A stretch of 64,000 bases of DNA from a virus (Duplodnaviria > Caudoviricetes). The notes below the pieces were generated by a model, which saw nothing but the letters and a program-made list of their open reading frames with translations, was not told where the DNA came from and ran no database searches. Where the stretch lies: the IMG/VR virus record IMGVR_UViG_3300042870_001240; one strand, written 5' to 3'. Each line of letters begins with the position of its first letter. Within the stretch, counting starts at the first letter, position 1. The position numbers and the translations under genes were made by a program. Below are positions 1 to 64,000 of this stretch, piece by piece.

Positions 1-132
1 GAATTATACAAAGAAAATGAGCACGGAGAAGAATTGGTTAAGGATATTGAAAAAGTATTAAAACATTCAGACCCAACACCAAGAGCTAAAGAATATTTAA
101 AGAGATGTTTAACATTAGTAAAAGAAAAATAA
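1..132 (+). CDS. 3' end of a hypothetical protein running off the window (..ELYKENEHGE..LTLVKEK*)
   Basis: Frame 1 is open from base 1 to TAA at 130-132 and is followed by hairpins. Confidence 0.7.
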   Translation, partial: ELYKENEHGEELVKDIEKVLKHSDPTPRAKEYLKRCLTLVKEK

Positions 133-133
133 T

Positions 134-212
134 CCTCGAAAGAGGGCTTTTTGGACCGTTATCGTTATGATAACAAAATTAAGGGGGAAGTTCGCTACTA
201 CCCCTTTTTTTA
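134..212 (+). terminator. Tandem hairpins/intrinsic terminators
   Basis: CCTC-GAAA-GAGG + T5; GTTATC-N5-GATAAC; AAGGGG...TTCG...CCCCTT + T-tract. Confidence 0.65.
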
Positions 213-271
213 TGCGGACACTAATAATAGGAATAAATTGATAAATGTATATATTTATTAATAAAAAAGTT

Positions 272-550
272 ATGAAAAAATTCTTTAATCAATTGTTTTG
301 TGATAACAATTCAATCAACGAAAAATCTGTAGTTGGGGTTATGGCATTTATTATGATGTCTCTATTCGCTTGTGCGGATATCGTTACAGGTTTTTTAGGT
401 AAACCATTAGTTATTAACGAGTTTATCTTTAACTCATTCCTTATCTTAGTGTTAGGTTCATTTGCTATCGGTTCTGTTGACAAATTTGTCCACAAGAAAC
501 ATGGTAGTGATGATTCTGAAACACCAAGTAACGAAGAAGTTGTAAACTAA
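272..550 (+). CDS. Small two-TM membrane protein (holin-like)
   Basis: Two hydrophobic segments and a charged tail; likely start ATG 272 downstream of TATTTAT. The holin call is inference. Confidence 0.6.
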   Translation: MKKFFNQLFCDNNSINEKSVVGVMAFIMMSLFACADIVTGFLGKPLVINEFIFNSFLILVLGSFAIGSVDKFVHKKHGSDDSETPSNEEVVN

Positions 551-553
551 TTT

Positions 554-579
554 AAACCCCTCAAATGAGGGGTTTTTTT
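554..579. terminator. Bidirectional terminator between convergent genes
   Basis: AAACCCCTC-AAAT-GAGGGGTTTTTTT. Confidence 0.8.
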
Positions 580-1138
580 ATTGTAAGAATTTAATAATCT
601 TCTCTTTAATGCCATATTGTTTAATCCCCTCACTACTACTAGGTGTATGGACAAAATTCTCCAGTCCCCACTTTAAATTACCTGATATATCACCATACCT
701 CGCCGACATATCTAAATCATCAATCGCAACCCAATGAGTAACTTCAGGATGTTCGTATAACCACACACCAATTTCGTGAGCTCTTGTTTCTTCCAAATCA
801 GTATTCGGATGAAAATATTTTAAATCGGGGGATAAACTATTTGTTGTCAAACCTATTGGTTTTTTAATAATTCCTTGTGAAAGGTAATATTCACCAATTT
901 CCTCTAATGTTGCGTGATGTCTCCAATCAGATGAAACAACAATCTCCGCACCTGTCTTTTCTAAAATGTCGTTTAAAACTTTAATCGCCTTTTTATTAAA
1001 ATTATCAAAACGGAATTCCACCGGCACGTTTTTGACAATCGGATTAGGATTCGAATAAGCTTTCGTTTTTTTAAATCGACTACCCCATTCTGAATACAAA
1101 CAGATGACACCATCGTTATCTAAAAATATTACTTTCAT
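578..1138 (-). CDS. HAD-superfamily protein (HAD_SAK_2 / RNA-repair-associated type)
   Basis: Motifs FLDNDGV, VVSSDWR, WVAIDD; start placed at MKVIFLD. Confidence 0.8.
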   Translation of the reverse strand: MKVIFLDNDGVICLYSEWGSRFKKTKAYSNPNPIVKNVPVEFRFDNFNKKAIKVLNDILEKTGAEIVVSSDWRHHATLEEIGEYYLSQGIIKKPIGLTTNSLSPDLKYFHPNTDLEETRAHEIGVWLYEHPEVTHWVAIDDLDMSARYGDISGNLKWGLENFVHTPSSSEGIKQYGIKEKIIKFLQ

Positions 1139-1139
1139 A

Positions 1140-1637
1140 TTATTTAATTTCAAATGCGTTTAATATAACACGTTTTAGTTTTTTAGCATCTTCTTTATTA
1201 CCAATCACAACACCATCTTTAATAGTGAACGCGTGTCCTTTAACCAATATGAAAAATGTGCCGGCAGGGTTCTGTTTTGTAAACGTGCCAACGGTCATGC
1301 TTCTCATAACAAATCCTTCTTTTGTTTTAACCTTATATCTCAATGAGTAGTTATTAAGACCGTCTTTTTTTTCACCCAATCGTTTAACCTTTTTATAGTT
1401 TACTTGTATCTTATTTACTACAAGACCCATCATACTATTGACAGTATGAAATGTCCCTTGTCTATCGACACGATTAAACTTCTCTTTAACGAACTTATGT
1501 GCTTTGTCATATTGTAGGTCAAAGCAAGATGCGAATGCTCTAACAACACAATCATTAATTTCCCCTTTGGCAATTATAGAATCACTATAACCGATTATTC
1601 CTTCAGATGTCATACAATATGGTAACTCGTTCTTCAT
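1140..1637 (-). CDS. Hypothetical protein, possible papain-like Cys-His fold
   Basis: NDCVVRA motif and a later GHAFTIKDG; TATCTTTG promoter at 1642-1649. Confidence 0.55.
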   Translation of the reverse strand: MKNELPYCMTSEGIIGYSDSIIAKGEINDCVVRAFASCFDLQYDKAHKFVKEKFNRVDRQGTFHTVNSMMGLVVNKIQVNYKKVKRLGEKKDGLNNYSLRYKVKTKEGFVMRSMTVGTFTKQNPAGTFFILVKGHAFTIKDGVVIGNKEDAKKLKRVILNAFEIK

Positions 1638-1718
1638 ACCTCAAAGATACAAAAAAAATCGATATAAACAAAAAACCCCTAAAAATAATTCAGGGGTTTT
1701 TTGACAATGTGGATTAGG

Positions 1719-3590
1719 TTACTTATTATTCACCTCTTCAAATTCGACATCGGAACCATTAAATTCCACATCACCTGTTTGGTCATTAACCTGGTCATAC
1801 AGGTCCTGTGAAATCTTTTGGAATTTTAGATTCACCTCATCAACTAATGATTTGGATAATTCTACGTCCTTTTTACTGTGAGCCTCTTTTAATTTTTCAA
1901 GAGTTGACGTTATCTCAGACTTTTGTTCTTCGGATATTTTACCTTCCAAATCAGTTAACGATTTTTCAACGTTAAAAATTGTGCTGTCTGCGATATTAAT
2001 TGCGTCAGCATCTTCTTTTGCTTTTTTATCAGACTCAGCATTAATTTCGGCCTCCTTTTTCATTTTTTCAATCTCCTCTTTAGATAATCCTGAAGAAGAT
2101 TCAATTCTAATTGATTGTTGTTTGTTTGTTGCTTTATCCATTGCCGAAACATTTATAATACCGTTAGTATCAATATCAAAAGTAACTTCAACTTGAGGAA
2201 CACCTCTCATCGCAGGTGGTAAGCCATCTAAATGGAATCTACCAATAGTTCGGTTATCTCTAACCATACTCCTTTCTCCCTGCAAAACGTGAATTTCAAC
2301 TGACGGTTGATTATCAACTGCCGTTGAGAATACCTGTGACTTCTTAGTTGGAATCGTGGTATTTGATTCAATTAGTTTTGTGAATACTCCACCCATTGTT
2401 TCAATACCCAAAGATAATGGTGTTACGTCTAATAACAATACATCTTTTACGTCTCCCGCTAATACACCACCTTGGATTGCCGCACCAAGAGCGACCACCT
2501 CATCAGGGTTAACTCCTTTTGAAGGTTCTTTACCAAAGAACTTTTTAACCGCATCTTGTATTGCCGGGATTCTTGTTGTTCCACCAACAAGGATAACCTC
2601 ATCAATATCAGAAACCTTAAGTTTTGCATTTTTCAATGCCGTTTTACAAGGTTCAATGGTTCTTTTAATTAAGTCGGCAGAAAGTTGTTCAAACTTTGCT
2701 CTCGTTAATGTTTTTACCAAGTGTTTTGGTCCAGTTGCATCGGCACTTAAATAAGGTAAGTTGATTTCTGTCTGAGGAGATGATGATAATTCAACCTTTG
2801 CTTTTTCAGCACCTTCTCTTAACCTTTGTAATGCCATAGCGTCTTTTGAGATATCTAAACCACCATTATCGTTCTTGAATTCCTCAACCAAGAAATCAAT
2901 AATGACTCTGTCAAAGTCATCACCACCTAAATGAGTATCCCCATCGGTAGATAATACCTCAAACACCCCATTACCAAGGTCTAATATAGATACGTCATGT
3001 GTACCACCTCCACAGTCAAATACAACGATTTTCATGTCTTTTGACATCTTATCAAGACCATACGCCAACGCCGCGGCGGTAGGTTCATTGATTATACGTC
3101 TAACAATTAATCCAGCAATTTCACCAGCTTCTTTAGTCGCTTGACGTTGTGCGTCGTTAAAATACGCAGGTACGGTAATAACCGCCTCAGTAACTTCAGT
3201 CCCCAAATAATCTTCAGCGGTTTGTTTCATCTTTTGAAGAATCATTGCCGAAATTTCTTGTGGTGAATACAATCTATCTTCTATAGATACTCTTGGTGTG
3301 TTCCCGTCACCTTTAACTAATTTATACGGAACTCTACCAACCTCACCTTTACTTTCGTCAAATGTTAAACCCATAAATCGTTTGATTGAGTAAACCGTTT
3401 TTTCAGGGTTTGTTACCGACTGTCTTTTTGCAGGGTCTCCGATTTTTCTTTCACCACCATTAATGAATCCAACAATTGAAGGGGTGGTTCTTTTTCCTTC
3501 ACTGTTTGTAATAACGACAGGTTCTCGTCCTTCCATGACCGTTACGCACGAATTTGTAGTTCCTAAATCTACTCCTATTATTTTTCCCAT
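1719..3590 (-). CDS. dnaK: Hsp70 chaperone DnaK
   Basis: [50 protein letters not shown]; full length, 623 aa. Confidence 0.98.
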
Positions 3591-3678
3591 GTGTTTTGAT
3601 TTTTTATAATTATAATTTAATTTTATTATGGAATCAAGTCCATACTATTACATTAAATTACGTGCCAAATTAATTAAC

Positions 3679-3740
3679 CTGACACAATGACCTACTTTAC
3701 TGACAAAATGTCATAATTAATTGAATTAGACTGACAAAAT
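3679..3740. promoter_or_regulatory. Three CTGACA-box sites upstream of dnaK, including the palindrome TGACA-AAA-TGTCA (3701-3713)
   Basis: ctgacacaatga 3679, ctgacaaaatgtca 3700, ctgacaaaat 3731. Confidence 0.6.
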
Positions 3741-3743
3741 AGG

Positions 3744-4781
3744 TTAATCAGGGGATAACGAATATAGTTTGATGAATCTTCTTTTCAGTTGTTTACCAGC
3801 ATTGTTGATTCTTGCTTGAAATCCTTTCATTAAACCCAAAATATGACTAGATTTTTCAATCCTCTTATTTGGTTGTAATTTCTGATATTTTAACTGTTTG
3901 TAGTAATCGGTTATAAACCAAATATAAAGATTTTTCATTATAGACACAATACTGTCGGGTTTTTGGTTTTCAATTTTTTCAATTAAGGTATCGAACATAA
4001 CATCAGCGTTAAATTTTTCCATAACTTCCGCTGCCATATAATATCGGTGTTTTTTAAATTCTTCAAAGGGCATTCTCAATCTAACCCCATACATTTCTTG
4101 CACCATTGCTCTCATTTCATAAGGTTCGGAAAAATATACCATTTGAAGAAATTCACTCCAAACTTCGAATATATCTCTTGGGATATTGTAGTTTTTACCA
4201 CCTGAATGACTTAACGCACTATTAATATTCCCTAACCCACTTAAAGACCTTTTATAAAATTCTAACATATGATTACACTCATGTGAAATACTATCGATTA
4301 AATCAGACATTAAATCATCAATATACTCTTCCGTAAAATCTTTTCTAATATAAACATCCAAATCAAATTTAGCATTTAATGTGTCGTCAAGTTCTGATAA
4401 TATGTGTTTTGGTAAATCTTTACTTGGTCTCTTTATAAAAGAATATTTCCCAACTTTAGACTCTATCTGTTCCGCACCTCCACCAGTACTAAATTTATAG
4501 GGCATCTGACTATTACTTTTGACATAGAGATTTAAGTCAATTCTAATCTCCTCAATTGGAAATTCAAGGTAACTCTCGAGGTCTTGTTTCCACACTCTCG
4601 ATAAATCTTTAAGTCCAATCACCAACTTTTGTTTACCAGGTTGCTTATGTTTTGTAAAGTCAATTACAATAGGTCTTGTTTTTTCATAAATTAAGTTAGC
4701 ATAATCCACGGAAGCTCTGGAAACCCCCATGTCTTCATTAATAAGTTTGGTATATTGGGATTCGTTTACAATAATTTTCAT
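3744..4781 (-). CDS. Leader-family (MKIIVNE) protein with HExxH motif; paralog of 20258-21424
   Basis: SHECNH followed by YFSEPYE; TATTTAT upstream. Confidence 0.75.
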   Translation of the reverse strand: MKIIVNESQYTKLINEDMGVSRASVDYANLIYEKTRPIVIDFTKHKQPGKQKLVIGLKDLSRVWKQDLESYLEFPIEEIRIDLNLYVKSNSQMPYKFSTGGGAEQIESKVGKYSFIKRPSKDLPKHILSELDDTLNAKFDLDVYIRKDFTEEYIDDLMSDLIDSISHECNHMLEFYKRSLSGLGNINSALSHSGGKNYNIPRDIFEVWSEFLQMVYFSEPYEMRAMVQEMYGVRLRMPFEEFKKHRYYMAAEVMEKFNADVMFDTLIEKIENQKPDSIVSIMKNLYIWFITDYYKQLKYQKLQPNKRIEKSSHILGLMKGFQARINNAGKQLKRRFIKLYSLSPD

Positions 4782-4851
4782 ATTAATAAATATACTAAAA
4801 AATTATTACAAGTGTTTATTTTTAAAACTTTATCACTATTTATTTAAAAGT

Positions 4852-4910
4852 ATGAAAACAAATAAAAATAATAAATCATAACGGAATCCTCCTTCGGGAG
4901 AATTTTTTTT
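4852..4910 (+). promoter_or_regulatory. Candidate attenuator: uORF MKTNKNNKS* (4852-4881), CTCC-TTCG-GGAG hairpin and T8 tract
   Basis: TATTTAT directly upstream of the uORF ATG; 3 Asn codons; terminator-like hairpin before the AsnRS-like gene. Confidence 0.5.
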
Positions 4911-4949
4911 GCCCATACGTAAACAATAAAAATAAATAAAAAAAAACAG

Positions 4950-5774
4950 ATGAAAAACACAAAAATTTACAACGAACTAGTTCAGAAATTAAGAACATTC
5001 TTTTTGGATAAAGAATTTATTGAGGTTCCAACTCAATCAAGATTATCAATTTTGGCCGCGTGTGAGAATCCACATTCTGTTAAAACATTTGAGTATGGTG
5101 GCGAAATTTGGCCCCTCCCTCAAACAGGTCAAATGTGGTTAGAACATGAGTTACTTAAAAACCCTGAATGGCCAGGAGTGTTTTGTATATCAACTTCTTA
5201 CCGAGAAGAGAAAAATCCAATTCCGGGTCGACACGAAACGATTTTTCCGATGTTCGAATTTGAATCTAAAGGAACAATGATTGATTTAAAAAATTTAGAA
5301 ACAGAGTTGTTAAATTACTTAGGATTTGACGAACCTAAGTCGGTTACTTACGAAGGTATGTGTTCAAGATATGGCACACAAATTTTAGAAGACGAACACG
5401 AGAGTAAAATGTGGAAAGAAATTGGTGAAGTAGTTTCATTAGAACATTTCCCATTAAGAACTAACCCATTTTGGAATATGAAACACGGGACTGATTCAAT
5501 TTTTAATAAGATTGACGTTATATTATTTGGTCAAGAAACCATTGGTAGCGCAGAGAGAAGTTGTGATGTTGATAAAATGAGGGAGATGTTTTATACGATT
5601 GAAAATGGTGGGTATTCTGCAAAGTTGTTTGAATTATTTGGTAAAGAAAGGGTTGAAAAAGAACTTGAGGAATTTCTTTCTTACGACTTTTTTCCTAGAT
5701 TTGGAGCCGGAATTGGTCTTACAAGATTATCAAGAGCATGGGAGTTAAATTCCGTCAATTTGGAAATTATTTAA
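4950..5774 (+). CDS. Class II aaRS (Asp/Asn/Lys) catalytic-domain-only paralog, probably AsnRS-like asparagine synthetase
   Basis: FIEVPT, YREEKNP..RH..FPMFEFE, GAGIGLTRL; no N-terminal OB anticodon domain. Confidence 0.8.
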   Translation: MKNTKIYNELVQKLRTFFLDKEFIEVPTQSRLSILAACENPHSVKTFEYGGEIWPLPQTGQMWLEHELLKNPEWPGVFCISTSYREEKNPIPGRHETIFPMFEFESKGTMIDLKNLETELLNYLGFDEPKSVTYEGMCSRYGTQILEDEHESKMWKEIGEVVSLEHFPLRTNPFWNMKHGTDSIFNKIDVILFGQETIGSAERSCDVDKMREMFYTIENGGYSAKLFELFGKERVEKELEEFLSYDFFPRFGAGIGLTRLSRAWELNSVNLEII

Positions 5775-5796
5775 ATTATTTATATCTTTATACTTT

Positions 5797-5979
5797 ATGG
5801 CAAAAAAAACAAATATAAAAGAAGTCGAACACAGGAAGTGGGAACGAGTTTATGAGGACGAAGATAGTATTTCCATATGGAGGTACGATAGTAAAAAAAG
5901 TTTGATAAATCCTTATGAGGTTGAAATCAAATATAAAAACGAAAAAAGGTCCTCGAGTAAACGAAAAAGCGAGGATTAA
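5797..5979 (+). CDS. Hypothetical protein
   Basis: 60-aa ORF filling the gap between genes. Confidence 0.6.
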   Translation: MAKKTNIKEVEHRKWERVYEDEDSISIWRYDSKKSLINPYEVEIKYKNEKRSSSKRKSED

Positions 5980-6004
5980 TAAATCTCTCTTTATATTTAT
6001 TGTT

Positions 6005-6430
6005 ATGAAATTAATTGGGTTACTTAAAGAAGAAACAAGTAAAAGTCGAATGATGAGACTCCTTAAAGATATGGGGTTTTCTAAGGAGGACGCTGAAGAT
6101 GAATTAGATGAAATAACCCATTATGTTAAAACCTTACCCGAAAAAATTAAATTATACAGAATTTTGGCGGTTGATAGTGAGGATAAAATTAATACTAAAG
6201 AGCTTGGGTGTCACTATTCTACAAGTAGAAAAGATTTGATTAATTCTCATACCTACGTCACAGGTTCAGGTGAAGAACATTATATCGTTACGGTAGTATC
6301 TCCTAAAAGTTTTATAGATGTTAATGAAACAATTGCAAACATAATTTTATATCCAAACGAACAAGAGATTACTTTAAAAAATAAAGGTAGAGGTGTTGAG
6401 GTGGTTTCAGTTAAAAAAATTAAACCTTAA
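6005..6430 (+). CDS. Putative ADP-ribosyltransferase-fold protein with LLKEE leader
   Basis: LYR...YSTS...EQEITL matches the R-STS-ExE pattern; start ATG 6005 after TATTTAT. Confidence 0.6.
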   Translation: MKLIGLLKEETSKSRMMRLLKDMGFSKEDAEDELDEITHYVKTLPEKIKLYRILAVDSEDKINTKELGCHYSTSRKDLINSHTYVTGSGEEHYIVTVVSPKSFIDVNETIANIILYPNEQEITLKNKGRGVEVVSVKKIKP

Positions 6431-7107
6431 GAGTCCTTTTCTTTAGATGCGTATTTAACACCCATTATGGTTCCTATAATACTAAACGCATTTGTTAACA
6501 AAATACCAAACATATTTGACCATGTTGACCCAATGATTTGAGTATCTTTATTCATAAATAAAGAAATCATATACATAATTGTGGTAATTACACCAACAGA
6601 CATTATAACGCCTAAAGCGACCTTAACGATTGTTCCAATCAACTCGGTTTGACTTTTCTTTTGTAATAAATCTAAATCATTCATGGCGGCGTGTTTGGCG
6701 TTTTCTGCCTCAAGACGAGCCGATTCGGATTTACTCATAGCTATATGTAACTCTTCACTTATTCTTTGATTATCTTCTTTCCATGCGATTAATTCTCCGT
6801 TCTGAATTTCAATCTGTGTTTTGGTTTCCTCAACACTGGTTAAAGTTTCTTGTAACTCAACCATCATTCTTTGATTTTCTAAATTTAAATCGGATAACTC
6901 TTTATTTTGAGATTGGATTTGTTTTGTCATTTCCAATCTTCTTCGTCTAACTTCCTTGTCTTTAGAAACACAATAATCAATATACTCTTTAAATTCCTTA
7001 TCATCAGAGGTATCAATTACTTTGGCAATATTACCCTCAAGGGTAATATTTTTTGACTTATTTAAATCAATTAATTGTTGTTTACTATTTTTATCAAATA
7101 CTATCAT
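6427..7107 (-). CDS. Coiled-coil protein with two C-terminal TM helices, third gene of the kinase operon
   Basis: Long heptad region, then two hydrophobic segments; overlaps the stop of the receiver gene. Confidence 0.75.
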   Translation of the reverse strand: MIVFDKNSKQQLIDLNKSKNITLEGNIAKVIDTSDDKEFKEYIDYCVSKDKEVRRRRLEMTKQIQSQNKELSDLNLENQRMMVELQETLTSVEETKTQIEIQNGELIAWKEDNQRISEELHIAMSKSESARLEAENAKHAAMNDLDLLQKKSQTELIGTIVKVALGVIMSVGVITTIMYMISLFMNKDTQIIGSTWSNMFGILLTNAFSIIGTIMGVKYASKEKDS

Positions 7108-7535
7108 TTATATACTTTAAATGGTGCGGTTCTGTTCTTGTAACTTTCGTAATCTTGTCTAAATTCCTCCAATCTTGGTTCTATATCATCAGATTTGATA
7201 ATCCAAAACTGAGCCCCAGCCTGAATGGCTTTAGCTTGTTCTTCAGGTTCATTACTTGAAGATATAATACCGATAACTACGTTATTACCGTATTCAAAGT
7301 TAACCTTACGGATAAGTTCAATACCGTCAAAGGACGAACCGATTATATTTAAATCCACAAACACGCATTCAGGTTTACCGTTTGGGTTCTTTTGCCAATC
7401 GGAAAATAATTTAGCCGCCTCGTCAGAGCTATTTAAACTTTTTAACGACAAAGTAATGTCTAATAAGGAACAACTGTCCTCAAAAACCAAATGGAATAAG
7501 TCCTCGTCATCCACTAACAAAATTGAATCAATCAT
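7104..7535 (-). CDS. Stand-alone response regulator receiver protein (CheY-like)
   Basis: LLVDDE, FVDLN (phospho-acceptor Asp), IISSS, IIK. Confidence 0.9.
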   Translation of the reverse strand: MIDSILLVDDEDLFHLVFEDSCSLLDITLSLKSLNSSDEAAKLFSDWQKNPNGKPECVFVDLNIIGSSFDGIELIRKVNFEYGNNVVIGIISSSNEPEEQAKAIQAGAQFWIIKSDDIEPRLEEFRQDYESYKNRTAPFKVYK

Positions 7536-7548
7536 ATTTTTTCTTTTT

Positions 7549-9480
7549 TTATTTTATTTTTATTTTCATTTTAGTACCAATTTCATTCTTCTCACAAGTA
7601 ATCTTAAACTTATGTTCTTCCAAGATTGCGACACAAATATTTAACCCTAATCCAGTCCCAGATTCTTTTTGTCCTTCTTTTCTTGTATAAGGTTTGGATA
7701 AATAATTAAAATCGTCTTGAGTAATACCTCTACCGTTATCTTGTATGTAAATTGAATCCTCATCACCATATACCTTAACAAACTTTGTTTCGGAGTCGTT
7801 ATATTTTAAACCATTCCTAATTAGATTATCAACTGCGGTACAGAACAACGGTTCATTAAGTTCAATGGTTGGTAAATTATCGTCTAATATCACCTGACTT
7901 ATATAAGCCGTTGATGATAAATAATCTGCAAGAATATTTTTTACATTACATTCGGTCTTGTTTAATACCACATCTTTCTTAACTAGATTGGTAAACTCAT
8001 AAACCCCTTTATAAACTTTTTGTGAGTGTTTAAGACCTTCCTTAATCATTTTAAGTGGTGCCTCAATTTTAAGGTTAGTAATATCTTCTTGGGATAATCT
8101 CCTTTCTAATGAATTAACCCCTCTTGGTATATAAGTATTAATCCCTGAGTGCATATCATGTCTTAATATTTTAGCCGCGTGTTCTAAGTAGGTATTTTTC
8201 TTTTCAATTTCCTTCTTTTGTTCATAAGAAGTAGTAATGTCTGTAGCGATTTTCATAACACGATAAATCTTACCATCAGTACCAATAATAGGATTGTAAG
8301 TCGCCTGTAGATATACTAAAGACCCGTCTTTTTTGACTCTAACAATTTCACCTGAAAATAACTCACCATTATTTAATTTTTCCCAAAAAAGAGAATAGTC
8401 ATCGCTTTTCGAATATTCATCGTCAATAAAAATTCTGTGGTGTTTTCCGACAACCTCATCTTGTGACGAATATCCCATAGTACCTAAAAACAAGTCATTC
8501 GCAAAAATAATGTTACCTTCTAAATCAAATTCAATAACGGCATTAGATTTGTTTATCGCATTCATTCTATTCCGAATCTCCATCTCTTTTTTCTTAAGTT
8601 CCGTAACGTCTTGTCTAATTGATGAAAACCCGTCTAACTTACCATTCTTATCGAATTTTGCTTTGATGAATGTGTCAACGTAATATAATTCTCCTGATTT
8701 TCCTTTATTGGTAACAACGTCATTCCATATTTCACCATTCATTACCGTCTTATACATCTTACCCCAATAACCGTCAGGTTGTAATCCCGAATTAACAATA
8801 ATATGGTCCTTGCCTTTTACTTCGTCTAAAGACCATCCAGAAACTTCCTCAAATTTTTTATTAACGTAGGTTATTTTACCGTATTTATCAGCAACCGAAA
8901 CAATTGCGGCACTATTTAAAAAATTTTCAGTTTCTTTATTTATTCTCAATAAATCATTTCCTTCTTTAACTGAATAAGTAAAACTATAAAGAGATGATAA
9001 TAGTTGTGCAAAATCAACCTCAGAACTATCCCACTCTCTAAGTGTTAGTGACTCAATACAAATTACCCCAATGGTTTCCCCTTTATAAATAATAGGAACA
9101 TCTAACATAGATTTTACCCCAAGAGGTTTTAAATACGTTTCGGTAAAACAAGAAGTCGCTTGGTGTATTTCGGCATCATTTGCAATGATAATTGGGTTTT
9201 CTAATAACGCTAAGAAATAGGATTGGAAATCTTTTTTATAAAGTGTTATGTCTTGATACCAACTGTTTTCAGATTTAATATGTAATTGTTCACATATAAT
9301 TTCAGACTTATCTTCATTGTATAACCATATTGAACACCTATCGGCATTTATTGATTCCGTAACTTCTTTAGTTAATACTTTAGCACCTTCAGTTGTATTA
9401 CCTTCATAAAATAAAGGATTGTGTGATTGGGAGATAAGTACCTTATTTAATTTTTTAGTATAGTCAAGATGTTTTATCAT
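7549..9480 (-). CDS. Soluble GAF-PAS-PAS sensor histidine kinase
   Basis: GAF (ADRCSIW..LDVPI), two PAS domains (ITYVNKKF; IIFANDLF), H-box RHDM, N-box NLIRNGLKY, DNGRG, GTGLGL. Confidence 0.92.
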   Translation of the reverse strand: MIKHLDYTKKLNKVLISQSHNPLFYEGNTTEGAKVLTKEVTESINADRCSIWLYNEDKSEIICEQLHIKSENSWYQDITLYKKDFQSYFLALLENPIIIANDAEIHQATSCFTETYLKPLGVKSMLDVPIIYKGETIGVICIESLTLREWDSSEVDFAQLLSSLYSFTYSVKEGNDLLRINKETENFLNSAAIVSVADKYGKITYVNKKFEEVSGWSLDEVKGKDHIIVNSGLQPDGYWGKMYKTVMNGEIWNDVVTNKGKSGELYYVDTFIKAKFDKNGKLDGFSSIRQDVTELKKKEMEIRNRMNAINKSNAVIEFDLEGNIIFANDLFLGTMGYSSQDEVVGKHHRIFIDDEYSKSDDYSLFWEKLNNGELFSGEIVRVKKDGSLVYLQATYNPIIGTDGKIYRVMKIATDITTSYEQKKEIEKKNTYLEHAAKILRHDMHSGINTYIPRGVNSLERRLSQEDITNLKIEAPLKMIKEGLKHSQKVYKGVYEFTNLVKKDVVLNKTECNVKNILADYLSSTAYISQVILDDNLPTIELNEPLFCTAVDNLIRNGLKYNDSETKFVKVYGDEDSIYIQDNGRGITQDDFNYLSKPYTRKEGQKESGTGLGLNICVAILEEHKFKITCEKNEIGTKMKIKIK

Positions 9481-9544
9481 AATAATAAATATACGTTAAT
9501 ACTTTACTTTTCATTATTATAAAATATTTATAATAAAAAACATT

Positions 9545-10363
9545 ATGACTAAATTAGGTTCAAAGGGAGATGTTGTTAAACAAATCCAACAAAAATTAGG
9601 AATTACCGCTGATGGTAATTTTGGTCCTGGTACAGAAAAATCGGTTAAAGAATGGCAAACCAAAAATGGTTTAACCCCCGATGGTGTCGTAGGACCCTCA
9701 ACTTTAGAAAAAATGGGGATTACTTCTGTCATTAAAGAAGATGTAATCATTCCGTCAGGAGGTCCATTAAGTCTTGAAAAATTAAAGGGTCATATTCCTG
9801 ATTCAGTAATCGCTCAAATCCCCGAGACGGCAATTAAATTTAACATTACAAACAATTTAAGGTTGGCTCATTTCTTGGCACAATGTAGTCATGAATCAGG
9901 GGGGTTTAAAGTGTTCCAAGAGAATTTAAACTATTCTGTTGATGGTCTTAAAAAGATATTCCCAAAATATTTCCCCGGTAATCTTTCAGAATCTTACGCA
10001 AAACAACCTGAAAAAATCGCTTCAAAAGTTTATGGTGGAAGAATGGGTAATGGTGATGAATCAACTAAAGAAGGATATAAGTTTCGTGGCCGCGGTTTTA
10101 TCCAATTAACCGGAAAATCAAATTACACTAACTTTACTAAGTTTATTGGTGAAGATTGTGTGGCAAATCCTGATTTAGTTTCGACAAAATATCCGTTGGC
10201 ATCTGCGGCTTTTTTCTTTAATAATAATAATCTTTGGTCTATTTGTGATAAAGGAGCTTCAGACGATGTTGTAACACAAGTAACAAAAAGAGTTAATGGA
10301 GGTACTATAGGTTTACCTGACAGAATCAAACATTTTAAAGAGTTCTATTCTTTATTATCATAA
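9545..10363 (+). CDS. Endolysin: peptidoglycan-binding domain plus GH19 lysozyme
   Basis: ADGNFGPGT/PDGVVGP PG-binding repeats; HESGGF, RGRGFIQLTG, TKRVNGG. Confidence 0.92.
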   Translation: MTKLGSKGDVVKQIQQKLGITADGNFGPGTEKSVKEWQTKNGLTPDGVVGPSTLEKMGITSVIKEDVIIPSGGPLSLEKLKGHIPDSVIAQIPETAIKFNITNNLRLAHFLAQCSHESGGFKVFQENLNYSVDGLKKIFPKYFPGNLSESYAKQPEKIASKVYGGRMGNGDESTKEGYKFRGRGFIQLTGKSNYTNFTKFIGEDCVANPDLVSTKYPLASAAFFFNNNNLWSICDKGASDDVVTQVTKRVNGGTIGLPDRIKHFKEFYSLLS

Positions 10364-10392
10364 AAAAACCCCCTACTAAGGGGGTTTTTAAT

Positions 10393-11091
10393 TTATAGGA
10401 AAACCAATTCATTAGTTTTTGAGTCCCATTCAATAGATAATGGTTTGTTATAGTAATAATAAGACTCATTAAGAACAGATGCGTTAATGTGGTGAGTATC
10501 ACCATCAAATACATATCCATACCCTGAGTGAATATGCCCACAAACATGAATTTTAGGTTTTACAACTTTAATTCTGTCGGCAAGTAATTCACACCCCAAA
10601 TTTTGAGTTTGGCCAATTACTTTATCAACATACCCCCAAGCAGGTCCATGAGTGATTAAGATATCTGTGTTCATTGGAATTAAATCCCATTTTGATTTAA
10701 GTTCTTCACCATTTCGAGGAAGATTAAACGCCCAATTATGAAACTCAGGTTGCCAAGGACTACCGTAAATTTTAACCATGTCGTCATAATTTTCGCCCAC
10801 CATTAATAACCCATCTTGTAAGTAATCAAACGATTTATACGAATCAATTATTTGCGTAGTTTGCTCAACATTGTCTTGGAATCCCCAATCATGGTTTCCC
10901 GCAATGAACACTTTAGTGTCGTAGTTATCCAAACCGTCAAACCATTTACAGAAGTCTTCGATTTCGTGTTTATAACCCATACTTGACATGTCTCCAGCAT
11001 GAATCAATATGTCTCCACCAGTCAAATGTTTTGTGATTTGATGATGTTTTGAGTGTGTATCAGATATAAAGGTAATTTTTAATTTTCCCAT
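10393..11091 (-). CDS. Calcineurin-like metallophosphoesterase
   Basis: SDTH, HAGD, AGNHD, THGP, GHIH. Confidence 0.9.
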   Translation of the reverse strand: MGKLKITFISDTHSKHHQITKHLTGGDILIHAGDMSSMGYKHEIEDFCKWFDGLDNYDTKVFIAGNHDWGFQDNVEQTTQIIDSYKSFDYLQDGLLMVGENYDDMVKIYGSPWQPEFHNWAFNLPRNGEELKSKWDLIPMNTDILITHGPAWGYVDKVIGQTQNLGCELLADRIKVVKPKIHVCGHIHSGYGYVFDGDTHHINASVLNESYYYYNKPLSIEWDSKTNELVFL

Positions 11092-11232
11092 TGTAGTTTG
11101 TTTTTATTGTACAAAATATACAATCGTTAGTATTATTACGAACCATACGATTAACAATAATAAGTCAATATTTTCTTTTAATTTTTTCATCTTATAAATA
11201 TAGTATTTTTTTTTGATTAATAAAAAAGTTCA

Positions 11233-11868
11233 TCAATCCCACCACCCTTTTATTCCACTTCCATCAAACCATTCATCCCAAAGGTTATCGTTTTTAACGT
11301 CTTTTTCACTTTGAGCATCGTATAGTTTACGATATTCTTCATGATTTTGACCTTTTAGTAATTTAAAAAGTTCTTCCCATTCTTGCCCTTCGATTTCGTA
11401 AGACCTGTTGTATACTTTACGATTATGTTCTTTTTCTTCAGGGGTATCATTATCAACTAAACGACTACATCTTGGGTTGTCTTCAACATCTTCAAATTCC
11501 CAAGGATGATGAACAACTTCACCTAACTCAGACTCTGCCATTTCGATGTACTTATCCTCATTGTAGTTTCGGATTAATTCAATTGCTCTACGCATGGCAA
11601 TAATTTTTTTCATTCTTGGCCCGTCAACCTCATTTCCATATTTTTCTAAATTGTCGGACATATGTACCAATGAAGTTTCCACAAACTGTAACATTGAATG
11701 GTTGTCCCACCAATAATGGTTAAACAATGGTTTTCTAAACCTCCAAACATTCTTAACAAAACGTCCAATGTCTCTTCTGAAAAAATCATATGTTTTATAC
11801 CACCAAGTATTATGTCGTATTAATCTTTTAAGACTATTCCCAAAAGTATCCACAAATTCTATATTCAT
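11233..11868 (-). CDS. Hypothetical protein
   Basis: 211-aa ORF, co-oriented with its neighbours. Confidence 0.75.
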   Translation of the reverse strand: MNIEFVDTFGNSLKRLIRHNTWWYKTYDFFRRDIGRFVKNVWRFRKPLFNHYWWDNHSMLQFVETSLVHMSDNLEKYGNEVDGPRMKKIIAMRRAIELIRNYNEDKYIEMAESELGEVVHHPWEFEDVEDNPRCSRLVDNDTPEEKEHNRKVYNRSYEIEGQEWEELFKLLKGQNHEEYRKLYDAQSEKDVKNDNLWDEWFDGSGIKGWWD

Positions 11869-11872
11869 AACT

Positions 11873-12106
11873 TTAAATTTTATGTATTAATTTAGCAAAA
11901 TTATCAACTATTTCAAAATCCACTTCCGGATTATTATTAACTCTAGCTTCAAAATTATCAAACATTTCTGATAATAATGAGAAATTCTCCACATCTTCTG
12001 GGTGTAGTGGTAGTGAGTTTTGATTCTTCTTTACAATGTTTTCTCCCAGAATTTCATCATAAATTACTATCCAACCTAATTTTGTTTTTTTAATTATTCC
12101 TTTCAT
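11873..12106 (-). CDS. Hypothetical protein
   Basis: ORF track, tight gene packing. Confidence 0.65.
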   Translation of the reverse strand: MKGIIKKTKLGWIVIYDEILGENIVKKNQNSLPLHPEDVENFSLLSEMFDNFEARVNNNPEVDFEIVDNFAKLIHKI

Positions 12107-12152
12107 CTCCTAATCATTGAATATTTTATTAAAAAATTTATTTATAATCCAC

Positions 12153-12404
12153 TTACTTAGTTCCCACACAATTATTACTACTAGTACTTTCATAGTTTTT
12201 TCTCAATTCAAACGTTTTGATTTTAACTAATTTACCAAAATTATCGTTTAATTTTTCCTTTCTCTCATCAGGTATTTCATTTTTCCATTTCCTAATGAAT
12301 TGTCTAAATAATTTTTCGGAAGTGCTGATTTGAGATTCTGTTAAACAAGATTCTAACACTTCTATAACCCAAGCGTATTCGTTTTGAACATTAGTGAATT
12401 CCAT
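12153..12404 (-). CDS. Hypothetical protein
   Basis: ORF track, tight gene packing. Confidence 0.65.
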   Translation of the reverse strand: MEFTNVQNEYAWVIEVLESCLTESQISTSEKLFRQFIRKWKNEIPDERKEKLNDNFGKLVKIKTFELRKNYESTSSNNCVGTK

Positions 12405-12407
12405 AGT

Positions 12408-12626
12408 TTATTTTTTAAATTGTTGATTAATCTTATTAAGACTTGAAAATAATTGGTTAATATCCAAGTTATTAGGTAATTGTCCTCCGTCTTTTGGAAG
12501 GAGGTTCTTCATATTTGATATAGAGTCAAACATTTTTTTACCGAATTTCTTCCACCAAATATACAACATAATTGTGATAGTTAATAGAACTACGACTAAT
12601 AAAGTTAAGATAATATTTAAAAACAT
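12408..12626 (-). CDS. Small single-TM protein
   Basis: N-terminal hydrophobic helix. Confidence 0.65.
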   Translation of the reverse strand: MFLNIILTLLVVVLLTITIMLYIWWKKFGKKMFDSISNMKNLLPKDGGQLPNNLDINQLFSSLNKINQQFKK

Positions 12627-12670
12627 AATTTTGAGATTTTGATTAATTATAGGATAAAAATCCTAACACA

Positions 12671-12973
12671 TCAATCGGTTATAATTAAATCCAAGAATTT
12701 TTTTATAGTACGTCTTACAATTTTTTCATCGTAATCAGGAAAATCTTCAGATATAAAGTTATATATCTTACTGACTAAGTATTTTTTGTTTTTTTCAACA
12801 ATATGTGCTTTATCGTCAATTAAAACATAGTGCATACCTTTATAAAATTCGTTGTCAATTACCGACACAGGACAATGTCTTCTAAGATACGTTAAAATTT
12901 TTGGGTCGGTATCATCTAGATACTTATCAAGAATATCTTTTTTCTCTTGCTCGGTTATAATTAATCTTCCCAT
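12671..12973 (-). CDS. Leader-family protein (MGRLIITEQEK)
   Basis: IITE leader; TATTTAT just upstream of ATG 12973. Confidence 0.7.
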   Translation of the reverse strand: MGRLIITEQEKKDILDKYLDDTDPKILTYLRRHCPVSVIDNEFYKGMHYVLIDDKAHIVEKNKKYLVSKIYNFISEDFPDYDEKIVRRTIKKFLDLIITD

Positions 12974-13003
12974 ACTCATAAATACACTTATACTTATAAA
13001 GAT

Positions 13004-13276
13004 ATGAGAAATTGTTTAACAGTCCTACTAAATATTGTCTTTCAAAAAGATTTAGAACTACTTTACGGTAAGGGAACTTTAGTTGAGGTTAACGAATTCA
13101 AGTATTGTACCACAACAAAAAACTATATTGTCGATTGTACCTTGAAATTAACCGATATTGTTCTATTTGAGGAAAGTAATGCTGGTGGATTACAATTTTT
13201 AGTCGAGGAGTCTTTAAAATACACAGGATTAGAAAAAAACTCAGTAACACTAATAACTTCATACGATTTAAGATAA
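13004..13276 (+). CDS. Hypothetical protein
   Basis: ORF track. Confidence 0.65.
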   Translation: MRNCLTVLLNIVFQKDLELLYGKGTLVEVNEFKYCTTTKNYIVDCTLKLTDIVLFEESNAGGLQFLVEESLKYTGLEKNSVTLITSYDLR

Positions 13277-13339
13277 ATGTGGAAATAATATTTGATTATT
13301 GTTTTGTTTGTTCTTATGTTTATATAAAATTATACAAAA

Positions 13340-13765
13340 ATGAAAAAAATTGAAAACGGTAACACCGTAACAGTTAATTACACAGGTAGATTAGAAGATG
13401 GGTCTGTATTTGACACTTCACTAGTTGAGGGTCGTGAACCATTAACCGCAGTTTTAGGTGAAGGTAAATTAATCAAAGGTTTTGAGATGGGTTTACTTGA
13501 GATGTCTGAAGGCGAAAAGAAAACAGTTGAAATTGAGTCTGTGGATGCTTATGGTCAATACCGAGAGGAATTGATTACCGAAATCCCAAAAACTCAAGTT
13601 CCTGAAGGAGTTCAAGTCGGAGAAACATTACAAGGAATGAGTCCTCAAGGTCCTGTAATCATCAAAATACTTGAGGTTGGTGATGAATTGGTTAAGATTG
13701 ACGCTAATCATCCGTTAGCAGGTAAGAAATTGATTTTTGATTTAGAAGTTGTTAGTGTCTCTTAA
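13340..13765 (+). CDS. FKBP-type peptidyl-prolyl isomerase (SlyD/FkpB-like)
   Basis: VNYTGRLEDGSVFDTS, LIKGFE, DANHPLAGKKLIF. Confidence 0.93.
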   Translation: MKKIENGNTVTVNYTGRLEDGSVFDTSLVEGREPLTAVLGEGKLIKGFEMGLLEMSEGEKKTVEIESVDAYGQYREELITEIPKTQVPEGVQVGETLQGMSPQGPVIIKILEVGDELVKIDANHPLAGKKLIFDLEVVSVS

Positions 13766-13778
13766 TTGAGATACTAAC

Positions 13779-14264
13779 TTATTCTATGATAAATGGGTCA
13801 CCATCACTAATTTCAGGGTCATTGTACTCTATTCTCTCAATATCGCTATCACCATAATCCCTAATATCTCCTTCATGGTCATAATCCCAAAAGTCTTCAG
13901 TAATACGTTTAGATGAGTCATCTTTTAACGATGGTATTGTTACGTAGTGAACCGTATAAGTTTTATACACTGTTTGAGTTTCAATTGTTTCGGCATCAAT
14001 CCTAAATGTTACTGCTCTCTCAATGGAGTTTGAATAATCCCCGTTATTAATGTTACTGTAATTTTCCACACAATAATTTAAGTATTGTATACTATACTCA
14101 TCATCACGTTTAGGTATAGAAAAATATCTGAAAACAACAGTTACACTATCGGGCTCAACACCACTAACACGGTAATTCCTTAATTCCTTTTGTAATTTTA
14201 CAAGGGAATTTTGTGCGACAATGTACTTGACAATCAACATTTCTTTTTTGGTTAACTTATCCAT
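13779..14264 (-). CDS. Hypothetical protein
   Basis: ORF with TATTTAT upstream. Confidence 0.7.
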   Translation of the reverse strand: MDKLTKKEMLIVKYIVAQNSLVKLQKELRNYRVSGVEPDSVTVVFRYFSIPKRDDEYSIQYLNYCVENYSNINNGDYSNSIERAVTFRIDAETIETQTVYKTYTVHYVTIPSLKDDSSKRITEDFWDYDHEGDIRDYGDSDIERIEYNDPEISDGDPFIIE

Positions 14265-14338
14265 ATCTGATAAATATGATATAATTTGATTAATTAAAGT
14301 ATTTCAACTAACTTTATATAAACAATTAAAAAAAAATT

Positions 14339-14671
14339 ATGAACGAAAAAATGAAAACCGTTGTTGACAACGTTAAAAAAGTGTTAAAAAGTATTACTAT
14401 CTATTCCATTATTGGTCTATCTTGTATCGCATCCTTCTTTATTGGGTATTACTACAATAAGATGAATAACAAACCGCAAGAGGTAAAAACAGAGGTAATT
14501 AAAGTTAAACAACGTGATGTTAATTTAGCTATCGACCAAAACAACAACTTAATCATCATTGACATTAAGTCAGGAGATTATACTATTTATGAAGACTCGA
14601 TAGGTAACACAATCTTCTCATTGTATGCAAAAAATGTGTGGGGACAACACACTCAAGTAACTAATCCTTAA
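14339..14671 (+). CDS. Membrane-anchored hypothetical protein
   Basis: N-terminal TM segment; upstream of the SLT gene. Confidence 0.7.
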   Translation: MNEKMKTVVDNVKKVLKSITIYSIIGLSCIASFFIGYYYNKMNNKPQEVKTEVIKVKQRDVNLAIDQNNNLIIIDIKSGDYTIYEDSIGNTIFSLYAKNVWGQHTQVTNP

Positions 14672-14682
14672 AAACTAAATCC

Positions 14683-15237
14683 ATGAGTATACAAAAAACA
14701 TTATTAGTTGTCTTATTTTCAATCGCTGTCATAGTTTTACTATGTTCTAACGAATTAAAAAAAGATATTATATATAAGTCTTTTGATAGGATAGATTTTG
14801 GTCATAGTAGTGACATCAACAAACCATCATCAATATTGATGTATGAAAACTTGGAGAAGTATTCTAAAGAATACAAGATTCCAAAACACATTATTTATAA
14901 TATCGCATTTTTAGAAACACGATACGAGGGGCCGTTTGATTGGGGTTACAATCCCGAAAGAACATCCCCCGTTGGTGCGGTTGGTCCAATGCAAGTTATG
15001 CCTTCGACCGCTGATTATATTTGTCATAAAAAAGTATCAGTTAAAAAATTAAAGACGGACATTAGATTTAACATTGAGACGAGTGTCAAATTATTACAAA
15101 TACTATATAAAAAATATGGGAATTGGGAAATAGTTTGTGGTTGTTATAATACGGGTCGACCGATGATTAATGATTACGCACGTTTTTGTGATAAAAATAA
15201 AAACTATCAAAAAAATTGGAAATACCTTAAGTACTAA
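14683..15237 (+). CDS. Lytic transglycosylase (SLT domain) with N-terminal hydrophobic anchor
   Basis: LETRY (catalytic Glu), GAVGPMQVMPST, YNTG. Confidence 0.85.
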   Translation: MSIQKTLLVVLFSIAVIVLLCSNELKKDIIYKSFDRIDFGHSSDINKPSSILMYENLEKYSKEYKIPKHIIYNIAFLETRYEGPFDWGYNPERTSPVGAVGPMQVMPSTADYICHKKVSVKKLKTDIRFNIETSVKLLQILYKKYGNWEIVCGCYNTGRPMINDYARFCDKNKNYQKNWKYLKY

Positions 15238-15623
15238 TCATACATTTTCTTTTCAATTCTAGGGTATTTCTTTTCAAACTTCTTCATCACTTGTCCTGAT
15301 ATTGCATTAGCCTCATCTTCATTTTGACCACCAATATCTGGACCTCGTCTTCTATTTAAAACTTTCATCTGATATTCATGGGTCCATTCGTGAGCAAGTG
15401 TTCGTAAAATATCTCGGTTAATTCGACCTTTAGTTAAAACTCGTAATTCACCATCATGAGTTCTTGACCCTGTTGTCATTTCACCAATCCTGTCACCCAA
15501 AAAAACTATTGTTACGTCTTTTTTTAGGGGATATTCTTTTTGGAGAAATTTAATAAAGTTATTATAGAACTTATATTCGTCCTTTTCAATCCCTGAATTT
15601 CTGTGTATAACGGTAACTTTCAT
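15234..15623 (-). CDS. HExxH metallopeptidase-like protein
   Basis: LAHEWTHEYQ...EDEANA; start after TATTTAT. Confidence 0.7.
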   Translation of the reverse strand: MKVTVIHRNSGIEKDEYKFYNNFIKFLQKEYPLKKDVTIVFLGDRIGEMTTGSRTHDGELRVLTKGRINRDILRTLAHEWTHEYQMKVLNRRRGPDIGGQNEDEANAISGQVMKKFEKKYPRIEKKMYD

Positions 15624-15672
15624 ATTATTATAAATATAGTAGACTAAGGTATAATTACACAAAATTTACTCA

Positions 15673-16206
15673 TTAGTTGTTTTTTAAATATTCTGTAAAC
15701 GTTTGACAAACTTTATCTTTATCAGAGATTAATAACTCATCAACATTTAAATTAGTAATACATTCAATTATTTCAGGAACTGAACTCCATAGGATAGACC
15801 CTTCATCAGGTTGTGAATATTTCTCATCCACCAAATACTGAACAACCGTATTATCCTCGGTAGTTATAAATCCATGAGCAAATCCTTTTGGGACATATAA
15901 TTCATATCCCGAATTTACTTCGTATATAAAACATTTACCGTAGTCTTCAGAATCTTTACGTAAATCAACAACAAAATCAATAATGTTACCCGTAATAACT
16001 TTAACTAACTTAGTTTGAGCATATTCCCCCGATTGATAGTGTAATCCTCTAAGAGTATATTTCTTAGGGTTTACACTAATATTACTTTGTAACCATTCCT
16101 TAATTAAATAAAGGTGATTCCCATCTTTAAATTTAAGAGGTAAGGGGGCAAATGTCCCCCTATTATCTTTGAATACGGGGTCGTATATTAATAAACTTTT
16201 TTCCAT
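15673..16206 (-). CDS. rmlC: dTDP-4-dehydrorhamnose 3,5-epimerase
   Basis: DNRGTF, LRGLHYQ, YVPKGFAHGF. Confidence 0.9.
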   Translation of the reverse strand: MEKSLLIYDPVFKDNRGTFAPLPLKFKDGNHLYLIKEWLQSNISVNPKKYTLRGLHYQSGEYAQTKLVKVITGNIIDFVVDLRKDSEDYGKCFIYEVNSGYELYVPKGFAHGFITTEDNTVVQYLVDEKYSQPDEGSILWSSVPEIIECITNLNVDELLISDKDKVCQTFTEYLKNN

Positions 16207-16207
16207 T

Positions 16208-17329
16208 TTAATTTGATAACGGTGCTTTTATACTTGGATGTGATTCATAGTTTTCTAGTATCACATCTCCAACTGAACTACAGAATATACCATCCCTAAC
16301 GTGTACCGTTGGTAACTTCATAGGTTCTCTACTAATTTGTTCTTTCGCCTGTTCAATATGATTTGAATATAAGTGAACGTCACCTAGATTACCAATCAAT
16401 TCATCAGGAACCATATTCATCTCATCGGCAATCATCATCAATAATAAACCGTATGATGCAATATTGAACGGTAGTCCAAGTAGTGTATCTACTGAACGTT
16501 GATTCCACATTAGAGAGATTGCTCGTTTAGGGTACCCATTATCATCTAACCATTTAGAGTATGAATAATCTCTATCCAGACTATCATTATGACCAAATAA
16601 ATCACATCTTCCTTTATGACTCAACTCTCTTGTATAAACTTGAAAACCATAATGACAAGGTGGAAGCACCATTTTATCTATCTCACCTACATTCCAAGCA
16701 TTAACCATTAATCGTCTTGAGTCTGGATTTGTTTTAAGGTCGTTGATTAGGTTTTGAATTTGGTCAATTGAATTATTTTGGTACGTTACTTTAACATCAT
16801 ATTTACTATAATCACCACCATCATGAATTAAGTCCATAACTTTAACTTTGTCAGAACTTTTTACATTTTCTAAATCATAATTTACTACATTCTTTCTTCC
16901 CCACTTTCTCCACTGCTTACCATAAATTGGACCTAATTCACCCCACTTCTCAGCAAACTCATCATCTGTTTTGATTTTGTTGATGAATTCTTCTATTGTT
17001 AAAAGTATAGGTCTAACTCCATACTCCCCAATTTTACTGCCTTCTTTAAGAATATAGTACTTATACGCATCACCATCCCAAATATGACAATTGTTATCAA
17101 CAAGGAATTTAATGTGTGTATCACCTCGTAAGAACCAAAGAAGTTCTGTTACAATTGATTTCCAAGCCATCTTTTTAGTTGTGAGTAAAGGAAACCCATC
17201 ACTCATTTTATGACGTATTTGTCTACCAAACACTGATAGTGTTCCCGTGCCTGTTCTGTCTTGTTTAGTCACTCCATTATCTAAGATGTCTTGAAGTAGG
17301 TCTGTGTATTGTTTATCTAATTTATTCAT
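16208..17329 (-). CDS. thyA: Thymidylate synthase with three insertions
   Basis: DRTGTGT, ELLWFLRG, LPPCH, QRSVD..LGLPFN, GDVHLYSNH. Confidence 0.97.
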   Translation of the reverse strand: MNKLDKQYTDLLQDILDNGVTKQDRTGTGTLSVFGRQIRHKMSDGFPLLTTKKMAWKSIVTELLWFLRGDTHIKFLVDNNCHIWDGDAYKYYILKEGSKIGEYGVRPILLTIEEFINKIKTDDEFAEKWGELGPIYGKQWRKWGRKNVVNYDLENVKSSDKVKVMDLIHDGGDYSKYDVKVTYQNNSIDQIQNLINDLKTNPDSRRLMVNAWNVGEIDKMVLPPCHYGFQVYTRELSHKGRCDLFGHNDSLDRDYSYSKWLDDNGYPKRAISLMWNQRSVDTLLGLPFNIASYGLLLMMIADEMNMVPDELIGNLGDVHLYSNHIEQAKEQISREPMKLPTVHVRDGIFCSSVGDVILENYESHPSIKAPLSN

Positions 17330-18005
17330 AACTTTCTATTGTTTTATTGTTGTATGTTATTGTGATTAGTTTGGTTGGTATGTTTAAGTCACTTAGTAAA
17401 TGATGTCTTTCTACATCATCTGGTCTTTGGTCTATACCGCCAGTATAAATTGGGTTATTAAAAGCGTATGTATATAAATCTTGTCTAATTTCTTTATTGA
17501 TTTTATCTGCCAATAATAATCTTTCTTCCAAACTCAACTCTCTTTCCTCAATCTTTAATCCCCACTTTTCAGAGAACTCTGGATTGGTTTTACATTTGTT
17601 GATGAATTCTTCTTGTGTTATTCCGTTATAATGACCAGGTGGTGAAATGTGTGTTTCACCATTTTCAGTTTTAATAACTTTAGTTTGTGTATAGTTCTTA
17701 TAAGCCTCATCAATTATTGATGTTGAATATTCCACGTCTTCATAAGCACCGTCAGGTCCAATTTGAAAATCATCACTTACGTATGGTTCATTTTCCAATC
17801 CGTCCATTAAAGTTACATCCCAATCATTATCAATATCCTGAGCATGTTTTAACTCTGCATCATAAAACGATTGAATATCAAATTCAATTGGTCCATACTC
17901 TCCATCAGAACAATCAAATACAATTTTATCACCTACAAACTTTATGTATGCGTTTCTCGACCACTTAGAGTCACCTTGATATATTACTGTTTCTTTGTTG
18001 TTCAT
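17322..18005 (-). CDS. Hypothetical protein whose C-terminus resembles ThyA insertion segments
   Basis: EEFINKCKT..EFSEKWG and ERELS match the adjacent ThyA. Confidence 0.7.
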   Translation of the reverse strand: MNNKETVIYQGDSKWSRNAYIKFVGDKIVFDCSDGEYGPIEFDIQSFYDAELKHAQDIDNDWDVTLMDGLENEPYVSDDFQIGPDGAYEDVEYSTSIIDEAYKNYTQTKVIKTENGETHISPPGHYNGITQEEFINKCKTNPEFSEKWGLKIEERELSLEERLLLADKINKEIRQDLYTYAFNNPIYTGGIDQRPDDVERHHLLSDLNIPTKLITITYNNKTIESYE

Positions 18006-18009
18006 CTTA

Positions 18010-18459
18010 TTATAATTTTGTCATCCATAAATAATATTCTGTAGTATTGGATGACCCCATTGAGATATCAACAAATCGAGCACCAAGAATACTTCCCAAA
18101 ATAACATTATTATCGTTTATATTACCACTTAAATTACCAAACGGAGTATTATTTATTGTTAAATTATAAACCGACCCCGTGCAATAAAAACTATATGTGG
18201 ACGCATAAGAATTATAATGATAATTTGTGTTATTGTCAAAAGTTAAAGTGTCGTTTAATGGTAAAATTGTTCCGTATTGTCCGACTCTATATTGAGTGAT
18301 TACCCATGTCTGACCTACAACGGTTTGAGGTGTTGTTATCGGTCCTGTATAAGGAGGAACAACGATTGGTTGATTGTTATTATTGTTTGGGGTTAATTCT
18401 TCTTTCTGACAAGAAAAAAGAAACACAGTTAAAATTACGAATAGAATACTTTTTTTCAT
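18010..18459 (-). CDS. Lipoprotein
   Basis: Lipobox LFS-C followed by QKEE, resembling a Bacteroidota lipoprotein export signal. Confidence 0.75.
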   Translation of the reverse strand: MKKSILFVILTVFLFSCQKEELTPNNNNNQPIVVPPYTGPITTPQTVVGQTWVITQYRVGQYGTILPLNDTLTFDNNTNYHYNSYASTYSFYCTGSVYNLTINNTPFGNLSGNINDNNVILGSILGARFVDISMGSSNTTEYYLWMTKL

Positions 18460-18530
18460 GGAATATTAGTTTTCACAAAAATAGTAAAAATATATCGAAA
18501 TATAAATAAAATATTATCTAAATAACTGGA

Positions 18531-19106
18531 TTATACTTTTTTATCCGCCGGTATGGAATCCGTCAATGATACCGTAAGACCTTTTCCGTATTCGTCTTGT
18601 CTTGATGGTTTTGTTGTGACAACATAATTAGGGTAAGTAAGAACTGCTTGGTCTTTAAGTTTAACTTCAATTCCTTTTCTATCCAAGATTCCTTTAACGA
18701 ACCTTTCACCTGATAAACCTAATTTACCTATAGTAGGGATACCTTTATTACTTACAAAGAAAACCCAATTACCTTCTTCCTTTGTAATTAATTTGGCAAT
18801 ACTATTACCAACTTTCGCCACGTCATTACTTTCCCATTCTTTACTACTTTCATTATAAACATAACCTAATTCAGATTCTTTAGGTAATTTCATGTTAGTT
18901 TTTACCGCCTTATTATTATTTTTTTGTCCCCAAACATTGAAAGTATCCCCATTAGACACAAAATATAATTTATTCGCCATTGTGTTTTCGGAATAACCAT
19001 CCTTTCTTGAGAACACATAGTCATATGTTGGTTCTGATTGTTCTCTAATAACTCTTTTTACAATATTTGCTAAATCGGTTTCGGTTAATCTTATTATTTT
19101 TGTCAT
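18531..19106 (-). CDS. Leader-family protein (MTKIIRLTETDL)
   Basis: RLTE.DL..IVKRVI.EQ leader. Confidence 0.75.
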   Translation of the reverse strand: MTKIIRLTETDLANIVKRVIREQSEPTYDYVFSRKDGYSENTMANKLYFVSNGDTFNVWGQKNNNKAVKTNMKLPKESELGYVYNESSKEWESNDVAKVGNSIAKLITKEEGNWVFFVSNKGIPTIGKLGLSGERFVKGILDRKGIEVKLKDQAVLTYPNYVVTTKPSRQDEYGKGLTVSLTDSIPADKKV

Positions 19107-19189
19107 TCCCTATAATTTTATTTCAATAAATAGTTTGTTTTTAAGAAAAAAAGTTTTAGTTTTGTATTGTATCATTAAAACATATAAAA

Positions 19190-19588
19190 ATGAAAAAAAT
19201 ATTTCTAATTATCTCTATGAGTTTGTTATCAGTAACATTATTCTCACAAGTATTTCACAATCAAACTAGTAATAATCTACGATACGCTGGCGGATTAACC
19301 CCCCAAGTTTTTGAGATGTTAGATACTCAAGAAAGACAGATGTTGTTTGATTGTATTTCCGAGTGTGGTGTTAATAAAGATTCTGTTATTTGGATTCAAA
19401 AAAATGTTTACGACAATCTTGATAATCCTGATTATTACCACACAAAAATTGTTATAAAAAGAACTTCAAGTAGAATTTCAATTTCTAAAGTTTACGATGG
19501 TCTCAACACTCTTGAAAAACCTCAATTTATGGTGTTTATTGACCGATATAACGGTGAAACTGAAATCCTACTACAAATGTATTATTAA
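19190..19588 (+). CDS. Secreted hypothetical protein
   Basis: Signal peptide MKKIFLII..TLFS-Q. Confidence 0.7.
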   Translation: MKKIFLIISMSLLSVTLFSQVFHNQTSNNLRYAGGLTPQVFEMLDTQERQMLFDCISECGVNKDSVIWIQKNVYDNLDNPDYYHTKIVIKRTSSRISISKVYDGLNTLEKPQFMVFIDRYNGETEILLQMYY

Positions 19589-19631
19589 AGAATTTGTATA
19601 ATAAAAAAACCCCTTAATTGGGGTTTTTTTA

Positions 19632-19916
19632 TTATTTTGTTTCTTGTTTTTTACAAAAAGGTTTACCATTTAAATTGAAAATAACATAATTGTCTTCAGT
19701 CGAACCACTTGTTAGTCCTAATTTACCAGAATTAAACCCTGAACAATCTCGTAAACTTTTTAATTTAGTTTCCGACATTTTTGTTACCGTTGTCGTAGTT
19801 GTTACCACGGGGCTTGTTGTTGCGGATGGTGGTGTTGCGGCAACTTGTTCATTAAGATATCTTTTTTCTAATATAAGATTAGCCTCTCGTATTTGTTTTG
19901 TTTTTCTATTAATCAT
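19632..19916 (-). CDS. Leader-family protein (..IREANLILEKRYLNEQ) with Thr-rich linker
   Basis: Leader similar to those of 34587 and 37467. Confidence 0.7.
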   Translation of the reverse strand: MINRKTKQIREANLILEKRYLNEQVAATPPSATTSPVVTTTTTVTKMSETKLKSLRDCSGFNSGKLGLTSGSTEDNYVIFNLNGKPFCKKQETK

Positions 19917-19940
19917 GTTGCAAATCTTTAGTAATAAATA

Positions 19941-20195
19941 TTACTGTTTTCTTCTTTTATAAACATAAGTAATAGTATCACCAATTTTATATATGTCATT
20001 TCTTCGTGTTTGTAAAACTTCACCACAATCGGTGTGATAAATATAAAACGGATTAACCTCAATTGTCGACCTTTCCATACGAACCTCAAGACTATCTATT
20101 ACACATTTCTTTACAATATCATTAGGTTCTATTTTATTATTGTTAACACAACCAATTATCGATAACAATACAGAGAATAAAATTAGTTTTTTCAT
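19941..20195 (-). CDS. Small lipoprotein
   Basis: Hydrophobic leader ending IIG-C. Confidence 0.65.
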   Translation of the reverse strand: MKKLILFSVLLSIIGCVNNNKIEPNDIVKKCVIDSLEVRMERSTIEVNPFYIYHTDCGEVLQTRRNDIYKIGDTITYVYKRRKQ

Positions 20196-20257
20196 GTTTT
20201 TTTGTAGTAATCTTAGTGGATTTATGATTATAAATCAACTATTTTATATTTATAACT

Positions 20258-21424
20258 ATGAAAGGAATAATTAAAAATATACTGAACGAAGCTCTTGGTG
20301 TACCTGAAGGTATTTTAGAATCTGCCGAAAGACTATATAAAATGTGTTTTAGTAGGATTAGTAAGATTACTGACCCTATTTTAAATGGTTCTGATGAAGA
20401 AGACTATAAATTCATTATTAGGTCTAAATTTAAAATTTCGGATTATACTTTTACTAAAATTAATTTAACCATAAACTTTGTTGAAACCGACCAAGTTGAT
20501 ACCGTTGAGCTTTATTCCATGGGGATTAATCATCAGTCTCAATTTAATGACCGTTTATTAAAACTAATCACGATTATGTCTCCAAACGAAGTTAGTATTT
20601 CAATTCAATTTGCTCTAACAGATACCGCAAAAATTTCAGACGTTATTGAGTTATGTAAACGTTCTAAAGATATTATGACAGCATCATTATCTCACGAATT
20701 AAAACACGCATACGACCATTATAAAAAACCTACACAATCTATAACACAAATTTCTAAGTATCAGGGACTCCAAAAAACAGGGTTTCAAATAAAACCAATT
20801 AGTGTTTTTTTATATTATCTTTACTTTGTCCACGGTGTTGAAAATTTAGTTAGACCTACCGAACTTTCATCATTAATGAAATCTAATAAAATCGGTAAAA
20901 AGGATTTTTACGATTTTTTAACCAATAGTAAAATGTATACTATGATGAAAAACATTAATAATTTTACTTATGAAGGACTAAAGTCGGAGTTAAAAGATTA
21001 TATACCTCAAATAGACGAAATACTTGACAGAGTTAATGAAAAAACATTTAACACTGATGAAGAAAAAATTGATGAAATTTTAAGACTTGTTTATGTTAAC
21101 CTTATTAATAATACTCTTAACACCACTAAATCAATAATGGTAAATAACTTTACTGAGTCTATGTTAGGATTTGCGGGGGAAAAAGACGAACTTTTTAGAA
21201 AAATTGTTAAATCTGTTTTAAAATTTGAAGATAATGAAAAAAAGTTCTACCTTTTCGAGGAAAAGAAATTCAAACATATATCAGGAATTATGATGAAAAA
21301 ATTATCCAAACTTTATTCGATGGCAAAAGATGAAAAATCTTCAATTAAAAATTGGGATTTACACCATAAAATTAATCGAACAAATGAGAATATACAATCG
21401 GAATATAAATTTAAGAGAAAATAG
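20258..21424 (+). CDS. HExxH protein with ILNE leader; paralog of 3744-4781
   Basis: SHELKH followed by YF..VE; TATTTAT at 20247. Confidence 0.75.
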   Translation: MKGIIKNILNEALGVPEGILESAERLYKMCFSRISKITDPILNGSDEEDYKFIIRSKFKISDYTFTKINLTINFVETDQVDTVELYSMGINHQSQFNDRLLKLITIMSPNEVSISIQFALTDTAKISDVIELCKRSKDIMTASLSHELKHAYDHYKKPTQSITQISKYQGLQKTGFQIKPISVFLYYLYFVHGVENLVRPTELSSLMKSNKIGKKDFYDFLTNSKMYTMMKNINNFTYEGLKSELKDYIPQIDEILDRVNEKTFNTDEEKIDEILRLVYVNLINNTLNTTKSIMVNNFTESMLGFAGEKDELFRKIVKSVLKFEDNEKKFYLFEEKKFKHISGIMMKKLSKLYSMAKDEKSSIKNWDLHHKINRTNENIQSEYKFKRK

Positions 21425-21495
21425 AGATAAGTTTAAACTCACTTATCATATTTTAGATTAATCGTATTTTATGAATACATTTATATTTATTAGTT

Positions 21496-22284
21496 ATGGA
21501 ACCAAATAGACTACTTTTATTATCAAAAAAATTACACCCATCGTTAAGAACCAAGACTCCATCGGTCATCAGCCAATTAATTTTAAAGGACATTCATTAC
21601 GAACCAATTAGAAATCTTTTAACAGGTAAAGAAATAATCATTTTATCGTTTTTAATTAATGGTCTGAATAGAACTGAGGACATTAATAGTTTGTATGAAC
21701 AAATTGTAAGCGGTATGTTTGTTTTTTCAATCCTTGAGGTTGATGATGTGGAACCTGAATACAATTGTGAAAATTGTGGGGGAGATGGGGATGTCATGTG
21801 TAATAACTGTGATGGTACTGGTGATGTTGATTGTTCAGATTGTGATGGGGACGGAGAAATTTATTCAAGCGATGATGATGGTGGAGGTACCTGTAATACG
21901 TGTCAAGGAGGTGGTAATGTCGTGTGTGACGAATGTAATGGTTCTGGTCGTGAGACTTGTTCAGAATGTTATGGTTCAGGTGCCACTTCCAAATACGGTT
22001 ATGTGACAATAACTCAAGATTTCTATGTAAGTTATGACCCTAAAATATATTCTTTATTAGAAACAAAAGATGAAGAAAGTGAAATGGATTCTGAGATTGA
22101 CCATAAAATTACAAAATCGTCAAGAACATTTATTTTTGATAGATTAGAGGGTGATACCGATAAGTTACCTAGCGAAGCATCAAATGAAGATAGAATTTTT
22201 GTTGGAATAGATAAAGGTGATGTTGAGTTTGGAAAGGGGTCGGATAAATTAATTGATTATAATAGTTTAGAACAATACATATAA
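21496..22284 (+). CDS. Protein with six DnaJ-type CxxCxGxG zinc-finger repeats and no J-domain
   Basis: CENCGGDG, CNNCDGTG, CSDCDGDG, CNTCQGGG, CDECNGSG, CSECYGSG; no HPD motif. Confidence 0.8.
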   Translation: MEPNRLLLLSKKLHPSLRTKTPSVISQLILKDIHYEPIRNLLTGKEIIILSFLINGLNRTEDINSLYEQIVSGMFVFSILEVDDVEPEYNCENCGGDGDVMCNNCDGTGDVDCSDCDGDGEIYSSDDDGGGTCNTCQGGGNVVCDECNGSGRETCSECYGSGATSKYGYVTITQDFYVSYDPKIYSLLETKDEESEMDSEIDHKITKSSRTFIFDRLEGDTDKLPSEASNEDRIFVGIDKGDVEFGKGSDKLIDYNSLEQYI

Positions 22285-22311
22285 GACCAATAATTTCACT
22301 ATATTTGTCAA

Positions 22312-22659
22312 ATGGAACCCATTAAAGACAACGGAGTTAAATTATTGAAAAAGTTCACCTTAAAAAAAGAATACCCATTTGACAATGGGTATGTAAAAGG
22401 TTTTTATGTAATCACCTCAATAAAAAAAACACCATGTCGATGGTTTGGTTTTGAGTTCTTCGTTAAGATAGATGTGATTAATTGTGAATACTTTACATCA
22501 GGAAATTATTGGCACAAACCTGACCCTAAAACATTTAAGAAAAATAAAATTAGGGTTAATCGAATGTTAAAACCGACCATTGGTCAATACCTCGGAACTC
22601 AATTTAAATTTTTTAGTGAAGACTACAGGGTAACTGTATTATCCGTTAAATGGAAATAA
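22312..22659 (+). CDS. Hypothetical protein
   Basis: TATATTTG promoter at 22300-22307. Confidence 0.7.
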   Translation: MEPIKDNGVKLLKKFTLKKEYPFDNGYVKGFYVITSIKKTPCRWFGFEFFVKIDVINCEYFTSGNYWHKPDPKTFKKNKIRVNRMLKPTIGQYLGTQFKFFSEDYRVTVLSVKWK

Positions 22660-23160
22660 TTATTTTTTTTCTTTAATGTCGATATAGTCGTTAACCTCAA
22701 GAGTACATAAAGTTTTTGGGATTGATACTAAACTAACATCATAGGTGTAAAATAGTTGATATTCTTCAGGTAATGCTTGATATAGAGTCTTAAATAAATT
22801 TTTAAGTTGTCTTCCATGGTTATACCCCTTTTCGAAGTGTTCATCCTGACCACTTTTATTACCCCACGAATAGTCAGAACCAAGATACGAGAATAATGAC
22901 GAGGTTTTAGGTAACACCATTTCAGGTCGTTCAGCATAAAAAGGTCTGATTGGTTCATTATAGTATTTTGAAACAAGATTCCAATCAACATATAAATCAA
23001 TGTAAAGATGAGCATCGTATTTTTGCCAATCAGGAAATAATTCCCACCAAAGTATAAACGGATATTTTTTTGCGGCGGATTTTACGACAAGGTCAATTCC
23101 TCGTCTTTGTTTTTCTGTTAAGTTTTTATCTCTTGATGTTAAAAATTTATTGTCACTCAT
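22660..23160 (-). CDS. Hypothetical protein
   Basis: TATTTAT upstream. Confidence 0.7.
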   Translation of the reverse strand: MSDNKFLTSRDKNLTEKQRRGIDLVVKSAAKKYPFILWWELFPDWQKYDAHLYIDLYVDWNLVSKYYNEPIRPFYAERPEMVLPKTSSLFSYLGSDYSWGNKSGQDEHFEKGYNHGRQLKNLFKTLYQALPEEYQLFYTYDVSLVSIPKTLCTLEVNDYIDIKEKK

Positions 23161-23250
23161 ATATTAATAAATATACGTAAACATAGAGTTGGTTTCAATC
23201 CATAAGATAAATTGTTAGTAAAAAAATCCCTCTTTGTTAGAGGGGGTTAA

Positions 23251-23436
23251 TTAACTTAACATTGCACGAATCGTATTCATTATTTGAATTTGTTTCGTTT
23301 GGAGTTGTTTGATTCTTGAGGTTTGGCTATCGTTCATTTCAATGTTCTCACCTTTAATTTCAGAAACTTGGTTTCCAAGTTTAGTGTGTTCATTTAATAA
23401 TTTTCCGTATTGGTCTGCTTTCTGTTGGTTGTTCAT
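23251..23436 (-). CDS. Small coiled-coil protein
   Basis: ORF followed by a terminator hairpin at about 23222-23247. Confidence 0.65.
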   Translation of the reverse strand: MNNQQKADQYGKLLNEHTKLGNQVSEIKGENIEMNDSQTSRIKQLQTKQIQIMNTIRAMLS

Positions 23437-23601
23437 AGTCTAATAATAACATAGTTTATTTAATATTAAATACCATAATTAATAATTTATATAACTCCAC
23501 CGAAAAACCCACAAATCTTTAGTTTGTGGGATGTAAAGTGGTTTTAGTTAGTTGACTTTTAAAACATTATAGTCCATAATTTAATTATGGAACTACCTAA
23601 T

Positions 23602-24045
23602 TTAGTATGAAACAAATCCATTTGCAATGTTATTGAATAAACTAAGTGCGTTTTTTTCATTTCCAATAAATTTTTCACGTTTCTGTACCGATTTAGGTGT
23701 GTAAAGAACACTGTAAAATAACACTCCTTGAGATTTATAAATCTCAAATTCTCCATATTCTAACTTTTTACCGTCCTTATAAAACTCCCAAGATAAAGGT
23801 TTTTTAATATCAAAACCACCTAAGTTTGTAATTCGAGCGTTAGGTGGAAGTTTAACAACAACTGATGATGAAATCGAATTGGGTTGTTTCCATATACCAT
23901 TTTTTCCTTTTGGATTCATATAGGATAAAAACATATCCAATGATTTTATTTCTTCAGGTGTTAATTTAGTATCAGATTGTTCCTCGATAACTCTTTTAAT
24001 GATGCGGGTTAAATCGTTTTCAGTTAGTCTTACTACTTTTTTCAT
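23602..24045 (-). CDS. Leader-family protein (MKKVVRLTENDL) located inside the IS remnant
   Basis: RLTE.DL leader; TATTTAT upstream. Confidence 0.75.
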   Translation of the reverse strand: MKKVVRLTENDLTRIIKRVIEEQSDTKLTPEEIKSLDMFLSYMNPKGKNGIWKQPNSISSSVVVKLPPNARITNLGGFDIKKPLSWEFYKDGKKLEYGEFEIYKSQGVLFYSVLYTPKSVQKREKFIGNEKNALSLFNNIANGFVSY

Positions 24046-24106
24046 AATTATATTTTTAATATAAATATCTATCAAAAAAAAAAACGATTTTTCTGAAAAA
24101 ATATTT

Positions 24107-24262
24107 TTAACCTTGATTTAAAATATATTCTCTAATTGTTTCTGGTGATGCTTCACCAATTGAACAAACAAAATAACCATCAGACCAAAAAGTTTTTTCT
24201 AACCAAAATTCTTGACTTAAAACATCCTTAAACAAGGAATAAACATATTGTCTGGTTATGGA
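24107..24262 (-). pseudogene. tnpA: 5'-truncated IS200/IS605 Y1 transposase
   Basis: Translates as ..TRQYVYSLFKDVLSQEFWLEKTFWSDGYFVCSIGEASPETIREYILNQG*, with the catalytic Y-x3-Q; HUH part missing. Confidence 0.88.
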
Positions 24263-24265
24263 ATA

Positions 24266-24360
24266 GAATCGGACATTAAACAAAAACAGGAGGAGGCGTT
24301 GCCATTAGGTAAGTCTGTGATTTCTGAAGCCCAACCATCTTTAGTGGTTGGGTAGTTCAC
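24266..24360 (+). ncRNA. tnpB 3' end / omegaRNA-like scaffold remnant at the IS right end
   Basis: ..AAACAAAAACAGGAGGAGGCGTTGCCATTAGGTAAGTCTGTGATTTCTGAAGCCC..GTTCAC resembles tnpB tails that overlap the reRNA. Expression is unknown. Confidence 0.5.
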
Positions 24361-25031
24361 GGTAACATGGAATAATAATCATTTTCAAATTGAGGGACTA
24401 ATAATACTTTACCTGAAGATTTTATACCCAATCTGTCGGCCCATTCATACAATTCTTTATTTGGTCTATCACCCATTCCAGATATATGATAAGTTGACAT
24501 CCCCCATCTATAAATCATGGTAGGTTTTCTATTGGCGTCAAATATCTTTGCGTTATTCTTGAAGGTTATGTCAAAGTCTTCACCCCAACTTTTATCAGGG
24601 AATGTGATTCTATTTAAATATGATTTGGTATACACATTACCATTATTAACCATCCCACTAATTTTAACATACTTATTATTTTCAAAGTAATAGTGGTTAT
24701 TACTACGATATATTTCATAACCAGGTCGAGATTTAATATCGTCCTCTGTTAATTTTAATGCGTTTGGAGCCAATAAGTCATCATCGTCTAATCTATAAAT
24801 GTAATCAAAATTACACTGACTAAATCCCCATCTTAACTTTTCAGAGATTGATGAGAACCTTTCAGAACAATTATAAATTTTAATTTGTGGGTGGTTAAAT
24901 ACATATTCGACATCAGGATAGTCATTAATAATTACCATTTCGGATGTCGGGTTGTTTTGTAATAAAAAAGACTGTATTGATTCCTCCAATAGAGGTTGTC
25001 TCTGATAGGTGAGAGTTAGTACTGAAATCAT
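24357..25031 (-). CDS. Glycosyltransferase family 2
   Basis: ISVLTLTYQR..L..SI.S, MVIIND, RLDDDD; the stop codon is supplied by the IS right end. Confidence 0.85.
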   Translation of the reverse strand: MISVLTLTYQRQPLLEESIQSFLLQNNPTSEMVIINDYPDVEYVFNHPQIKIYNCSERFSSISEKLRWGFSQCNFDYIYRLDDDDLLAPNALKLTEDDIKSRPGYEIYRSNNHYYFENNKYVKISGMVNNGNVYTKSYLNRITFPDKSWGEDFDITFKNNAKIFDANRKPTMIYRWGMSTYHISGMGDRPNKELYEWADRLGIKSSGKVLLVPQFENDYYSMLP

Positions 25032-25071
25032 AAGGAAAAGATAAATTATTGATGAGTTATGTAAACCATGA

Positions 25072-25401
25072 TTACAAATCAATAATTACTAATTGTTTAA
25101 ACTGAAAATCCCATTTAGAACCATATTCTTCAACCTCAAGACCAAACATTGAATCAACATTTCTTCTAATTGGTTTTGATATTTCCTTTAATTGATGGGT
25201 TTTATATAACCCCACCGAATTGTTCAATACAATATTAATAATCGTACGACTAATCGTCCTATCATCATCATTGTCAAAATCCCCTGACGCCAAAAAAACC
25301 TTTGTTTCGGTAAAGTAAACTTTCTCCACCTCAGGATAGTTCTTGAGTATATAGGACTCTATAGTTTCGGTTAATTTATTTTCTGTTATTATATATTTCA
25401 T
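25072..25401 (-). CDS. MKYIITE leader-family protein
   Basis: Leader motif; 5' DNA shared with 25414-25752. Confidence 0.75.
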   Translation of the reverse strand: MKYIITENKLTETIESYILKNYPEVEKVYFTETKVFLASGDFDNDDDRTISRTIINIVLNNSVGLYKTHQLKEISKPIRRNVDSMFGLEVEEYGSKWDFQFKQLVIIDL

Positions 25402-25413
25402 TTCTTTTTTAAA

Positions 25414-25752
25414 TTATAGGTCTGTTAAAACCCAAGTTCTTTTACCATATACATTAACCCTAGGTGTTAGGTCGTTTAAATTATAGGTCTCTCCCAACCA
25501 TTGTTTTATAATATCCTCTATTTGTTTAGATTCCAACCCAAAAATGGATTTTAAAAACGACCAAATTTCATCGTTATTTATATAAACATCCCTATTTTTA
25601 TCATCATGATAATAGTAAAATAATATTAGTTTATTTTCATTAATATAAAATGTTTTACCATTTCTAACTATTGGTTTTAAATCACCAAACTTATCGTTAA
25701 ACCATTTCATGATTATCTGATTTATTCTATTTTCTGTTATTATATATTTCAT
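25414..25752 (-). CDS. MKYIITE leader-family protein
   Basis: Leader motif. Confidence 0.75.
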   Translation of the reverse strand: MKYIITENRINQIIMKWFNDKFGDLKPIVRNGKTFYINENKLILFYYYHDDKNRDVYINNDEIWSFLKSIFGLESKQIEDIIKQWLGETYNLNDLTPRVNVYGKRTWVLTDL

Positions 25753-25774
25753 TTCTTTAAATTAGTCAAAAATA

Positions 25775-26401
25775 TTAAGGATAGACTTTTAAGGCAAAAT
25801 CATACCCAAACCCTAAAAGTGTTTTTAGTTCGTATAGTCGTTTAATAACTTTATCTTTATAAGACGGTTCATCCTCACTATACCACCATTTACGTATATC
25901 TTTGTTTGAGAATAAGTCTTCGACATTAATATATACTTCAGCACCATTTTTGGTCATCGGTTCTATATACTTAATTTTTAATCCAGGATAAATGTCAGAA
26001 AAATCGTAAAATGGTTCACCTGTTAATTTATTAGTTTTATTTAATACCTTGGCAAATAATTTAAAATCATCGGTTAAATTTTTTTTATATACGTTAATAG
26101 GTTCGATAGTTTCAGATATTTCTTGTCCACCACACCTTTCTTCCCAATAACCTGTTATGTGATGAAACAAACCATTAAATAAAAATTCGGCAATTTCAGG
26201 ATAAGGTAAATCTTTTAAATCATAACATTCTTGATAATAATAATATAGTTCATCTGAAACACCCTCAAGGAAATGATTAGAGTTCTCGTAATCACAGGGA
26301 TACATACTTTCCATAAGATTGTCGACCACATGTTCAATAGCATCAGAACGTCTCCTTACGGACAATGAATGATATTGTGATTCTGTAATAAAGTATTTCA
26401 T
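25775..26401 (-). CDS. MKYFITE leader-family protein (two modules, internal ISE site)
   Basis: Start moved to MKYFITE. Confidence 0.75.
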   Translation of the reverse strand: MKYFITESQYHSLSVRRRSDAIEHVVDNLMESMYPCDYENSNHFLEGVSDELYYYYQECYDLKDLPYPEIAEFLFNGLFHHITGYWEERCGGQEISETIEPINVYKKNLTDDFKLFAKVLNKTNKLTGEPFYDFSDIYPGLKIKYIEPMTKNGAEVYINVEDLFSNKDIRKWWYSEDEPSYKDKVIKRLYELKTLLGFGYDFALKVYP

Positions 26402-26402
26402 A

Positions 26403-26996
26403 TTAAAATCCGTATCTTTGTTTTCTATCGACAGTGTCAACAATATCAAGATAGAAATCTTCTATCTCTCTATCACCTGATTCAATTTTGTTAATCACCT
26501 CATCTCTACGATACGCGGTATTTTTAACAATAAAATCCACCATCTCATCTTTAGTAATCCCCTCAGGTAATGTGGATTCTTTAGAACAAGCCACTTTTTT
26601 ATCATCAGTATCAACATCATCAATACCAAGTTCAGGTTCGCCCATTTTTCTAGCAAATTCTGTGGAGTATTTTTCCTCAAACCAATCAGAAATAACGTGT
26701 AAAACGTATGATTTCCTTACTCTAAACAAGGTCATAATATCTTTAACCAATTCTTCGTCAACCGACAAATGCCCGTTATAAAATTCACCATCTTCAAAGT
26801 AATAATAAGACCCCATTACCTCAATACCGTTTTTACACCAATCTTGTCTAAGATTACCATAATTACGTGATTTTGGGGTAGATATATATGTCACCCCCTT
26901 CATGTAGTTATCTAAGAACTTAATGATTAATGATTCAATGTTGGGGTTACCTTTAACAACTCTCTGATATTGGTCTTCAGTAATAAGATATTTCAT
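26403..26996 (-). CDS. MKYLITE leader-family protein
   Basis: Leader plus TATTTAT. Confidence 0.75.
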   Translation of the reverse strand: MKYLITEDQYQRVVKGNPNIESLIIKFLDNYMKGVTYISTPKSRNYGNLRQDWCKNGIEVMGSYYYFEDGEFYNGHLSVDEELVKDIMTLFRVRKSYVLHVISDWFEEKYSTEFARKMGEPELGIDDVDTDDKKVACSKESTLPEGITKDEMVDFIVKNTAYRRDEVINKIESGDREIEDFYLDIVDTVDRKQRYGF

Positions 26997-27020
26997 AATA
27001 ATAAATACTTGAAAATAAGT

Positions 27021-27368
27021 TTAAAAATACATTGAAATTAAGTCATTCATCGATAATCCTAATTGACCAACACCAAGTTCAGACATTACTTCGGTCTCGT
27101 CAACAATCCTATTGTTTTTATCCTTAACAAACCATTCTCTATCTTTCCCTCTATCTTGGGTCAGATACATATTGTTCTTTGTTTTAATTGTAAACATGGG
27201 GCCATATTTATTAAGATATCCGTTCAAATTAGTTGGATGTATTACTCCAGATAACTCCATAGGTAATTCCCACTTATTGGTTACAATATTTATCCTGTCG
27301 GTTAAATCAACACCAAGTTTATTTTTAATAAAACTTATTAACTGTGATTCTTTAATTAATATTTTCAT
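27021..27368 (-). CDS. MKILIKE leader-family protein
   Basis: Leader motif. Confidence 0.7.
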   Translation of the reverse strand: MKILIKESQLISFIKNKLGVDLTDRINIVTNKWELPMELSGVIHPTNLNGYLNKYGPMFTIKTKNNMYLTQDRGKDREWFVKDKNNRIVDETEVMSELGVGQLGLSMNDLISMYF

Positions 27369-27369
27369 C

Positions 27370-27675
27370 TTATGCGGTAAATTCTACGGTAACACCAAAT
27401 TTATCTGAGAACCAATCTGAAATGAATTCATCTGCCTCGGAATTCTCGGCACCAAATAAAGACATAAAATTGTCTCTAATGTCGGAGTTAATGAATAATC
27501 TCCCATCACTATAATCATACTCAAAAAAAGGTTCTAAATTTTCAAAGTCATAATCATTACTGGTATTATATATTAAAATATACGTATCATGTCGTGTAAT
27601 ATTACTGGTGATATAACTGTTAAGAAAATTGGTTTTTAACTCGTGTATTCTATTTTCAGTGATGATGTAGTTCAT
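27370..27675 (-). CDS. MNYIITE leader-family protein
   Basis: Leader plus TATTTAT. Confidence 0.75.
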   Translation of the reverse strand: MNYIITENRIHELKTNFLNSYITSNITRHDTYILIYNTSNDYDFENLEPFFEYDYSDGRLFINSDIRDNFMSLFGAENSEADEFISDWFSDKFGVTVEFTA

Positions 27676-27705
27676 ATCATATAAATACCCCGTAATAAAA
27701 TATAG

Positions 27706-28047
27706 TTACTCCCATATCTTAAAAAATTCCTCACGAGAATGAGGGTCCCTTCTTGGGGGGACAATAATATCAACAACATTAATCGTTACATTATCGTTAT
27801 CAGGAAAGGACATACTATATAAACTTCCAATAAGGGACTCATATTTTTTTAGATTAATCATACAACGAGTGTCATAATCGTTGAATTTATCGTTAAGTAA
27901 CACCCTTAAATTCACGATGAACTTAAATTTCCTATCAAAACTTAGTTGGTTAATAACAGGAAATTCTTCGTGGTCAATAACATGTATATCCATTATTTCA
28001 GGATTGGTTTTTTCCAATACTTTTAATAGATGTTGGGGAAATTTCAT
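27706..28047 (-). CDS. Hypothetical protein
   Basis: Likely start MKFPQ, just after the stop of the upstream small ORF. Confidence 0.65.
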   Translation of the reverse strand: MKFPQHLLKVLEKTNPEIMDIHVIDHEEFPVINQLSFDRKFKFIVNLRVLLNDKFNDYDTRCMINLKKYESLIGSLYSMSFPDNDNVTINVVDIIVPPRRDPHSREEFFKIWE

Positions 28048-28051
28048 ACTG

Positions 28052-28195
28052 TTAACTTTTAACATACGGTTTTTTTGCCGAATATTTATTTTGTTTGATA
28101 TTCATTTTTCTCATACCCGAACCAACAACGTGCATCATGGGATTACAAGAAACTAAAATGAATGAAATAAGGGTTAGTAATATGAATTTTTTCAT
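28052..28195 (-). CDS. Small lipoprotein (47 aa; not in the ORF track)
   Basis: MKKFILLTLISFILVS-CNP...; TATCTTTG promoter at 28200-28207. Confidence 0.65.
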   Translation of the reverse strand: MKKFILLTLISFILVSCNPMMHVVGSGMRKMNIKQNKYSAKKPYVKS

Positions 28196-28277
28196 AGAAC
28201 AAAGATAGGAAAAGTTTTTGAAACAAAAAACCCCACTCTTTTAAAATGGGGTTTTTAAGTAATTTTATGTTGTTTTA

Positions 28278-29336
28278 TTACATGTCTTTAGGAACGTAAA
28301 ATGACCCACCATTATCTTCAAAAGAGTGACCATTTGTTTTTAATAAGTTGTTTGGTGTGCCTTTTAAATTTATAAAAGCCAAACGTTTAAAGTCTTTTAA
28401 ATCAATATCTCTAAAATCAGCTCTTTCACAATCTAGTAATGCCATATAAGTAGTGTCTGATGGTAAATTTGATAATAAGTCAGAAACCTCATCCTTATCA
28501 CCGTTTTTTAAATATACCAGACCATTTTCCGCCCTACTATGGGAATTATCACTGTAAAATTCGGCATCTGCTGAACGAACTTGTTCATTAACCGATTTCA
28601 TTTTTTTAGTAACGTAAAATGACCCACTATCATGTTCAAAAGAGTGACCATTTGTTTTTATTAAGTTGTTTGGTGTGCTGTCTAAATTTATAAAAACCAA
28701 ATCATTAAAGTTGTCTAAATCAATATCGCTAAAATCGGCATATTCACAATCTATTAATGCGAGAAATTGAGTATCTGATGGTAAATTTGATAATAACTCA
28801 GAAACCTCATCCTTATCACCGTTTTTTAAATATCCTTTATACTTCCCGCTTAAGGAACTATCACCACGATATTCTCTACGAGCTTCAGTATAATCTTCGT
28901 CTTCTTGTTCATTAACCGATTTCTTTCTTTTAAATACAGGAAACTTTCCACCGTGTTCCTGAGAATATCCTTTAAACCATCTTCTTCCGTGTTCAGTATC
29001 AGGGAAAGTTCTTTGACCTTTTTTATATGGGTATTTTTCATAAAAAGCATCGAAATCGTCTTCATCCCATTCTTCAACGTCCATATCCGTATCATCTTCA
29101 ATATCTGATACATTATCATTTTTATCATAATAATATGATTGGGACGGTCTTACTTTATAGAAGAAATCATCGTCATAATTCTCTTCTTCTTGTTCATTAA
29201 CCAATGGTTTAACATTACCATGTTTAGCCCCCATCAACCTACGGAAATTTTCGGTCATAACTTTCATTCCACCTGAGTGTTGTTTAAGGATATTATTTTT
29301 TTCTTCCTTAGAAATGTTATTTAATAAATGTTTCAT
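28278..29336 (-). CDS. Modular protein with three VNEQ junctions and a tandem duplicated ~80-aa domain
   Basis: YLKNGDKDEVS.LLSNLPSDT...TPNNL.KTNGHSFE..GSFYV occurs twice. Confidence 0.8.
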   Translation of the reverse strand: MKHLLNNISKEEKNNILKQHSGGMKVMTENFRRLMGAKHGNVKPLVNEQEEENYDDDFFYKVRPSQSYYYDKNDNVSDIEDDTDMDVEEWDEDDFDAFYEKYPYKKGQRTFPDTEHGRRWFKGYSQEHGGKFPVFKRKKSVNEQEDEDYTEARREYRGDSSLSGKYKGYLKNGDKDEVSELLSNLPSDTQFLALIDCEYADFSDIDLDNFNDLVFINLDSTPNNLIKTNGHSFEHDSGSFYVTKKMKSVNEQVRSADAEFYSDNSHSRAENGLVYLKNGDKDEVSDLLSNLPSDTTYMALLDCERADFRDIDLKDFKRLAFINLKGTPNNLLKTNGHSFEDNGGSFYVPKDM

Positions 29337-29382
29337 ATTTTATTTTTAATTATAAATATACTCAATTAAATAAAAAATCACA

Positions 29383-29700
29383 TTATCTAATAATGTTGTT
29401 AATGAATAGTTTTACGTTAGGTACCCATTCTGAAACCCTATATTGAATCTCGGCTCTAATATTATCAAAATCTTCTCGTCCTGTGTTAGTATAAATGTCA
29501 ATATAAACAACAATCCCAACATGAGGAACAACTCTATCAATAACAATTTTATCTATGGAATCAACTTCATCCAACTCATCCATTTCACCTAATCCCCATT
29601 CTTGAGATTCCTCACGTATATTATCCAATTCGGAGTCAATCACATTTTGAATATGAGCCTGTAATTTATCAATTTGATTTTCCGTAATTATTATTTTCAT
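29383..29700 (-). CDS. MKIIITE leader-family protein
   Basis: Leader motif. Confidence 0.75.
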   Translation of the reverse strand: MKIIITENQIDKLQAHIQNVIDSELDNIREESQEWGLGEMDELDEVDSIDKIVIDRVVPHVGIVVYIDIYTNTGREDFDNIRAEIQYRVSEWVPNVKLFINNIIR

Positions 29701-30281
29701 TTTTTGTAATGAGTCATGGTTGGTTTATTACCTGTTCCTACTTTTGGGTCTTTCTTTTCCGCCCTTCTTTTTTGTTGAGTCATCGCTTTTTTCTCATCCT
29801 TGTCATATGATGAAGCAACCTTTGGTGTTTCAGATGAAACCTTTTTTGATGGACGACATTTTGGATACGCTTTACCGTCAGCATCTTTTCTTCCACAAGG
29901 TGGATGTTTACCATCGACTTTTTTACTTACATCAACCCATTTTTCTTTAAACCATCGTTTTAAATCCTCATTAAATGATTCTTTTTTTGGTTCAATCCCT
30001 TTTTTTTTCATATTAATAGCAATCGCCGCTTGTTGCGCAGGACTTGATGCCTCGTTTCTTTCTTCTGATTCATTGGTCGGTTTCTTTTTCCAACGACCTC
30101 CTTTAGATTTATATCTTTTAGCCGCAGCACCATTACAATAAGCGCTTGGACAAACTTTATATCTTGACCTTGCCCAAGCCAAACATTGTGACCAAAGTTT
30201 TGGGTTGGTTGGTTTATTTTCACCTTCGATTAGGAGTCCTTCCAATAATTTATATTGTTCTTCGGTAATTAAAATTTTCAT
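29697..30281 (-). CDS. MKILITE leader-family protein with basic Cys-containing modules
   Basis: PSAY.NG..A..YK..GG.W and EDLKRWFKEKWV..PCGR..YPKCRP modules. Confidence 0.75.
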   Translation of the reverse strand: MKILITEEQYKLLEGLLIEGENKPTNPKLWSQCLAWARSRYKVCPSAYCNGAAAKRYKSKGGRWKKKPTNESEERNEASSPAQQAAIAINMKKKGIEPKKESFNEDLKRWFKEKWVDVSKKVDGKHPPCGRKDADGKAYPKCRPSKKVSSETPKVASSYDKDEKKAMTQQKRRAEKKDPKVGTGNKPTMTHYKK

Positions 30282-30282
30282 A

Positions 30283-30675
30283 TTAGTCGTTTTCTTTTGT
30301 TACTGTTTTTATAGGTGTCTTCACAGGATAAGTATTATTGAACCATTCTTTTAATAGAGGTTCAAAAAGGTCACCAAACAATGATTTAATGGTCATAAAT
30401 CTACCTGACCCCATGTATTCGGTATATCTTAAAATAGGTAACTCAAGACCGTGTCCCCAATCACCTCTTTCATACTGAACTTGGAATATCCAATCATCAT
30501 TCTCCCAATCCATTTCTAAATCTTCATAATAGTTATCGACATTCGCATCAACATATCTATGTTTTTCAGAATCATAATAGTCATAACTCTTTTCGGCACT
30601 ATCCAATTTAGAATAGTCTTCCATTATAGATTTGAAGGAATTGAATAATTGTTTTTTTGTTAATTTATATTCCAT
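30283..30675 (-). CDS. Hypothetical protein (leader-like MEYKLTK)
   Basis: ORF track. Confidence 0.7.
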   Translation of the reverse strand: MEYKLTKKQLFNSFKSIMEDYSKLDSAEKSYDYYDSEKHRYVDANVDNYYEDLEMDWENDDWIFQVQYERGDWGHGLELPILRYTEYMGSGRFMTIKSLFGDLFEPLLKEWFNNTYPVKTPIKTVTKEND

Positions 30676-30680
30676 ATTTC

Positions 30681-31019
30681 TTAAAGGTTACTGTCATTAT
30701 CGTCACATCCTGAGTCATTGTCCATAATTACAACCAAAGGTTCAATAGGAAAAAAACTATCAATTAATTTTTCAATTTTATCCTTTATCCCGTTTTTTCC
30801 ATCAACAGAATAACCATTATACGAGATTAAAACATAATGAGAGACATAATGAGATTGTTCGTTATCTGGTGAGGGTATGACAAGAATATCACAAATTTTA
30901 TCACCATAGTGGTCTATAATAAGTTTCTCAACCATTGGGCAATATTTGTCAGAAACAACATTTCCCTTTGGGAACTTTGTCGCTTCTAATAATTGAGATT
31001 TAGTTACAATATATTTCAT
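30681..31019 (-). CDS. MKYIVTK leader-like protein
   Basis: ORF track. Confidence 0.7.
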   Translation of the reverse strand: MKYIVTKSQLLEATKFPKGNVVSDKYCPMVEKLIIDHYGDKICDILVIPSPDNEQSHYVSHYVLISYNGYSVDGKNGIKDKIEKLIDSFFPIEPLVVIMDNDSGCDDNDSNL

Positions 31020-32119
31020 ATATAATCAGTGAAATAGTCGTTTATATTTTTTTTAGTTGTCCCCCAATCAGGATAATCAGGGACTCTAAAACTTAACCAA
31101 TCATAATCACCATGGTTATCCATTAAAGTGGCAATAACCCCAACATAACTACCAAAATATTCCATAAAACTTTCGTTATAAGTACCACCCTTATTGTCGG
31201 ATAAGAAATCGTAAACAACTTGCGGGAAATCATTGATTTTAATATATTCGTGATAAATTTTCTTCCCATCGTATCTTTCTTTTGTATCTGTCTCCCAAGA
31301 CCCTGTAACAAAATAAGTAGATAACTCTGACCACACATCATTATAGATTTCCGTTTCGTAAGCACTGTTATAAGCATTATTGTGGATGGAATATAATTCA
31401 CTCTTTAAATCAGATAAATCACCTTTTAACATTTCTTTCATAGCACTTTCATCCTTGATTAACCTCATCACATTCTCTTTGGTTATTTGGAATGTTCCCT
31501 CAGTTCCTTGTTCTGTAGAAAAGGTATGAAATAACTCGTCATCATAATCCTCCAAAGAAAATTCCTGACCTCCAATGTGTTCAATAATATATTTGGACAA
31601 ATGTCCAAGGTTATTTTCATTTAACTCATCAATAACATCACTATATACATCGTCCGTAGTCTCCCAATATGGTTCCCATGAATCCTCACCCAAAACAGAT
31701 TTGGCATAATCATGAGGAGAAGTATCTCTACCACCACTTTCAAAAAGGTCGGCAAGTTCTGTTCTGTCTTTAACATACAGATAATAACCGCCATTCATAA
31801 CATAAACATCATTTATTAAATTATTAGTAATGTAATTTAAAGTTTCCTGAGGGTTTTTCTCTAATTTATACGATAACAATTCGTTTTTAAAATTGTCAGG
31901 AACACTATCGTAATCCAACTTATCTACTTTACCTAAACTATCTAAGTACGGTAACGCGTCACCAAATTCATCATGAGGAATATTATCCAATAATAATTCA
32001 TCGATAAAATCGTGTTTAGTGGCAAACCTTAGAAAAGTGATAATATCATTAAATAATGGTTTAATACTACTTTCATAGTCACCGTCATTAAAATCTGTAA
32101 TTAATTGTTCTGAATTCAT
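31016..32119 (-). CDS. Acidic hypothetical protein
   Basis: 367 aa; TATTTAT upstream. Confidence 0.8.
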   Translation of the reverse strand: MNSEQLITDFNDGDYESSIKPLFNDIITFLRFATKHDFIDELLLDNIPHDEFGDALPYLDSLGKVDKLDYDSVPDNFKNELLSYKLEKNPQETLNYITNNLINDVYVMNGGYYLYVKDRTELADLFESGGRDTSPHDYAKSVLGEDSWEPYWETTDDVYSDVIDELNENNLGHLSKYIIEHIGGQEFSLEDYDDELFHTFSTEQGTEGTFQITKENVMRLIKDESAMKEMLKGDLSDLKSELYSIHNNAYNSAYETEIYNDVWSELSTYFVTGSWETDTKERYDGKKIYHEYIKINDFPQVVYDFLSDNKGGTYNESFMEYFGSYVGVIATLMDNHGDYDWLSFRVPDYPDWGTTKKNINDYFTDYI

Positions 32120-32190
32120 ATAAGATAAATATATGAAGAAACTAAATCATCCTATTTGGTGGTTTAATTTATTATTCTTATATTTGTTTT

Positions 32191-32439
32191 ATGATAAAAG
32201 AAATTAAAAAATTTATAGGTGTTGCAAAATTAGACGAATTTGGAGGAAATTATATTTGGGGAATAGATAAAGACGGTGGTCATCAATTAATATCTGAAGT
32301 GAGAGGTTGGGGTGCCATCCAAAATATATTTAAAAACAAAGATGACTCCATTAACTTTGAAGATGCCGAACAATTCCAATATGAGTTAGGTAAATTTATT
32401 GTTGACGCTATAAATGAAAAATTAAACAAAGAAGATTAA
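32191..32439 (+). CDS. Hypothetical protein
   Basis: TATATTTG promoter upstream. Confidence 0.7.
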   Translation: MIKEIKKFIGVAKLDEFGGNYIWGIDKDGGHQLISEVRGWGAIQNIFKNKDDSINFEDAEQFQYELGKFIVDAINEKLNKED

Positions 32440-32440
32440 T

Positions 32441-32641
32441 ATGAGATTAAAAGTAAAACCGGAACCTAATTTTTTTGATAAAAAAACAATAATTGAATTC
32501 GCTTGGATTCCTATAAGGGTAGAAAATAATATTATTTGGCTAGAAAAGTATGAACGCACTTATAGATACACAAAAGACAGCGTTTGGGAATATTATTATT
32601 GGGAAGAGATTGATAAAAAATTAATAAACAAAAAAGACTAA
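32441..32641 (+). CDS. Hypothetical protein
   Basis: ORF track. Confidence 0.6.
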   Translation: MRLKVKPEPNFFDKKTIIEFAWIPIRVENNIIWLEKYERTYRYTKDSVWEYYYWEEIDKKLINKKD

Positions 32642-32644
32642 TTA

Positions 32645-33265
32645 TTACCAAGCTTTACACGACCAATATCCTGGCGTTGTCTTATCTTTCTTCTCGGAAC
32701 ATTTATGTCTTGCTCTAAATGATTTTCTATGTGAAGGGATATCACGTTTAATTTCCATATTTGGGTCACCAAAATTAACCTTAACAACATTACCCTTGGA
32801 GTTCTTTACATATACAGACCTTTTCTTTGGTCCATCAGGAGTATAGAAAGGTTTATTCAATGTAACCTTACGTCCCTTGTATTCTGATTCTTGAATGGGT
32901 AGAATTTCAACGGAACCATATTGGTCCTCATATATTTTCTTACCTTTAATGTTTGGTAAATAAGATTCTGACTGAACATCGGAATCATCACCTTTAATCT
33001 CATTCATTAAGAAATCAAAAACTTGGTCCATATTGTTCTTAGCTTCAGAAATATGGTCTTGAGCCCAATCATGTCCGTTATTTAATATCTCCTCAATTTG
33101 ATTTTCATCAAAGTCCAATAGATATTCACATTGTCTCTTCATCTGTTGTAGATTTGAAAAGAACATATAACGATTATTACCTTCTTCGGTCATTTCGTTT
33201 TCTTCAACAACTCGTTTAACAATACGGGTTAAATCAGATTCGGTTAGTCTTACTATTTTTTTCAC
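32645..33265 (-). CDS. Leader-family protein (GTG start, KKIVRLTESDL) with a C-terminal RKSFRARH.C..YWSC module
   Basis: Leader plus a module I recognise from T4-like phage hypothetical proteins. Confidence 0.75.
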   Translation of the reverse strand: MKKIVRLTESDLTRIVKRVVEENEMTEEGNNRYMFFSNLQQMKRQCEYLLDFDENQIEEILNNGHDWAQDHISEAKNNMDQVFDFLMNEIKGDDSDVQSESYLPNIKGKKIYEDQYGSVEILPIQESEYKGRKVTLNKPFYTPDGPKKRSVYVKNSKGNVVKVNFGDPNMEIKRDIPSHRKSFRARHKCSEKKDKTTPGYWSCKAW

Positions 33266-33340
33266 GGTATATATTTGTTTATATATAAATATCAAACAAA
33301 TAAAAAAAGGGAGTTAAGATATTAACCCAAAAAAAGAGAA

Positions 33341-33862
33341 CTATTCCTCCTCATCTTTATGGACATATTTAACGGAGACGGGAGCAATAAAACTCATATC
33401 AAAGTTCTCCAACTTTAATATCTGTTCATCAATGTCCTCACGAGTATGTAACGGAGCAAAATAAGGTCTTTCTCTGAACGGAACATTTTCACGTTCTTCC
33501 CATGCTTTAAGTTCATTCTCATATTCGGGAATTGAATTCTTAAGGTAGGTATACTCCATCCATATTTGATGGTCCTCAATAGATGGAACAAACATAACAA
33601 CACCATAGTTATCCAACTTAGATAAATCAGGGTTATTTGAATAGACATCAACGATACCTTCCTCACCATAATACTGATAACATAACTCTTGAAGAGCATT
33701 GAAATTATAGATGTCCCACGCTCTCCAATTACGTCCATAAGAACGAACCTTACAGATATAAAAATACCCATCCTTAAAATTGTGAATTATACTTGAAGAT
33801 TTGGATTGAACTTCAAGAAGTTCTTCCATACTAAGGTTTTTTAAAAAGTCGTCTATTTTCAT
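33341..33862 (-). CDS. Hypothetical protein
   Basis: TATCTTTG promoter at 33867-33874. Confidence 0.75.
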   Translation of the reverse strand: MKIDDFLKNLSMEELLEVQSKSSSIIHNFKDGYFYICKVRSYGRNWRAWDIYNFNALQELCYQYYGEEGIVDVYSNNPDLSKLDNYGVVMFVPSIEDHQIWMEYTYLKNSIPEYENELKAWEERENVPFRERPYFAPLHTREDIDEQILKLENFDMSFIAPVSVKYVHKDEEE

Positions 33863-33931
33863 ACCACAAAGATAACAAAAGATTTTGGATTAACAACAAA
33901 AAACCCCTCCGATAAAGGAAGGGTTTAATTA

Positions 33932-34441
33932 TTATAATTGATTTTTAAAATCACTGTATTCGTATGAAATTTTTCTTGGGTCAATTTCTGTCACATTAGC
34001 ACCAATTTTTTCAAATTGTTTTAATACCTTTTTGGCGTCATTTCTTGTTTCAGGTAATGCGGGATAGTCACCATTTAAAAAAAATTCAATATTATTTGAA
34101 TATTTATTAATATCAAATACTTTTGTAGCTCCTGTATCAACATCTTCAGTTGTCATCACAAATTCATTTTGATGATAACCTGCTCTTGGTGATTCAATAT
34201 TTACAATTCTAACTCTGTATGTTTGCTCATCCTGTTTTTTTACGACTATGGAGATTATATCCCTATCTTGATTTAAACCAAACTCTTTTCCATGTGATGC
34301 AAATCTATCGGCAAGTTTTGTATAACCTTTTTTATCAGCAATCTTAGAAGCTTTCTCATAGGTACTTTTATCAAGTTCACTAATGGTTTTCTTAACAATT
34401 CTAATTAAATCAGATTCCGTTAATCTTATAACTTTTTTCAT
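33932..34441 (-). CDS. MKKVIRLTESDL leader-family protein
   Basis: Leader plus TATTTAT. Confidence 0.75.
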   Translation of the reverse strand: MKKVIRLTESDLIRIVKKTISELDKSTYEKASKIADKKGYTKLADRFASHGKEFGLNQDRDIISIVVKKQDEQTYRVRIVNIESPRAGYHQNEFVMTTEDVDTGATKVFDINKYSNNIEFFLNGDYPALPETRNDAKKVLKQFEKIGANVTEIDPRKISYEYSDFKNQL

Positions 34442-34480
34442 AACAATTTTCTTTTATTATAAATATAACAAAACACCAAA

Positions 34481-34576
34481 AAAAGGGGGCGGGGGGGATT
34501 GACAACGACCGAAGGGAGTTCGGACGGTCTGGACTTATATTAAACAAAAAACCCCACCTGTATTAGAGAAGTGGGG
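34481..34576. repeat. ~95-bp structured intergenic repeat, copy 1
   Basis: Near-identical to 37303-37397; G-tract, CCGAA-GGGAG-TTCGG hairpin and CCCCAC..GTGGGG terminator. Confidence 0.85.
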
Positions 34577-34586
34577 TAGTATTATA

Positions 34587-35018
34587 TTATTTTTTTAATA
34601 TTACACCATCTTCTGATTTATTACTTGGATTATTATATATTGAATCAGAATTACTCACTATAACCCTACCACCATAAATTGTTGTTCCATCTGGTTTCAA
34701 TTCAAATGGAGATTCTTTTTGTCCTCTAATCCCATTGTTTTGTGAAATTATAACATATCCAGTGTCTGACCCATCATTTTTTGAAACCGTAGTCAGATTC
34801 CCACTTTGAGTTTCTGTGTAAAGTCCGAATGGTAATGTTATAGTATTAACCTCTTTATATCCTAATTTAAGATATTCTTTAACTGTGTTATCATACCAAC
34901 TAACACCATCAGGTGGGGCACCACCACCAGGATTACTATTTTGTTCATTTAATAATCGGCTCTCCAATCTTTGATTGGATTCCTGAATGTGTCTTATCTT
35001 ACTGTAACTTCTGTTCAT
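34587..35018 (-). CDS. MNRSYSKIRHIQESNQRLE.RLLNEQ leader-family protein
   Basis: 26-aa leader almost identical to that of 37467-37892; body unrelated. Confidence 0.75.
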   Translation of the reverse strand: MNRSYSKIRHIQESNQRLESRLLNEQNSNPGGGAPPDGVSWYDNTVKEYLKLGYKEVNTITLPFGLYTETQSGNLTTVSKNDGSDTGYVIISQNNGIRGQKESPFELKPDGTTIYGGRVIVSNSDSIYNNPSNKSEDGVILKK

Positions 35019-35258
35019 ATTTTTTGTTTATTATAAATATGTCTGAAAACAAAAACCCCAACCTGTATAAGAGATGGGGGGATTAAATAATAATCTTACC
35101 TTTGGCAAATCCAAATTCTCTAACTTTCAAATTTGATTTTGTTTTATACTTCTTTTTTAAGAATTTAACAAAATCCACAACCTGTAATCTCAAATCTTTA
35201 GGAAGTGAATTAATCTCAGATATTAATGTTGTATTTGTCATAACACAAATTATAAAAT

Positions 35259-35540
35259 TTATTTTTCGTCAGAGAACTCAATATAAACACTAATTGTATT
35301 TTCAATACCAATTGATTTAATCGTATCCCTAATTAAAGATTTAATATCTTCCCAATACTCACGACCGTTCTTAAGAAATGTATTACTATCAATTATCAAA
35401 AAAACATTATACACAATATTACGTTTTTTGTCTGTATAAAAACTCCGAGGATTCATTTCACTGGTAACCTCAACATCCTCGAACTCAGGATATTTCTCAT
35501 CCAAGACATATTTAACAATTTTTTTAATGTAATCTTCCAT
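35259..35540 (-). CDS. Hypothetical protein
   Basis: TATTTAT upstream. Confidence 0.7.
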   Translation of the reverse strand: MEDYIKKIVKYVLDEKYPEFEDVEVTSEMNPRSFYTDKKRNIVYNVFLIIDSNTFLKNGREYWEDIKSLIRDTIKSIGIENTISVYIEFSDEK

Positions 35541-35566
35541 AGTAATAAATATTATGTATTAGTATT

Positions 35567-36106
35567 TTAGATGGTAACATCATCTTTATGAGCAAGAACC
35601 TCTTCCACCCCCTCAATATCCTCTAAATAAGCACAACTAGTTGTATTTACCTTACAATTAAGAACCTCTTCAACCTTCAGTTGGCTATACGCCCATCCTA
35701 CGACAGTTGTGGTTACCTTACAGTTGAGGACCTCTTCCACCTGGCAATCTCCATTAAAATAGCCACACCGCGTTGTATTTACCTTACAGTTGAGGACCTC
35801 TTCCACCACTAGAGCGCGTGCTCGATTTATTACCAGCGTTGTATTTACCTTACAGTTGAGGACCTCTTCCACCCATTCGGACATAATCTTATCAAAATCA
35901 GGAGATTCCAAAGAAAAGAGAACAAAAAAACTCTTAAAGAAATCATATCTCCACCATAACTTACCCTCATTTTCATATTCAAAATACCAATACTTATTAT
36001 CTCTATCGATAAAGTATACACTGTCCTTATAAGAAATTATCTCGACCTTGGATAACTCCTTATAAAGTTTTTTGAATATAATATCTTTTAATCTATCTGA
36101 AACCAT
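35567..36106 (-). CDS. Repeat-array protein A: conserved N-terminal domain plus VEEVLNCKVNTT + 10 variable aa units
   Basis: Start MVSDRL after a TATATTTG promoter; paralog of 41453, 41993 and 52900. Confidence 0.85.
   Translation of the reverse strand: MVSDRLKDIIFKKLYKELSKVEIISYKDSVYFIDRDNKYWYFEYENEGKLWWRYDFFKSFFVLFSLESPDFDKIMSEWVEEVLNCKVNTTLVINRARALVVEEVLNCKVNTTRCGYFNGDCQVEEVLNCKVTTTVVGWAYSQLKVEEVLNCKVNTTSCAYLEDIEGVEEVLAHKDDVTI
35594..35873 (-). repeat. In-frame array A: 36-nt repeats with 30-nt unique spacers
   Basis: Repeats at 35838-35873, 35772-35807 (identical), 35706-35741, 35640-35675 and a partial ending at 35609; period exactly 66. Confidence 0.95.
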
Positions 36107-36154
36107 ATTACAAATATAATAATAATAAATGAAATAAAAAATAAAGAACACATC

Positions 36155-36463
36155 TTAACATTCATCGTTATTAAAATCCCAATATTCCATTATCCTTATT
36201 CTGAAGTTTTTCTTAACATATTCAATTAGATATTCTTCCATCTTTGAATATCCATCATCTTCCTCATTTTCAAAATAATGATATAGATAAGTCTTAGCCG
36301 TTGTTAAACATACATAATCATAATACTCTTGAAAATTATCGAAATTACAGATGAACTCATCCACCCCCTCATCAACAATGTCCCATATTAAATCAAAATC
36401 TTCCTCAACCCTCCTGAGAACATATATCAACATATTCTGTTGTTCAGTTATAATGTATTTCAT
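36155..36463 (-). CDS. MKYIITE leader-family protein
   Basis: Leader motif. Confidence 0.75.
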   Translation of the reverse strand: MKYIITEQQNMLIYVLRRVEEDFDLIWDIVDEGVDEFICNFDNFQEYYDYVCLTTAKTYLYHYFENEEDDGYSKMEEYLIEYVKKNFRIRIMEYWDFNNDEC

Positions 36464-36549
36464 ATGTTATGTATTAGTTTATACATAAATATACACATAA
36501 ATAAAAAACCCCACCTATAACAGATGGGGGGTTATATATAAGATATTTT

Positions 36550-37170
36550 TTATAAAAACTCCATCAAAATCTTCGCATCCTCAGACACAAGACGTTTTGT
36601 GTTGTTCTGAAGCAAATCAAATGATTCAAATGAAAACGGACTATCACCAACCCTTGTCATAAATTCAGATTCAACATGAGGCTTAAATTTACCCATCTTC
36701 TCAATCTTACCATATCCAGGATACTCAGAATTATTTGTCCCAATAAGATAATTGTTATCACCACCCTTCTCAATAATCATAACACTATCCTGACAAAATA
36801 ACTCACCAAGCTTGGTCATATTCGAAATAAAATTAGAATCGTCTTTAATATTAACAACAAAGAAACTTTCCTCATTAACCTCAATGGCGTTTTGCTCAGC
36901 AAAATTTTCAATATACGTTCCCTTAACTTTTGTAACACCATAACCAAGATACAATAAAGCAGATTTTAAATGACGATTCCTATTCTTGTTTATCCGAATA
37001 TTAACATATCCCTTGTCATCATCACCACCCAAACAATTTGTTAGACTTTTTCTATATGATGTTATAATCGAACATTCATGCTTTATCAAATGATTATACA
37101 CACGATTAATAGATGATTCATTTAATAATAAAGAAAATCGACTCATTAGGTCTCTCATTTGTTGACTCAT
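36550..37170 (-). CDS. Conserved phage protein (DUF3293-like) with LLNE leader
   Basis: ESSINRV..H....IITSYR..N..L...L...GYG..V.G.Y.E..E.SFFV..QDSV pattern. Confidence 0.65.
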   Translation of the reverse strand: MSQQMRDLMSRFSLLLNESSINRVYNHLIKHECSIITSYRKSLTNCLGGDDDKGYVNIRINKNRNRHLKSALLYLGYGVTKVKGTYIENFAEQNAIEVNEESFFVVNIKDDSNFISNMTKLGELFCQDSVMIIEKGGDNNYLIGTNNSEYPGYGKIEKMGKFKPHVESEFMTRVGDSPFSFESFDLLQNNTKRLVSEDAKILMEFL

Positions 37171-37216
37171 AGAATAAAAATATATTAATAAATACAAAGT
37201 TAATCAATATTTCAGA

Positions 37217-37275
37217 TTTTTCCCAAAAATTTTTTTTTATATATAGGGAACAATTTAGAACAGGGGGTCATGTTC
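37217..37275. repeat. ~60-bp imperfect repeat also present at 39224-39282
   Basis: tttttccc/agaaattt...atatag.gaaca.tt.aaaca.ggggtc.tgtt in both places. Confidence 0.65.
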
Positions 37276-37302
37276 TTAAAATGATAGGTGGTGCACTTAA
37301 AT

Positions 37303-37397
37303 AAAAGGGGGCGGGGGGATTGACCACGACCGAAGGGAGTTCGGACGGTCTGGACTTATATTAAATAAAAACCCCCACCTGTATTAGAAAGTGGGGG
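37303..37397. repeat. ~95-bp structured intergenic repeat, copy 2
   Basis: 40-nt core identical to copy 1. Confidence 0.85.
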
Positions 37398-37466
37398 TTA
37401 TTTAAAAAAGTGGGGGTCGTGTTTATAGGAAATAAAAAACCCCTCTGTTGGGAGGGGTAATATTAT

Positions 37467-37892
37467 TTACAGTTTATAATACTTACTAGCCGATTCGTTA
37501 TCAGGGTCAATTGGAATAGGTAATTCTTTACCTATTGTTTTATCGGGATAAGAAATTTTTACTTTTGATACGAAATTTTTATAAGCCTCCGCAAAGTCAC
37601 CACCACCGACACTAACAAGTACTCTACCTGAACCATCTCTTAAATCTATATATCTATCTTTTCCTGGCCCCAACATGTAAACACAAGATTTAAAACCAGG
37701 GGTTTCAACACCAGTACCATATGTTCCTGTCATATTATTACACAATGGTTTATTATATGTCGGTTTTAAAGTTGTATTATTAGGAGTGGCTCCCGTTGTA
37801 GTTTGGGTTGTAACTTGTTCATTTAACAATCGGTTCTCCAATCTTTGATTGGATTCCTGAATGTGTCTTATCTTACTGTAACTTTTGTTCAT
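37467..37892 (-). CDS. MNKSYSKIRHIQESNQRLE.RLLNEQ leader-family protein
   Basis: Leader plus TATTTAT. Confidence 0.75.
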   Translation of the reverse strand: MNKSYSKIRHIQESNQRLENRLLNEQVTTQTTTGATPNNTTLKPTYNKPLCNNMTGTYGTGVETPGFKSCVYMLGPGKDRYIDLRDGSGRVLVSVGGGDFAEAYKNFVSKVKISYPDKTIGKELPIPIDPDNESASKYYKL

Positions 37893-38084
37893 GGTATTTT
37901 AGTTTATATATAAATATCACATATAACAAAAAACCCCACCTAAAAATATTTCGATTAAAAGTTGACAGTATAAAAAATAATTCGTAATATTTTGTTGTTG
38001 TTGGTTAACATAAAACCATCTCGTCAAACCCAACGGTTAGACCAATGTGGTCGAGGGTAATTATAAACAATTAAAACTTAAAAA

Positions 38085-39188
38085 ATGAAAAAGTTTAGAG
38101 TACGAATGACTAATGTTTCGACAAGATTAGTTGATGGTGAAACACAAAAATGGCTGACATGTGAGGTGTCACTATCTTCCCTAATAGAAGCAAAAAGAAA
38201 ACTAGGGAAAGAATTATTTTCCGTAAATGTTAGAGGATGTTTATCTAACAGTAAACCAACAAGTCAAGAAAGGAAAAAACCTGTATTCAGAGGTATAATG
38301 AATACAATGGACAAGATAAGAAAAAACCCTGAAAAAGCTTATCTGCAAACTATGGGAAATAATGGTTGTACGATAATGTGTGGTTCTATTGAAAGAATAT
38401 CTGGTGATATCTATGAAATCACATTAACCCATGATTACCATGGAATTGGTAACGGTCAACAAACGATTTATATAACCGAGTGGATTGATACAAATTATCC
38501 AATAAGTAGTGATGTAACCATACTATGTAAAATGGCCATTGGACTTTCAGAGGATGACTGTAACGACATATGTAAGGCAAATAACACAAGTAACAAAATC
38601 GATAAGAAAGATATCAAATCCATAGAGTGGAAAAGAATAAGTATGGAACTTAAAACATTGGGTATAACTTTCAATTATAAAAAAGAAAAAGAAGGTCAAT
38701 ACCATATCGACATCTGTGCTGAAAATTACTATAATATGATTGGGGCATATTTCACAAACAAACCTTGGGTAAACGGCCAAGAAGTGGTCGATAAAATTAA
38801 ACCTAACATCATATCAGGAAAAGAGATGATTGAAATGGATAGGGTAAAGAAAATAATTGATGATTGGTTTGAAACCAATGATAATGAGGTTAAAAAACAT
38901 AGTAATAAAATGGATACTACAAGAATGGGTTATTTAAAGAACATTATGATTTCATTATACACGGATGTTAAGATACAAGCAAGAGTAAAACCATTTATAA
39001 AAAAATACGGAGATGTTAAATTTTTTGAACTAATCTTTAAAGTTGTTATAAACACCATAGAAGAAAACGAAACAACTAAAGTATCGTCAAATTATTTTAA
39101 TAAAAAAACATACGAATTATTAAGTAAATCTATTGAAGTAGAAATTTTAGAATCAGAAATTTTAAAATCAGAAACGGTCTTAGTTTAA
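38085..39188 (+). CDS. AIPR-like (ParB/Srx-fold) protein
   Basis: LFSVNVRG, NNGCTI, IGNGQQT, NNTSNKI..KD motifs in AIPR order. Confidence 0.7.
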   Translation: MKKFRVRMTNVSTRLVDGETQKWLTCEVSLSSLIEAKRKLGKELFSVNVRGCLSNSKPTSQERKKPVFRGIMNTMDKIRKNPEKAYLQTMGNNGCTIMCGSIERISGDIYEITLTHDYHGIGNGQQTIYITEWIDTNYPISSDVTILCKMAIGLSEDDCNDICKANNTSNKIDKKDIKSIEWKRISMELKTLGITFNYKKEKEGQYHIDICAENYYNMIGAYFTNKPWVNGQEVVDKIKPNIISGKEMIEMDRVKKIIDDWFETNDNEVKKHSNKMDTTRMGYLKNIMISLYTDVKIQARVKPFIKKYGDVKFFELIFKVVINTIEENETTKVSSNYFNKKTYELLSKSIEVEILESEILKSETVLV

Positions 39189-39391
39189 TTGTAATAAATT
39201 TCCCCCTAACTAATATAGGGGAATTTTTCCAGAAATTTTATTTTACATATAGAGAACATTTTAAAACAAGGGGTCGTGTTTCTATATACATGGGGGAATT
39301 TTTCCAAAAATTTCTATAAACATTTTTTCATACAAATATTTCATTTAAGGGATTATCCCCCCTTTTGACACCCCAAAAACCACTATATGGA

Positions 39392-39416
39392 GGGGGGATA
39401 CGGGGGAGGGAGGGGG
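39392..39416 (+). other. G-quadruplex-forming motif
   Basis: GGGGGG-ATAC-GGGGG-A-GGG-A-GGGGG. Confidence 0.7.
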
Positions 39417-39603
39417 TACCTACCCCATATAGGGGGGTATAGAGGGGACCTCCCCCCATAAACGAGACGGGACACTATAGGGTCCTCCCCTGTCTGTAAT
39501 CTAATGTATGTGGGTGATGTAATTTTGATGACATATACAAGTAATGTTATTAACATGACATAATGACATTGTTAATAAGATTTGTTAATGGGGGAATAAT
39601 ATA

Positions 39604-39635
39604 TTTGTGTATGTTGGGGATTGTATGTATCTTTG
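39604..39635 (+). promoter_or_regulatory. Bacteroidota sigma70-type promoter
   Basis: TTTG (39604-39607)-N20-TATCTTTG (39628-39635). Confidence 0.75.
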
Positions 39636-39640
39636 TATTG

Positions 39641-39775
39641 TCAGTGGTTAAGTCCGAGACGGGTTCGACAAGGGGGTTGTCGCAGAGGGTGTACTCCAAC
39701 CTGCTTATATGTTTACTTAAAACCAAACCATAAGGCAGGCTGGAGTATACTCGGTCCCCATCTTCTGAATGGTCA
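39641..39775. ncRNA. Candidate structured RNA between convergent promoters
   Basis: CGACAA-GGGGG-TTGTCG (39666-39682) and a ~21-bp stem pairing 39687-39708 with 39730-39752. Confidence 0.55.
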
Positions 39776-39780
39776 CAACA

Positions 39781-39812
39781 CAAAGATACAAAAAAGATTT
39801 GATAGATACAAA
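39781..39812 (-). promoter_or_regulatory. Bacteroidota sigma70-type promoter facing the 39604 promoter
   Basis: On the minus strand, TTTG (39812-39809)-N20-TATCTTTG (39788-39781). Confidence 0.75.
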
Positions 39813-39847
39813 TTGTTTATTTAGAATATTATCCCTATCTTCGTATA

Positions 39848-40285
39848 ATGTTTATACAACTTATATCACATATAGAGAATCGGATTAAGTATAACAACTA
39901 CTCATCCGTGATTAATTTAACCAACAAGGAACGTAGGGACCTTGCCAAGTTCTGTCTTGAATATTGTATTGAAGTTATCGGTCAACCTAAGAAGAAAGGA
40001 ATCCCCAAGTTCAATATCGTTAAGACCAAGAAACCTTATTATGGGGAATATGTTAGCGAACATGAAAAGATATGCGTATTTTATAATCAATGTAAAACCA
40101 TTGGCACCTTCATCAGCACATTCATTCATGAATATACCCACCATACCCAAAACCTTAATAAGTATGATAAGGTATTATCCAAAGTTGGGTATGATAATCA
40201 CCCCAAAGAGATTGAAGCAAACAACATGGCAAAGTTATATAAACAACCATGCCTTGAAGCATTCCGTAAATCAATCCAATATTAA
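39848..40285 (+). CDS. HExxH metallopeptidase-like protein
   Basis: FIHEYTHHTQ...HPKEIEAN. Confidence 0.7.
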   Translation: MFIQLISHIENRIKYNNYSSVINLTNKERRDLAKFCLEYCIEVIGQPKKKGIPKFNIVKTKKPYYGEYVSEHEKICVFYNQCKTIGTFISTFIHEYTHHTQNLNKYDKVLSKVGYDNHPKEIEANNMAKLYKQPCLEAFRKSIQY

Positions 40286-40593
40286 ATTATCCCCCTAACA
40301 TGTTCCCGTATCACCTGTAACGAATGTTCCCTAATATACATCTGTAAATCATTATGGTCATCACTAGATAATGGATACTCCTTATGGATATACTCTATCA
40401 CATCCCCCATGTCAGTCTCCGTTAATAACAATACAGATTGGGGTTGAAGTCTACTCATCCCACTTTTTCCAACATACTTACACGTCCCCTCAAATAAACC
40501 ATGACCATATGTCACAATATAACACCCATCACTCTCCGTGATGACCGTTGAAAACTTTTTTAGTACACTTTCGTACATCTCTTTTCTACCCAT
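40282..40593 (-). CDS. Hypothetical protein
   Basis: ORF track. Confidence 0.6.
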   Translation of the reverse strand: MGRKEMYESVLKKFSTVITESDGCYIVTYGHGLFEGTCKYVGKSGMSRLQPQSVLLLTETDMGDVIEYIHKEYPLSSDDHNDLQMYIREHSLQVIREHVRGII

Positions 40594-40662
40594 AATTGTT
40601 GATAACTTTTTTTATAAATCCCTCCTGACACTATGACAGAGGGGAATTGTTGATAACTTTTT
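40594..40662. repeat. Two AATTGTTGATAACTTTT repeats (DnaA-box-like) flanking a TGACA box
   Basis: At 40594 and 40645; TTATCAACA is one mismatch from TTATCCACA. Confidence 0.6.
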
Positions 40663-40907
40663 ATTAAATAAATATGTTAAAATATTTGGAATTGTCATTT
40701 TGTCAGTCACGCTTGACAATGGGGATAATCCCCCTCACCACCTTTTTTATATATTTTTTCCCACCTTTTCCCACCGATAATGGTCATAATAATATTGTAA
40801 TGTCACTTTTTTCCCTCTGTAGGGGTCTACAAGACCAATAAATTCACTATAGGTAAATCCCAGCTAATTATGTTCTTAAGAGTACACTAAGCGGTGAAAC
40901 ACGTAGT

Positions 40908-40980
40908 GTGTTAGAAACTAACACCCGATTACCATGAGATGTGTTAGAAACTAACACTTGATTTTCATGAGATGTGTTAG
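40908..40980. repeat. Iteron-like 33-bp tandem repeat with the palindrome GTGTTAG-AAA-CTAACAC
   Basis: Units start at 40908, 40941 and 40974 (partial). Confidence 0.85.
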
Positions 40981-41132
40981 GATAATATCTTCAACGACCA
41001 CTTTAGTGGGACATTATACTCCCCACCATAATGACATACCATAACAAATTATAGGTAAGTTCTTTTAATAGTTAAAGAGAAACATCATTTATGATGAACA
41101 TGGTAACTACCATATAACTAACTCTATGGGAA

Positions 41133-41183
41133 TATAAGGTTATAACCTTATAATCACCCATTATAAGGTCCTGACCTTATAAT
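41133..41183. promoter_or_regulatory. Two tandem palindromes TATAAGGT-N4-ACCTTATA
   Basis: 41133-41152 (perfect 20-bp palindrome) and 41162-41181. Confidence 0.8.
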
Positions 41184-41452
41184 TTGATTATCTCATCTAT
41201 ACAATATTTTTCCACCATAACAATTTACCAATATGTCACCATAACAATGGGGAAATTATATGTAATGACGTATACCTTACTGTTGCACCCTCATATTTAA
41301 TATGTATCTACATATAATGGGGACCTGATATAAATGGGGGAATATGATTATGAAGGAATACCGTAGTGAATGAAATGAACGGGAGGGATGAGTGAGTAAT
41401 TATATTCTCTCATTTATTGTATAACTAAAATATTATTATTATCTTTGTGATT

Positions 41453-41989
41453 ATGGTTAGTGGTAGATTAAAGGATTTGATATTTAAGAAACTGTATAAA
41501 GATTTATCTCATGTAGAAATTATTGAGTATAAGGGTGAGATATGGTTTATTGATAGAAAGGAAAAGTTTTGGTATTTTATATATACTAAGTCTAATGGTC
41601 AGATGTGGTGGAGATATTCTTTCTTTACTCCTTTCTTTCTTCTTTTCTCTTTACCCTCTGATGAATTTACTCACATTCTTTCTTCTTGGGTGGAAGAGGT
41701 CTTAAATTGTAAGGTGACCACAACACTCAAGGTGGCTAATGTTAGGGAAGTTATGGTGGAAGAGGTCTTAAATTGTAAGGTGACTGAAACAGAAACCGTT
41801 ATTAATGGCTACCCCCTATCGGTGGAAGAGGTCCTAAATTGTAGGGTGACTACAACAATGGTGTCTATTGCTTCTTTACCAAAATCGGTGGAAGATGTCC
41901 TAAATTGTAGGGTGACTACAACAATGATAGACAGAGGTATTCCACGTCATGAGGTGGAAGAGGTTTTAAATAATAATATAAATAAATAA
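41453..41989 (+). CDS. Repeat-array protein B
   Basis: Same N-terminal domain as protein A; TATCTTTG promoter at 41440-41447. Confidence 0.85.
   Translation: MVSGRLKDLIFKKLYKDLSHVEIIEYKGEIWFIDRKEKFWYFIYTKSNGQMWWRYSFFTPFFLLFSLPSDEFTHILSSWVEEVLNCKVTTTLKVANVREVMVEEVLNCKVTETETVINGYPLSVEEVLNCRVTTTMVSIASLPKSVEDVLNCRVTTTMIDRGIPRHEVEEVLNNNINK
41689..41974 (+). repeat. In-frame array B: 36-nt repeats with 30-nt spacers
   Basis: Repeats start at 41689, 41755, 41821, 41887 and 41953 (partial); period 66. Confidence 0.95.
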
Positions 41990-41992
41990 GAT

Positions 41993-42688
41993 ATGGTTAG
42001 TGATAGATTAAAGGATTTGATATTTAAGAAACTGTATAAAGATTTATCTCGTGTAGAGATTATTCATTATAAAACTTATATATGGTTTATCGATAGAGAG
42101 GATAAGTGTTGGTATTTCAGGTATGATAAATCTGACGGCACACTCTTATGGAGATATTATTTCTTCATGGATTTTTTTACCCTCTTTACGATGAGTTCCA
42201 TCGAATTTGTTCCCATCATATCTTCTTGGGTGGAACAGGTTATAAATAATAAGGTAACTATAACTCGCAACAAGATGACTTCATTTCCAGACGATATTGA
42301 AGATGCCTTAAATTGTAAAATGGTGGAAGAGGTAATAAATCATAAGGTTTCATTCGACTTAGGATATTCCATTTCTACCCTTTGTGAGGTGGAAGATGTC
42401 CTAAATCATAAGGTAACTAAACCAGATGGTGTCATTGCACTATATAATCCGATTGAAGAGCATCATAAGGTGGGATTAACTTTAGGACCTTCCCTTCCCC
42501 AATATGAAATGGTGGATGAGGTCCTAAATCATAAGGTAACTAAAACAGATGGAGCGATTGCATGGAGCGGTCCGATAGAAGAGGCTCTAAATAATAAGGT
42601 AAATACGACCGAAGATGAAATAGATAACAACATACGTGACCACCTCCTCAACCTTCAGCTGGCTATACGCCCATCCTACGACAGGTGA
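41993..42688 (+). CDS. Repeat-array protein C (degenerate units)
   Basis: Repeat starts at 42229, 42295, 42322, 42388, 42451, 42511, 42574; the tail is an inverted copy of an array A unit. Confidence 0.85.
   Translation: MVSDRLKDLIFKKLYKDLSRVEIIHYKTYIWFIDREDKCWYFRYDKSDGTLLWRYYFFMDFFTLFTMSSIEFVPIISSWVEQVINNKVTITRNKMTSFPDDIEDALNCKMVEEVINHKVSFDLGYSISTLCEVEDVLNHKVTKPDGVIALYNPIEEHHKVGLTLGPSLPQYEMVDEVLNHKVTKTDGAIAWSGPIEEALNNKVNTTEDEIDNNIRDHLLNLQLAIRPSYDR
42642..42687 (+). repeat. 43/46-nt copy of 35664-35709, antisense to its host gene
   Basis: acctc[c/t]tcaaccttcag[c/t]tggctatacgcccatcctacgacag[g/t]tg. Confidence 0.95.
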
Positions 42689-42693
42689 AGATT

Positions 42694-43437
42694 TTAAACC
42701 ATATTAACTTTATTTTGCCATAACCCAAAAAAATCAGAATTTTTTATTACAATAGACCAACGCTCTATTTCTGATTTTCGATTTGACATATCTATTTCTT
42801 TTCTTGATGATGATGGTAGTTTAATTATGGTAGATAATTCGGAACTTGATAATTTAACATTTGGTGTTAAAAATATTTGTCTCCACATATAAAGGTCACT
42901 CCAAATATTTTTTGGTGCAGGTCTCCATCCAAACTTTAATTTTCTGTATAAATCCATTGTATGGGATGCTCCTGTTAAACTAATTTCATTTTGTTTAGGT
43001 TTTAAGTGATAATCAACCCATTTTTTATCTTTTAAATTAACCCTTGAAACCGTTAAGATATTATTTGGATATACTAAAACAGGTAATGGATGTGTAAAAT
43101 CACTATCAACTAACATATCTCTCATTACCTCAACATGTTTAGATAGTAAAAGGTCATCATCCCCAAGATAAGTAACTATGTCTGATTTTGATTCTGAAAC
43201 TATTCTATGTCTTGCAACTTCATTTCGACTTATTCTTTTTGGCTCATCCTCAAATCTAACTCTATTATCAGTTTTAATTATATCACTAATAACATCTCTT
43301 GTGTCATCAGTAACACCATCACCAATGATTACAATATCCAAATTATCAACCGTTTGGTTTTGAGCACTCTCAACTGAATATTTAAGTGTTGTGGGGTGAT
43401 TATGTGTCGGTATAACCACCATTACAGAATTTGACAT
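42694..43437 (-). CDS. Glycosyltransferase family 2
   Basis: VVIPTHNH..L..SV.SA..Q, IIGDG, YLGDDD. Confidence 0.85.
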   Translation of the reverse strand: MSNSVMVVIPTHNHPTTLKYSVESAQNQTVDNLDIVIIGDGVTDDTRDVISDIIKTDNRVRFEDEPKRISRNEVARHRIVSESKSDIVTYLGDDDLLLSKHVEVMRDMLVDSDFTHPLPVLVYPNNILTVSRVNLKDKKWVDYHLKPKQNEISLTGASHTMDLYRKLKFGWRPAPKNIWSDLYMWRQIFLTPNVKLSSSELSTIIKLPSSSRKEIDMSNRKSEIERWSIVIKNSDFFGLWQNKVNMV

Positions 43438-44001
43438 TTATGTAAATTGACTTGGAAATAATTTAGATAAGTCAATCGGTATTTCCGTTGTATTCCAAGG
43501 TAATAATAACTTATCAGGTGCTTTATGGTTATAAACCGTTGTCGGGTGATTTATTAAAAACGCCTCCGATTCTCCAATATTAATAATACAATGCCACACA
43601 CCTGTAGGTATTTTTAATGATTGATTGCTCTGTCCACCCAAATAAACTTTTTGAATCTTTTCAAAAGTTTTTGATTCAGGTCTAACATCATATAATACCA
43701 CCAACGCTTCACCACTAATTAAAGTATAACGGTCATCCTTATATTCGTGGAGTCCCCAACCTTTAACTTGATTCGCCCGAATACTAAACATATAACAATA
43801 TACAATTGGTTTTTCCCAAAAAATATCATGACCATTTGTTCCAGAACAAATTTCAAATAACCTACCACGATTGTCAACATGAATTGTTGGTTTTAATATT
43901 ATAACATCTTGAATATTTGAAATGATTGGTGTTGAATCATTGCTGGTCGTTTGTTCCTCTTTAATTGCCCTTTTTAAAGATGGATGTATATTGTTTTCCA
44001 T
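43438..44001 (-). CDS. RmlC-like cupin (dTDP-sugar epimerase family)
   Basis: DNRGRLFE, VKGWGLH, IPTGVWH. Confidence 0.8.
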   Translation of the reverse strand: MENNIHPSLKRAIKEEQTTSNDSTPIISNIQDVIILKPTIHVDNRGRLFEICSGTNGHDIFWEKPIVYCYMFSIRANQVKGWGLHEYKDDRYTLISGEALVVLYDVRPESKTFEKIQKVYLGGQSNQSLKIPTGVWHCIINIGESEAFLINHPTTVYNHKAPDKLLLPWNTTEIPIDLSKLFPSQFT

Positions 44002-44005
44002 ATTT

Positions 44006-45598
44006 TTAGTTAAGATAATTTAAATCTTCATCCTCTTCTAACCCATTGTAGGCGTAAGTTTGGAAGTTAGCGTTTGTATCAACCCAAGCCATTGACCTGA
44101 ATGTAACACCATCATTAATCCTAAGTTTCTCTATCTCTAATTGTTTTAACTTATGATGTAATTCTTTTTTTATAAGTTGGATTTCTTTATCTTTGGAGTA
44201 TGCTAAATTTTCTGATTCATCGGTATCATTAATTAAATCATATAATTCATACTGAGTCTCGTAACTATTTAATGCGTCAAAATAATAAGTATACTTCCAT
44301 CCTTTAGTACGAATGGTTCTTAATCTATTACAAGTTTTAACTGATGACGATAAATTGTTTGACCCTGATTTAGTATCATCAAATGTGAATAGGATTTCAT
44401 TTTGTGCTGGTTCGTTATTCTCGATAATTGGTAGTAAGTTTACACCTCTACAATCAGATGGAACAGGAAGATTAACAAAATTAGATAACGTTGGTAATAT
44501 ATCAATTAACGTAGCAAGTTCGTGGGATGATTTATGTTTCAATGTTGTTGGAAATACAACAGGGTTTGATATGACCATTGGTATTCTAATTGCTTCCTCA
44601 TAAGCAACGAACGCTTTTTGTCTCATTCCACCATGTGACATTCCCATTTCTCCATGGTCTGCCAATCTAATAACGATGGCATCATTTGCCAAGTTAATAC
44701 CATCTTCTTTATTATATAGAACATCAATTACTTTACCTATCTCACCATCAATCTTTTTAAGTAGGAACGCATAAAAGTTTAAGTAATCTAACTTCATATC
44801 ATCATTCTTTAATACCCCTAATAGACCATCTGCGGCAATATTTGTTTGGAATTGGGCAATAGGTTTTGCGTTTTCTATTAAATTTTCATTCACAGTTGTT
44901 GGTAGATTTGGAATGTCTCTTCCTGTATAGTCAGGCTCATTATATCCATACTGTATTGAGTTTGGATATCCTAACACATCATGCGGATTAACTAAACTTA
45001 ACACTATACAATATGGTTGCATGTCACCATTTTTTCTTCTAACTTTAACTTGTTCAAGATATTCCATGGTCTGTTCGATATACATGGCATCATGATTGGC
45101 AAATCCTCCACCAAAATTTTCGGGTTTCGCGTCTTCGCCAGCGTCAGGACCAACCCATCCTTTAAATCCAAATAGTGCTATGTCTTTTGCTAATGGGTCA
45201 CCACCATCGGTGCCCTTACTAAGATGCCATTTTCCTCTGTATTGAACATCATAACCAATACCATCCAATATTCTTCCTATATTTGGTGTTTGGTTATTTA
45301 ATTGTGGTTCTACAGGTGAAAAAACACCTCCTGATGTTAATGTTTGTGTTACTTGATGTTGAGCAGGATAAGTTCCTGTGAACAATGTTGAGCGGCTAGG
45401 AGAACACATACAACTGTTACAAAAAGCTCTTTCAAAACTAAATCCATTTTCTTTTAAAAAGGTTAGTGTTGGTAGATTTTCTTTTTCCCAATTGTCAGGA
45501 AAATGTTGTGTGGCTCTTTCTTGGTCGGTGATGATAAATATAATATCTGGTTGAGTAGGTAACTCAGATAAATTTTGTTTAAAGTTATTTTGTTTCAT
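44006..45598 (-). CDS. Cys-type (formylglycine-dependent) sulfatase
   Basis: IFIITDQ, CSPSRSTLFTG, GKWH, DHGEM, YEE.IRIP; no signal peptide. Confidence 0.92.
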   Translation of the reverse strand: MKQNNFKQNLSELPTQPDIIFIITDQERATQHFPDNWEKENLPTLTFLKENGFSFERAFCNSCMCSPSRSTLFTGTYPAQHQVTQTLTSGGVFSPVEPQLNNQTPNIGRILDGIGYDVQYRGKWHLSKGTDGGDPLAKDIALFGFKGWVGPDAGEDAKPENFGGGFANHDAMYIEQTMEYLEQVKVRRKNGDMQPYCIVLSLVNPHDVLGYPNSIQYGYNEPDYTGRDIPNLPTTVNENLIENAKPIAQFQTNIAADGLLGVLKNDDMKLDYLNFYAFLLKKIDGEIGKVIDVLYNKEDGINLANDAIVIRLADHGEMGMSHGGMRQKAFVAYEEAIRIPMVISNPVVFPTTLKHKSSHELATLIDILPTLSNFVNLPVPSDCRGVNLLPIIENNEPAQNEILFTFDDTKSGSNNLSSSVKTCNRLRTIRTKGWKYTYYFDALNSYETQYELYDLINDTDESENLAYSKDKEIQLIKKELHHKLKQLEIEKLRINDGVTFRSMAWVDTNANFQTYAYNGLEEDEDLNYLN

Positions 45599-45674
45599 TT
45601 TTCTTTTTTAAAAAAAATAATCCAACATAAACTATTATAAAGTATTTAATAATTTTTATTATATATTTATTTAT

Positions 45675-45986
45675 ATGTCAAAAGAACACCAATTAGATAA
45701 TATTGAAGAACAACTTGAGAAATTTCTTAATAAGATGATTCCTATTAAATACCCTGAGGTTAATACTATTATTGTTATAGGTAAAAAGTTTTGGTCTGAC
45801 GGTAATTTTAGATATGACATTAATGTTAATCCCACCTTTGATGGTGTTAAGAAATTAAACAAGAATCCTGAGTTTGAACATGAACTATTAGAATATATCG
45901 AGAATATCTCTCAGTTCGGGACTAAAATGTTCAATACCACTAACACTAAACATTATGTCAATGATGTTAAATTGTTTTGGGATTAA
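45675..45986 (+). CDS. Hypothetical protein
   Basis: TATTTAT upstream. Confidence 0.7.
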   Translation: MSKEHQLDNIEEQLEKFLNKMIPIKYPEVNTIIVIGKKFWSDGNFRYDINVNPTFDGVKKLNKNPEFEHELLEYIENISQFGTKMFNTTNTKHYVNDVKLFWD

Positions 45987-46258
45987 TTACCCCGTGCTGA
46001 TTTAAGAATAACCTCTAACATCTGAATTTTCTCCCTGTCGGCCTTGGTCTTTTTTACCTTACCCTTAAGATAGTTAATTGCGTCCATAATCTCATCCCTC
46101 TTATTATTAACGGGTTTTGGTTTAACAATCACCTTATTCTCTTTTACCTTAACTACCTCGGTGGTTTCATTACCGAATAGGGTATCCATCGCCTTAGTGA
46201 TACGAGTTCTGTCATCCACAAATAACCATAAGAAAATATGTATAAGTAATTTATCCAT
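45983..46258 (-). CDS. Hypothetical protein
   Basis: TATCTTTA promoter-like site upstream. Confidence 0.65.
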   Translation of the reverse strand: MDKLLIHIFLWLFVDDRTRITKAMDTLFGNETTEVVKVKENKVIVKPKPVNNKRDEIMDAINYLKGKVKKTKADREKIQMLEVILKSARGN

Positions 46259-46282
46259 AAAATAAAGATACGGATTTTTTCT

Positions 46283-46609
46283 TTAAATCCCCTCTCTTTC
46301 TTTATACATCTTAATAATCCTGTCTCTATAATGATTTTCCAATTCATTGTGTATTTCATCATACCAAAACTCATCTTCAGGTAATGTGCTCACAAATCTC
46401 CAGTGAAATGAATCCATCATCATGGATATTGTTGTATATGTAAGTTCTAAAAAAGTTTTTGATAGAAGTTTTCTTCTTTTTATTATATCATACGCATTAT
46501 TAAAAGATTCAATAAATTCCTTTTCTATCTCATCCGCAGGAACTCTTCTTCTTATCCTTGGAGATAATTCTTCCCTTAATATTCTTCTTATGGATTCTTT
46601 TAGGTTCAT
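46283..46609 (-). CDS. MNLKESIRRILREE leader-family protein
   Basis: First 42 nt identical to those of 46611-47180. Confidence 0.75.
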   Translation of the reverse strand: MNLKESIRRILREELSPRIRRRVPADEIEKEFIESFNNAYDIIKRRKLLSKTFLELTYTTISMMMDSFHWRFVSTLPEDEFWYDEIHNELENHYRDRIIKMYKEREGI

Positions 46610-46610
46610 A

Positions 46611-47180
46611 TTATTCTTGAGTTAAATATTCGTCCATAATGTCAATAACCTCATCGGTTACATTTGGTATGTCAGATATCTCATAATCATAATTCCATAG
46701 GAAATTGTCTTCCATATCGTATATTCCATTTTCAGGTGAGTAATAAACTATGTTTAAATTAAAGTTATTAATATCATTTGATATTTCCACAAAATAATCT
46801 AATGCTTTTTCTTTACTACCATCAAAGTCATATCCTAATGTTTGTGTTACAGTACCCCAATCCCAAACACCTTCATCTAATCTTGATAAAATAAATATTT
46901 CACCTTCGGTTTCCATTCCTGTAATACCTTTCTTATTCTTCTTTGGTTTTCTTTGTATGATAACCGCGTGTTTCTTTTGATGGTAATCTTCCCATTCTCC
47001 CCTATCATCATTAATACACCACTGACATCTATGAGCATATTTTTGTAGTGCTCTGTGACTTAATGGGACGATAACAATAATGTTATTGTCTTTATATAAT
47101 TCAACTCTCTCTTCTCTTGGGACTCGAACCTCAGTTAGTTCTTCCCTTAATATTCTTCTTATGGATTCTTTTAGGTTCAT
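46611..47180 (-). CDS. MNLKESIRRILREE leader-family protein
   Basis: Leader; body contains Y....WCI. Confidence 0.75.
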   Translation of the reverse strand: MNLKESIRRILREELTEVRVPREERVELYKDNNIIVIVPLSHRALQKYAHRCQWCINDDRGEWEDYHQKKHAVIIQRKPKKNKKGITGMETEGEIFILSRLDEGVWDWGTVTQTLGYDFDGSKEKALDYFVEISNDINNFNLNIVYYSPENGIYDMEDNFLWNYDYEISDIPNVTDEVIDIMDEYLTQE

Positions 47181-48427
47181 ATCATACTTTGTTTAATCTT
47201 ATCCCCCACTTGTTGGAAGAATTCAAATAGTGACTCTTCAAGTTCATCATCAAACTCTTCATAATCATCACCGTTGTGTAAATCAAATGAATGGACGTTT
47301 AAATCTTCATCGGTATACATTGTTGCATAATATTTTTCACCGTCAATAAAGAATTCACCTGTGTGTTTAAATTCCACAGGGTCATCATCCCATTCCTCAG
47401 TTTCATCATAAATGAATTTAACATCATACCCATCAACAGTGTCATCAAATTCGTAACCTGAGTCAATACTAGCAATATCAGACACCTCGTCATCTTCAAT
47501 ATCCTGAGATTTGTTATCAAGGTATTTTCTTTCCGCACCACTTAAAGAATCAATACCATAAGTATTAATTTTATCTAAGATACGATTGGTTAATTCATCA
47601 TTCTCATTGATGATACTTATCATTGTCTTCATACCTTTTTGCGTATATCCCGCCCAATATTTTTCTGTAAGTTCACCTTCTTTTATTTCTTCTTGTTTAC
47701 CCATATGACTAAATACTTTTCTTATATCTTTGGGTAAATCGTTAATTGGTATTAGTTTTGCGTTGATTGTTTTTAATTTGTGTCTTACCGCCTTTTGTGC
47801 TCTGTGGTGTCCGTCTATAATTGATATGAATTCACCATCATTATCAACAAATATTAATATTGGGTATTGTAAGTCGGCACTATCTATTTTTATAATTTCT
47901 TCTTCATCACCATCCCAACTTAATAGGTGTGGTTTTAATTCTTCTACTGAAAATCTTTCTACAGGAATATCTTCGGTCGCGTTTAGTAAATCCATAAGGG
48001 TTACTTTGTCACCCTCATCATTTTGCCAAGATGTATCGTGTAATCCTTCTTTCATTCCTTTGGTTTTTCTTTTTGATGCTTCTTTTTTGGATTCAATATA
48101 TTCAAATGCGGTTCTTAATCTTTTCTTTACTTCAGGGTCTTTCGCTCTTTCTAACGCAACTCTTAATCTCTGATGTATAAGATTAATTATTTGTGATTGT
48201 CTAGCGTGAGACTTGGACTTAAAACTTTCTTTATTTAAAGTATCAACAATATCTTGTTTTGTTTTAAACTTTACCGACACAGTATCACTTGGATTTTCAT
48301 CTGTATATAATCTTCTATCGGAACCTTCAGGTTTTTTACCTGTCCCAACCTTTGGGTCACTTTCATTAATTACTCTTTTAACTAATGAAATAAGTTCTGA
48401 TTCTGTTAGTGTTATTATTTTTTTCAT
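47177..48427 (-). CDS. Modular leader-family protein (MKKIITLTE) with a ParB/Srx-like module
   Basis: YPILI...IIDGHHR; modules separated by (M/I/L)xE sites. Confidence 0.75.
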   Translation of the reverse strand: MKKIITLTESELISLVKRVINESDPKVGTGKKPEGSDRRLYTDENPSDTVSVKFKTKQDIVDTLNKESFKSKSHARQSQIINLIHQRLRVALERAKDPEVKKRLRTAFEYIESKKEASKRKTKGMKEGLHDTSWQNDEGDKVTLMDLLNATEDIPVERFSVEELKPHLLSWDGDEEEIIKIDSADLQYPILIFVDNDGEFISIIDGHHRAQKAVRHKLKTINAKLIPINDLPKDIRKVFSHMGKQEEIKEGELTEKYWAGYTQKGMKTMISIINENDELTNRILDKINTYGIDSLSGAERKYLDNKSQDIEDDEVSDIASIDSGYEFDDTVDGYDVKFIYDETEEWDDDPVEFKHTGEFFIDGEKYYATMYTDEDLNVHSFDLHNGDDYEEFDDELEESLFEFFQQVGDKIKQSMI

Positions 48428-48428
48428 A

Positions 48429-48983
48429 TTACCTAATTATGTAAGCCTTCATTTTTATTGGATTAAAGTTATTTAACTCAAATGCTGCATATGTTCTATG
48501 ATTTCCACCAACTATATCTTCAATCTTTCCTTCACTATTATATTTCAATATTATTGGCTCATTAATTCCTTTACCTAAGTTTGGCGAATTTTCCATTGTT
48601 TTCAGTAATCTTTCTCTTGAATCAGGAAAGTTTGGGTTTTCTCCTGACATTTTATTTTTTAAAAATCTTTGTAATGGTTCCACTAAATTATCCCATTTTA
48701 TTTCTATAACTCTTGGTTTATCTTTTTTTTCAAAATCACCATATCTTTCAAAAAATTTTTTACCATCTCCATTATGAAAATAATTTATTATTTCATCTTT
48801 TGACATCCCCTGAATATCTTTGTAATCTAAATCACCGGTTTCTCTAAACATATCATTAATCACATAATCAGGGAAGTTAGTAAAGACATTATTCTTTAAA
48901 AACCTTTTATAACCTTTGAATCTATCTTCATTGATTACACCCATCATTGATTGTATTCTATTTATCTGTTCTGATAGGTTCAT
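48429..48983 (-). CDS. MNL.E.I.RI..MM leader protein with a ParB/Srx-like motif
   Basis: EPIIL...IVGGNHR. Confidence 0.7.
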   Translation of the reverse strand: MNLSEQINRIQSMMGVINEDRFKGYKRFLKNNVFTNFPDYVINDMFRETGDLDYKDIQGMSKDEIINYFHNGDGKKFFERYGDFEKKDKPRVIEIKWDNLVEPLQRFLKNKMSGENPNFPDSRERLLKTMENSPNLGKGINEPIILKYNSEGKIEDIVGGNHRTYAAFELNNFNPIKMKAYIIR

Positions 48984-48985
48984 AC

Positions 48986-49390
48986 TTATCTGTTATATGG
49001 TCTAAACCTTGCTGGGTTTGCTTTTATTGCCGACTTTGGGAATCTTAATCCAACCCCCTGTTGTCTTGCGTTTTTTAATGTTCTCGCATATTCAGTTAAT
49101 TCCTCATTTCCCATATCATCAATAGCCTTTACAAATTTATGACATTTTTCAGACACACCACCCTTTTCGTGGTCGGTTATTGATATCTTTACTTTGTTGT
49201 AATTTATTTCAATATCGGGATGATGGTTTTGTTGTTCAGCAATTTTTGCAACTTTATTAACGAAGTCAATTGATTCATTAAAATCTTTAAATTTAAAAGT
49301 TCTTTCTAATTTTTGTTTTGAATCTCCCCAACCTTTGGATTCATTAACCGTTTCCCTTAATGCTTTTCTTATGTGTTCTTGTAGGTTCAT
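48986..49390 (-). CDS. Leader-fused pterin-4a-carbinolamine dehydratase (PCD)
   Basis: LERTFKFKDF.E..DFV.KVA.IAE..NHHPDI....KV. Confidence 0.85.
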   Translation of the reverse strand: MNLQEHIRKALRETVNESKGWGDSKQKLERTFKFKDFNESIDFVNKVAKIAEQQNHHPDIEINYNKVKISITDHEKGGVSEKCHKFVKAIDDMGNEELTEYARTLKNARQQGVGLRFPKSAIKANPARFRPYNR

Positions 49391-49392
49391 AA

Positions 49393-50166
49393 CTATTTTA
49401 TTTCAGGAAGTTTAGTGTCTTTAATAAATTTACTATGTGATGCTTTATATGATTTTTGTGTCTCATCGTTAGAATCTTTAGTATATTGCCAGTTCCAATA
49501 TAAACTATCGTTTGGTTTGAATCCGTAGAATTCGTGCACTTCTTTTTGTGTTTTAGTAACATTCTCACCATTCCAATTCTGTCCAACACAAATGAACCCT
49601 GTTTCAATATCTTTGATAATGTTAGACTCTCCTAACGTTGTGTGTCTGTTTTCCAACCAATTTAATCTTTCAATTAAATTTTGGTAATACATATTTGTCT
49701 GTCCCCATCTTATTGAACTAAAGAATATTACCGCATCAGATTCAAATAACTCTTTTGATATCTTCCATAATTCATCTGATGGTTCATTGATATTAACCCA
49801 ACATCTGTGGTTTCCTGATGGGTTCTTTTTTTTGTCTTTAAGGATTGCTTTTAATAACCCACAACTGTTCCCATCCTTTCTTGATACATTACCCTCACAA
49901 GGTAATATCTTAAGTTCTGGAACGTCAATTAAAACTGATTTATCTCCCAATTCATCATTGAGATACATGGCTATCATCTTGGACTTTGGTATGTCTATAT
50001 TGTCCTCATCAAAGTTATATCTGTTGGAACAACTTAATAGTAATACTTTCTTTTTTTTCTTAAGAATATCTAATGTTTGTTTGATTGACTTCCATGCGTC
50101 CGACTGAACCATTTCCTCGGAAATCATCATCTCTCTTATCCTTTGTATATTTTCTTGTAGGTTCAT
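49393..50166 (-). CDS. Leader-fused flavodoxin-like / NADPH-dependent FMN reductase-family protein
   Basis: LLSCSNR, ILPCEG, DELWKI..EL..SDAVIFFSSIRWG...L.ERL. Confidence 0.75.
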   Translation of the reverse strand: MNLQENIQRIREMMISEEMVQSDAWKSIKQTLDILKKKKKVLLLSCSNRYNFDEDNIDIPKSKMIAMYLNDELGDKSVLIDVPELKILPCEGNVSRKDGNSCGLLKAILKDKKKNPSGNHRCWVNINEPSDELWKISKELFESDAVIFFSSIRWGQTNMYYQNLIERLNWLENRHTTLGESNIIKDIETGFICVGQNWNGENVTKTQKEVHEFYGFKPNDSLYWNWQYTKDSNDETQKSYKASHSKFIKDTKLPEIK

Positions 50167-50168
50167 AA

Positions 50169-50534
50169 TTAACTGGTTATTTGTTGTATACTTTTAGGTT
50201 TTCTACCAAATCTATATTCACAATATTCTCTCAGTAATTCAAACCAAGTTGATTGGTATTCAAATTCGTCAAAAGGTAATAATTTTTCAAGTGGTTCATA
50301 TACTAAATCAAAATCGTAGTATAATGTATCTGTTCTCCAATGATATTTAAAAATAATTTTTGCGTTTTTTTTATCAGTAAATACCAATGTGGAACCCATA
50401 TGTTCATCTACATGTTGATTAGGATATTCTTTTTCTAAAACTTTATCAATAACTTTTAATTTTCTAATATCGTCAATTTCTTCAGTTAAACCCATCATTG
50501 ATTGTATCCTTTGTATGTTTTCATTTAGATTCAT
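50169..50534 (-). CDS. MNLNENIQRIQSMM leader-family protein
   Basis: Leader plus TATTTAT. Confidence 0.75.
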   Translation of the reverse strand: MNLNENIQRIQSMMGLTEEIDDIRKLKVIDKVLEKEYPNQHVDEHMGSTLVFTDKKNAKIIFKYHWRTDTLYYDFDLVYEPLEKLLPFDEFEYQSTWFELLREYCEYRFGRKPKSIQQITS

Positions 50535-50582
50535 AATAATAAATACTCCATATTTATGATTAATTCTCTATATTTATCTAAT

Positions 50583-51020
50583 ATGAAATATCTTATTACC
50601 GAAAATAAAATGAATAGTGTTATGGAAAAGTTCCTTAACGATGAGTTTGAAGGGTTCTCTGATATCCATTACACTTGGGCCAACTTTAATTGTGGTATGG
50701 GAGAATGTTGTGATATGTATGCCATTGGATTTGTTTTACCTAAAGCTAATTATGATGAATATATATTTAAACTTGTTGATAGTGAGAACTATAGACCCTT
50801 CGGTAAATATGAAGACTATCCTGATGAATTACCTGAACCTTGTTATGAACATCCCGATATTAATGACCCCAAGTTTGATACAATCCTTATCAGTGATGAA
50901 ATGTATGAAAGGATGGAAAACTACTTCAGTTTTTTTGAAGATTGGGAGAATGAACTATTACGTGTTCTGAATCATATGTTCTTTATGAATGCAAAAAGAA
51001 TTAAATTACCATATTTATAA
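50583..51020 (+). CDS. MKYLITE leader-family protein
   Basis: Leader plus TATTTAT. Confidence 0.75.
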   Translation: MKYLITENKMNSVMEKFLNDEFEGFSDIHYTWANFNCGMGECCDMYAIGFVLPKANYDEYIFKLVDSENYRPFGKYEDYPDELPEPCYEHPDINDPKFDTILISDEMYERMENYFSFFEDWENELLRVLNHMFFMNAKRIKLPYL

Positions 51021-51022
51021 TT

Positions 51023-51889
51023 ATGAAATACATTATTACCGAATCACATTTCAAACACTATGTTAGTGTCATCACCGAACAAGAAGATGATGATGATGAT
51101 GAATACGATAAACTCGAATCGTATTCTGATGAAGATTTTATTGAGGTGTTTTTTAATTATTTCAGACCTTGGATAAAATCCAATCACGGTGATGAGATTA
51201 GTCAATATCCATTATCACTTCTGTTAAAGAAATACTACCAAGAGTTTTGTAAATATTCAGGTGTTGATATTGATGATGATGATGAATTTCGTTATTACAG
51301 TGATTTAATAAAAATCGGTAAAGCTCTTATTAAAAAAGAACAACATAAATTACCAACATTACGTCCTGTATCTAAGTTCACCGAAAAACATTCAAAACAA
51401 ATTCAGTCTCTTTTAAAGCTTCTTAAAATGCCGGAATGGTTAACCGTTTCATTTGAGGAATATTCTCCATATAAAGTTTATATGACGTTTAATATTGATT
51501 TCCCTTCTATGATGAAAATTGGTGGTGGTGAACAAAACATTTCCACATATTTTTATGAGTTTACAGAACAGTTAGAGAATTATATGGGGATTAAGGTGGG
51601 TTCTCCATCTCATGGTGACCTTGATATCAATAACACCATATCATTAAACGGTGTTGATGAGTTTAATAAACCTAAATTTCAGAAGGAACTTAAAACCCAA
51701 ATCAAATCTTTACTTACGGGTCATAAAGATATTCACACCATTAAACTTAAGTTTACAGATAAAGGAATATCACTAGATATAGGTTTTGCAAGAAACGTTA
51801 TGTTCTCCGAGAAACAACTGTATAAAAAAGCAATTATAGATTTGTTATCTACCAAGTATAGTGAAGATAAAATTAGAATTTTTTTCTAA
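51023..51889 (+). CDS. MKYIITE leader-family protein
   Basis: Leader plus TATTTAT at 51012; second ITEQ site. Confidence 0.75.
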   Translation: MKYIITESHFKHYVSVITEQEDDDDDEYDKLESYSDEDFIEVFFNYFRPWIKSNHGDEISQYPLSLLLKKYYQEFCKYSGVDIDDDDEFRYYSDLIKIGKALIKKEQHKLPTLRPVSKFTEKHSKQIQSLLKLLKMPEWLTVSFEEYSPYKVYMTFNIDFPSMMKIGGGEQNISTYFYEFTEQLENYMGIKVGSPSHGDLDINNTISLNGVDEFNKPKFQKELKTQIKSLLTGHKDIHTIKLKFTDKGISLDIGFARNVMFSEKQLYKKAIIDLLSTKYSEDKIRIFF

Positions 51890-51920
51890 TTATAACGATG
51901 TTGGAAAAAGAGACTAATAG

Positions 51921-51955
51921 AAATGAGGGTGTAAATGAGGGTGTAAATGAGGGTG
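51921..51955. repeat. Intergenic 12-bp tandem repeat AAATGAGGGTGT x3
   Basis: Units at 51921, 51933 and 51945. Confidence 0.9.
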
Positions 51956-52030
51956 ATAGACCACTTCAAACCGTTATTCGTTCCATTTAATGTAATTTTT
52001 AATCACTTATTCGTTCTTAAAAATGTAAAA

Positions 52031-52531
52031 TTAAAACGTTTCTATTAAATTTAAAACAATTCTTAGAATATCATCTATTGTTTTTTCAGTTAAATCTTCA
52101 TATCTAACAGGAAATTCTCCGAGAAGACTTTCGTTTTCATGTCCACCCCATCTATCAACTACAACATAGTTAATACCCAGATAAACTATTTCTTGGTATT
52201 CCGTATTCATTTCTCTGTAAGGAATTGGTTCTTCATCAAAATCGTATAAACTACTACCTCCTATACGTTTAAGACAATCTTTGATGGTTTTAATCTTTAA
52301 ACTATTCTGTATTTGATAATCACCTAATAACTTAATCAAATTATCATATCCATCAACAAGTTTTGACGTAGTTTCAATTCCGTTTCGGTCAAGAACTTTT
52401 ATTATGTCTTCTTTGAAACCCTCGTTGATTGTTTCTTCTTGTAAATTTATGAAATTATCATCACTTAATTTATCGGCAGTAACTAAACCCATTATCTTTT
52501 GTATTCTATGTATGTCTTCTTGTAGGTTCAT
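52031..52531 (-). CDS. MNLQEDIHRIQKIM leader-family protein
   Basis: Leader motif. Confidence 0.75.
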   Translation of the reverse strand: MNLQEDIHRIQKIMGLVTADKLSDDNFINLQEETINEGFKEDIIKVLDRNGIETTSKLVDGYDNLIKLLGDYQIQNSLKIKTIKDCLKRIGGSSLYDFDEEPIPYREMNTEYQEIVYLGINYVVVDRWGGHENESLLGEFPVRYEDLTEKTIDDILRIVLNLIETF

Positions 52532-52584
52532 ATTATTGAATATATAATAATAAATATTATAATAATCATTATATTTATTATCAT

Positions 52585-52893
52585 ATGGAATATAATATTA
52601 CACCAGAACAATTAGACCGATTAATTAAACCTTATTTTGATAAAGAATTTAAACACGCTAAGTGGAGTGAATATTATTTTTCAGATGGTGGAGGACTATG
52701 GTATGGGTTTATAAATCAGGATAACGTTATGTTAGTTGGTCACCCATCTAATGACAATGATTTTTACTTTACAAATGGTCAATATTTTCATGATATGTGG
52801 TACTTATTTAGTGTTAGACATCAAGAATTTAATGAGTCTATGGGTAGATACATTAAAAAGAAATATGGTTGTAAATTTGAAAGAATTATGTAA
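52585..52893 (+). CDS. MEYNITPE leader-like protein
   Basis: TATTTAT upstream. Confidence 0.7.
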   Translation: MEYNITPEQLDRLIKPYFDKEFKHAKWSEYYFSDGGGLWYGFINQDNVMLVGHPSNDNDFYFTNGQYFHDMWYLFSVRHQEFNESMGRYIKKKYGCKFERIM

Positions 52894-52899
52894 GTGTTG

Positions 52900-53580
52900 T
52901 TATTTTATTGATTCTATTAAAACCCCATTTTGAATGATGTCTTTTGGGAAAAAATCACGCTTTGACAATTCGGTATATTTCACCCCATTTTGAATGGTAT
53001 CTTCAACAAAGGAGTCGTTCAAAAAATTATAGATATTGGCGTGTTTCACCCCAATTTGAATGGTATTTTCAACGACAACGTTTGTAATGAACTCTACTCC
53101 TGTGGTGTTCTTCACACCATTTTGAATGGTATTTTCAACCTCTCTATCAAAATCTTCCGACCAATTATACTCATTAGGAATTTCATTTGTCCACGTATTT
53201 TTAATACCATCTTCAATAACTCTCCCAACAATAGGAATATTACCACCAATAACCCCTTCGGTTTCTTTTATACCGTTTTCAATAATACTAATAACCCCTT
53301 CTTCAAAAACAAACTTATTACCACTAATCGATAGTGGTTTATTCAAAATATTCTTAGTAAACCAATCAGTAATATATTCACTATTCTCAGTCACATTCAA
53401 TGACACAAAATTAAAAACATTATTAAATAATGAGTAATTATACCATAAGACATTCTCTTTAGTATATTCAAAAACCCATCTTTTTTCTTCGGTAAAAATA
53501 AACCACATTGACCCATTGTGATTGTAAATGTCAACACCTTTTAATTCTTTGTTTATTAATTGATTTATTGCTCGTTTCAT
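52900..53580 (-). CDS. Repeat-array protein D: divergent paralog with VENTIQNGVKxT + 10 aa units
   Basis: N-terminal domain aligns with proteins A-C; units start at 53139, 53073 and 53007 (period 66). Confidence 0.8.
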   Translation of the reverse strand: MKRAINQLINKELKGVDIYNHNGSMWFIFTEEKRWVFEYTKENVLWYNYSLFNNVFNFVSLNVTENSEYITDWFTKNILNKPLSISGNKFVFEEGVISIIENGIKETEGVIGGNIPIVGRVIEDGIKNTWTNEIPNEYNWSEDFDREVENTIQNGVKNTTGVEFITNVVVENTIQIGVKHANIYNFLNDSFVEDTIQNGVKYTELSKRDFFPKDIIQNGVLIESIK

Positions 53581-53581
53581 T

Positions 53582-54292
53582 TTAGATTTTTCCTATTTTA
53601 ATCACATTATTTTCTATAATCAAATACTCATCAGTTGTTCCTAAACAATCAATGAGGATTAAATTATCATCATTTAATACCGTCACTTCTTTAACCTGAG
53701 TGTGCCCAACAACACAAACAATTCCATCTACCATATCCTTCACCAAAGACTGTGGTCTAACCCATATAGGAGGTTGTGTAACATCGTTTCCACCAAAACT
53801 TAAGTTACCACCCATTGTGAATCTAAACTTCGTTATATCGGTTTTAAATAGGTCATTCACAGACCCCTGTAAATTATTATTATCTATACCACAATTCTTA
53901 CACCATGTTTTAGTTAAACCAGCATGACTGAAAAAATACTTATCATCTTGATAACACATCTGTAACAATCCTTCATCAACAACAGGTTGTAAGACACGAT
54001 TAATATTTTTGGCATAACCAAATTGGTATGAAGAGTAATGTTCATTAACACCTTTCAAATAATGGAAATCATGATTACCAACCAAAAGTATTACCTTATC
54101 AGGATTGGCCTTTTTGAACTCAACTATCTCTTTGAAGTTCTTAATCTGTCTGTTTGCACTGTATCCACCATTTTTATCATCAAAATAATCCCCAATAAAA
54201 ACCCATTTTGTAACTTGTGGATTTTTAATTATTTCTTTCCACTTACTTCTTCCGTGTGTATCACCAATGACCCCTATTATTTCTTTTTTCAT
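53582..54292 (-). CDS. Calcineurin-like metallophosphoesterase
   Basis: GDTHG, GDYFD, GNHD, SHAG, GHT; TATATTTG promoter. Confidence 0.9.
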   Translation of the reverse strand: MKKEIIGVIGDTHGRSKWKEIIKNPQVTKWVFIGDYFDDKNGGYSANRQIKNFKEIVEFKKANPDKVILLVGNHDFHYLKGVNEHYSSYQFGYAKNINRVLQPVVDEGLLQMCYQDDKYFFSHAGLTKTWCKNCGIDNNNLQGSVNDLFKTDITKFRFTMGGNLSFGGNDVTQPPIWVRPQSLVKDMVDGIVCVVGHTQVKEVTVLNDDNLILIDCLGTTDEYLIIENNVIKIGKI

Positions 54293-54341
54293 ATGACAAA
54301 TATAATATTTTTTTTTTAAAAAAAACAATATTTATTATCAT

Positions 54342-54620
54342 ATGGTCTACGAAGTAAAAAAAGGTCAAATCGATAAACTCATGAACAAGATTGAGTCCTA
54401 CGTTAATAAAGTTAATCCTGATAAACGCATTTGTTATGTTCGTTTGGAATACAATGAAATTCATGACAATATTCACTGTAATATCTTTTGGGATAGAATG
54501 ACGGCCGTTAGGATGCTTTCGAGTCAAATGCGAGATTCTAACTTAAGTATTAAAGATTTAATTAATTCATTAATAGGGTTTAACGTTGATTTATATGTTC
54601 ACTACGACAATTGTAGATAA
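54342..54620 (+). CDS. Hypothetical protein
   Basis: TATTTAT upstream. Confidence 0.7.
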   Translation: MVYEVKKGQIDKLMNKIESYVNKVNPDKRICYVRLEYNEIHDNIHCNIFWDRMTAVRMLSSQMRDSNLSIKDLINSLIGFNVDLYVHYDNCR

Positions 54621-54628
54621 TTAAAATT

Positions 54629-54967
54629 ATGAAATACATAATTACAGAAAATAAGTTAGATAATGTTGTTGATAAATTTATAACCAATAAATTTAATAAA
54701 TTATCAACATTTAAAAGTAAAATATTTCCTGTTGGATTATTTTATATTGACAATCATGGTAATATTATTGCTGAAGTAATTTTTCCTCCTCACGGAAGAG
54801 GTGTAATAATTGATTGGGAATTATGGAAAGAAGTGTCAGATTTTTTTGGGTTTGAGACAATTAAGGAACAACAAGAATCAATGTCTAAATGGGCCGACCA
54901 ATACTTTGGTTTTAAAGACTCATTAATTGATTATAGAGATTTTGTTGAAACAATTGAAGATTTATAA
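54629..54967 (+). CDS. MKYIITE leader-family protein
   Basis: Leader motif. Confidence 0.75.
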   Translation: MKYIITENKLDNVVDKFITNKFNKLSTFKSKIFPVGLFYIDNHGNIIAEVIFPPHGRGVIIDWELWKEVSDFFGFETIKEQQESMSKWADQYFGFKDSLIDYRDFVETIEDL

Positions 54968-54974
54968 ACCGAAT

Positions 54975-55340
54975 CTATTTATATTTTTCTTTTAGGATAA
55001 CATATTCCATTGTCTCCGAATTAATCTCATCAACAAGTTTTTCATATTTTTCTCTTTGAGTTTCTGTTAAAGTTTCAGACATTTCATAACCACCATCTAT
55101 CTTTGTATAAACGGTTTTTGTTTGTTTTAACTTCGTAATTATTTTAATGTGTCTTTGACTTAGATACTTGAGGTTCATATCGATACACCATCTTATATCA
55201 TCCATATTACTTTCTGAAATAGATTCTTCAATACCATTCCATTTAATAATTTTGTTATTGATAAAGTCTACCGTTAATCCGTATTGTCTCCCTTTAACTT
55301 TATCATCTTCAAACCATTCAATTTCATTCATACTACCCAT
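54975..55340 (-). CDS. Hypothetical protein
   Basis: ORF track. Confidence 0.65.
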   Translation of the reverse strand: MGSMNEIEWFEDDKVKGRQYGLTVDFINNKIIKWNGIEESISESNMDDIRWCIDMNLKYLSQRHIKIITKLKQTKTVYTKIDGGYEMSETLTETQREKYEKLVDEINSETMEYVILKEKYK

Positions 55341-55461
55341 ATAATTGTTATTACCTTAATTATAGGTGTTTACTCATGTTTTATCAACAAATATTTTTTA
55401 AAGTCTCATGTAAAAATTGTATATCCACCCATAATTAAAAAAAAACAATATATTTATCATT

Positions 55462-55800
55462 ATGGAATATATTATCACAGAGTCTAAAATTCATGACGTA
55501 TTAAATGAACTTATTGAAAAGAGGTTTAAAGGAATGGTTTTTAGAAAAATGCTATCTGGCTCTTTGCTTGGATTTCTACCTGAAAATATTGGGTCTGATG
55601 ATTGGTTGGAAGATTTTACTTTGGAATATGAAGACGAACAAGTTACCAATTCAAATAGAAAAGTTTTATGGGTATATACTGACGACTACGATTATTTTTT
55701 AAGTATGGTACCAGTATCGGAAAAAGAAGTCAATGATTCAATTAAAAAATGGTTTTGGTCAAAAACAAAATTAAAAGCAGATTTAGTATACGTTCAATAA
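55462..55800 (+). CDS. MEYIITE leader-family protein
   Basis: Leader plus TATTTAT at 55451. Confidence 0.75.
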   Translation: MEYIITESKIHDVLNELIEKRFKGMVFRKMLSGSLLGFLPENIGSDDWLEDFTLEYEDEQVTNSNRKVLWVYTDDYDYFLSMVPVSEKEVNDSIKKWFWSKTKLKADLVYVQ

Positions 55801-55801
55801 T

Positions 55802-56098
55802 ATGAAATACATTATAAGTGAAAGTCGGTATAATAAAATGGTTTCTGATTACTTGGACGGTATCAAGTACACTGAATATATTGATGATAGAGAAATATTT
55901 TTAGGAACTCCTAATAGCGAATCGGGAGAATATTTGTATGAGAAAGATTCGGGAGAATTACTTATTAATCCTGACATTGTAGACATGTTAACTAAAATTT
56001 TTAGTATGGACGACTTTAAGGCGTATGATGCAATTGAAAATTGGTTCAATGAAAAATATAATGTTCATATTGAAAGTTCTCGTCCTTGGGATTGGTAA
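55802..56098 (+). CDS. MKYIISE leader-family protein
   Basis: Leader motif. Confidence 0.75.
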   Translation: MKYIISESRYNKMVSDYLDGIKYTEYIDDREIFLGTPNSESGEYLYEKDSGELLINPDIVDMLTKIFSMDDFKAYDAIENWFNEKYNVHIESSRPWDW

Positions 56099-56101
56099 TT
56101 A

Positions 56102-56809
56102 TTATTGACCCTTATTTTCACACTTAGGAACGTATGTCCTGTATAGGTCGGTGGAAATACCTAAGTAATCATATATTGTATTCCAAATAGTATCCAATAT
56201 TCTTTCATATTTTCCAATAACCTCTTGAGTTCTTGGAAATAAATTACTTCCATATCCACCAATAAAATAAACATTAATCTTATAATGAAGATAAGGTTTT
56301 TGTAAGTCTAAGACTTCTCTATCTTTTGGAGGAGTAACTTTAATATCACAAATAATATCATTATACTCACTTAGAATAGTTTTCTTCATTAACTTTGTTA
56401 TAAGGTCTGTATAATCTTTTTCAACTTCTTCTTTAATAACATTATATTGTGACTCGGTAATAACAAAAACACTATTAACATTCTCATCAAGTTTTTTCTT
56501 TTCTTCATACCACCATTTAGTGTTATTATAACTATCAATGGTTGAGTTCCCACAACTAATACCACCTTTCAAATAATCCCCAAACATTGTCTTAACAAAG
56601 TTTTTCGCATCTTTACCTATATCATAAAGAAAGTCAGAGTCTTTTTCACTAAACGGTTTTTTCATTAAAATTGCTATATGAGCCACTTTACCATATTTGG
56701 TAGGATATACATCGACTTTAATTCCGTGAAAATCCTCAGGTGTTTTAATATTTTTAAAGTGAGATTCAACCATTTTTTCAATGGTCTTTTCTAATTTACT
56801 ACTCTCCAT
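56102..56809 (-). CDS. Two-module protein with an internal VFVITESQY leader-like junction
   Basis: Start after TATTTAT. Confidence 0.7.
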   Translation of the reverse strand: MESSKLEKTIEKMVESHFKNIKTPEDFHGIKVDVYPTKYGKVAHIAILMKKPFSEKDSDFLYDIGKDAKNFVKTMFGDYLKGGISCGNSTIDSYNNTKWWYEEKKKLDENVNSVFVITESQYNVIKEEVEKDYTDLITKLMKKTILSEYNDIICDIKVTPPKDREVLDLQKPYLHYKINVYFIGGYGSNLFPRTQEVIGKYERILDTIWNTIYDYLGISTDLYRTYVPKCENKGQ

Positions 56810-56843
56810 AATAATAAATACTCTTATCTTTGTATTTATCATT

Positions 56844-57182
56844 ATGAAATATTTTATTACAGAATCTAAATTAGAAAATACTATTTATACCTACATTAAT
56901 AATTTATTTGGGGATTTACATTTTACCGCTTACGAAGATGACGATGGTAATGAAATGGATTCTGCGTTAGATTTTTATTTTGGTGACTATGAGGACGATG
57001 AACACGCATTTTATTGGTATGATAGTAATTTTTTTGTTAGTTATTGTTTAAAATGTCCTATTGTGCAATTTGACGAAGACTTATTAAACAAATTAAACAG
57101 TTTGTTTGGTGATAAGTGGGAACACATATTTAAAAAATGGTTATGGGAAAAATATCATATGAAGGTTAAAACTATTGAATAA
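56844..57182 (+). CDS. MKYFITE leader-family protein
   Basis: Leader plus TATTTAT. Confidence 0.75.
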   Translation: MKYFITESKLENTIYTYINNLFGDLHFTAYEDDDGNEMDSALDFYFGDYEDDEHAFYWYDSNFFVSYCLKCPIVQFDEDLLNKLNSLFGDKWEHIFKKWLWEKYHMKVKTIE

Positions 57183-58379
57183 CTAATATTCTTCATCTTG
57201 AACCTCAACCTCTGTTGCGGTTCTATTATATTTCTCATTGAACCAATCCATAATAACGTATTCATCAATCAATGGAAAAAAACTTTCTATCGTATGAACA
57301 AGATTTGAGGAAACTGTTAATCTGTTATATGTTTTATCCGAATTAGTCCATTCATGAAGATTTGTTTCGTATGAAAGGGGGGTTGTTTCCCCGTCTGTTA
57401 AAGACATTTCATCAAAAGTATAATTATGAACGCGCCACCCTTCAGACATCTTATTCAACATTTCTAATGCGGGTTTTAACATTCTTTCAAACTTAGTAAC
57501 AGTTTTGTGTTTTGGTTCGTCAGACTCATTTAACCTCTCATTGATTGTGTCGTTATGAACCAACTTAACACTACCTCGTCCTGTCAATGTTTGTACTTGG
57601 TACTGGAGTTCCCATATTAAATTATCAATATTTTGGTACCTAATAGATTCGACATGGAAATTTAAAAATAAAACGATGATTCCCTTGTCAATTTTATAAT
57701 CAACGACTTTAACCTCATTGGTTGATGACAATTCATCACACGCTTCGAAATTAACAATCTCTTCAGCATCGGCTCCTCGTTCTTCTTGGTCGTCACATTT
57801 TTCTTTAAGGATTGATAATGAACTATCAATTAGTTTTTGGAATTTGTTCTGTCTATCGTCTTCTTTCAAGATTCTGAATCGTAATAAAGGTTTACCGTTA
57901 ATCGTTACATCACCCTTTTCATTTTTACCAATGGTTTTAACAACAACTTTTTTATTCTTAAACTTACCACCCATGATTGTATCACCAACCTTGATGTCAA
58001 GTTTAATCATTTCCGTAATACCTTCTTTATAATCAATTGTTTGATTAGTAGTAATGAAAACCTCATCACCTAAGAACTTAGATAAGTCATCACCTAAAGC
58101 GTCAAACAAATCGTCATTATCGGACTCAAACGAATTCCAACCGTCTTTCATATATACATCCAAATAAATTGTATATTCTTTATTATCGTATTGAATTTCT
58201 TGGACTTTTAGTTTTGCAATATCATTAAGAGATTTGTGATAATTGAAGTGGTCGTCCTTTTCATATTCGTCCATATCGTCCCAAGTATCATTAATATAAT
58301 TCATTCTTACTTTGAACGAACTATCAATCATAGATTGAACTACTTTTTCTTGTTGATTTTCAGTTATAACATATTTCAT
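57183..58379 (-). CDS. MKYVITE modular leader-family protein
   Basis: Modules separated by ITE, LKE and LNE sites. Confidence 0.75.
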   Translation of the reverse strand: MKYVITENQQEKVVQSMIDSSFKVRMNYINDTWDDMDEYEKDDHFNYHKSLNDIAKLKVQEIQYDNKEYTIYLDVYMKDGWNSFESDNDDLFDALGDDLSKFLGDEVFITTNQTIDYKEGITEMIKLDIKVGDTIMGGKFKNKKVVVKTIGKNEKGDVTINGKPLLRFRILKEDDRQNKFQKLIDSSLSILKEKCDDQEERGADAEEIVNFEACDELSSTNEVKVVDYKIDKGIIVLFLNFHVESIRYQNIDNLIWELQYQVQTLTGRGSVKLVHNDTINERLNESDEPKHKTVTKFERMLKPALEMLNKMSEGWRVHNYTFDEMSLTDGETTPLSYETNLHEWTNSDKTYNRLTVSSNLVHTIESFFPLIDEYVIMDWFNEKYNRTATEVEVQDEEY

Positions 58380-58726
58380 TAGTAAACATATTCATCATTA
58401 TCAAAGGTCTCAACCTCTGTTATATGGTCTAAACCATCAAAATTTTCTTTAAACCATCTAACCAAATGTTCTTGTATTTCGTCAATTCCATCCATTGAGA
58501 ACAAATTATAAATCCCTTCATATAGTTTTTCCTCCATCATAACTTCGGTCTCTTGTGACGTTCTATTAAAGAAAATAATTACGATAGAGTTTTCCGCTTT
58601 ATCCACAAAATCAATTCTACCAGAACCCCCATGATTACTAACAGTTTCATCCAAACTCATAATGTTTTTAGTTAAGTAGTTATCAATCATTTTATATCTT
58701 TGGGATTCAGTTATAAGGTATTTCAT
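58379..58726 (-). CDS. MKYLITE leader-family protein
   Basis: Leader motif. Confidence 0.75.
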   Translation of the reverse strand: MKYLITESQRYKMIDNYLTKNIMSLDETVSNHGGSGRIDFVDKAENSIVIIFFNRTSQETEVMMEEKLYEGIYNLFSMDGIDEIQEHLVRWFKENFDGLDHITEVETFDNDEYVY

Positions 58727-58727
58727 A

Positions 58728-59330
58728 TTATAAATCAGATTTTACCATATTATAGAAAAACTCACTAACCTCTGATGGTTTTGTAATTCTTCCTTGTCTT
58801 ATCACGTTTCTAAATTGTAATATCATTCCCTTTAATTGATTAATTGAAACATTTTTATACATACCTTTGAATGTTGCATCTTCCTGTGGAATAAACCCTA
58901 AATTAACAAACTCTCTAACTTTTTTTCTCGCGAATTCATCCGCAACAAGTTCTGTTTTCTTCATAAATTCGGCAGCCTCTTCAATACTAGTATCTCCAAC
59001 ATAAACCGAATACATTGTTTCTTCACCATATTTCTTAAATTGGTATTGATGGGCAATCTCATGAAATAATATAAATAAAAATATCCCTAAAGAATTATTA
59101 AAAACACCTGGTGTTATTACAACTCTATCAGATAATGCTAACGCTTCACCCATTCTAATATTTTGAACCATAATTTTCTTACAGTCAGAATTTAGTATGA
59201 ATTGTTTTATCTTACCAATAAAATCATCATTAATATTGTATTTTTCTTTGACTTTATCTAAAAACTCATCAAGACCTGACGTTTGTTCTAAGACTAAGTT
59301 ATACTGAGTTTCGTTTAAAATATATTTCAT
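58728..59330 (-). CDS. MKYILNE leader protein with HExxH motif
   Basis: LFHEIAHQYQ...ELVADEFA; TATTTAT upstream. Confidence 0.75.
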   Translation of the reverse strand: MKYILNETQYNLVLEQTSGLDEFLDKVKEKYNINDDFIGKIKQFILNSDCKKIMVQNIRMGEALALSDRVVITPGVFNNSLGIFLFILFHEIAHQYQFKKYGEETMYSVYVGDTSIEEAAEFMKKTELVADEFARKKVREFVNLGFIPQEDATFKGMYKNVSINQLKGMILQFRNVIRQGRITKPSEVSEFFYNMVKSDL

Positions 59331-59367
59331 AACGATAAATACTTGATTTTGGGATTACGGATTAGTT

Positions 59368-60093
59368 TTATGGAAAATAAATGCTGGTAATTATAAACCA
59401 ATTACCATTAAAATCCTCAACAAGACAAGTTGAGTTTTCACAAAAGTCCCCCGAATTCATATAATCTTTTTCTAATTTTGGTTGGTGTATATGTCCACAT
59501 ACCGCAACATCACAACCTTTTTCTTTTGTTAACCCTTTAGCATTCTCCTCAAAGTCAGACACAAAATTAATTGCCCCTTTAACACTTTGTTTAATATCGT
59601 TTGCTAATGAATGATACGGTAAATTAAATGTTTTTCTTATCTTATTATACCATGTGTTTAGATTTATAACAAAATCATATGACCATCCCCCAAGAACAGC
59701 TAACCATCTAACTTTCATAATAACAAAGTCTAAAACATCTCCATGGAAACAATAGTAACTTCGACCATCAACACCAATATGAGTATACTTTCTAACAATT
59801 TCAATGTTATTTAATGTGAATGGTATAAATGGTTTCAGAAAATCATCATGATTACCTCTAATATAAATTACTTTGGTTCCTTTCTCAGACCTTTTCATAA
59901 ACTTTCTAAATATTTTTGTGCAATCAGATTTCCATTTACCATTGTTTTTTAACGCCCAACCATCAATTATATCCCCATTTAATATTAATGTTTCCGATTC
60001 ATTTTCACTTAAGAATTTCAAAATTTTATCTGTTTGAGATTGTTTTGCACCTAAGTGTAAATCACTCATAATAATTGTTTTCCACTTTTTCAT
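59368..60093 (-). CDS. LpxH-like (UDP-2,3-diacylglucosamine hydrolase family) metallophosphoesterase
   Basis: SDLHLG, GDIIDGW, GNHD, HGD, GHIH. Confidence 0.85.
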   Translation of the reverse strand: MKKWKTIIMSDLHLGAKQSQTDKILKFLSENESETLILNGDIIDGWALKNNGKWKSDCTKIFRKFMKRSEKGTKVIYIRGNHDDFLKPFIPFTLNNIEIVRKYTHIGVDGRSYYCFHGDVLDFVIMKVRWLAVLGGWSYDFVINLNTWYNKIRKTFNLPYHSLANDIKQSVKGAINFVSDFEENAKGLTKEKGCDVAVCGHIHQPKLEKDYMNSGDFCENSTCLVEDFNGNWFIITSIYFP

Positions 60094-60812
60094 TTCCAGT
60101 AATCTTTATCGTTTTGAAAAAACTTTTTATTTTTGTTGTTAAAGAATGAACCAATCATTAGTTTTAACATATACCATAAACCTTTAGATTTAAACCTTCT
60201 TGGTGTTGTAAAAATTGTTATGTCCGCAATCTCGAACTTATTTGGTCTTATTTCTTTGGATAATAGGTAATCCTCGGCAACTTTCGCATCTTCATCAAAC
60301 CCTCCAATCTCATCAAATCGTTCTTTTCTAACTAACATGAACCCACCTAAACAGAAAGGAGTGATTGGTTTAAATACTCGTTGTATAACGTCAAAAAACC
60401 TGAATACATAGTTGTATCCATTCTCACTTGAACGTATTTTACAGGTTACTAAATCCTGTTGATTAGTAATAATTAAGTTTACGGTTGTGAATAACAAATC
60501 AGGATTCAAAATAAACATATCAGCATCCATGAATAAAATGTAAGGGGTTTTAACTAATCTTGCACCGTTGTTTCTTGCTTTGGACGGTAATCCTCCTTCT
60601 GTCAAATATAAGTCGAACTTGTCTCTACCACGTTCATGTTCTACCCTATTAATTAATGAAGGTGTGGTGATATCATCATCAGAAGAATCACATACGATTA
60701 CTTTAACACCATTAATTGTTTTCTGATAGTTTAATAAATCTAAAGTTTTAGATATAATATCTTTTTCGTTTTTACACGGAATAACAATCGTTAAAAATTT
60801 AGATAACTCCAT
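60090..60812 (-). CDS. Glycosyltransferase family 2
   Basis: IVIPCKNE, ARNNG, FMDAD, GGFDE..AED. Confidence 0.9.
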   Translation of the reverse strand: MELSKFLTIVIPCKNEKDIISKTLDLLNYQKTINGVKVIVCDSSDDDITTPSLINRVEHERGRDKFDLYLTEGGLPSKARNNGARLVKTPYILFMDADMFILNPDLLFTTVNLIITNQQDLVTCKIRSSENGYNYVFRFFDVIQRVFKPITPFCLGGFMLVRKERFDEIGGFDEDAKVAEDYLLSKEIRPNKFEIADITIFTTPRRFKSKGLWYMLKLMIGSFFNNKNKKFFQNDKDYWK

Positions 60813-60838
60813 AAAACAATAATTTTAATGTTTTTAAC

Positions 60839-62014
60839 TTACTTAACCAATTTTTCTCCACAAGCATTAAAGGTGACTAATGTTTTAATTTCGTTTTTAG
60901 CATTAGGGGTTGATGAATCATACCTAAATGTTTGTTTTTGTCCGTTGGTTACCACAATATTACCAACTCCTTCGTGGCACCCACCTTTCCAATCTCTATT
61001 ATTGAATGGGTTAAGACATTTTGCCTTTAAAGTAAATGAAGGTTTTTGTAAACCATTTAATTTACCAATACTTTGTGTTAATATCTGAGAAGCTATTTCA
61101 GGAGTAATAACAAACGTGTTAAATCTTTTTCCACTAACTGATTTAGGTTCATTATCATAAGCCGCAATACCTGGATTGCTACCCGATTTAGGATAGTCAT
61201 TATTTAAACTTGCATATTCTTTACCATCATTTCTCATTAATTTGATGTCATTTAGATATATTTCGTAAATCGCACTATTACAATTATGACTTTTACTTAA
61301 ATCAGTATAGTTCACTTGAATAACCATATTATCTAAACATTTTTTCATTTCTGTTAACTCTTTCAACACTATTTTAACATTAACAAATTGTTCTTTATTA
61401 TATGAATCAAGTATTGTTTTATATACAGTATTTTTCCCATTCACCCAATTAAAAATTGGTTTACCATCAGTACCATTACCAGGTTTAAATGATGAGCCAG
61501 CACAAATATAACCTTGTTTATCGTCTGAAGGTATTAATGATTTAGGACAGAATGGTTGACCAATCCAAGCGGTTTTTCCAACCACAGGGTCCTCAACTTT
61601 AAATGTTGGAATTTCCACTAATAATTTACTATTAACAAACGGTTGTAATTGGTTTTTAATATATATTTGAATTACATTATTTCTATTTGTTGCCAAGAAT
61701 AAAGGTTCAACACGTACGGAAGGTTTTTTTTCATTATCTGTATTAGGTATTTGTGATTCTCCCGAAGATATTTGAACGCTTACTATAAACGATTTCCCTG
61801 ACGATGAAGTTAAATAATCTTTTATTCTTTGTATTTCAGGTGCCAAATCTTTTAAAAGATATGGTTCACTATAAGTCCCTCCCGCAAAATTAACATTTTT
61901 GTCTATGTTTAATGTTGAGACAGGCTCAGGATTTACGTCCTCAGTTAATAGATTATATTGTCTCAATATATCCCTTTTTTCAATTTCAGAAATTAATAAT
62001 CTTTTTATATTCAT
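60839..62014 (-). CDS. Leader-family protein (MNIKRLLISE..ILRQY), possibly with a degenerate OmpA-like segment
   Basis: Start after TATTTAT; ISSGES..LATNR resembles OmpA C-domain motifs only weakly. Confidence 0.65.
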   Translation of the reverse strand: MNIKRLLISEIEKRDILRQYNLLTEDVNPEPVSTLNIDKNVNFAGGTYSEPYLLKDLAPEIQRIKDYLTSSSGKSFIVSVQISSGESQIPNTDNEKKPSVRVEPLFLATNRNNVIQIYIKNQLQPFVNSKLLVEIPTFKVEDPVVGKTAWIGQPFCPKSLIPSDDKQGYICAGSSFKPGNGTDGKPIFNWVNGKNTVYKTILDSYNKEQFVNVKIVLKELTEMKKCLDNMVIQVNYTDLSKSHNCNSAIYEIYLNDIKLMRNDGKEYASLNNDYPKSGSNPGIAAYDNEPKSVSGKRFNTFVITPEIASQILTQSIGKLNGLQKPSFTLKAKCLNPFNNRDWKGGCHEGVGNIVVTNGQKQTFRYDSSTPNAKNEIKTLVTFNACGEKLVK

Positions 62015-62078
62015 CACCCAATAAATACTTGGCCAATCCAAAATAATGATGTATATTTGTGTAAAGAATTAAAAAACT

Positions 62079-62408
62079 ATGAAAAAATCAACATTATTAT
62101 TATTAGGAGTTATTTCAATTTTAACCTCATGTTCAGTAACTAAAAAAATTAAAACAGAACCTGTAATGTTAAATCAAGAAAAGGTTCAAGTTAACATAAC
62201 TGTTATTTTACCTGGTCAAGTGGACACTACCCCAATTAACGTTGGTGACACTAACTTGTATAACACATACTTTTTGACTTACAAGAATGGTCAAACTCAA
62301 ACATTACAGTATGGGTATCGATACAATTTTTACGGAGTAATCAAGTCAAGTAAAGTATCTACTGTTGATACATTACAATATAAAGTTCTTTGGAAAGACT
62401 TAAATTAA
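62079..62408 (+). CDS. Lipoprotein
   Basis: Lipobox LTS-C; TATATTTG promoter at 62052. Confidence 0.75.
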   Translation: MKKSTLLLLGVISILTSCSVTKKIKTEPVMLNQEKVQVNITVILPGQVDTTPINVGDTNLYNTYFLTYKNGQTQTLQYGYRYNFYGVIKSSKVSTVDTLQYKVLWKDLN

Positions 62409-62431
62409 AAAGGAGGTTTAACCTCCTTTTT

Positions 62432-62650
62432 TTATTTCTCGTCATCATCTTCTTCCACCTCTTCTTGGCACTTTTCGTTAACATAATTTCGTATTTCTTT
62501 CAAATATTTTAAATATTGTAATCTAAGTTCGTGGAACTTCTCGTCTTTAATTTCATAGAAACTACTATAGTGTTCAAAACAATAGTCAATACCTTCGTTG
62601 TTCATTCTATATCGAACTGCGTTCCATTCATCTTGTTCTTCGTATGTCAT
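62432..62650 (-). CDS. Hypothetical protein
   Basis: ORF track. Confidence 0.65.
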   Translation of the reverse strand: MTYEEQDEWNAVRYRMNNEGIDYCFEHYSSFYEIKDEKFHELRLQYLKYLKEIRNYVNEKCQEEVEEDDDEK

Positions 62651-62825
62651 CTTCTTTAGTTTTTAATTCGTTAATCTCTGTTTCTACTCGTTTAATTTCG
62701 TCTGTTAAATCTACTCTGTAATCAAGTGATTCATTATATTTTTTAATAAAAGTTAAGTGTCGGTTTAATCCTTCAAGTTTACCTGAAATACGGATTAATT
62801 CACAGTCTTCGTTAGTATATCTCAT
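62628..62825 (-). CDS. Small coiled-coil protein
   Basis: ORF track, overlapping its neighbours. Confidence 0.6.
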   Translation of the reverse strand: MRYTNEDCELIRISGKLEGLNRHLTFIKKYNESLDYRVDLTDEIKRVETEINELKTKEDDIRRTR

Positions 62826-63364
62826 CTTATTCTAAATTGTATGGTTATTCTATAGTAACCACCCCAATGATTTTCAACCAATACTGTTCTAAACTCCAAT
62901 TCAGTATCTTGAATGAATCCGTCCTCAACCATAACTCCTTCACTACATGATGTTATATTCTCAATGACTCTGTCAAATAGACCTGTCTCTAAATAATATT
63001 CGTAAAACTCGGTAGCAAATTTATTATAAACTCTAACATCTATTTGTTTTTGTTGTGTTCTTGTCGCAACTTTGAAAAATGGTTCAGAATAAAGTGTCCA
63101 TTTAGTTAAGTCTTTTTTCTTGTATTTTTTTGCTTCTCTCACTCTACCTGTTTCAGGGTGAACAATGTCATACTTACACATACTAGAAGATTCGTCCAAT
63201 ATGAACAATTCAGGAAGAAACCTACAGTCTCTCATTTTTTGAATAAAACTTCTACCTTTACCACTCCATTTGAATTTGGGTGATTTGGGTTTAACTATCC
63301 AACCATCTTTGATTAATGATTGTTCAAACAATCTTCCACTTTGAACTCTGTTCTGTATACTCAT
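62822..63364 (-). CDS. Possible PD-(D/E)xK nuclease-fold protein
   Basis: G..FE, YDIV......EAK spacing. Confidence 0.5.
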   Translation of the reverse strand: MSIQNRVQSGRLFEQSLIKDGWIVKPKSPKFKWSGKGRSFIQKMRDCRFLPELFILDESSSMCKYDIVHPETGRVREAKKYKKKDLTKWTLYSEPFFKVATRTQQKQIDVRVYNKFATEFYEYYLETGLFDRVIENITSCSEGVMVEDGFIQDTELEFRTVLVENHWGGYYRITIQFRIR

Positions 63365-63365
63365 C

Positions 63366-63533
63366 TTAACACCATCTTATTATTCCGTAAGCGATAAATA
63401 GACCTAATGATATACCATTCAAGGTCATTAATATTACTTTTTGTTTAATATCATCTTTAGTTAAATAAGGTATTGTCCATGTAAGTAGAAGAAAAATCCA
63501 CCCGAGTAAAAAGATAACTTGTAATTTGTCCAT
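63366..63533 (-). CDS. Small two-TM protein (55 aa; not in the ORF track)
   Basis: MDKLQVIFLLGWIFLLLTWTIPY...GISLGLFIAYGIIRWC*. Confidence 0.6.
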   Translation of the reverse strand: MDKLQVIFLLGWIFLLLTWTIPYLTKDDIKQKVILMTLNGISLGLFIAYGIIRWC

Positions 63534-63605
63534 AATAATTAATTTAAAAGAAAGATAGGAAAAAAACGTTTAATAACAAACTAATCTTTCAATATATTTA
63601 TAGTT

Positions 63606-64000
63606 ATGTCAGGAAAGAAATCCATAGAAGATATTATAAAATCGTTAACCAAATTACTTGATTCAATGGTTATTAAAGGTCGAGTTAAGTTTAGAGTTGA
63701 CATTGACCCTTACACAAGTGAGTATTATAATAGACAGGATGAAGAATATACTATCCATTACCCTATCACTTATACATTTACTAATGACCATGCAAAGTAC
63801 TGGGAGGATTCTCCACAGTTTTCTCAAGAATATAATGACCTAATTAATTCAATTGATTTTGATAACCTTTCCGATAAATTGGAAGAGATTCCTAAGTATT
63901 TTTTATTCGGTGAGTCTAGTGAGATAACAATTAGATGGGAACATTATAATACAGACACATATAAACCGTTGTTGGATGCTTTAGGTCTTGAACAAATCCC
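63606..64000 (+). CDS. 5' part of a hypothetical protein running off the window
   Basis: TATTTAT, then ATG 63606; frame open to the window end (MSGKKSIEDIIKS..). Confidence 0.7.
   Translation, partial: MSGKKSIEDIIKSLTKLLDSMVIKGRVKFRVDIDPYTSEYYNRQDEEYTIHYPITYTFTNDHAKYWEDSPQFSQEYNDLINSIDFDNLSDKLEEIPKYFLFGESSEITIRWEHYNTDTYKPLLDALGLEQI

Follow-up and report, generated by a model that had tools for sequence, protein, structure and literature searches.

The window, by which we mean the whole stretch of 64,000 nucleotides analysed here, contains a 660-bp gene-free gap in which two putative small RNA genes face each other on opposite strands, hereafter B1 (plus strand) and B2 (minus strand). The gap is flanked upstream by an AIPR (Abi-like) gene (38085-39188), which is followed by a terminator-like two-way hairpin (39201-39223), and downstream by a gene for a 145-aa protein (39848-40285) with an HExxH motif (HEYTH), convergent with a gene for a 103-aa protein (40282-40593); no Pfam family was found for the 145-aa or the 103-aa gene. 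The wider neighbourhood includes anti-restriction, Abi-like and CRISPR-type array genes, with array-bearing genes on both sides of the RNA locus at 35.6 kb and 41.7 kb. The G+C content is about 31% for the window and about 31-34% for the surroundings of the RNA core, and that of the core itself (39638-39704) is 57%. The DnaK encoded in the window is 75% identical to DnaK of Flavobacteriales MAGs, and the stretch, present in 22 lake-water DNA runs, recurred among the sources searched only in IMG/VR and lake-type metagenome contigs; both the DnaK likeness and the lake-type recurrence agree with a phage of Bacteroidota. Phage GenBank records gave no DNA match to the RNA locus or the surrounding 20 kb.

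The B1 promoter (39604-39635, plus strand) is of the Bacteroidota type (-33/-7) and consists of TTTG (39604-39607), a 20-nt spacer and TATCTTTG (39628-39635), and the B2 promoter (39781-39812, minus strand) consists likewise of TTTG (39812-39809), a 20-nt spacer and TATCTTTG (39788-39781). The facing TTTG-N20-TATCTTTG promoters reported in the preliminary description of this locus are thus present as described, and its remark that no credible ORF follows the start sites agrees with our finding that no ORF begins inside either predicted transcript. Back to back with the B2 promoter lies a third element, TTG-N20-TATCTTCG (39813-39843, plus strand), the probable promoter of the 145-aa gene. Since the ATG of this gene (39848) is located only 4 nt past the -7 box, its mRNA may well be leaderless. 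In close relatives that lack B2, the corresponding position ahead of the homologue of the 145-aa gene is taken by a consensus TTTG...TATCTTTG box. This promoter is outside the RNA genes and marks their boundary.

The B1 RNA core extends from 39640 to 39704 on the plus strand (about 65 nt plus terminator). In the consensus fold, positions 39640-39647 pair with 39654-39660 to form the 5′ hairpin P1, which is followed by the conserved joiner GGGUU (39661-39665), by the hairpin P2 of variable length, in the window 6 bp (39666-39671 paired with 39677-39682), and by the 3′ module (39685-39704), in which GAG-GGUGUA-CUC, a GAG-loop-CUC element, leads into a C-rich tail that is usually, as here, CAACCUGC. 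The AT-rich stretch at 39705-39734, common to both convergent genes, is predicted to fold into a hairpin and is probably a two-way terminator. In most B1 copies such a hairpin stands immediately 3′ of the gene and is followed by the next promoter; at loci without B2, a hairpin of the CUUUAUA...UAUAAAG type comes directly after the B1 tail. There is no clear U-run after the central hairpin in the window, so that termination here is putative.

For a collection of relatives, we started from the 145-aa protein, which led to a viral contig (L081), the upstream DNA of which was compared with 39281-39694 of the window and found to be 80% identical, though the 145-aa protein itself is only 66% identical. 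Exact words from the conserved parts gave 8 viral loci with the B1 core, and a gapped pattern gave 56 metagenome loci, making up 64 related loci with 41 distinct copies of B1 with flanks. For much of the core, the invariance among these copies is partly forced, because the relatives were gathered by a pattern built from those letters. A covariance model built for B1 (R1) scored 86.7 bits at B1 of the window and found exactly one B1 per locus, and it detected neither B2 nor the third RNA described below (B3).

The consensus fold of B1 includes three hairpins. In the alignment used (A3), the proposed partners are paired in 95.6% of cells, compared with 37-44% when the partners are slid by 1-3 columns, and the covariation score is 0.196, compared with 0.065 in shuffles, a value reached by none of the 500 shuffles. 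Two-sided changes were found at four pairs in all, three in P2, with up to six pair types, and one in P1, where G-C alternates with A-U and, in another alignment, also with C-G; compensatory base changes thus back two of the three hairpins. Neither P3 nor a proposed pseudoknot shows two-sided changes. This pseudoknot, between GGUU (39662-39665) and AACC (39698-39701), is paired in 85% of cases, with A-to-G changes that keep U-G pairs, and it is a possible element of the B1 fold. P1 contains two invariant U-G pairs, and because these would be A-C mismatches on the opposite strand, the fold is specific to the plus strand. Core lengths among relatives range between 33 and 41 nt, in steps that are not multiples of three, owing to the P2 loop, and a reading frame is therefore ruled out. 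Single-sequence folds of the consensus RNAs were no better than those of shuffles. With a conserved promoter, compensatory pairs and the lack of a conserved reading frame, B1 carries the general marks of a structured non-coding RNA gene, and the conservation of structure among relatives bears out the earlier proposal that structured non-coding RNA genes with promoters lie here. Within the 3′ module of four copies (L129, L143, L178 and L183), belonging to two otherwise distinct B1 lineages, we also noted a 28-nt insert that forms a 6-bp hairpin and has a direct ACTCC repeat on either side; it is missing in the close relatives L162, L180 and L114.

Matches to a loose form of the promoter motif number 11 in the window; the expectation is 5.3 ± 2.2, and a count of 11 was attained by one shuffle in 100. 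As the loose motif is not rare, the case for the promoters rests on conservation: of the 41 distinct B1 copies, 37 keep TTTG-N18-22-TAnnTTTG at the same distance. In the other four, from a separate phage lineage, the same RNA stands behind another conserved box, so that conservation attaches to the RNA itself and not to its promoter. The B2 promoter is retained in most B2 relatives; the exceptions are L155 and L181, where the -33 element reads TTAG instead of TTTG, and L185 and L200, with a degenerate -7 box. The alternative box, GTGATTTTTAAGATT...GTTGATAGAG, was observed before B1 in L139, L147, L149, L168 and L174 (also L170 and L190) and recurs elsewhere in the same contigs, and it may be a phage-specific promoter. 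In several copies behind this box, a conserved insert of about 20 nt is followed by another tail unit, and one 46-kb contig carries two copies of B1.

B2 (39735-39775, minus strand) is a shorter unit, composed of a short hairpin, CCAUU...GAUGG (about 39754-39770), in which the changes among relatives are compatible with wobble pairing, and the same 3′ module as B1, here GAGUAUACUCCAGCCUGC (39752-39735); the consensus end of B2 is GAGUAKACUCC plus the tail. Units of B2 were found beyond the window in L134, L136, L155, L164, L181 and L185 and in the viral contigs L200, L201, L203 and L204. At two further loci (L133 and L137), the position of B1, after a conserved G-rich module and before the 103-aa gene, is taken by a promoter and a different RNA, B3, which ends in GGUGGAAGAGUAGACUCC, a tail and an AT hairpin. 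The word GGUGGAAGAGUAGACUCC is present in 16 jumbo-phage contigs (these two plus 14 others), and the 5′ hairpin of B3 shows compensatory changes (UCGG/CCGA, UUGG/CCAA and CCGG/CCGG). The complete 318-kb genome of one such phage (G001) has one B3 and no B1. In an alignment of the three RNAs (A4), on which their kinship rests, B3 matches B1 over the whole core and B2 matches the 3′ half of both, and all three share a 3′ module, GAG(GG)UAGACUCC plus a short C-rich tail. After a scan of all collected loci for this module, only B1, B2, B3 and two diverged B1 copies were recovered. Because B3 stands at the B1 position and aligns with the whole B1 core, B1 and B3 are taken to be alternative occupants of one locus and B2 an extra, shortened member, the three forming, as judged from this alignment, one phage RNA superfamily.

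The array in the window (41689-41971) has a 36-nt repeat of the Cas13b type, and the B3 module, GGUGGAAGAG-UA-GACUCCAAC, matches the first 10 plus the last 9 letters of this repeat at 18 of 19 positions, while the central 17 nt of the repeat are missing from it. On this ground the 3′ module could be a shrunken Cas13b-type repeat, with the RNAs mimicking repeat or crRNA and thereby occupying or redirecting a host Cas13 effector. The setting is consistent with such mimicry, since the locus is between array-bearing genes and at least 10 loci have homologues of the array genes at a distance of 2-4 kb from B1; moreover, RNA anti-CRISPRs (Racrs) and viral crRNA-like RNAs are documented (PMC10651486; bioRxiv 10.1101/2024.10.29.618823). 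Against it, the likeness to the window repeat is not significant for B1, for which a 13-nt local match is reached by 300 of 2000 shuffles, or for B2, which scores no better than shuffles, and the score of B3 is reached by 15 of 2000 shuffles before correction for multiple tests. Furthermore, the B3 module of the complete 318-kb phage does not track the array repeat of the same phage, which differs from it, the alignment of B1 with B3 places part of the repeat-like word in the 3′ arm of P2, and no tracr-like (anti-repeat) duplex with the repeat could be formed in either orientation. The resemblance is suggestive but not robust, and we consider the mimicry rather unlikely. A related proposal, to which we give a slightly lower probability, is a modular system in which a constant 3′ handle, derived from or co-evolved with the Cas13b-type repeat, is combined with the interchangeable 5′ domains of B1, B2 and B3 and would load the RNAs onto the partner of the cas-less arrays, for example the host Cas13. 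If this were true, the RNAs could block host Cas13 or provide it with non-guide cargo, and a new phage route to use or disarm RNA-guided immunity would be at hand. As to the arrays themselves, the 318-kb phage (loci L219-L234) has at about 130027-130459 an array with a period of 66 nt and a 36-nt repeat, GGTGGAGGAAC...GTAACATCAAC, on the reverse strand, which is homologous to the window repeat, and the L136 contig has a five-unit array whose repeat is one to three letters off that of the window.

The arrangement of B1 and B2 had been interpreted in the preliminary description as a sense/antisense pair, and a regulatory pair or transcription-interference switch resembling ColE1 RNA I/RNA II or a type I antitoxin would indeed account for convergent promoters with start sites only about 135 bp apart. 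The central hairpin without a U-run makes read-through and mutual interference physically plausible, and the convergent layout is found in 8 of the 41 distinct B1 copies, across phages that are 10-25% different in these sequences. In the other 33 copies, however, B1 stands without B2, and these include the closest relatives (L153, L165, L175 and L188, with 96-97% identity in B1); in five loci B1 alone is inverted. The 6-bp hairpin and the stem of about 21 bp are both located where they had been placed before, and the long stem has its origin in the gene layout: its 16-nt arms (39689-39704 and 39735-39750, extending inward) correspond to the 16-nt word that ends both genes, GTGTACTCCAACCTGC on the plus and GTATACTCCAGCCTGC on the minus strand, the sole two matches in the 64 kb. 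Since both genes end in this one module and stand tail to tail round the AT-rich hairpin, a 21-bp stem results. In L134 and L136, where the tails differ, the arms pair over only about 9 bp, and the exact long-stem pattern gave no match in IMG/VR. The long stem is accordingly a by-product of the gene layout and not a conserved RNA helix. The two transcripts are complementary in the 16-nt terminal module and the shared hairpin only, the two genes being relatives rather than complements of each other, and the stretch contains no toxin ORF. We thus see little likelihood in an antisense pair, and regard B1 and B2 as related but separate convergent genes that meet only at their 3′ ends.

Two further conserved non-coding modules are situated next to the RNA genes. 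The G-rich module (39290-39500), in which GGGGG/CCCCC runs lie within nested hairpins, exceeds all other non-coding parts of the region in conservation: several relatives with 66-80% identity in their proteins retain 92-97% identity here. A 24-nt word of the module is exact in five jumbo-phage contigs, its word depth in one lake metagenome is about 240 versus about 21 for the flanks, and two of its words, CGAGACGGG and GAGGGGACCUCC, resemble words found in B1. The module is usually located upstream of B1, and in L140, L141 and L191 it is inverted and downstream. The spacer module (39500-39600), 77-87% conserved in many relatives, has repeated ATGACAT/TGTTAATAA words and a near-palindrome (39543-39589) that could be candidate protein-binding sites.

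The usual gene order, found in about 30 of the 64 loci and down to 37% protein identity, is the G-rich module, B1, the 145-aa gene and, on the other strand, the 103-aa gene. B1 alone is inverted in L140, L141, L157, L179 and L191, with the surrounding modules and genes keeping their order; in L136 the 145-aa gene is upstream of B1; and in L134 and L148 separate tRNA genes stand between the G-rich module and B1. A homologue of the AIPR gene was found in none of the 64 related loci, and in the window this gene looks like a recent accessory insertion. From these inversions, the displaced 145-aa gene, the interleaved tRNA genes and the absence of AIPR from the relatives, B1 can be considered an autonomous cassette, neither the leader of the next gene nor a partner of AIPR.

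The stretch might instead act as DNA, as part of a replication origin, as a recombination or packaging site, or as a two-way terminator or insulator between gene blocks. The 660-bp gene-free gap adjoins the G-rich module and a second gene-free stretch lies about 0.9 kb away, homology among relatives often stops right after GACUCC, and the 28-nt insert between ACTCC repeats in two lineages would also fit such a role. On the other side, the hairpins stay paired through U-G pairs that are A-C mismatches on the other strand, nearly every copy is preceded by a promoter at a fixed distance, the unit is inverted in some phages without being lost, and a plain terminator needs no 65 conserved nucleotides upstream, so that a role as DNA appears highly improbable to us. 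We give the lowest probability to a riboswitch-like or attenuator 5′ leader of the downstream HExxH gene. In about half of the loci, the homologue of that gene does lie at about +330 nt from B1 and in the same orientation, but the two are separated by a hairpin and a further promoter, B2 and its promoter intervene in the window, and the gene orders, with B1 facing away from the gene in five loci and the gene upstream of B1 in L136, already largely refute such a leader.

The search for known RNA families, which the preliminary description had suggested as a check, gave no match: Rfam 15 at gathering thresholds had no hit over the whole window, and below threshold the best E-values for 39200-39950 were 0.27-10, for unrelated eukaryotic and viral families. 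The B3 locus likewise had no Rfam match, ARAGORN predicted no tRNA or tmRNA gene in the window, and a search of 401 sampled Bacteroidia genomes and three Flavobacteriales MAGs did not recover the B1 core pattern. A limited literature search found no description of this RNA family. The family is absent from Rfam and adds a new kind to the phage small RNAs, unusually modular in its make-up. Several other likenesses were considered and dropped, as neither 23S rRNA near the I-CreI site, SRP RNA helix 8 and the tmRNA 5′ end nor the tRNA T and D loops and an HDV-like fold gave a model match, and as the word UUCGA is missing from B3. The functions put forward earlier, namely a replication primer with antisense control, a decoy for sensors or an RNA antitoxin, also lack support, there being no tandem repeats and no conserved toxin gene adjoining; for a ToxI-like type III system in particular, 39200-39900 contains no tandem repeats and AIPR is missing from the related loci as stated above.

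Two freshwater-sediment RNA-library runs contained contigs of an L081-type relative, and one RNA-library contig of 378 nt reached from the equivalent of 39362, in the G-rich module, to just past the B1 hairpin; such contigs, which represent the sequence of a relative in small shares, carry neither strand nor ends and may derive from DNA carry-over, are a hint of transcription of the region in that relative and say nothing about the habitat or expression level of the phage of the window. A search for targets of the C-rich tail showed no enrichment of complementary sites: apart from self matches, 9-mers at chance level were all that the window and the complete 318-kb relative contained; a 10-nt match of the tail to the acceptor strand of a phage tRNA-Arg was within chance expectation and was discarded.

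The two convergent genes, each with its own promoter and structure, independent of their neighbours and restricted together with their kin to lake jumbo-phage contigs, are best explained, in a reading that we hold with some reserve to be the probable one, as small structured non-coding RNAs of one phage superfamily that would act in trans through their 3′ module. Each gene would be read from its own host-type (Bacteroidota) promoter and end at the common AT-rich hairpin. B1, B2 and B3 most likely act in trans, with a protein or RNA partner that would recognise the common 3′ module, the exchangeable 5′ domains making the difference between them; the invariant joiners and the 3′ module would then be the recognition core, and the hairpin tips and whole 5′ domains could vary freely. 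Because the neighbours are anti-restriction, Abi-like and CRISPR-type array genes, a role in host takeover or counter-defence is probable.

The family has clear boundaries, given by the promoter, three helices, the common 3′ module and the terminator, and natural variants of it are available by the dozen, two sister forms can take its place at the same locus, and its position next to a conserved gene pair and CRISPR-type arrays is fixed. RNA sequencing, structure probing and pull-downs would therefore have a well-defined object here, on which one could also ask whether the RNAs of jumbo phages are assembled from an invariant handle and interchangeable domains. Should the handle prove to be repeat-derived, B1, B2 and B3 would be linked to Cas13 biology. 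To our knowledge, phage-encoded small RNAs are few and mostly unexplained.

Among the closest known systems are Racrs, solitary repeat units in phage genomes (Camara-Wilpert et al. 2023, PMC10651486), and viral crRNA-like RNAs (bioRxiv 10.1101/2024.10.29.618823). B1, B2 and B3 are like these in being small phage RNAs with their own promoter and predicted terminator in counter-defence surroundings, standing alone without spacers on a mobile element, and the B3 module resembles both ends of the CRISPR repeat. Unlike Racrs, which are near-copies of a whole repeat, none of the three is a close copy of a CRISPR repeat, at most the repeat ends being recognisable and the middle missing, with a likeness that is not significant for B1 and B2, and a conserved structured domain of 40-50 nt precedes the module. 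The sRNAs of Bacteroidota chromosomes (e.g. FopS, RF04319) are similar in promoter type (TAnnTTTG), in size and in forming paralogous families; unlike them, the locus has no model match and its core pattern was not found in the 401 sampled Bacteroidia genomes. In ColE1 RNA I/RNA II and other cis-antisense pairs, the two RNAs always co-occur and can pair throughout their functional length. B1 and B2 share with these the convergent promoters a short distance apart and the hairpin-rich transcripts, but they are related genes that meet at their 3′ ends only, one of them usually standing alone. The tRNA region of phage T4 yields the stable small RNAs species 1 and 2 (rnaC/rnaD), processed from a tRNA precursor. 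Here, too, small structured RNA genes of a phage are found among tRNA genes, but B1 and B2 have individual host-type promoters in place of processing from a tRNA precursor.

Follow-up and report, generated by a model that had tools for sequence, protein, structure and literature searches.

Known arrays and precedents

Type VI-B CRISPR arrays have repeats of 36 nt with GUUG and CAAC ends and spacers of 30 nt, give a 66-nt crRNA and lack cas1 and cas2 (10.1101/092577). Compact arrays without cas genes are also known from huge phages (PMC7162821). Virus-borne cas-less mini-arrays and solitary repeat units (Racr) are presumed to use or block the host's Cas proteins and have a median of about six repeats per array (PMC7162821, PMC10651486, PMC11656645). 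According to reviews, mini-arrays copy host repeats and are non-coding (PMC11656645). In the survey of viral repeat mimics the ORFs were masked, and there was no type VI repeat among the viral repeat units (PMC10651486). With this masking, arrays like that of gene P0001 described here would therefore have been missed or discarded as false positives.

Besides these arrays, there is off-target ('neo-CRISPR') integration by Cas1-Cas2 at repeat-like sites, in which the repeat is precisely duplicated on both sides of a new spacer at a site that is not a CRISPR. Experiments with bacterial chromosomes and plasmids have revealed it; we are not aware of a description of it as a trait that recurs and is maintained in a phage gene family. 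A further precedent comes from cyanobactin precursors of the patE type, where constant segments that are conserved at synonymous sites flank short hypervariable in-frame cassettes.

We analysed a stretch of 64,000 nt from a virus of the Caudoviricetes (IMG/VR: IMGVR_UViG_3300042870_001240), here called the window. Its gene P0001 carries an array that resembles the type VI-B and II-C arrays of Bacteroidota in the 36+30 = 66-nt unit, the G[G/T]TG...ACAAC ends, the central A/U-rich hairpin region and the absence of adjacent cas1/cas2. Unlike type VI-B arrays, the phage array is fused to a gene and translated, its 5' end is GGUG instead of GUUG and its fold is weak. Moreover, no Cas13b was found in the related phage genomes or among the larger ORFs of the window that were checked, and no protospacers were found. 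With the cas-less viral mini-arrays and Racr it shares phage-encoded repeats without adaptation or interference genes, but those are non-coding and identical or near-identical to host repeats, whereas in P0001 the repeat coincides with the gene's 3' end and the array forms an ORF. Neo-CRISPR integration would yield the same precise duplication of a repeat-like sequence around a new spacer. The patE-type precursors differ from the phage locus, which has no tailoring enzymes and has CRISPR-like geometry and ends as well as untranslated sister arrays. An array that forms the translated tail of a gene was not found described in the literature searched.

Gene P0001 and its repeat array

Five repeats with an exact period of 66 nt start at 41689, 41755, 41821, 41887 and 41953 (41689-41989, + strand), all of them inside the ORF of P0001. 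The gene is composed as follows:

41453..41989, + strand: gene P0001, about 178 amino acids, N-terminal domain and then the in-frame repeat-spacer array (ORF and translation)
41453..41688, + strand: coding region of the N-terminal domain, at the position of a CRISPR leader; the last codon, Trp (TGG), gives the G before repeat 1
41689..41724, + strand: repeat 1, 36 nt, GGTGGAAGAGGTCTTAAATTGTAAGGTGACCACAAC, which also codes for the end of the domain's last helix (69-85); top 36-mer of the window with 27.3 bits (matrix from bacterial CRISPR repeats)
41725..41754, + strand: spacer 1, 30 nt, unique, in frame and stop-free; no exact match in viral contigs
41755..41790, + strand: repeat 2
41791..41820, + strand: spacer 2
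41821..41856, + strand: repeat 3, CTA/AGG variant
41857..41886, + strand: spacer 3; its sole outside similarity is a low-complexity match of 25/30 in a related phage, judged to be chance
41887..41922, + strand: repeat 4, CTA/AGG variant, GAT for GAG
41923..41952, + strand: spacer 4, peptide MIDRGIPRHE, which is also found at the last spacer position of the homolog P0030
41953..41989, + strand: repeat 5, degenerate distal repeat with the stop codon (41987-41989)

The array scores 160-166 in Tandem Repeats Finder and is far beyond chance. Its 36-nt repeats and 30-nt spacers agree with the generic CRISPR geometry of near-identical repeats of 23-50 nt and unique spacers of constant length. Each unit encodes the peptide V-E-E-V-L-N-C-K/R-V-T-T-T and ten variable residues, and spacers 1-4 are mutually unrelated. 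Repeats 1-2 are GTCTTAAATTGTAAGGT and repeats 3-4 are GTCCTAAATTGTAGGGT, which differ by T>C at position 14 (TTA>CTA, synonymous, Leu) and A>G at position 24 (AAG>AGG, Lys to Arg). The initial annotation of this DNA had reported the five repeats and their period, the four unique spacers, both base changes with one of them non-synonymous, and a first array in a paralog on the opposite strand (P0003, listed below); all of these were found again here.

We propose, with about an even chance of being right, that this is a cas-less CRISPR-like array that continues a small jumbo-phage gene in frame at its 3' end, with units added by CRISPR-type integration and a transcript that acts as guide or decoy. 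The 36-nt repeat is reiterated together with unrelated 30-nt cassettes at the 66-nt period, and each unit would be added by an integration that precisely duplicates the repeat. The likeliest agent would be Cas1-Cas2 of the host (Bacteroidota) acting on the repeat-like phage sequence, since no cas1 turned up in five related phage genomes. The transcript may supply or mimic the crRNAs of host 36+30 systems (type VI-B Cas13b, or II-C), and translation through the array would be a second, protein-level use of the 22-residue modules.

Alternatively, the array could be a purely protein tandem repeat with modules of 22 residues (12 constant and 10 hypervariable), for example a variable binding or anti-defence tail, in which concerted evolution by gene conversion and unequal crossing-over keeps the repeats alike and the CRISPR geometry is a coincidence. 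We regard this as a tentative possibility on the unlikely side, and the evidence that bears on it is found on both sides in the following sections.

The claimed compensatory change in the repeat hairpin

In the initial annotation the joint change of positions 14 and 24 from T-A to C-G was taken to preserve the stem of a hairpin, and the repeat was suggested to be constrained as a nucleic acid as well as a peptide. The two co-occurring changes have no statistical weight alone, because they are one event common to two adjacent repeats. The covariation alignment comprised 186 distinct repeat variants from the window and 40 IMG/VR loci, which were found by protein or by repeat pattern. Among these variants the pair 14-24 is TA in 133, CA in 28, TG in 15 and CG in four (Fisher p=0.75). 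C at position 14 is thus opposite A, a mismatch, 28 times and opposite G only four times, and G at position 24 is mostly opposite T.

The fraction of paired bases was compared with a codon-aware null, in which synonymous codons were permuted among units with the identical residue at that position. For the pair 14-24 the fraction is 0.817 observed vs 0.815 under the null (p=0.51), and for the whole six-pair stem it is 0.857 vs 0.855 (p=0.38). The outer stem pair is an A.G mismatch in 86 of the 186 variants, and the neighbouring paralog P0002, 500 nt downstream, reads GTC CTA AAT CAT AAG, i.e. C opposite A. The structure predicted by RNAfold for the whole repeat at 41689 (-2.4 kcal/mol) leaves the CTTA/TAAG stem unused. 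Covariation at the terminal pair 3-32 (p=0.001) was rejected, as it arises from one sub-family (GTT type) with a different register.

Judged by this alignment, the CTTA/TAAG hairpin in the P0001 clade is under no detectable selection. The stem-preserving covariation held up neither in the larger alignment nor against the codon-aware null, a comparison that the initial annotation had itself put forward. The compensatory pair as originally stated does not itself matter, because it is unsupported.

The repeat as a 36-nt nucleotide unit

The information profile of the units has a sharply bounded block of 36 nt, from -1 to +35, which opens with the base preceding the Val codon and closes at the second position of codon 12. 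At -1, 153 of 158 units have G irrespective of the amino acid encoded, and position 36, the third base of Thr12, carries 0.08 bit, i.e. it is a free wobble. A block that is out of codon register and has such sharp ends argues against a purely protein repeat.

Codon usage was analysed in loci chosen by protein similarity only, with the phage's own codon usage as background. In these loci 93% of units have G directly before the repeat (background 14%), Val1 is GTG in 88% (12%), K8 is AAG in 93% (22%) and T11 is ACA in 100% (41%), and T12 is as in the background. The adjacent Glu codons are fixed oppositely, with GAA in 95% for E2 and GAG in 94% for E3 (GAG background 26%), and opposite fixed codons for neighbouring identical residues again speak against selection on the protein alone.

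The 36-nt element G[G/T]TG...ACAAC is also the 3'-terminal segment of the gene, where it codes for W-V-E-E-V-L-N-x-K-V-x-T-T. Because of the out-of-register 36-nt block, the fixed synonymous sites and the identical untranslated copies in sister genes, a constraint on the repeat at the nucleotide level, as a unit of processing, integration or recombination and in addition to its coding of the peptide, is supported by these sequence comparisons. This part of the original suggestion stands, and the hairpin as its basis does not.

Untranslated sister arrays and the paralog family

Sister genes, among them those of related complete jumbo-phage genomes, have arrays of this kind that lie out of frame and are not translated. 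The sister arrays are:

G003:C1:274857-275037, - strand: three repeats identical at 36/36 positions, 29-nt spacers; the ORF ends in repeat 2
G002:C1:1021-1264, - strand: four to five repeats, spacers of 31, 30 and 30 nt; the ORF ends in spacer 1
L012:5185-5294, + strand: untranslated array with identical repeats

The spacers of these arrays are 29-31 nt long and the ORFs stop in spacer 1 or repeat 2 (G003, G002 and L012). Compared with the reading frame, the GTTG end and the ACAAC end of L012 have both moved by 1 nt, which keeps the 36-nt G[G/T]TG...ACAAC unit. Repeats that are identical at 36/36 positions out of frame or past a stop codon are difficult to reconcile with a purely protein repeat. 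The three sister genes begin with MK(Y/I)(I/L)ITES; a MKYIITE-type N-terminal leader was also observed on many other paralogs of the N-terminal domain.

Within the window, further copies of the gene and its array are found at the following positions:

41993..42688, + strand: paralog P0002, with an eroded array (repeats 42229 to about 42610), starting 3 nt after the P0001 stop
42654..42683, - strand: inverted copy (29/30) of the spacer 35676-35705 and the start of the following repeat, forming the C-terminal tail of P0002
35567..36106, - strand: paralog P0003, the 'first' in-frame array, repeats 35640-35873 and a degenerate fifth
52900..53580, - strand: divergent paralog P0004, array with 66-nt period of GTTGAAAATACCATTCAAAATGG... 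repeats (52972-53139)

The repeat peptide of P0004 is V-E-N-T-I-Q-N-G-V-K-N-T. A divergent paralog keeps I-x-N-G-V-K-x-T at a period of 22 residues with varied codons, which is a point for a purely protein repeat.

P0002 ends in a tail that is reverse-complementary to spacer 3 of the opposite-strand array and to the first 12 nt of the next repeat. The similarity of 42654-42683 to 35676-35705 (29/30) was considered as a self-target; this reading was rejected in favour of an inverted array fragment, because the match continues into the next repeat. The inverted fragment suggests recombination between the oppositely oriented arrays, which are 7 kb apart.

The N-terminal domain family has 10-15 paralogs per genome, clustered near genome or contig ends. 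Members were noted in the window at 25414-25761 (-) and 27370-27705 (-), in G002 at 1-9 kb, in G003 at 288-309 kb and in G004 at 0.4-10 kb. The members of the domain family all end in W-V-E-x-x-L-x-x-x-V, and the 'repeat' is therefore the gene's own 3' end. A large protein-domain family thus has this repeat as its conserved C-terminal segment, which is in favour of a purely protein repeat. Many paralogs of the N-terminal domain are without an array and end in W-(V/L/F)-x-x-x-(L/F)-x-x-x-V. More than 1100 metagenomic homologs of P0001 were found, none with a Pfam domain, and its relatives are on IMG/VR viral contigs of 4.8-309 kb.

Translation of the array and the N-terminal domain

A generic CRISPR array is non-coding, whereas the array of P0001 lies in an open reading frame. 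Of 1278 spacer codons, one is an in-frame stop; 6.4% would be expected, and the other five frames have 4-9%. Each of the 198 adjacent periods measures 66 nt and the remaining periods are multiples of three. For bacterial arrays of the same class, 25% of spacers are 29 nt long and about 65% are stop-free in a given frame. Spacers shared between arrays have 10 synonymous and 9 non-synonymous changes vs 22% synonymous expected (p=0.004; 19 changes only), and the base composition of the spacers by codon position resembles that of the phage's genes. On the evidence of frame and codons, the array of the P0001 clade is kept open, in frame and translatable. The strictly kept frame, the avoidance of stops, the excess of synonymous change in shared spacers and the gene-like composition are all points for a purely protein repeat.

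The N-terminal 78 residues are a real domain, with differences between homologs by codon position of 13963/8685/22082 and an AlphaFold2 pLDDT of 86-91 for residues 1-86. The last helix of this domain is encoded by repeat 1. Over the whole repeat region the pLDDT is <40 with 79 aligned sequences; the region is predicted to be disordered, a point against a purely protein repeat. Neither Pfam nor PHROG contains a family that matches the array proteins, and fold searches with the N-terminal domain (PDB Foldseek, VIA wide, AFDB clusters) and the ESM Atlas gave no convincing match (best Z 5.1).

Integration and coding could also be joined. CRISPR-type integration may have been co-opted to diversify a translated phage protein, each spacer being a cassette of 10 residues between constant segments of 12 residues; insertions that are in frame and stop-free would be selected and the peptide then conserved, so that the locus would be an array and a cassette-mutagenised protein at once. 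We consider this unlikely.

Spacers and array turnover

Spacer identity is bimodal: pairs of spacers are either <=18/30 identical, which is no better than shuffled sequence, or >=24/30 identical, and none fall between. A protein repeat that grew by duplication and divergence would give intermediate spacer similarity, and none was seen. In 45 array pairs the upstream, gene-proximal spacers are unique and the downstream spacers shared, vs nine pairs with the reverse (pairs are not independent), and the distal repeats are degenerate. Both novelty at the leader end and decay of the distal repeats are present, as in CRISPR arrays. The GC content of the spacers is 40% vs 31.6% for the loci; bacterial spacers of this class have 41.5%.

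No protospacers were found in the phage database, the viral contigs, three whole related genomes or the window, searched mostly with exact or near-exact criteria in what is a small part of sequence space. The exact 28-nt cores of two gene-proximal spacers were unmatched in viral contigs, and a nucleotide search of 38-46 kb and 35-54 kb against a phage collection gave no match. The match of spacer 3 to a glycosyltransferase gene of G002 (25/30) was rejected as chance (low complexity, E about 0.01 per genome).

In 19 metagenome runs from lake water between 2020 and 2024, some possibly from the source sample or one campaign, the P0001 and P0002 arrays at 41400-42700 are nearly unchanged (0.96-0.98 of sampled words); there was no RNA run among the public runs listed for this locus. 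Turnover is therefore not fast, and the arrays of this strain are stable on the 2020-2024 time scale.

Relation to bacterial CRISPR repeats and cas genes

When 36-nt G[G/T]TG...ACAAC repeats separated by 30-nt spacers were sought by pattern, at least 120 bacterial loci were detected, mostly of Bacteroidota among the matches listed. Of eight large flanking ORFs tested, five are Cas13b (loci L114, L042, L049, L097 and L105), and one other bacterial locus of this repeat class has Cas9. With a weight matrix from 34 bacterial CRISPR repeats (GTTG...ACAAC), the phage repeats take the first 12 places among about 128,000 window positions, and their register is exact, starting at 41689; with the central 27 matrix columns alone, 41689 ranks fourth in the window. 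The best identity to a bacterial repeat is 26-27/36 (at most about 72%) among the matches listed from 80 bacterial loci, with nine positions forced by the pattern. Metagenomes were scanned for a host array with a repeat version that begins with GTTG, and only phage gene arrays in which one repeat has Leu for Val were found.

The repeats linked to Cas13b, whose conserved fold combines a terminal stem and an internal hairpin with a U-rich loop, fold at -9 to -12 kcal/mol into one common structure, vs -2.4 kcal/mol and a different structure for the repeat at 41689. The repeats of L012 and of the window at 53139 fold as a terminal stem with an internal hairpin, like the Cas13b-linked repeats. The 5' end is GGUG in the P0001 array (3/4 terminal pairs) and GUUG in the sister clades, and the 3' end ACAAC is kept. 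Rfam gave nothing relevant, with the gathering threshold on the whole window and in E-value mode on 41400-42700.

Cas13b and Cas1 were not found in five related phage genomes, two of which are complete (294 and 309 kb); as a positive control, the Cas13b search detects the gene in three bacterial genomes. In the window no cas-like ORF was found among the larger ORFs checked. One of the related genomes (G003, complete, 309 kb) encodes a Cas12f1-like/TnpB-like protein of 448 amino acids (PF07282 E=2.6e-20, and OrfB_IS605), followed by a bona fide non-coding CRISPR array of the class of these bacterial repeats; the locus is L171:3500-5299 (= G003:C1:292000-293800, - strand). In that array 4-5 copies of GTTGGGAATCATCACAATTTGAAAGGTAGTTACAAC are separated by stop-containing spacers of 30, 29 and 30 nt, and the repeat is 30/36 identical to a repeat of Sphingobacterium alkalisoli (L048). 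A Cas12f-like effector as the general partner of the gene arrays was rejected, as it is present in 1/5 related genomes only and absent from the window.

The likeness to bacterial repeats would also be expected of an RNA decoy similar to Racr, in which the repeats mimic host CRISPR repeats and sequester Cas13b or another Cas protein, the spacers are filler, and translation only prevents premature termination or couples the next gene. This is consistent with repeats of a Bacteroidota class, with cas genes not found in the related phage genomes searched and with the P0001 stop 3 nt before the start of the next gene. Repeat mimics are moreover an established anti-CRISPR strategy of phages, and the published search, which masked ORFs, had no type VI (PMC10651486). 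Against it, similarity to host repeats is only about 70% among the matches listed whereas the described mimics are near-identical and a mimic would be expected to reach about 90% or more, the repeat of the P0001 clade does not have the Cas13b repeat fold, sister loci tolerate untranslated arrays between genes, and polar cassette turnover with purifying selection on the spacer peptides is unexpected of filler. We therefore hold a pure decoy to be quite improbable.

A RiPP-like multi-core precursor of the cyanobactin patE type, with a long leader and then hypervariable 10-residue cores flanked by conserved recognition sequences, would fit the leader with repeated constant and variable modules and the conservation of the constant parts at the nucleotide level next to hypervariable cassettes, but it is very improbable given that no tailoring-enzyme genes were seen in the vicinity, where the genes encode a glycosyltransferase, an epimerase, a sulfatase and an AIPR protein, the 10-residue cores have no conserved residue at all, sister arrays are untranslated, and the 80-residue 'leader' is a folded domain that is found in many array-less paralogs.

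Other features of the window

Two copies (89% identical, 2.8 kb apart) of a G+C-rich element of 100 nt are located at 34478-34577 and 37299-37398, in a surrounding of 31% GC. The sequence of the element is AAAGGGGGCGGGGGGGATTGAC...GGGAGTTCGGACGG...CCCCACCTG...GTGGGG, and no Rfam family matches it at threshold.

Proteins encoded elsewhere in the window include Hsp70/DnaK (1719-3590, - strand), a GAF-PAS histidine kinase (7549-9480, - strand), a sulfatase (44006-45598, - strand), thymidylate synthase (16208-17329, - strand) and an AIPR/Abi-like protein (38085-39188, + strand). This content is usual for very large phages.

Several families of direct repeats of about 60-100 nt cover the starts and upstream regions of - strand genes, at 19057-19152, 23996-24091, 33216-33311 and 34392-34487 and at 46562-46625, 47133-47196, 49343-49406 and 52484-52547. 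They suggest that genes which otherwise differ share N-terminal leader peptides and promoters.

Implications

In this phage gene family the 3' end of the gene itself behaves like a CRISPR repeat, and one clade translates its array in full. If it is host adaptation enzymes that build the arrays, phage genomes would be natural and recurrent sites of off-target integration. A viral mimic or guide donor of the type VI class would be seen here for the first time if the RNA engages Cas13b. Finally, if the peptides matter, the locus would link CRISPR-style acquisition to protein diversification.

Follow-up and report, generated by a model that had tools for sequence, protein, structure and literature searches.

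We consider it likely that the 3' end of a repeat-bearing gene in a lake-water phage arose by a single, exact copying event, in which a short piece of one coding array was transferred at the level of microhomology to an ectopic site in the tail of a paralog and then became fixed in part of the phage population. The window analysed here (the whole stretch of 64,000 nucleotides of viral DNA) carries three related genes: A (35567-36106, minus strand, 179 aa), B (41453-41989, plus strand, 178 aa) and C (41993-42688, plus strand, 231 aa). The recipient is gene C, in which positions 42642-42684 (plus strand; hereafter the patch) constitute a 43-nt exact copy of the type of A-array allele found in a relative, L082, and run antisense to the gene. 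Taken by itself the patch is ordinary, being one illegitimate copying event. Its value lies in what it records. One array unit is frozen in it as a copy that can be dated, and this provides a time stamp in a family whose regular arrays gain and lose whole cassettes.

The three genes share a common plan, with an N-domain of ~79 residues followed by a run of 22-residue units, and each unit is encoded by a 36-nt repeat (VEEVLNCKVTTT) and an unrelated 30-nt spacer. In gene A, delineated from its ORF and a split into units, a 78-aa N-domain is followed by four 22-aa units (36-nt repeat plus 30-nt spacer) and a degenerate terminal repeat; the exact protein is encoded on 14 contigs. Gene B retains a regular array and served as our population marker for cassette turnover. 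Gene C has eroded repeats, and its inter-unit indels are all multiples of 3. The N-domains of B and C give a dN/dS of 0.26, a value that applies to the B-C pair only. The family comprises 999 proteins at E <=1e-3, whose lengths step by 22 residues, and is present in multiple copies in related phages of 195-294 kb. No family in Pfam or PHROG matched it, and we found no paper on it in the literature. An AlphaFold2 model is moderately confident for residues 1-86 (pLDDT ~78) and renders the repeat region as disordered (pLDDT ~30). Foldseek returned no match in the PDB at E <0.001, and the best hit of a wide structure search with VIA, at Z 5.5, lay within noise, so that the family is left without an assigned fold.

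The resemblance between the A array and the C tail was correctly described in the earlier note on this DNA, and it is statistically secure. As reported there, 42642-42687 matches 35664-35709 at 43 of 46 positions on the plus strand, and we recovered the pair as a 46-nt direct repeat of 93% identity. The donor-type unit in array A (35664-35709, minus strand) does consist of one full spacer with parts of both flanking repeats: spacer 3 (35676-35705; peptide VVGWAYSQLK), the first 12 nt of the next, variant repeat (35664-35675 in plus-strand coordinates) and 4 nt of the preceding repeat. The 30-nt spacer core has only two exact occurrences in the window, at 35676-35705 and 42654-42683, and 100 dinucleotide-preserving shuffles put the chance expectation at 0.00 matches even with up to three mismatches permitted. 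A lies on the minus strand and C on the plus strand, so that the A-derived piece is antisense in C, as had been claimed. Read in C, it ends in DHLLNLQLAIRPSYDR followed by the stop, and it thereby gives the gene its final 15 residues and, indirectly, its stop codon. The observation that the piece begins about one spacer after the last forward repeat also holds. That repeat occupies 42574-42609, a 30-nt spacer follows at 42610-42639, and the match runs from 42642, an onset 32 nt past C's last forward repeat.

Comparison of C orthologs from phages with 97-99% identical flanks reveals three forms of the tail. The antisense unit (form Y) is present in the window, P0121 and L080/P0122; a 57-nt segment with a degenerate forward repeat and its own stop (form X) occurs in L036/P0096 and P0123; and L081/P0127 and P0128 have a plain terminal repeat that ends in GEDFKPY and a stop. 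Forms Y and X are identical on both sides, with a spacer coding EDEIDNNIR on the left and the 24-nt end of a terminal repeat on the right. In the window, the left side corresponds to 42574-42641 (plus strand), made up of the last forward repeat (42574-42609) and last forward spacer of C (peptide EDEIDNNIRD), which the L036 alignment shows to be common to patch-less C orthologs. The right side is the conserved flank at 42684-42707 (plus strand), 24 nt that represent the end of the ancestral terminal repeat; L081 reads it in frame as GEDFKPY and a stop, and in L036 the same reading lies beyond an earlier stop. Equal flanks with differing contents mean that the patch is an insertion or replacement in C, and not the remnant of an adjoining array. 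Specifically, 12 nt from the start of a repeat, inverted, are followed in it by a 30-nt inverted spacer and 1 further nt, and in the window its reading frame does not agree with that of the conserved GEDFKPY ending. Because the patch shifts the frame, a TGA at 42686-42688 terminates gene C.

A join of this kind might also be produced by an assembly chimera at ~42640, as the earlier note cautioned. Beyond the oddity of the junction itself, nothing speaks for such an artefact, and we assign it a negligible probability. Gene C has the same bases in 12 contigs, which come from separate assemblies of three data sources (JGI, ENA and NCBI) and so refute the chimera, and the same junction recurs in the more diverged L080. 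Furthermore, 34 blocks of the collection contain the exact gene C protein, and 24 lake-water DNA runs contain 89-99% of sampled words from 35400-43000. The patch is invariant wherever it is present, at 12 C loci and in L080 (13 loci), and it is fixed in this part of a population whose surrounding DNA is 97-99% identical. It also persists without its donor spacer: L080 keeps the identical patch, but its A array consists of three unrelated spacers. Given that the A array of L080 has been wholly replaced, the patch there is a fossil, and its survival indicates that the regular arrays turn over much faster than the DNA around them.

The direction of transfer is from A to C. The match extends 11-12 nt into the variant A repeat that lies beyond the spacer, which starts GTTGA and not GTGGA; this variant start, GTTGAGGAGGT, belongs to the A unit after spacer 3 and is included in the 43-nt identity with L082. 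Extension into so specific a repeat identifies the source as the A array, and not a foreign protospacer or other sequence shared by both genes. One could suppose instead that a foreign 30-nt sequence was taken up twice, by each array on its own and in opposite orientations, and the foreign composition of the spacers would agree with such a history. However, this reading is very improbable given the identity within the variant repeat, and the C copy has no flanking forward repeats and is out of register. Nor did an external source of A spacer 3 emerge from IMG/VR or the GTDB representative genomes, where its exact word had 0 matches; three matches in metagenomes were all to A arrays.

The C tail is identical to the A allele of L082 (protein P0090) over 43 consecutive bases, 42642-42684. 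At 42647 and 42659, two of the three mismatched positions, the window's own A array differs from both L082 A and the C tail. On the coding strand of A each difference is a G-to-A change at a third codon position (GAG to GAA and CAG to CAA) that leaves the amino acid unchanged. The L014 A allele independently carries the C-tail base (C) at 42659. The remaining mismatch, at 42685, falls within the right flank and is common to patch-less C orthologs. These comparisons show that the copy was exact when made and that the donor array drifted later; the patch preserves the older allele of A spacer 3.

These same positions had been the basis for a hint at retrohoming by a diversity-generating retroelement (DGR), with adenine mutagenesis between A as the template and C as the variable region. 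The description behind that hint was accurate, since the mismatches at 42647, 42659 and 42685 all stand opposite adenines of A's coding strand, and there is a superficial likeness to a DGR in that a template-like copy is accompanied by a second copy at a gene's 3' end, with mismatches that at first sight face adenines. However, the bias dissolves in the light of L082, which has the C-tail bases at 42647 and 42659; there it is the window's A array that differs, by synonymous third-position changes, and the third site proves to be recipient flank shared with patch-less orthologs. What is left shows no adenine-specific variation, is exact to a natural donor allele and does not vary among strains. 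Moreover, the search for a reverse transcriptase, a recombinase or a Cas1-like gene that the earlier note had recommended came back empty. Specifically, 51 proteins scanned against Pfam (50 of the 54 window ORFs of at least 150 aa, plus gene A) contained no reverse transcriptase, recombinase, integrase, invertase or Cas domain at Pfam sensitivity within the 64-kb window, and five records of related phages, 195-294 kb long and including one rated 100% complete, yielded neither Cas1 nor a reverse transcriptase (RVT_1). We therefore take the hint to be refuted and regard DGR-like retrohoming as extremely improbable.

For the event itself, we propose that a 43-nt piece of the A array, comprising one spacer and 11-12 nt of the next repeat, was copied into the 3' end of C in the same plus orientation. 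A and C are inverted paralogs 7 kb apart, so a piece copied in this way comes to lie antisense in C. It took the place of what lay between the last spacer of C and the end of that gene's terminal repeat, and by shifting the reading frame it created a new 15-residue tail and a new stop. The two synonymous G-to-A substitutions arose later in the window's A array. The route may have been a template switch during replication, possibly a double one, or another form of illegitimate joining of the microhomology or end-joining type.

We infer this copying mechanism from the junctions alone. Compared with the patch-less L036 and L081, the left junction has ~3 nt of homology (ACC, present twice in the product) and the right ~2 nt (AG); L036 and the window differ at the left junction by one base and the 3-nt ACC repeat, and the breakpoints, and with them the amount of microhomology, are uncertain by a few bases. 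Homology of 2-3 nt fits template switching or illegitimate recombination, and the longer CCTCAAC/CTTCAAC microhomology invoked previously is not needed. Homologous exchange between repeats is disfavoured because it would preserve orientation and register, and a spacer integrase is disfavoured because it would insert 30 nt and duplicate a repeat. We also considered homologous repeat-mediated exchange, a site-specific invertase and retrohoming against the junctions themselves, and each is a poor fit to 2-3 nt of homology.

Ectopic gene conversion and microhomology-mediated template switching between dispersed repeats are familiar from FoSTeS/MMBIR-type events and from illegitimate recombination. 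The C tail resembles such events in being a short, exact inter-paralog patch with 2-3 nt of junction identity, in which the recipient sequence was replaced once and the result then inherited. It differs in that the partners are inverted, CRISPR-shaped coding arrays, that the patch is antisense and read as protein, and that the mechanism is deduced from junctions only. There is one counterpoint to a purely random accident: the repeat is semi-palindromic, and the patch was placed where the next repeat would begin, an arrangement that may point to a process guided by the repeat. The patch itself is probably without function, and the tail contains neither a terminator nor an unusual RNA fold (z = +0.72).

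Transfer between paralogs is real but rare. We surveyed 279 spacers, taken from 59 distinct family genes on ~45 phage contigs, against both strands of all the DNA collected, and the patch was the only copy in antisense. Of 204 family proteins, only the three form-Y C orthologs have HLLN, the peptide signature of an inverted repeat. The survey did yield one further inter-paralog share, in sense orientation. At L003:840-1900, the last spacers of two adjacent paralogs are 96% identical over 27 nt (THMYNNGEIW and THMYTNGEIQ) beside N-domains that have diverged. This share, which is a counterpoint to the uniqueness of the patch, represents either a second exchange between paralogs or retained ancestry. 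Accordingly, the proposal that units move between paralogs stands as far as the movement is concerned, given the A-to-C copy with its variant-repeat flank and the sense share in L003. For the recurrent, shufflon-like mechanism attached to it we find no support, given one antisense case in 279 spacers and a patch that is fixed.

Shufflons and other invertible cassettes (Rci-type, Min/Gin/Hin) resemble this locus in having an inverted segment at a gene's 3' end and partly palindromic flanking repeats. However, we found no recombinase here, there is one segment in one orientation, and the donor is still in place, as is expected of a copy and not of an inversion in situ. The C tail has a single orientation in all contigs that carry the patch, and we saw no inversion of the A-C interval, with the same gene order in all contigs that span both genes. 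At the level of contigs, then, there is no sign of a shufflon. A different form of transfer is known from silent-cassette conversion at pilE/pilS and vlsE, in which segments move recurrently and in sense orientation into an expression site. The likeness is that short segments pass between paralogous loci; the difference is that here we see one antisense transfer, fixed in part of a population. For this gene family, then, both the DGR and the shufflon leads are removed.

The regular arrays, by contrast with the fixed patch, change by whole cassettes. Like CRISPR arrays, the A orthologs fall into an order: P0097, P0090 and L014 have the two most distal spacers in common; the following pair, to which the donor spacer belongs, is found in P0090, L014 and the window; and the N-domain-proximal spacers are strain-specific, with the two oldest lost in the window lineage. 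Spacer 3 occupies an equal relative position in the A orthologs L013, L015, L014, L082/P0090 and P0066. In gene B, unit 3 is lost in L020 and L026 and its spacer wholly replaced in L025, all in genes that are otherwise identical, and every allele, P0002 and P0007 among them, retains the distal spacer MIDRGIPRHE. The segments concerned in the window are 35594-35873 for A and 41689-41989 for B, where the arrays differ by whole cassettes among phages with 97-99% identical flanks. Mosaic A arrays occur in L014, L082 and L080.

The same polarity is found across the family. Among 120 family proteins, 198 pairs (which are not independent of one another) share spacers partially; 127 of them share only the last and 22 only the first. 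Repeats decay in the same direction, with mean mismatches to the first repeat that rise from 2.0 to 12.7 toward the terminal repeat. Spacers of related arrays are either 27-30/30 identical or match at 15/30 or fewer positions, with no intermediates. Their GC content is 42% and flat over codon positions, compared with 29% in the N-domain and 32% in stop-free 30-mers of phage DNA. None of 160 non-redundant spacers contains an in-frame stop, whereas the other frames have 4-10% stop codons, and the 66-nt period holds in 249 of 255 intervals from 65 arrays, the exceptions being mostly multiples of three. As judged from these patterns, the arrays appear to be translated frames under selection. This constitutes population-level evidence that translated arrays of 36 + 30 nt evolve in a CRISPR-like manner while being held in frame as protein, and it bears on the question of what writes them.

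Spacers of the wrong length do arise, and most are purged except where the error is a multiple of three. For example, P0066 has a 3-nt insertion inside A spacer 3 (VVGWAYSRQLK), and the ends of P0143 and P0156 are the repeat read in a shifted frame (e.g. GRGSQLQGKHN). A second subfamily, with the N-domain start MKYLITESQ and the repeat VENTLQMKVT, is encoded at L005:1000-1500 on the minus strand. Its first spacer is 31 nt long, which shifts the frame and ends the ORF, and three more 66-nt units follow downstream that are stop-free in their own frame. This locus is either a fresh frameshift allele or an array that is kept without translation.

The type VI-B (Cas13b) arrays of Bacteroidota have 36-bp repeats and 30-bp spacers (PMC13187072). 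Arrays A and B resemble CRISPR arrays, and the VI-B type in particular, in geometry, polarised turnover, a decaying repeat at the trailer end, all-or-none spacer differences and foreign spacer composition. Of the features by which CRISPR arrays are recognized, we found regular 36-nt direct repeats with unique 30-nt spacers, and a polarity in which one end gains spacers while the trailer end keeps its own and closes with a degenerate repeat; we found no associated cas genes among the window ORFs or, for Cas1, in the five related phage records. A further difference from CRISPR is that the arrays are translated, stop-free and in frame. The array repeat has no match to any CRISPR-DR family of Rfam at E up to 10, and the repeat pattern is absent from the GTDB representative genomes. 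The commonest repeat variants of the family (L001-L081) fold so that their ends pair in a 5-bp stem (GTGGA...TCCAC), next to which come AAC and, further in, a small hairpin; the window's A repeat lacks most of this stem. The stem is either selected at the RNA level or a consequence of the V-E and S/T-T codons.

Exact words from other spacers also returned little. Those of A spacer 1 and B spacer 1 had 0 matches in IMG/VR, and that of B spacer 2 had 0 in GTDB genomes. A 20-nt word from A spacer 1 had one match in a Hydrogenophaga MAG, which extends over 21 nt only and is at chance level. Multi-core RiPP precursors offer another comparison, with a conserved leader and variable cores set between constant flanks. 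For the present family this may be no closer than an analogy, and we saw no maturation enzymes near its genes.

Given these CRISPR-like properties, it is appropriate to ask whether the machinery that adds cassettes also wrote the patch. This could be a CRISPR-type integrase, perhaps the host's, or some phage enzyme, acting for example by excision of a unit and its reverse re-integration at the trailer end. On this view the patch would be a visible instance of units being moved repeatedly by an enzyme. Several observations favour such a writer, including the conservation of distal spacers and variability of proximal ones (127 versus 22 of the 198 pairs), the decay of repeats away from the N-domain, spacers that are 27-30/30 identical or unrelated, a spacer GC content of 42% that is flat over codons against 29-32% in phage DNA, and the onset of the patch about one spacer length after the last forward repeat. 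However, a 43-nt patch with a partial repeat is unlike the product of a spacer integrase; it is non-canonical as a CRISPR spacer insertion both in this composition and in its location at the trailer end, whereas turnover occurs at the N-domain end. No repeat was duplicated, the 66-nt register and the frame were broken, no Cas1 was found in five related phage records, and the case is a single one in our survey. We accord this explanation little probability.

A role for the patch as RNA is also doubtful, and we rate it as distinctly unlikely. Under this alternative, the 3' end of the C transcript would pair with a transcript or guide from the A array and act as a sponge, an anti-tag decoy or an antisense regulator. 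The potential for pairing is substantial, at 43 nt and perfect in L082-type strains, with a perfect stretch of 25 nt in the window, and the complementarity reaches into the repeat-derived part in the manner of an anti-tag. The array geometry of 36 + 30 nt is that of type VI-B (PMC13187072), and the patch is unchanged in 12 contigs and L080. This constancy, however, is uninformative in a population that is 97-99% identical, and L080, which has the patch without a matching A spacer, indicates that the partner is dispensable. Sister strains do without the patch, which is 1 of 279 spacers in being antisense; no local RNA structure or terminator was found in the tail, no cas gene in the window or relatives and no Rfam match to a CRISPR repeat.

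These two possibilities can be joined in a broader one, which we consider unlikely: a CRISPR-type spacer integrase, probably of host origin, would write the arrays by acting on a gene for a phage protein, and the C tail would be either a rare off-pathway product of that enzyme, by reverse re-insertion of an excised unit, or a selected anti-tag or sponge for guides made from array A. If this were true, the patch would be the first trace, in a translated CRISPR-like system, of units that move from one array to another.

Some further observations concern the family and its genome more generally. JGI gene calls (L016, L017, L019, L021, L022 and L024) omit A and B, yet call the eroded C. The regular arrays were probably masked as CRISPR ahead of gene calling, and because of such masking the family is likely to be under-represented in protein databases. 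INPHARED contained no megablast match to the window, and its distant mode gave chance matches only, none of them within an array. The genome is that of a large, AT-rich phage (~31% GC) from lake-water metagenomes. Within 41413-41452, directly before the start codon of gene B, there is a TAnnTTTG-type motif (TATCTTTG) that is also found upstream of other genes, and which we take to be the Bacteroidota-type -7 promoter element. The motif suggests a Bacteroidota host; a host search with the phage sulfatase as query found no relative. The gene content of the window includes DnaK, thymidylate synthase, SAM lyase and glycosyltransferases. It encodes a full-length Hsp70/DnaK (1719-3590), as well as a GAF-PAS histidine kinase (7549-9480), SAM lyase (36550-37197), an AIPR-family protein (38085-39188) and the sulfatase (44006-45598), an auxiliary gene set that is typical of very large phages. 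The sulfatase adjoins sugar-modifying enzymes in the window.
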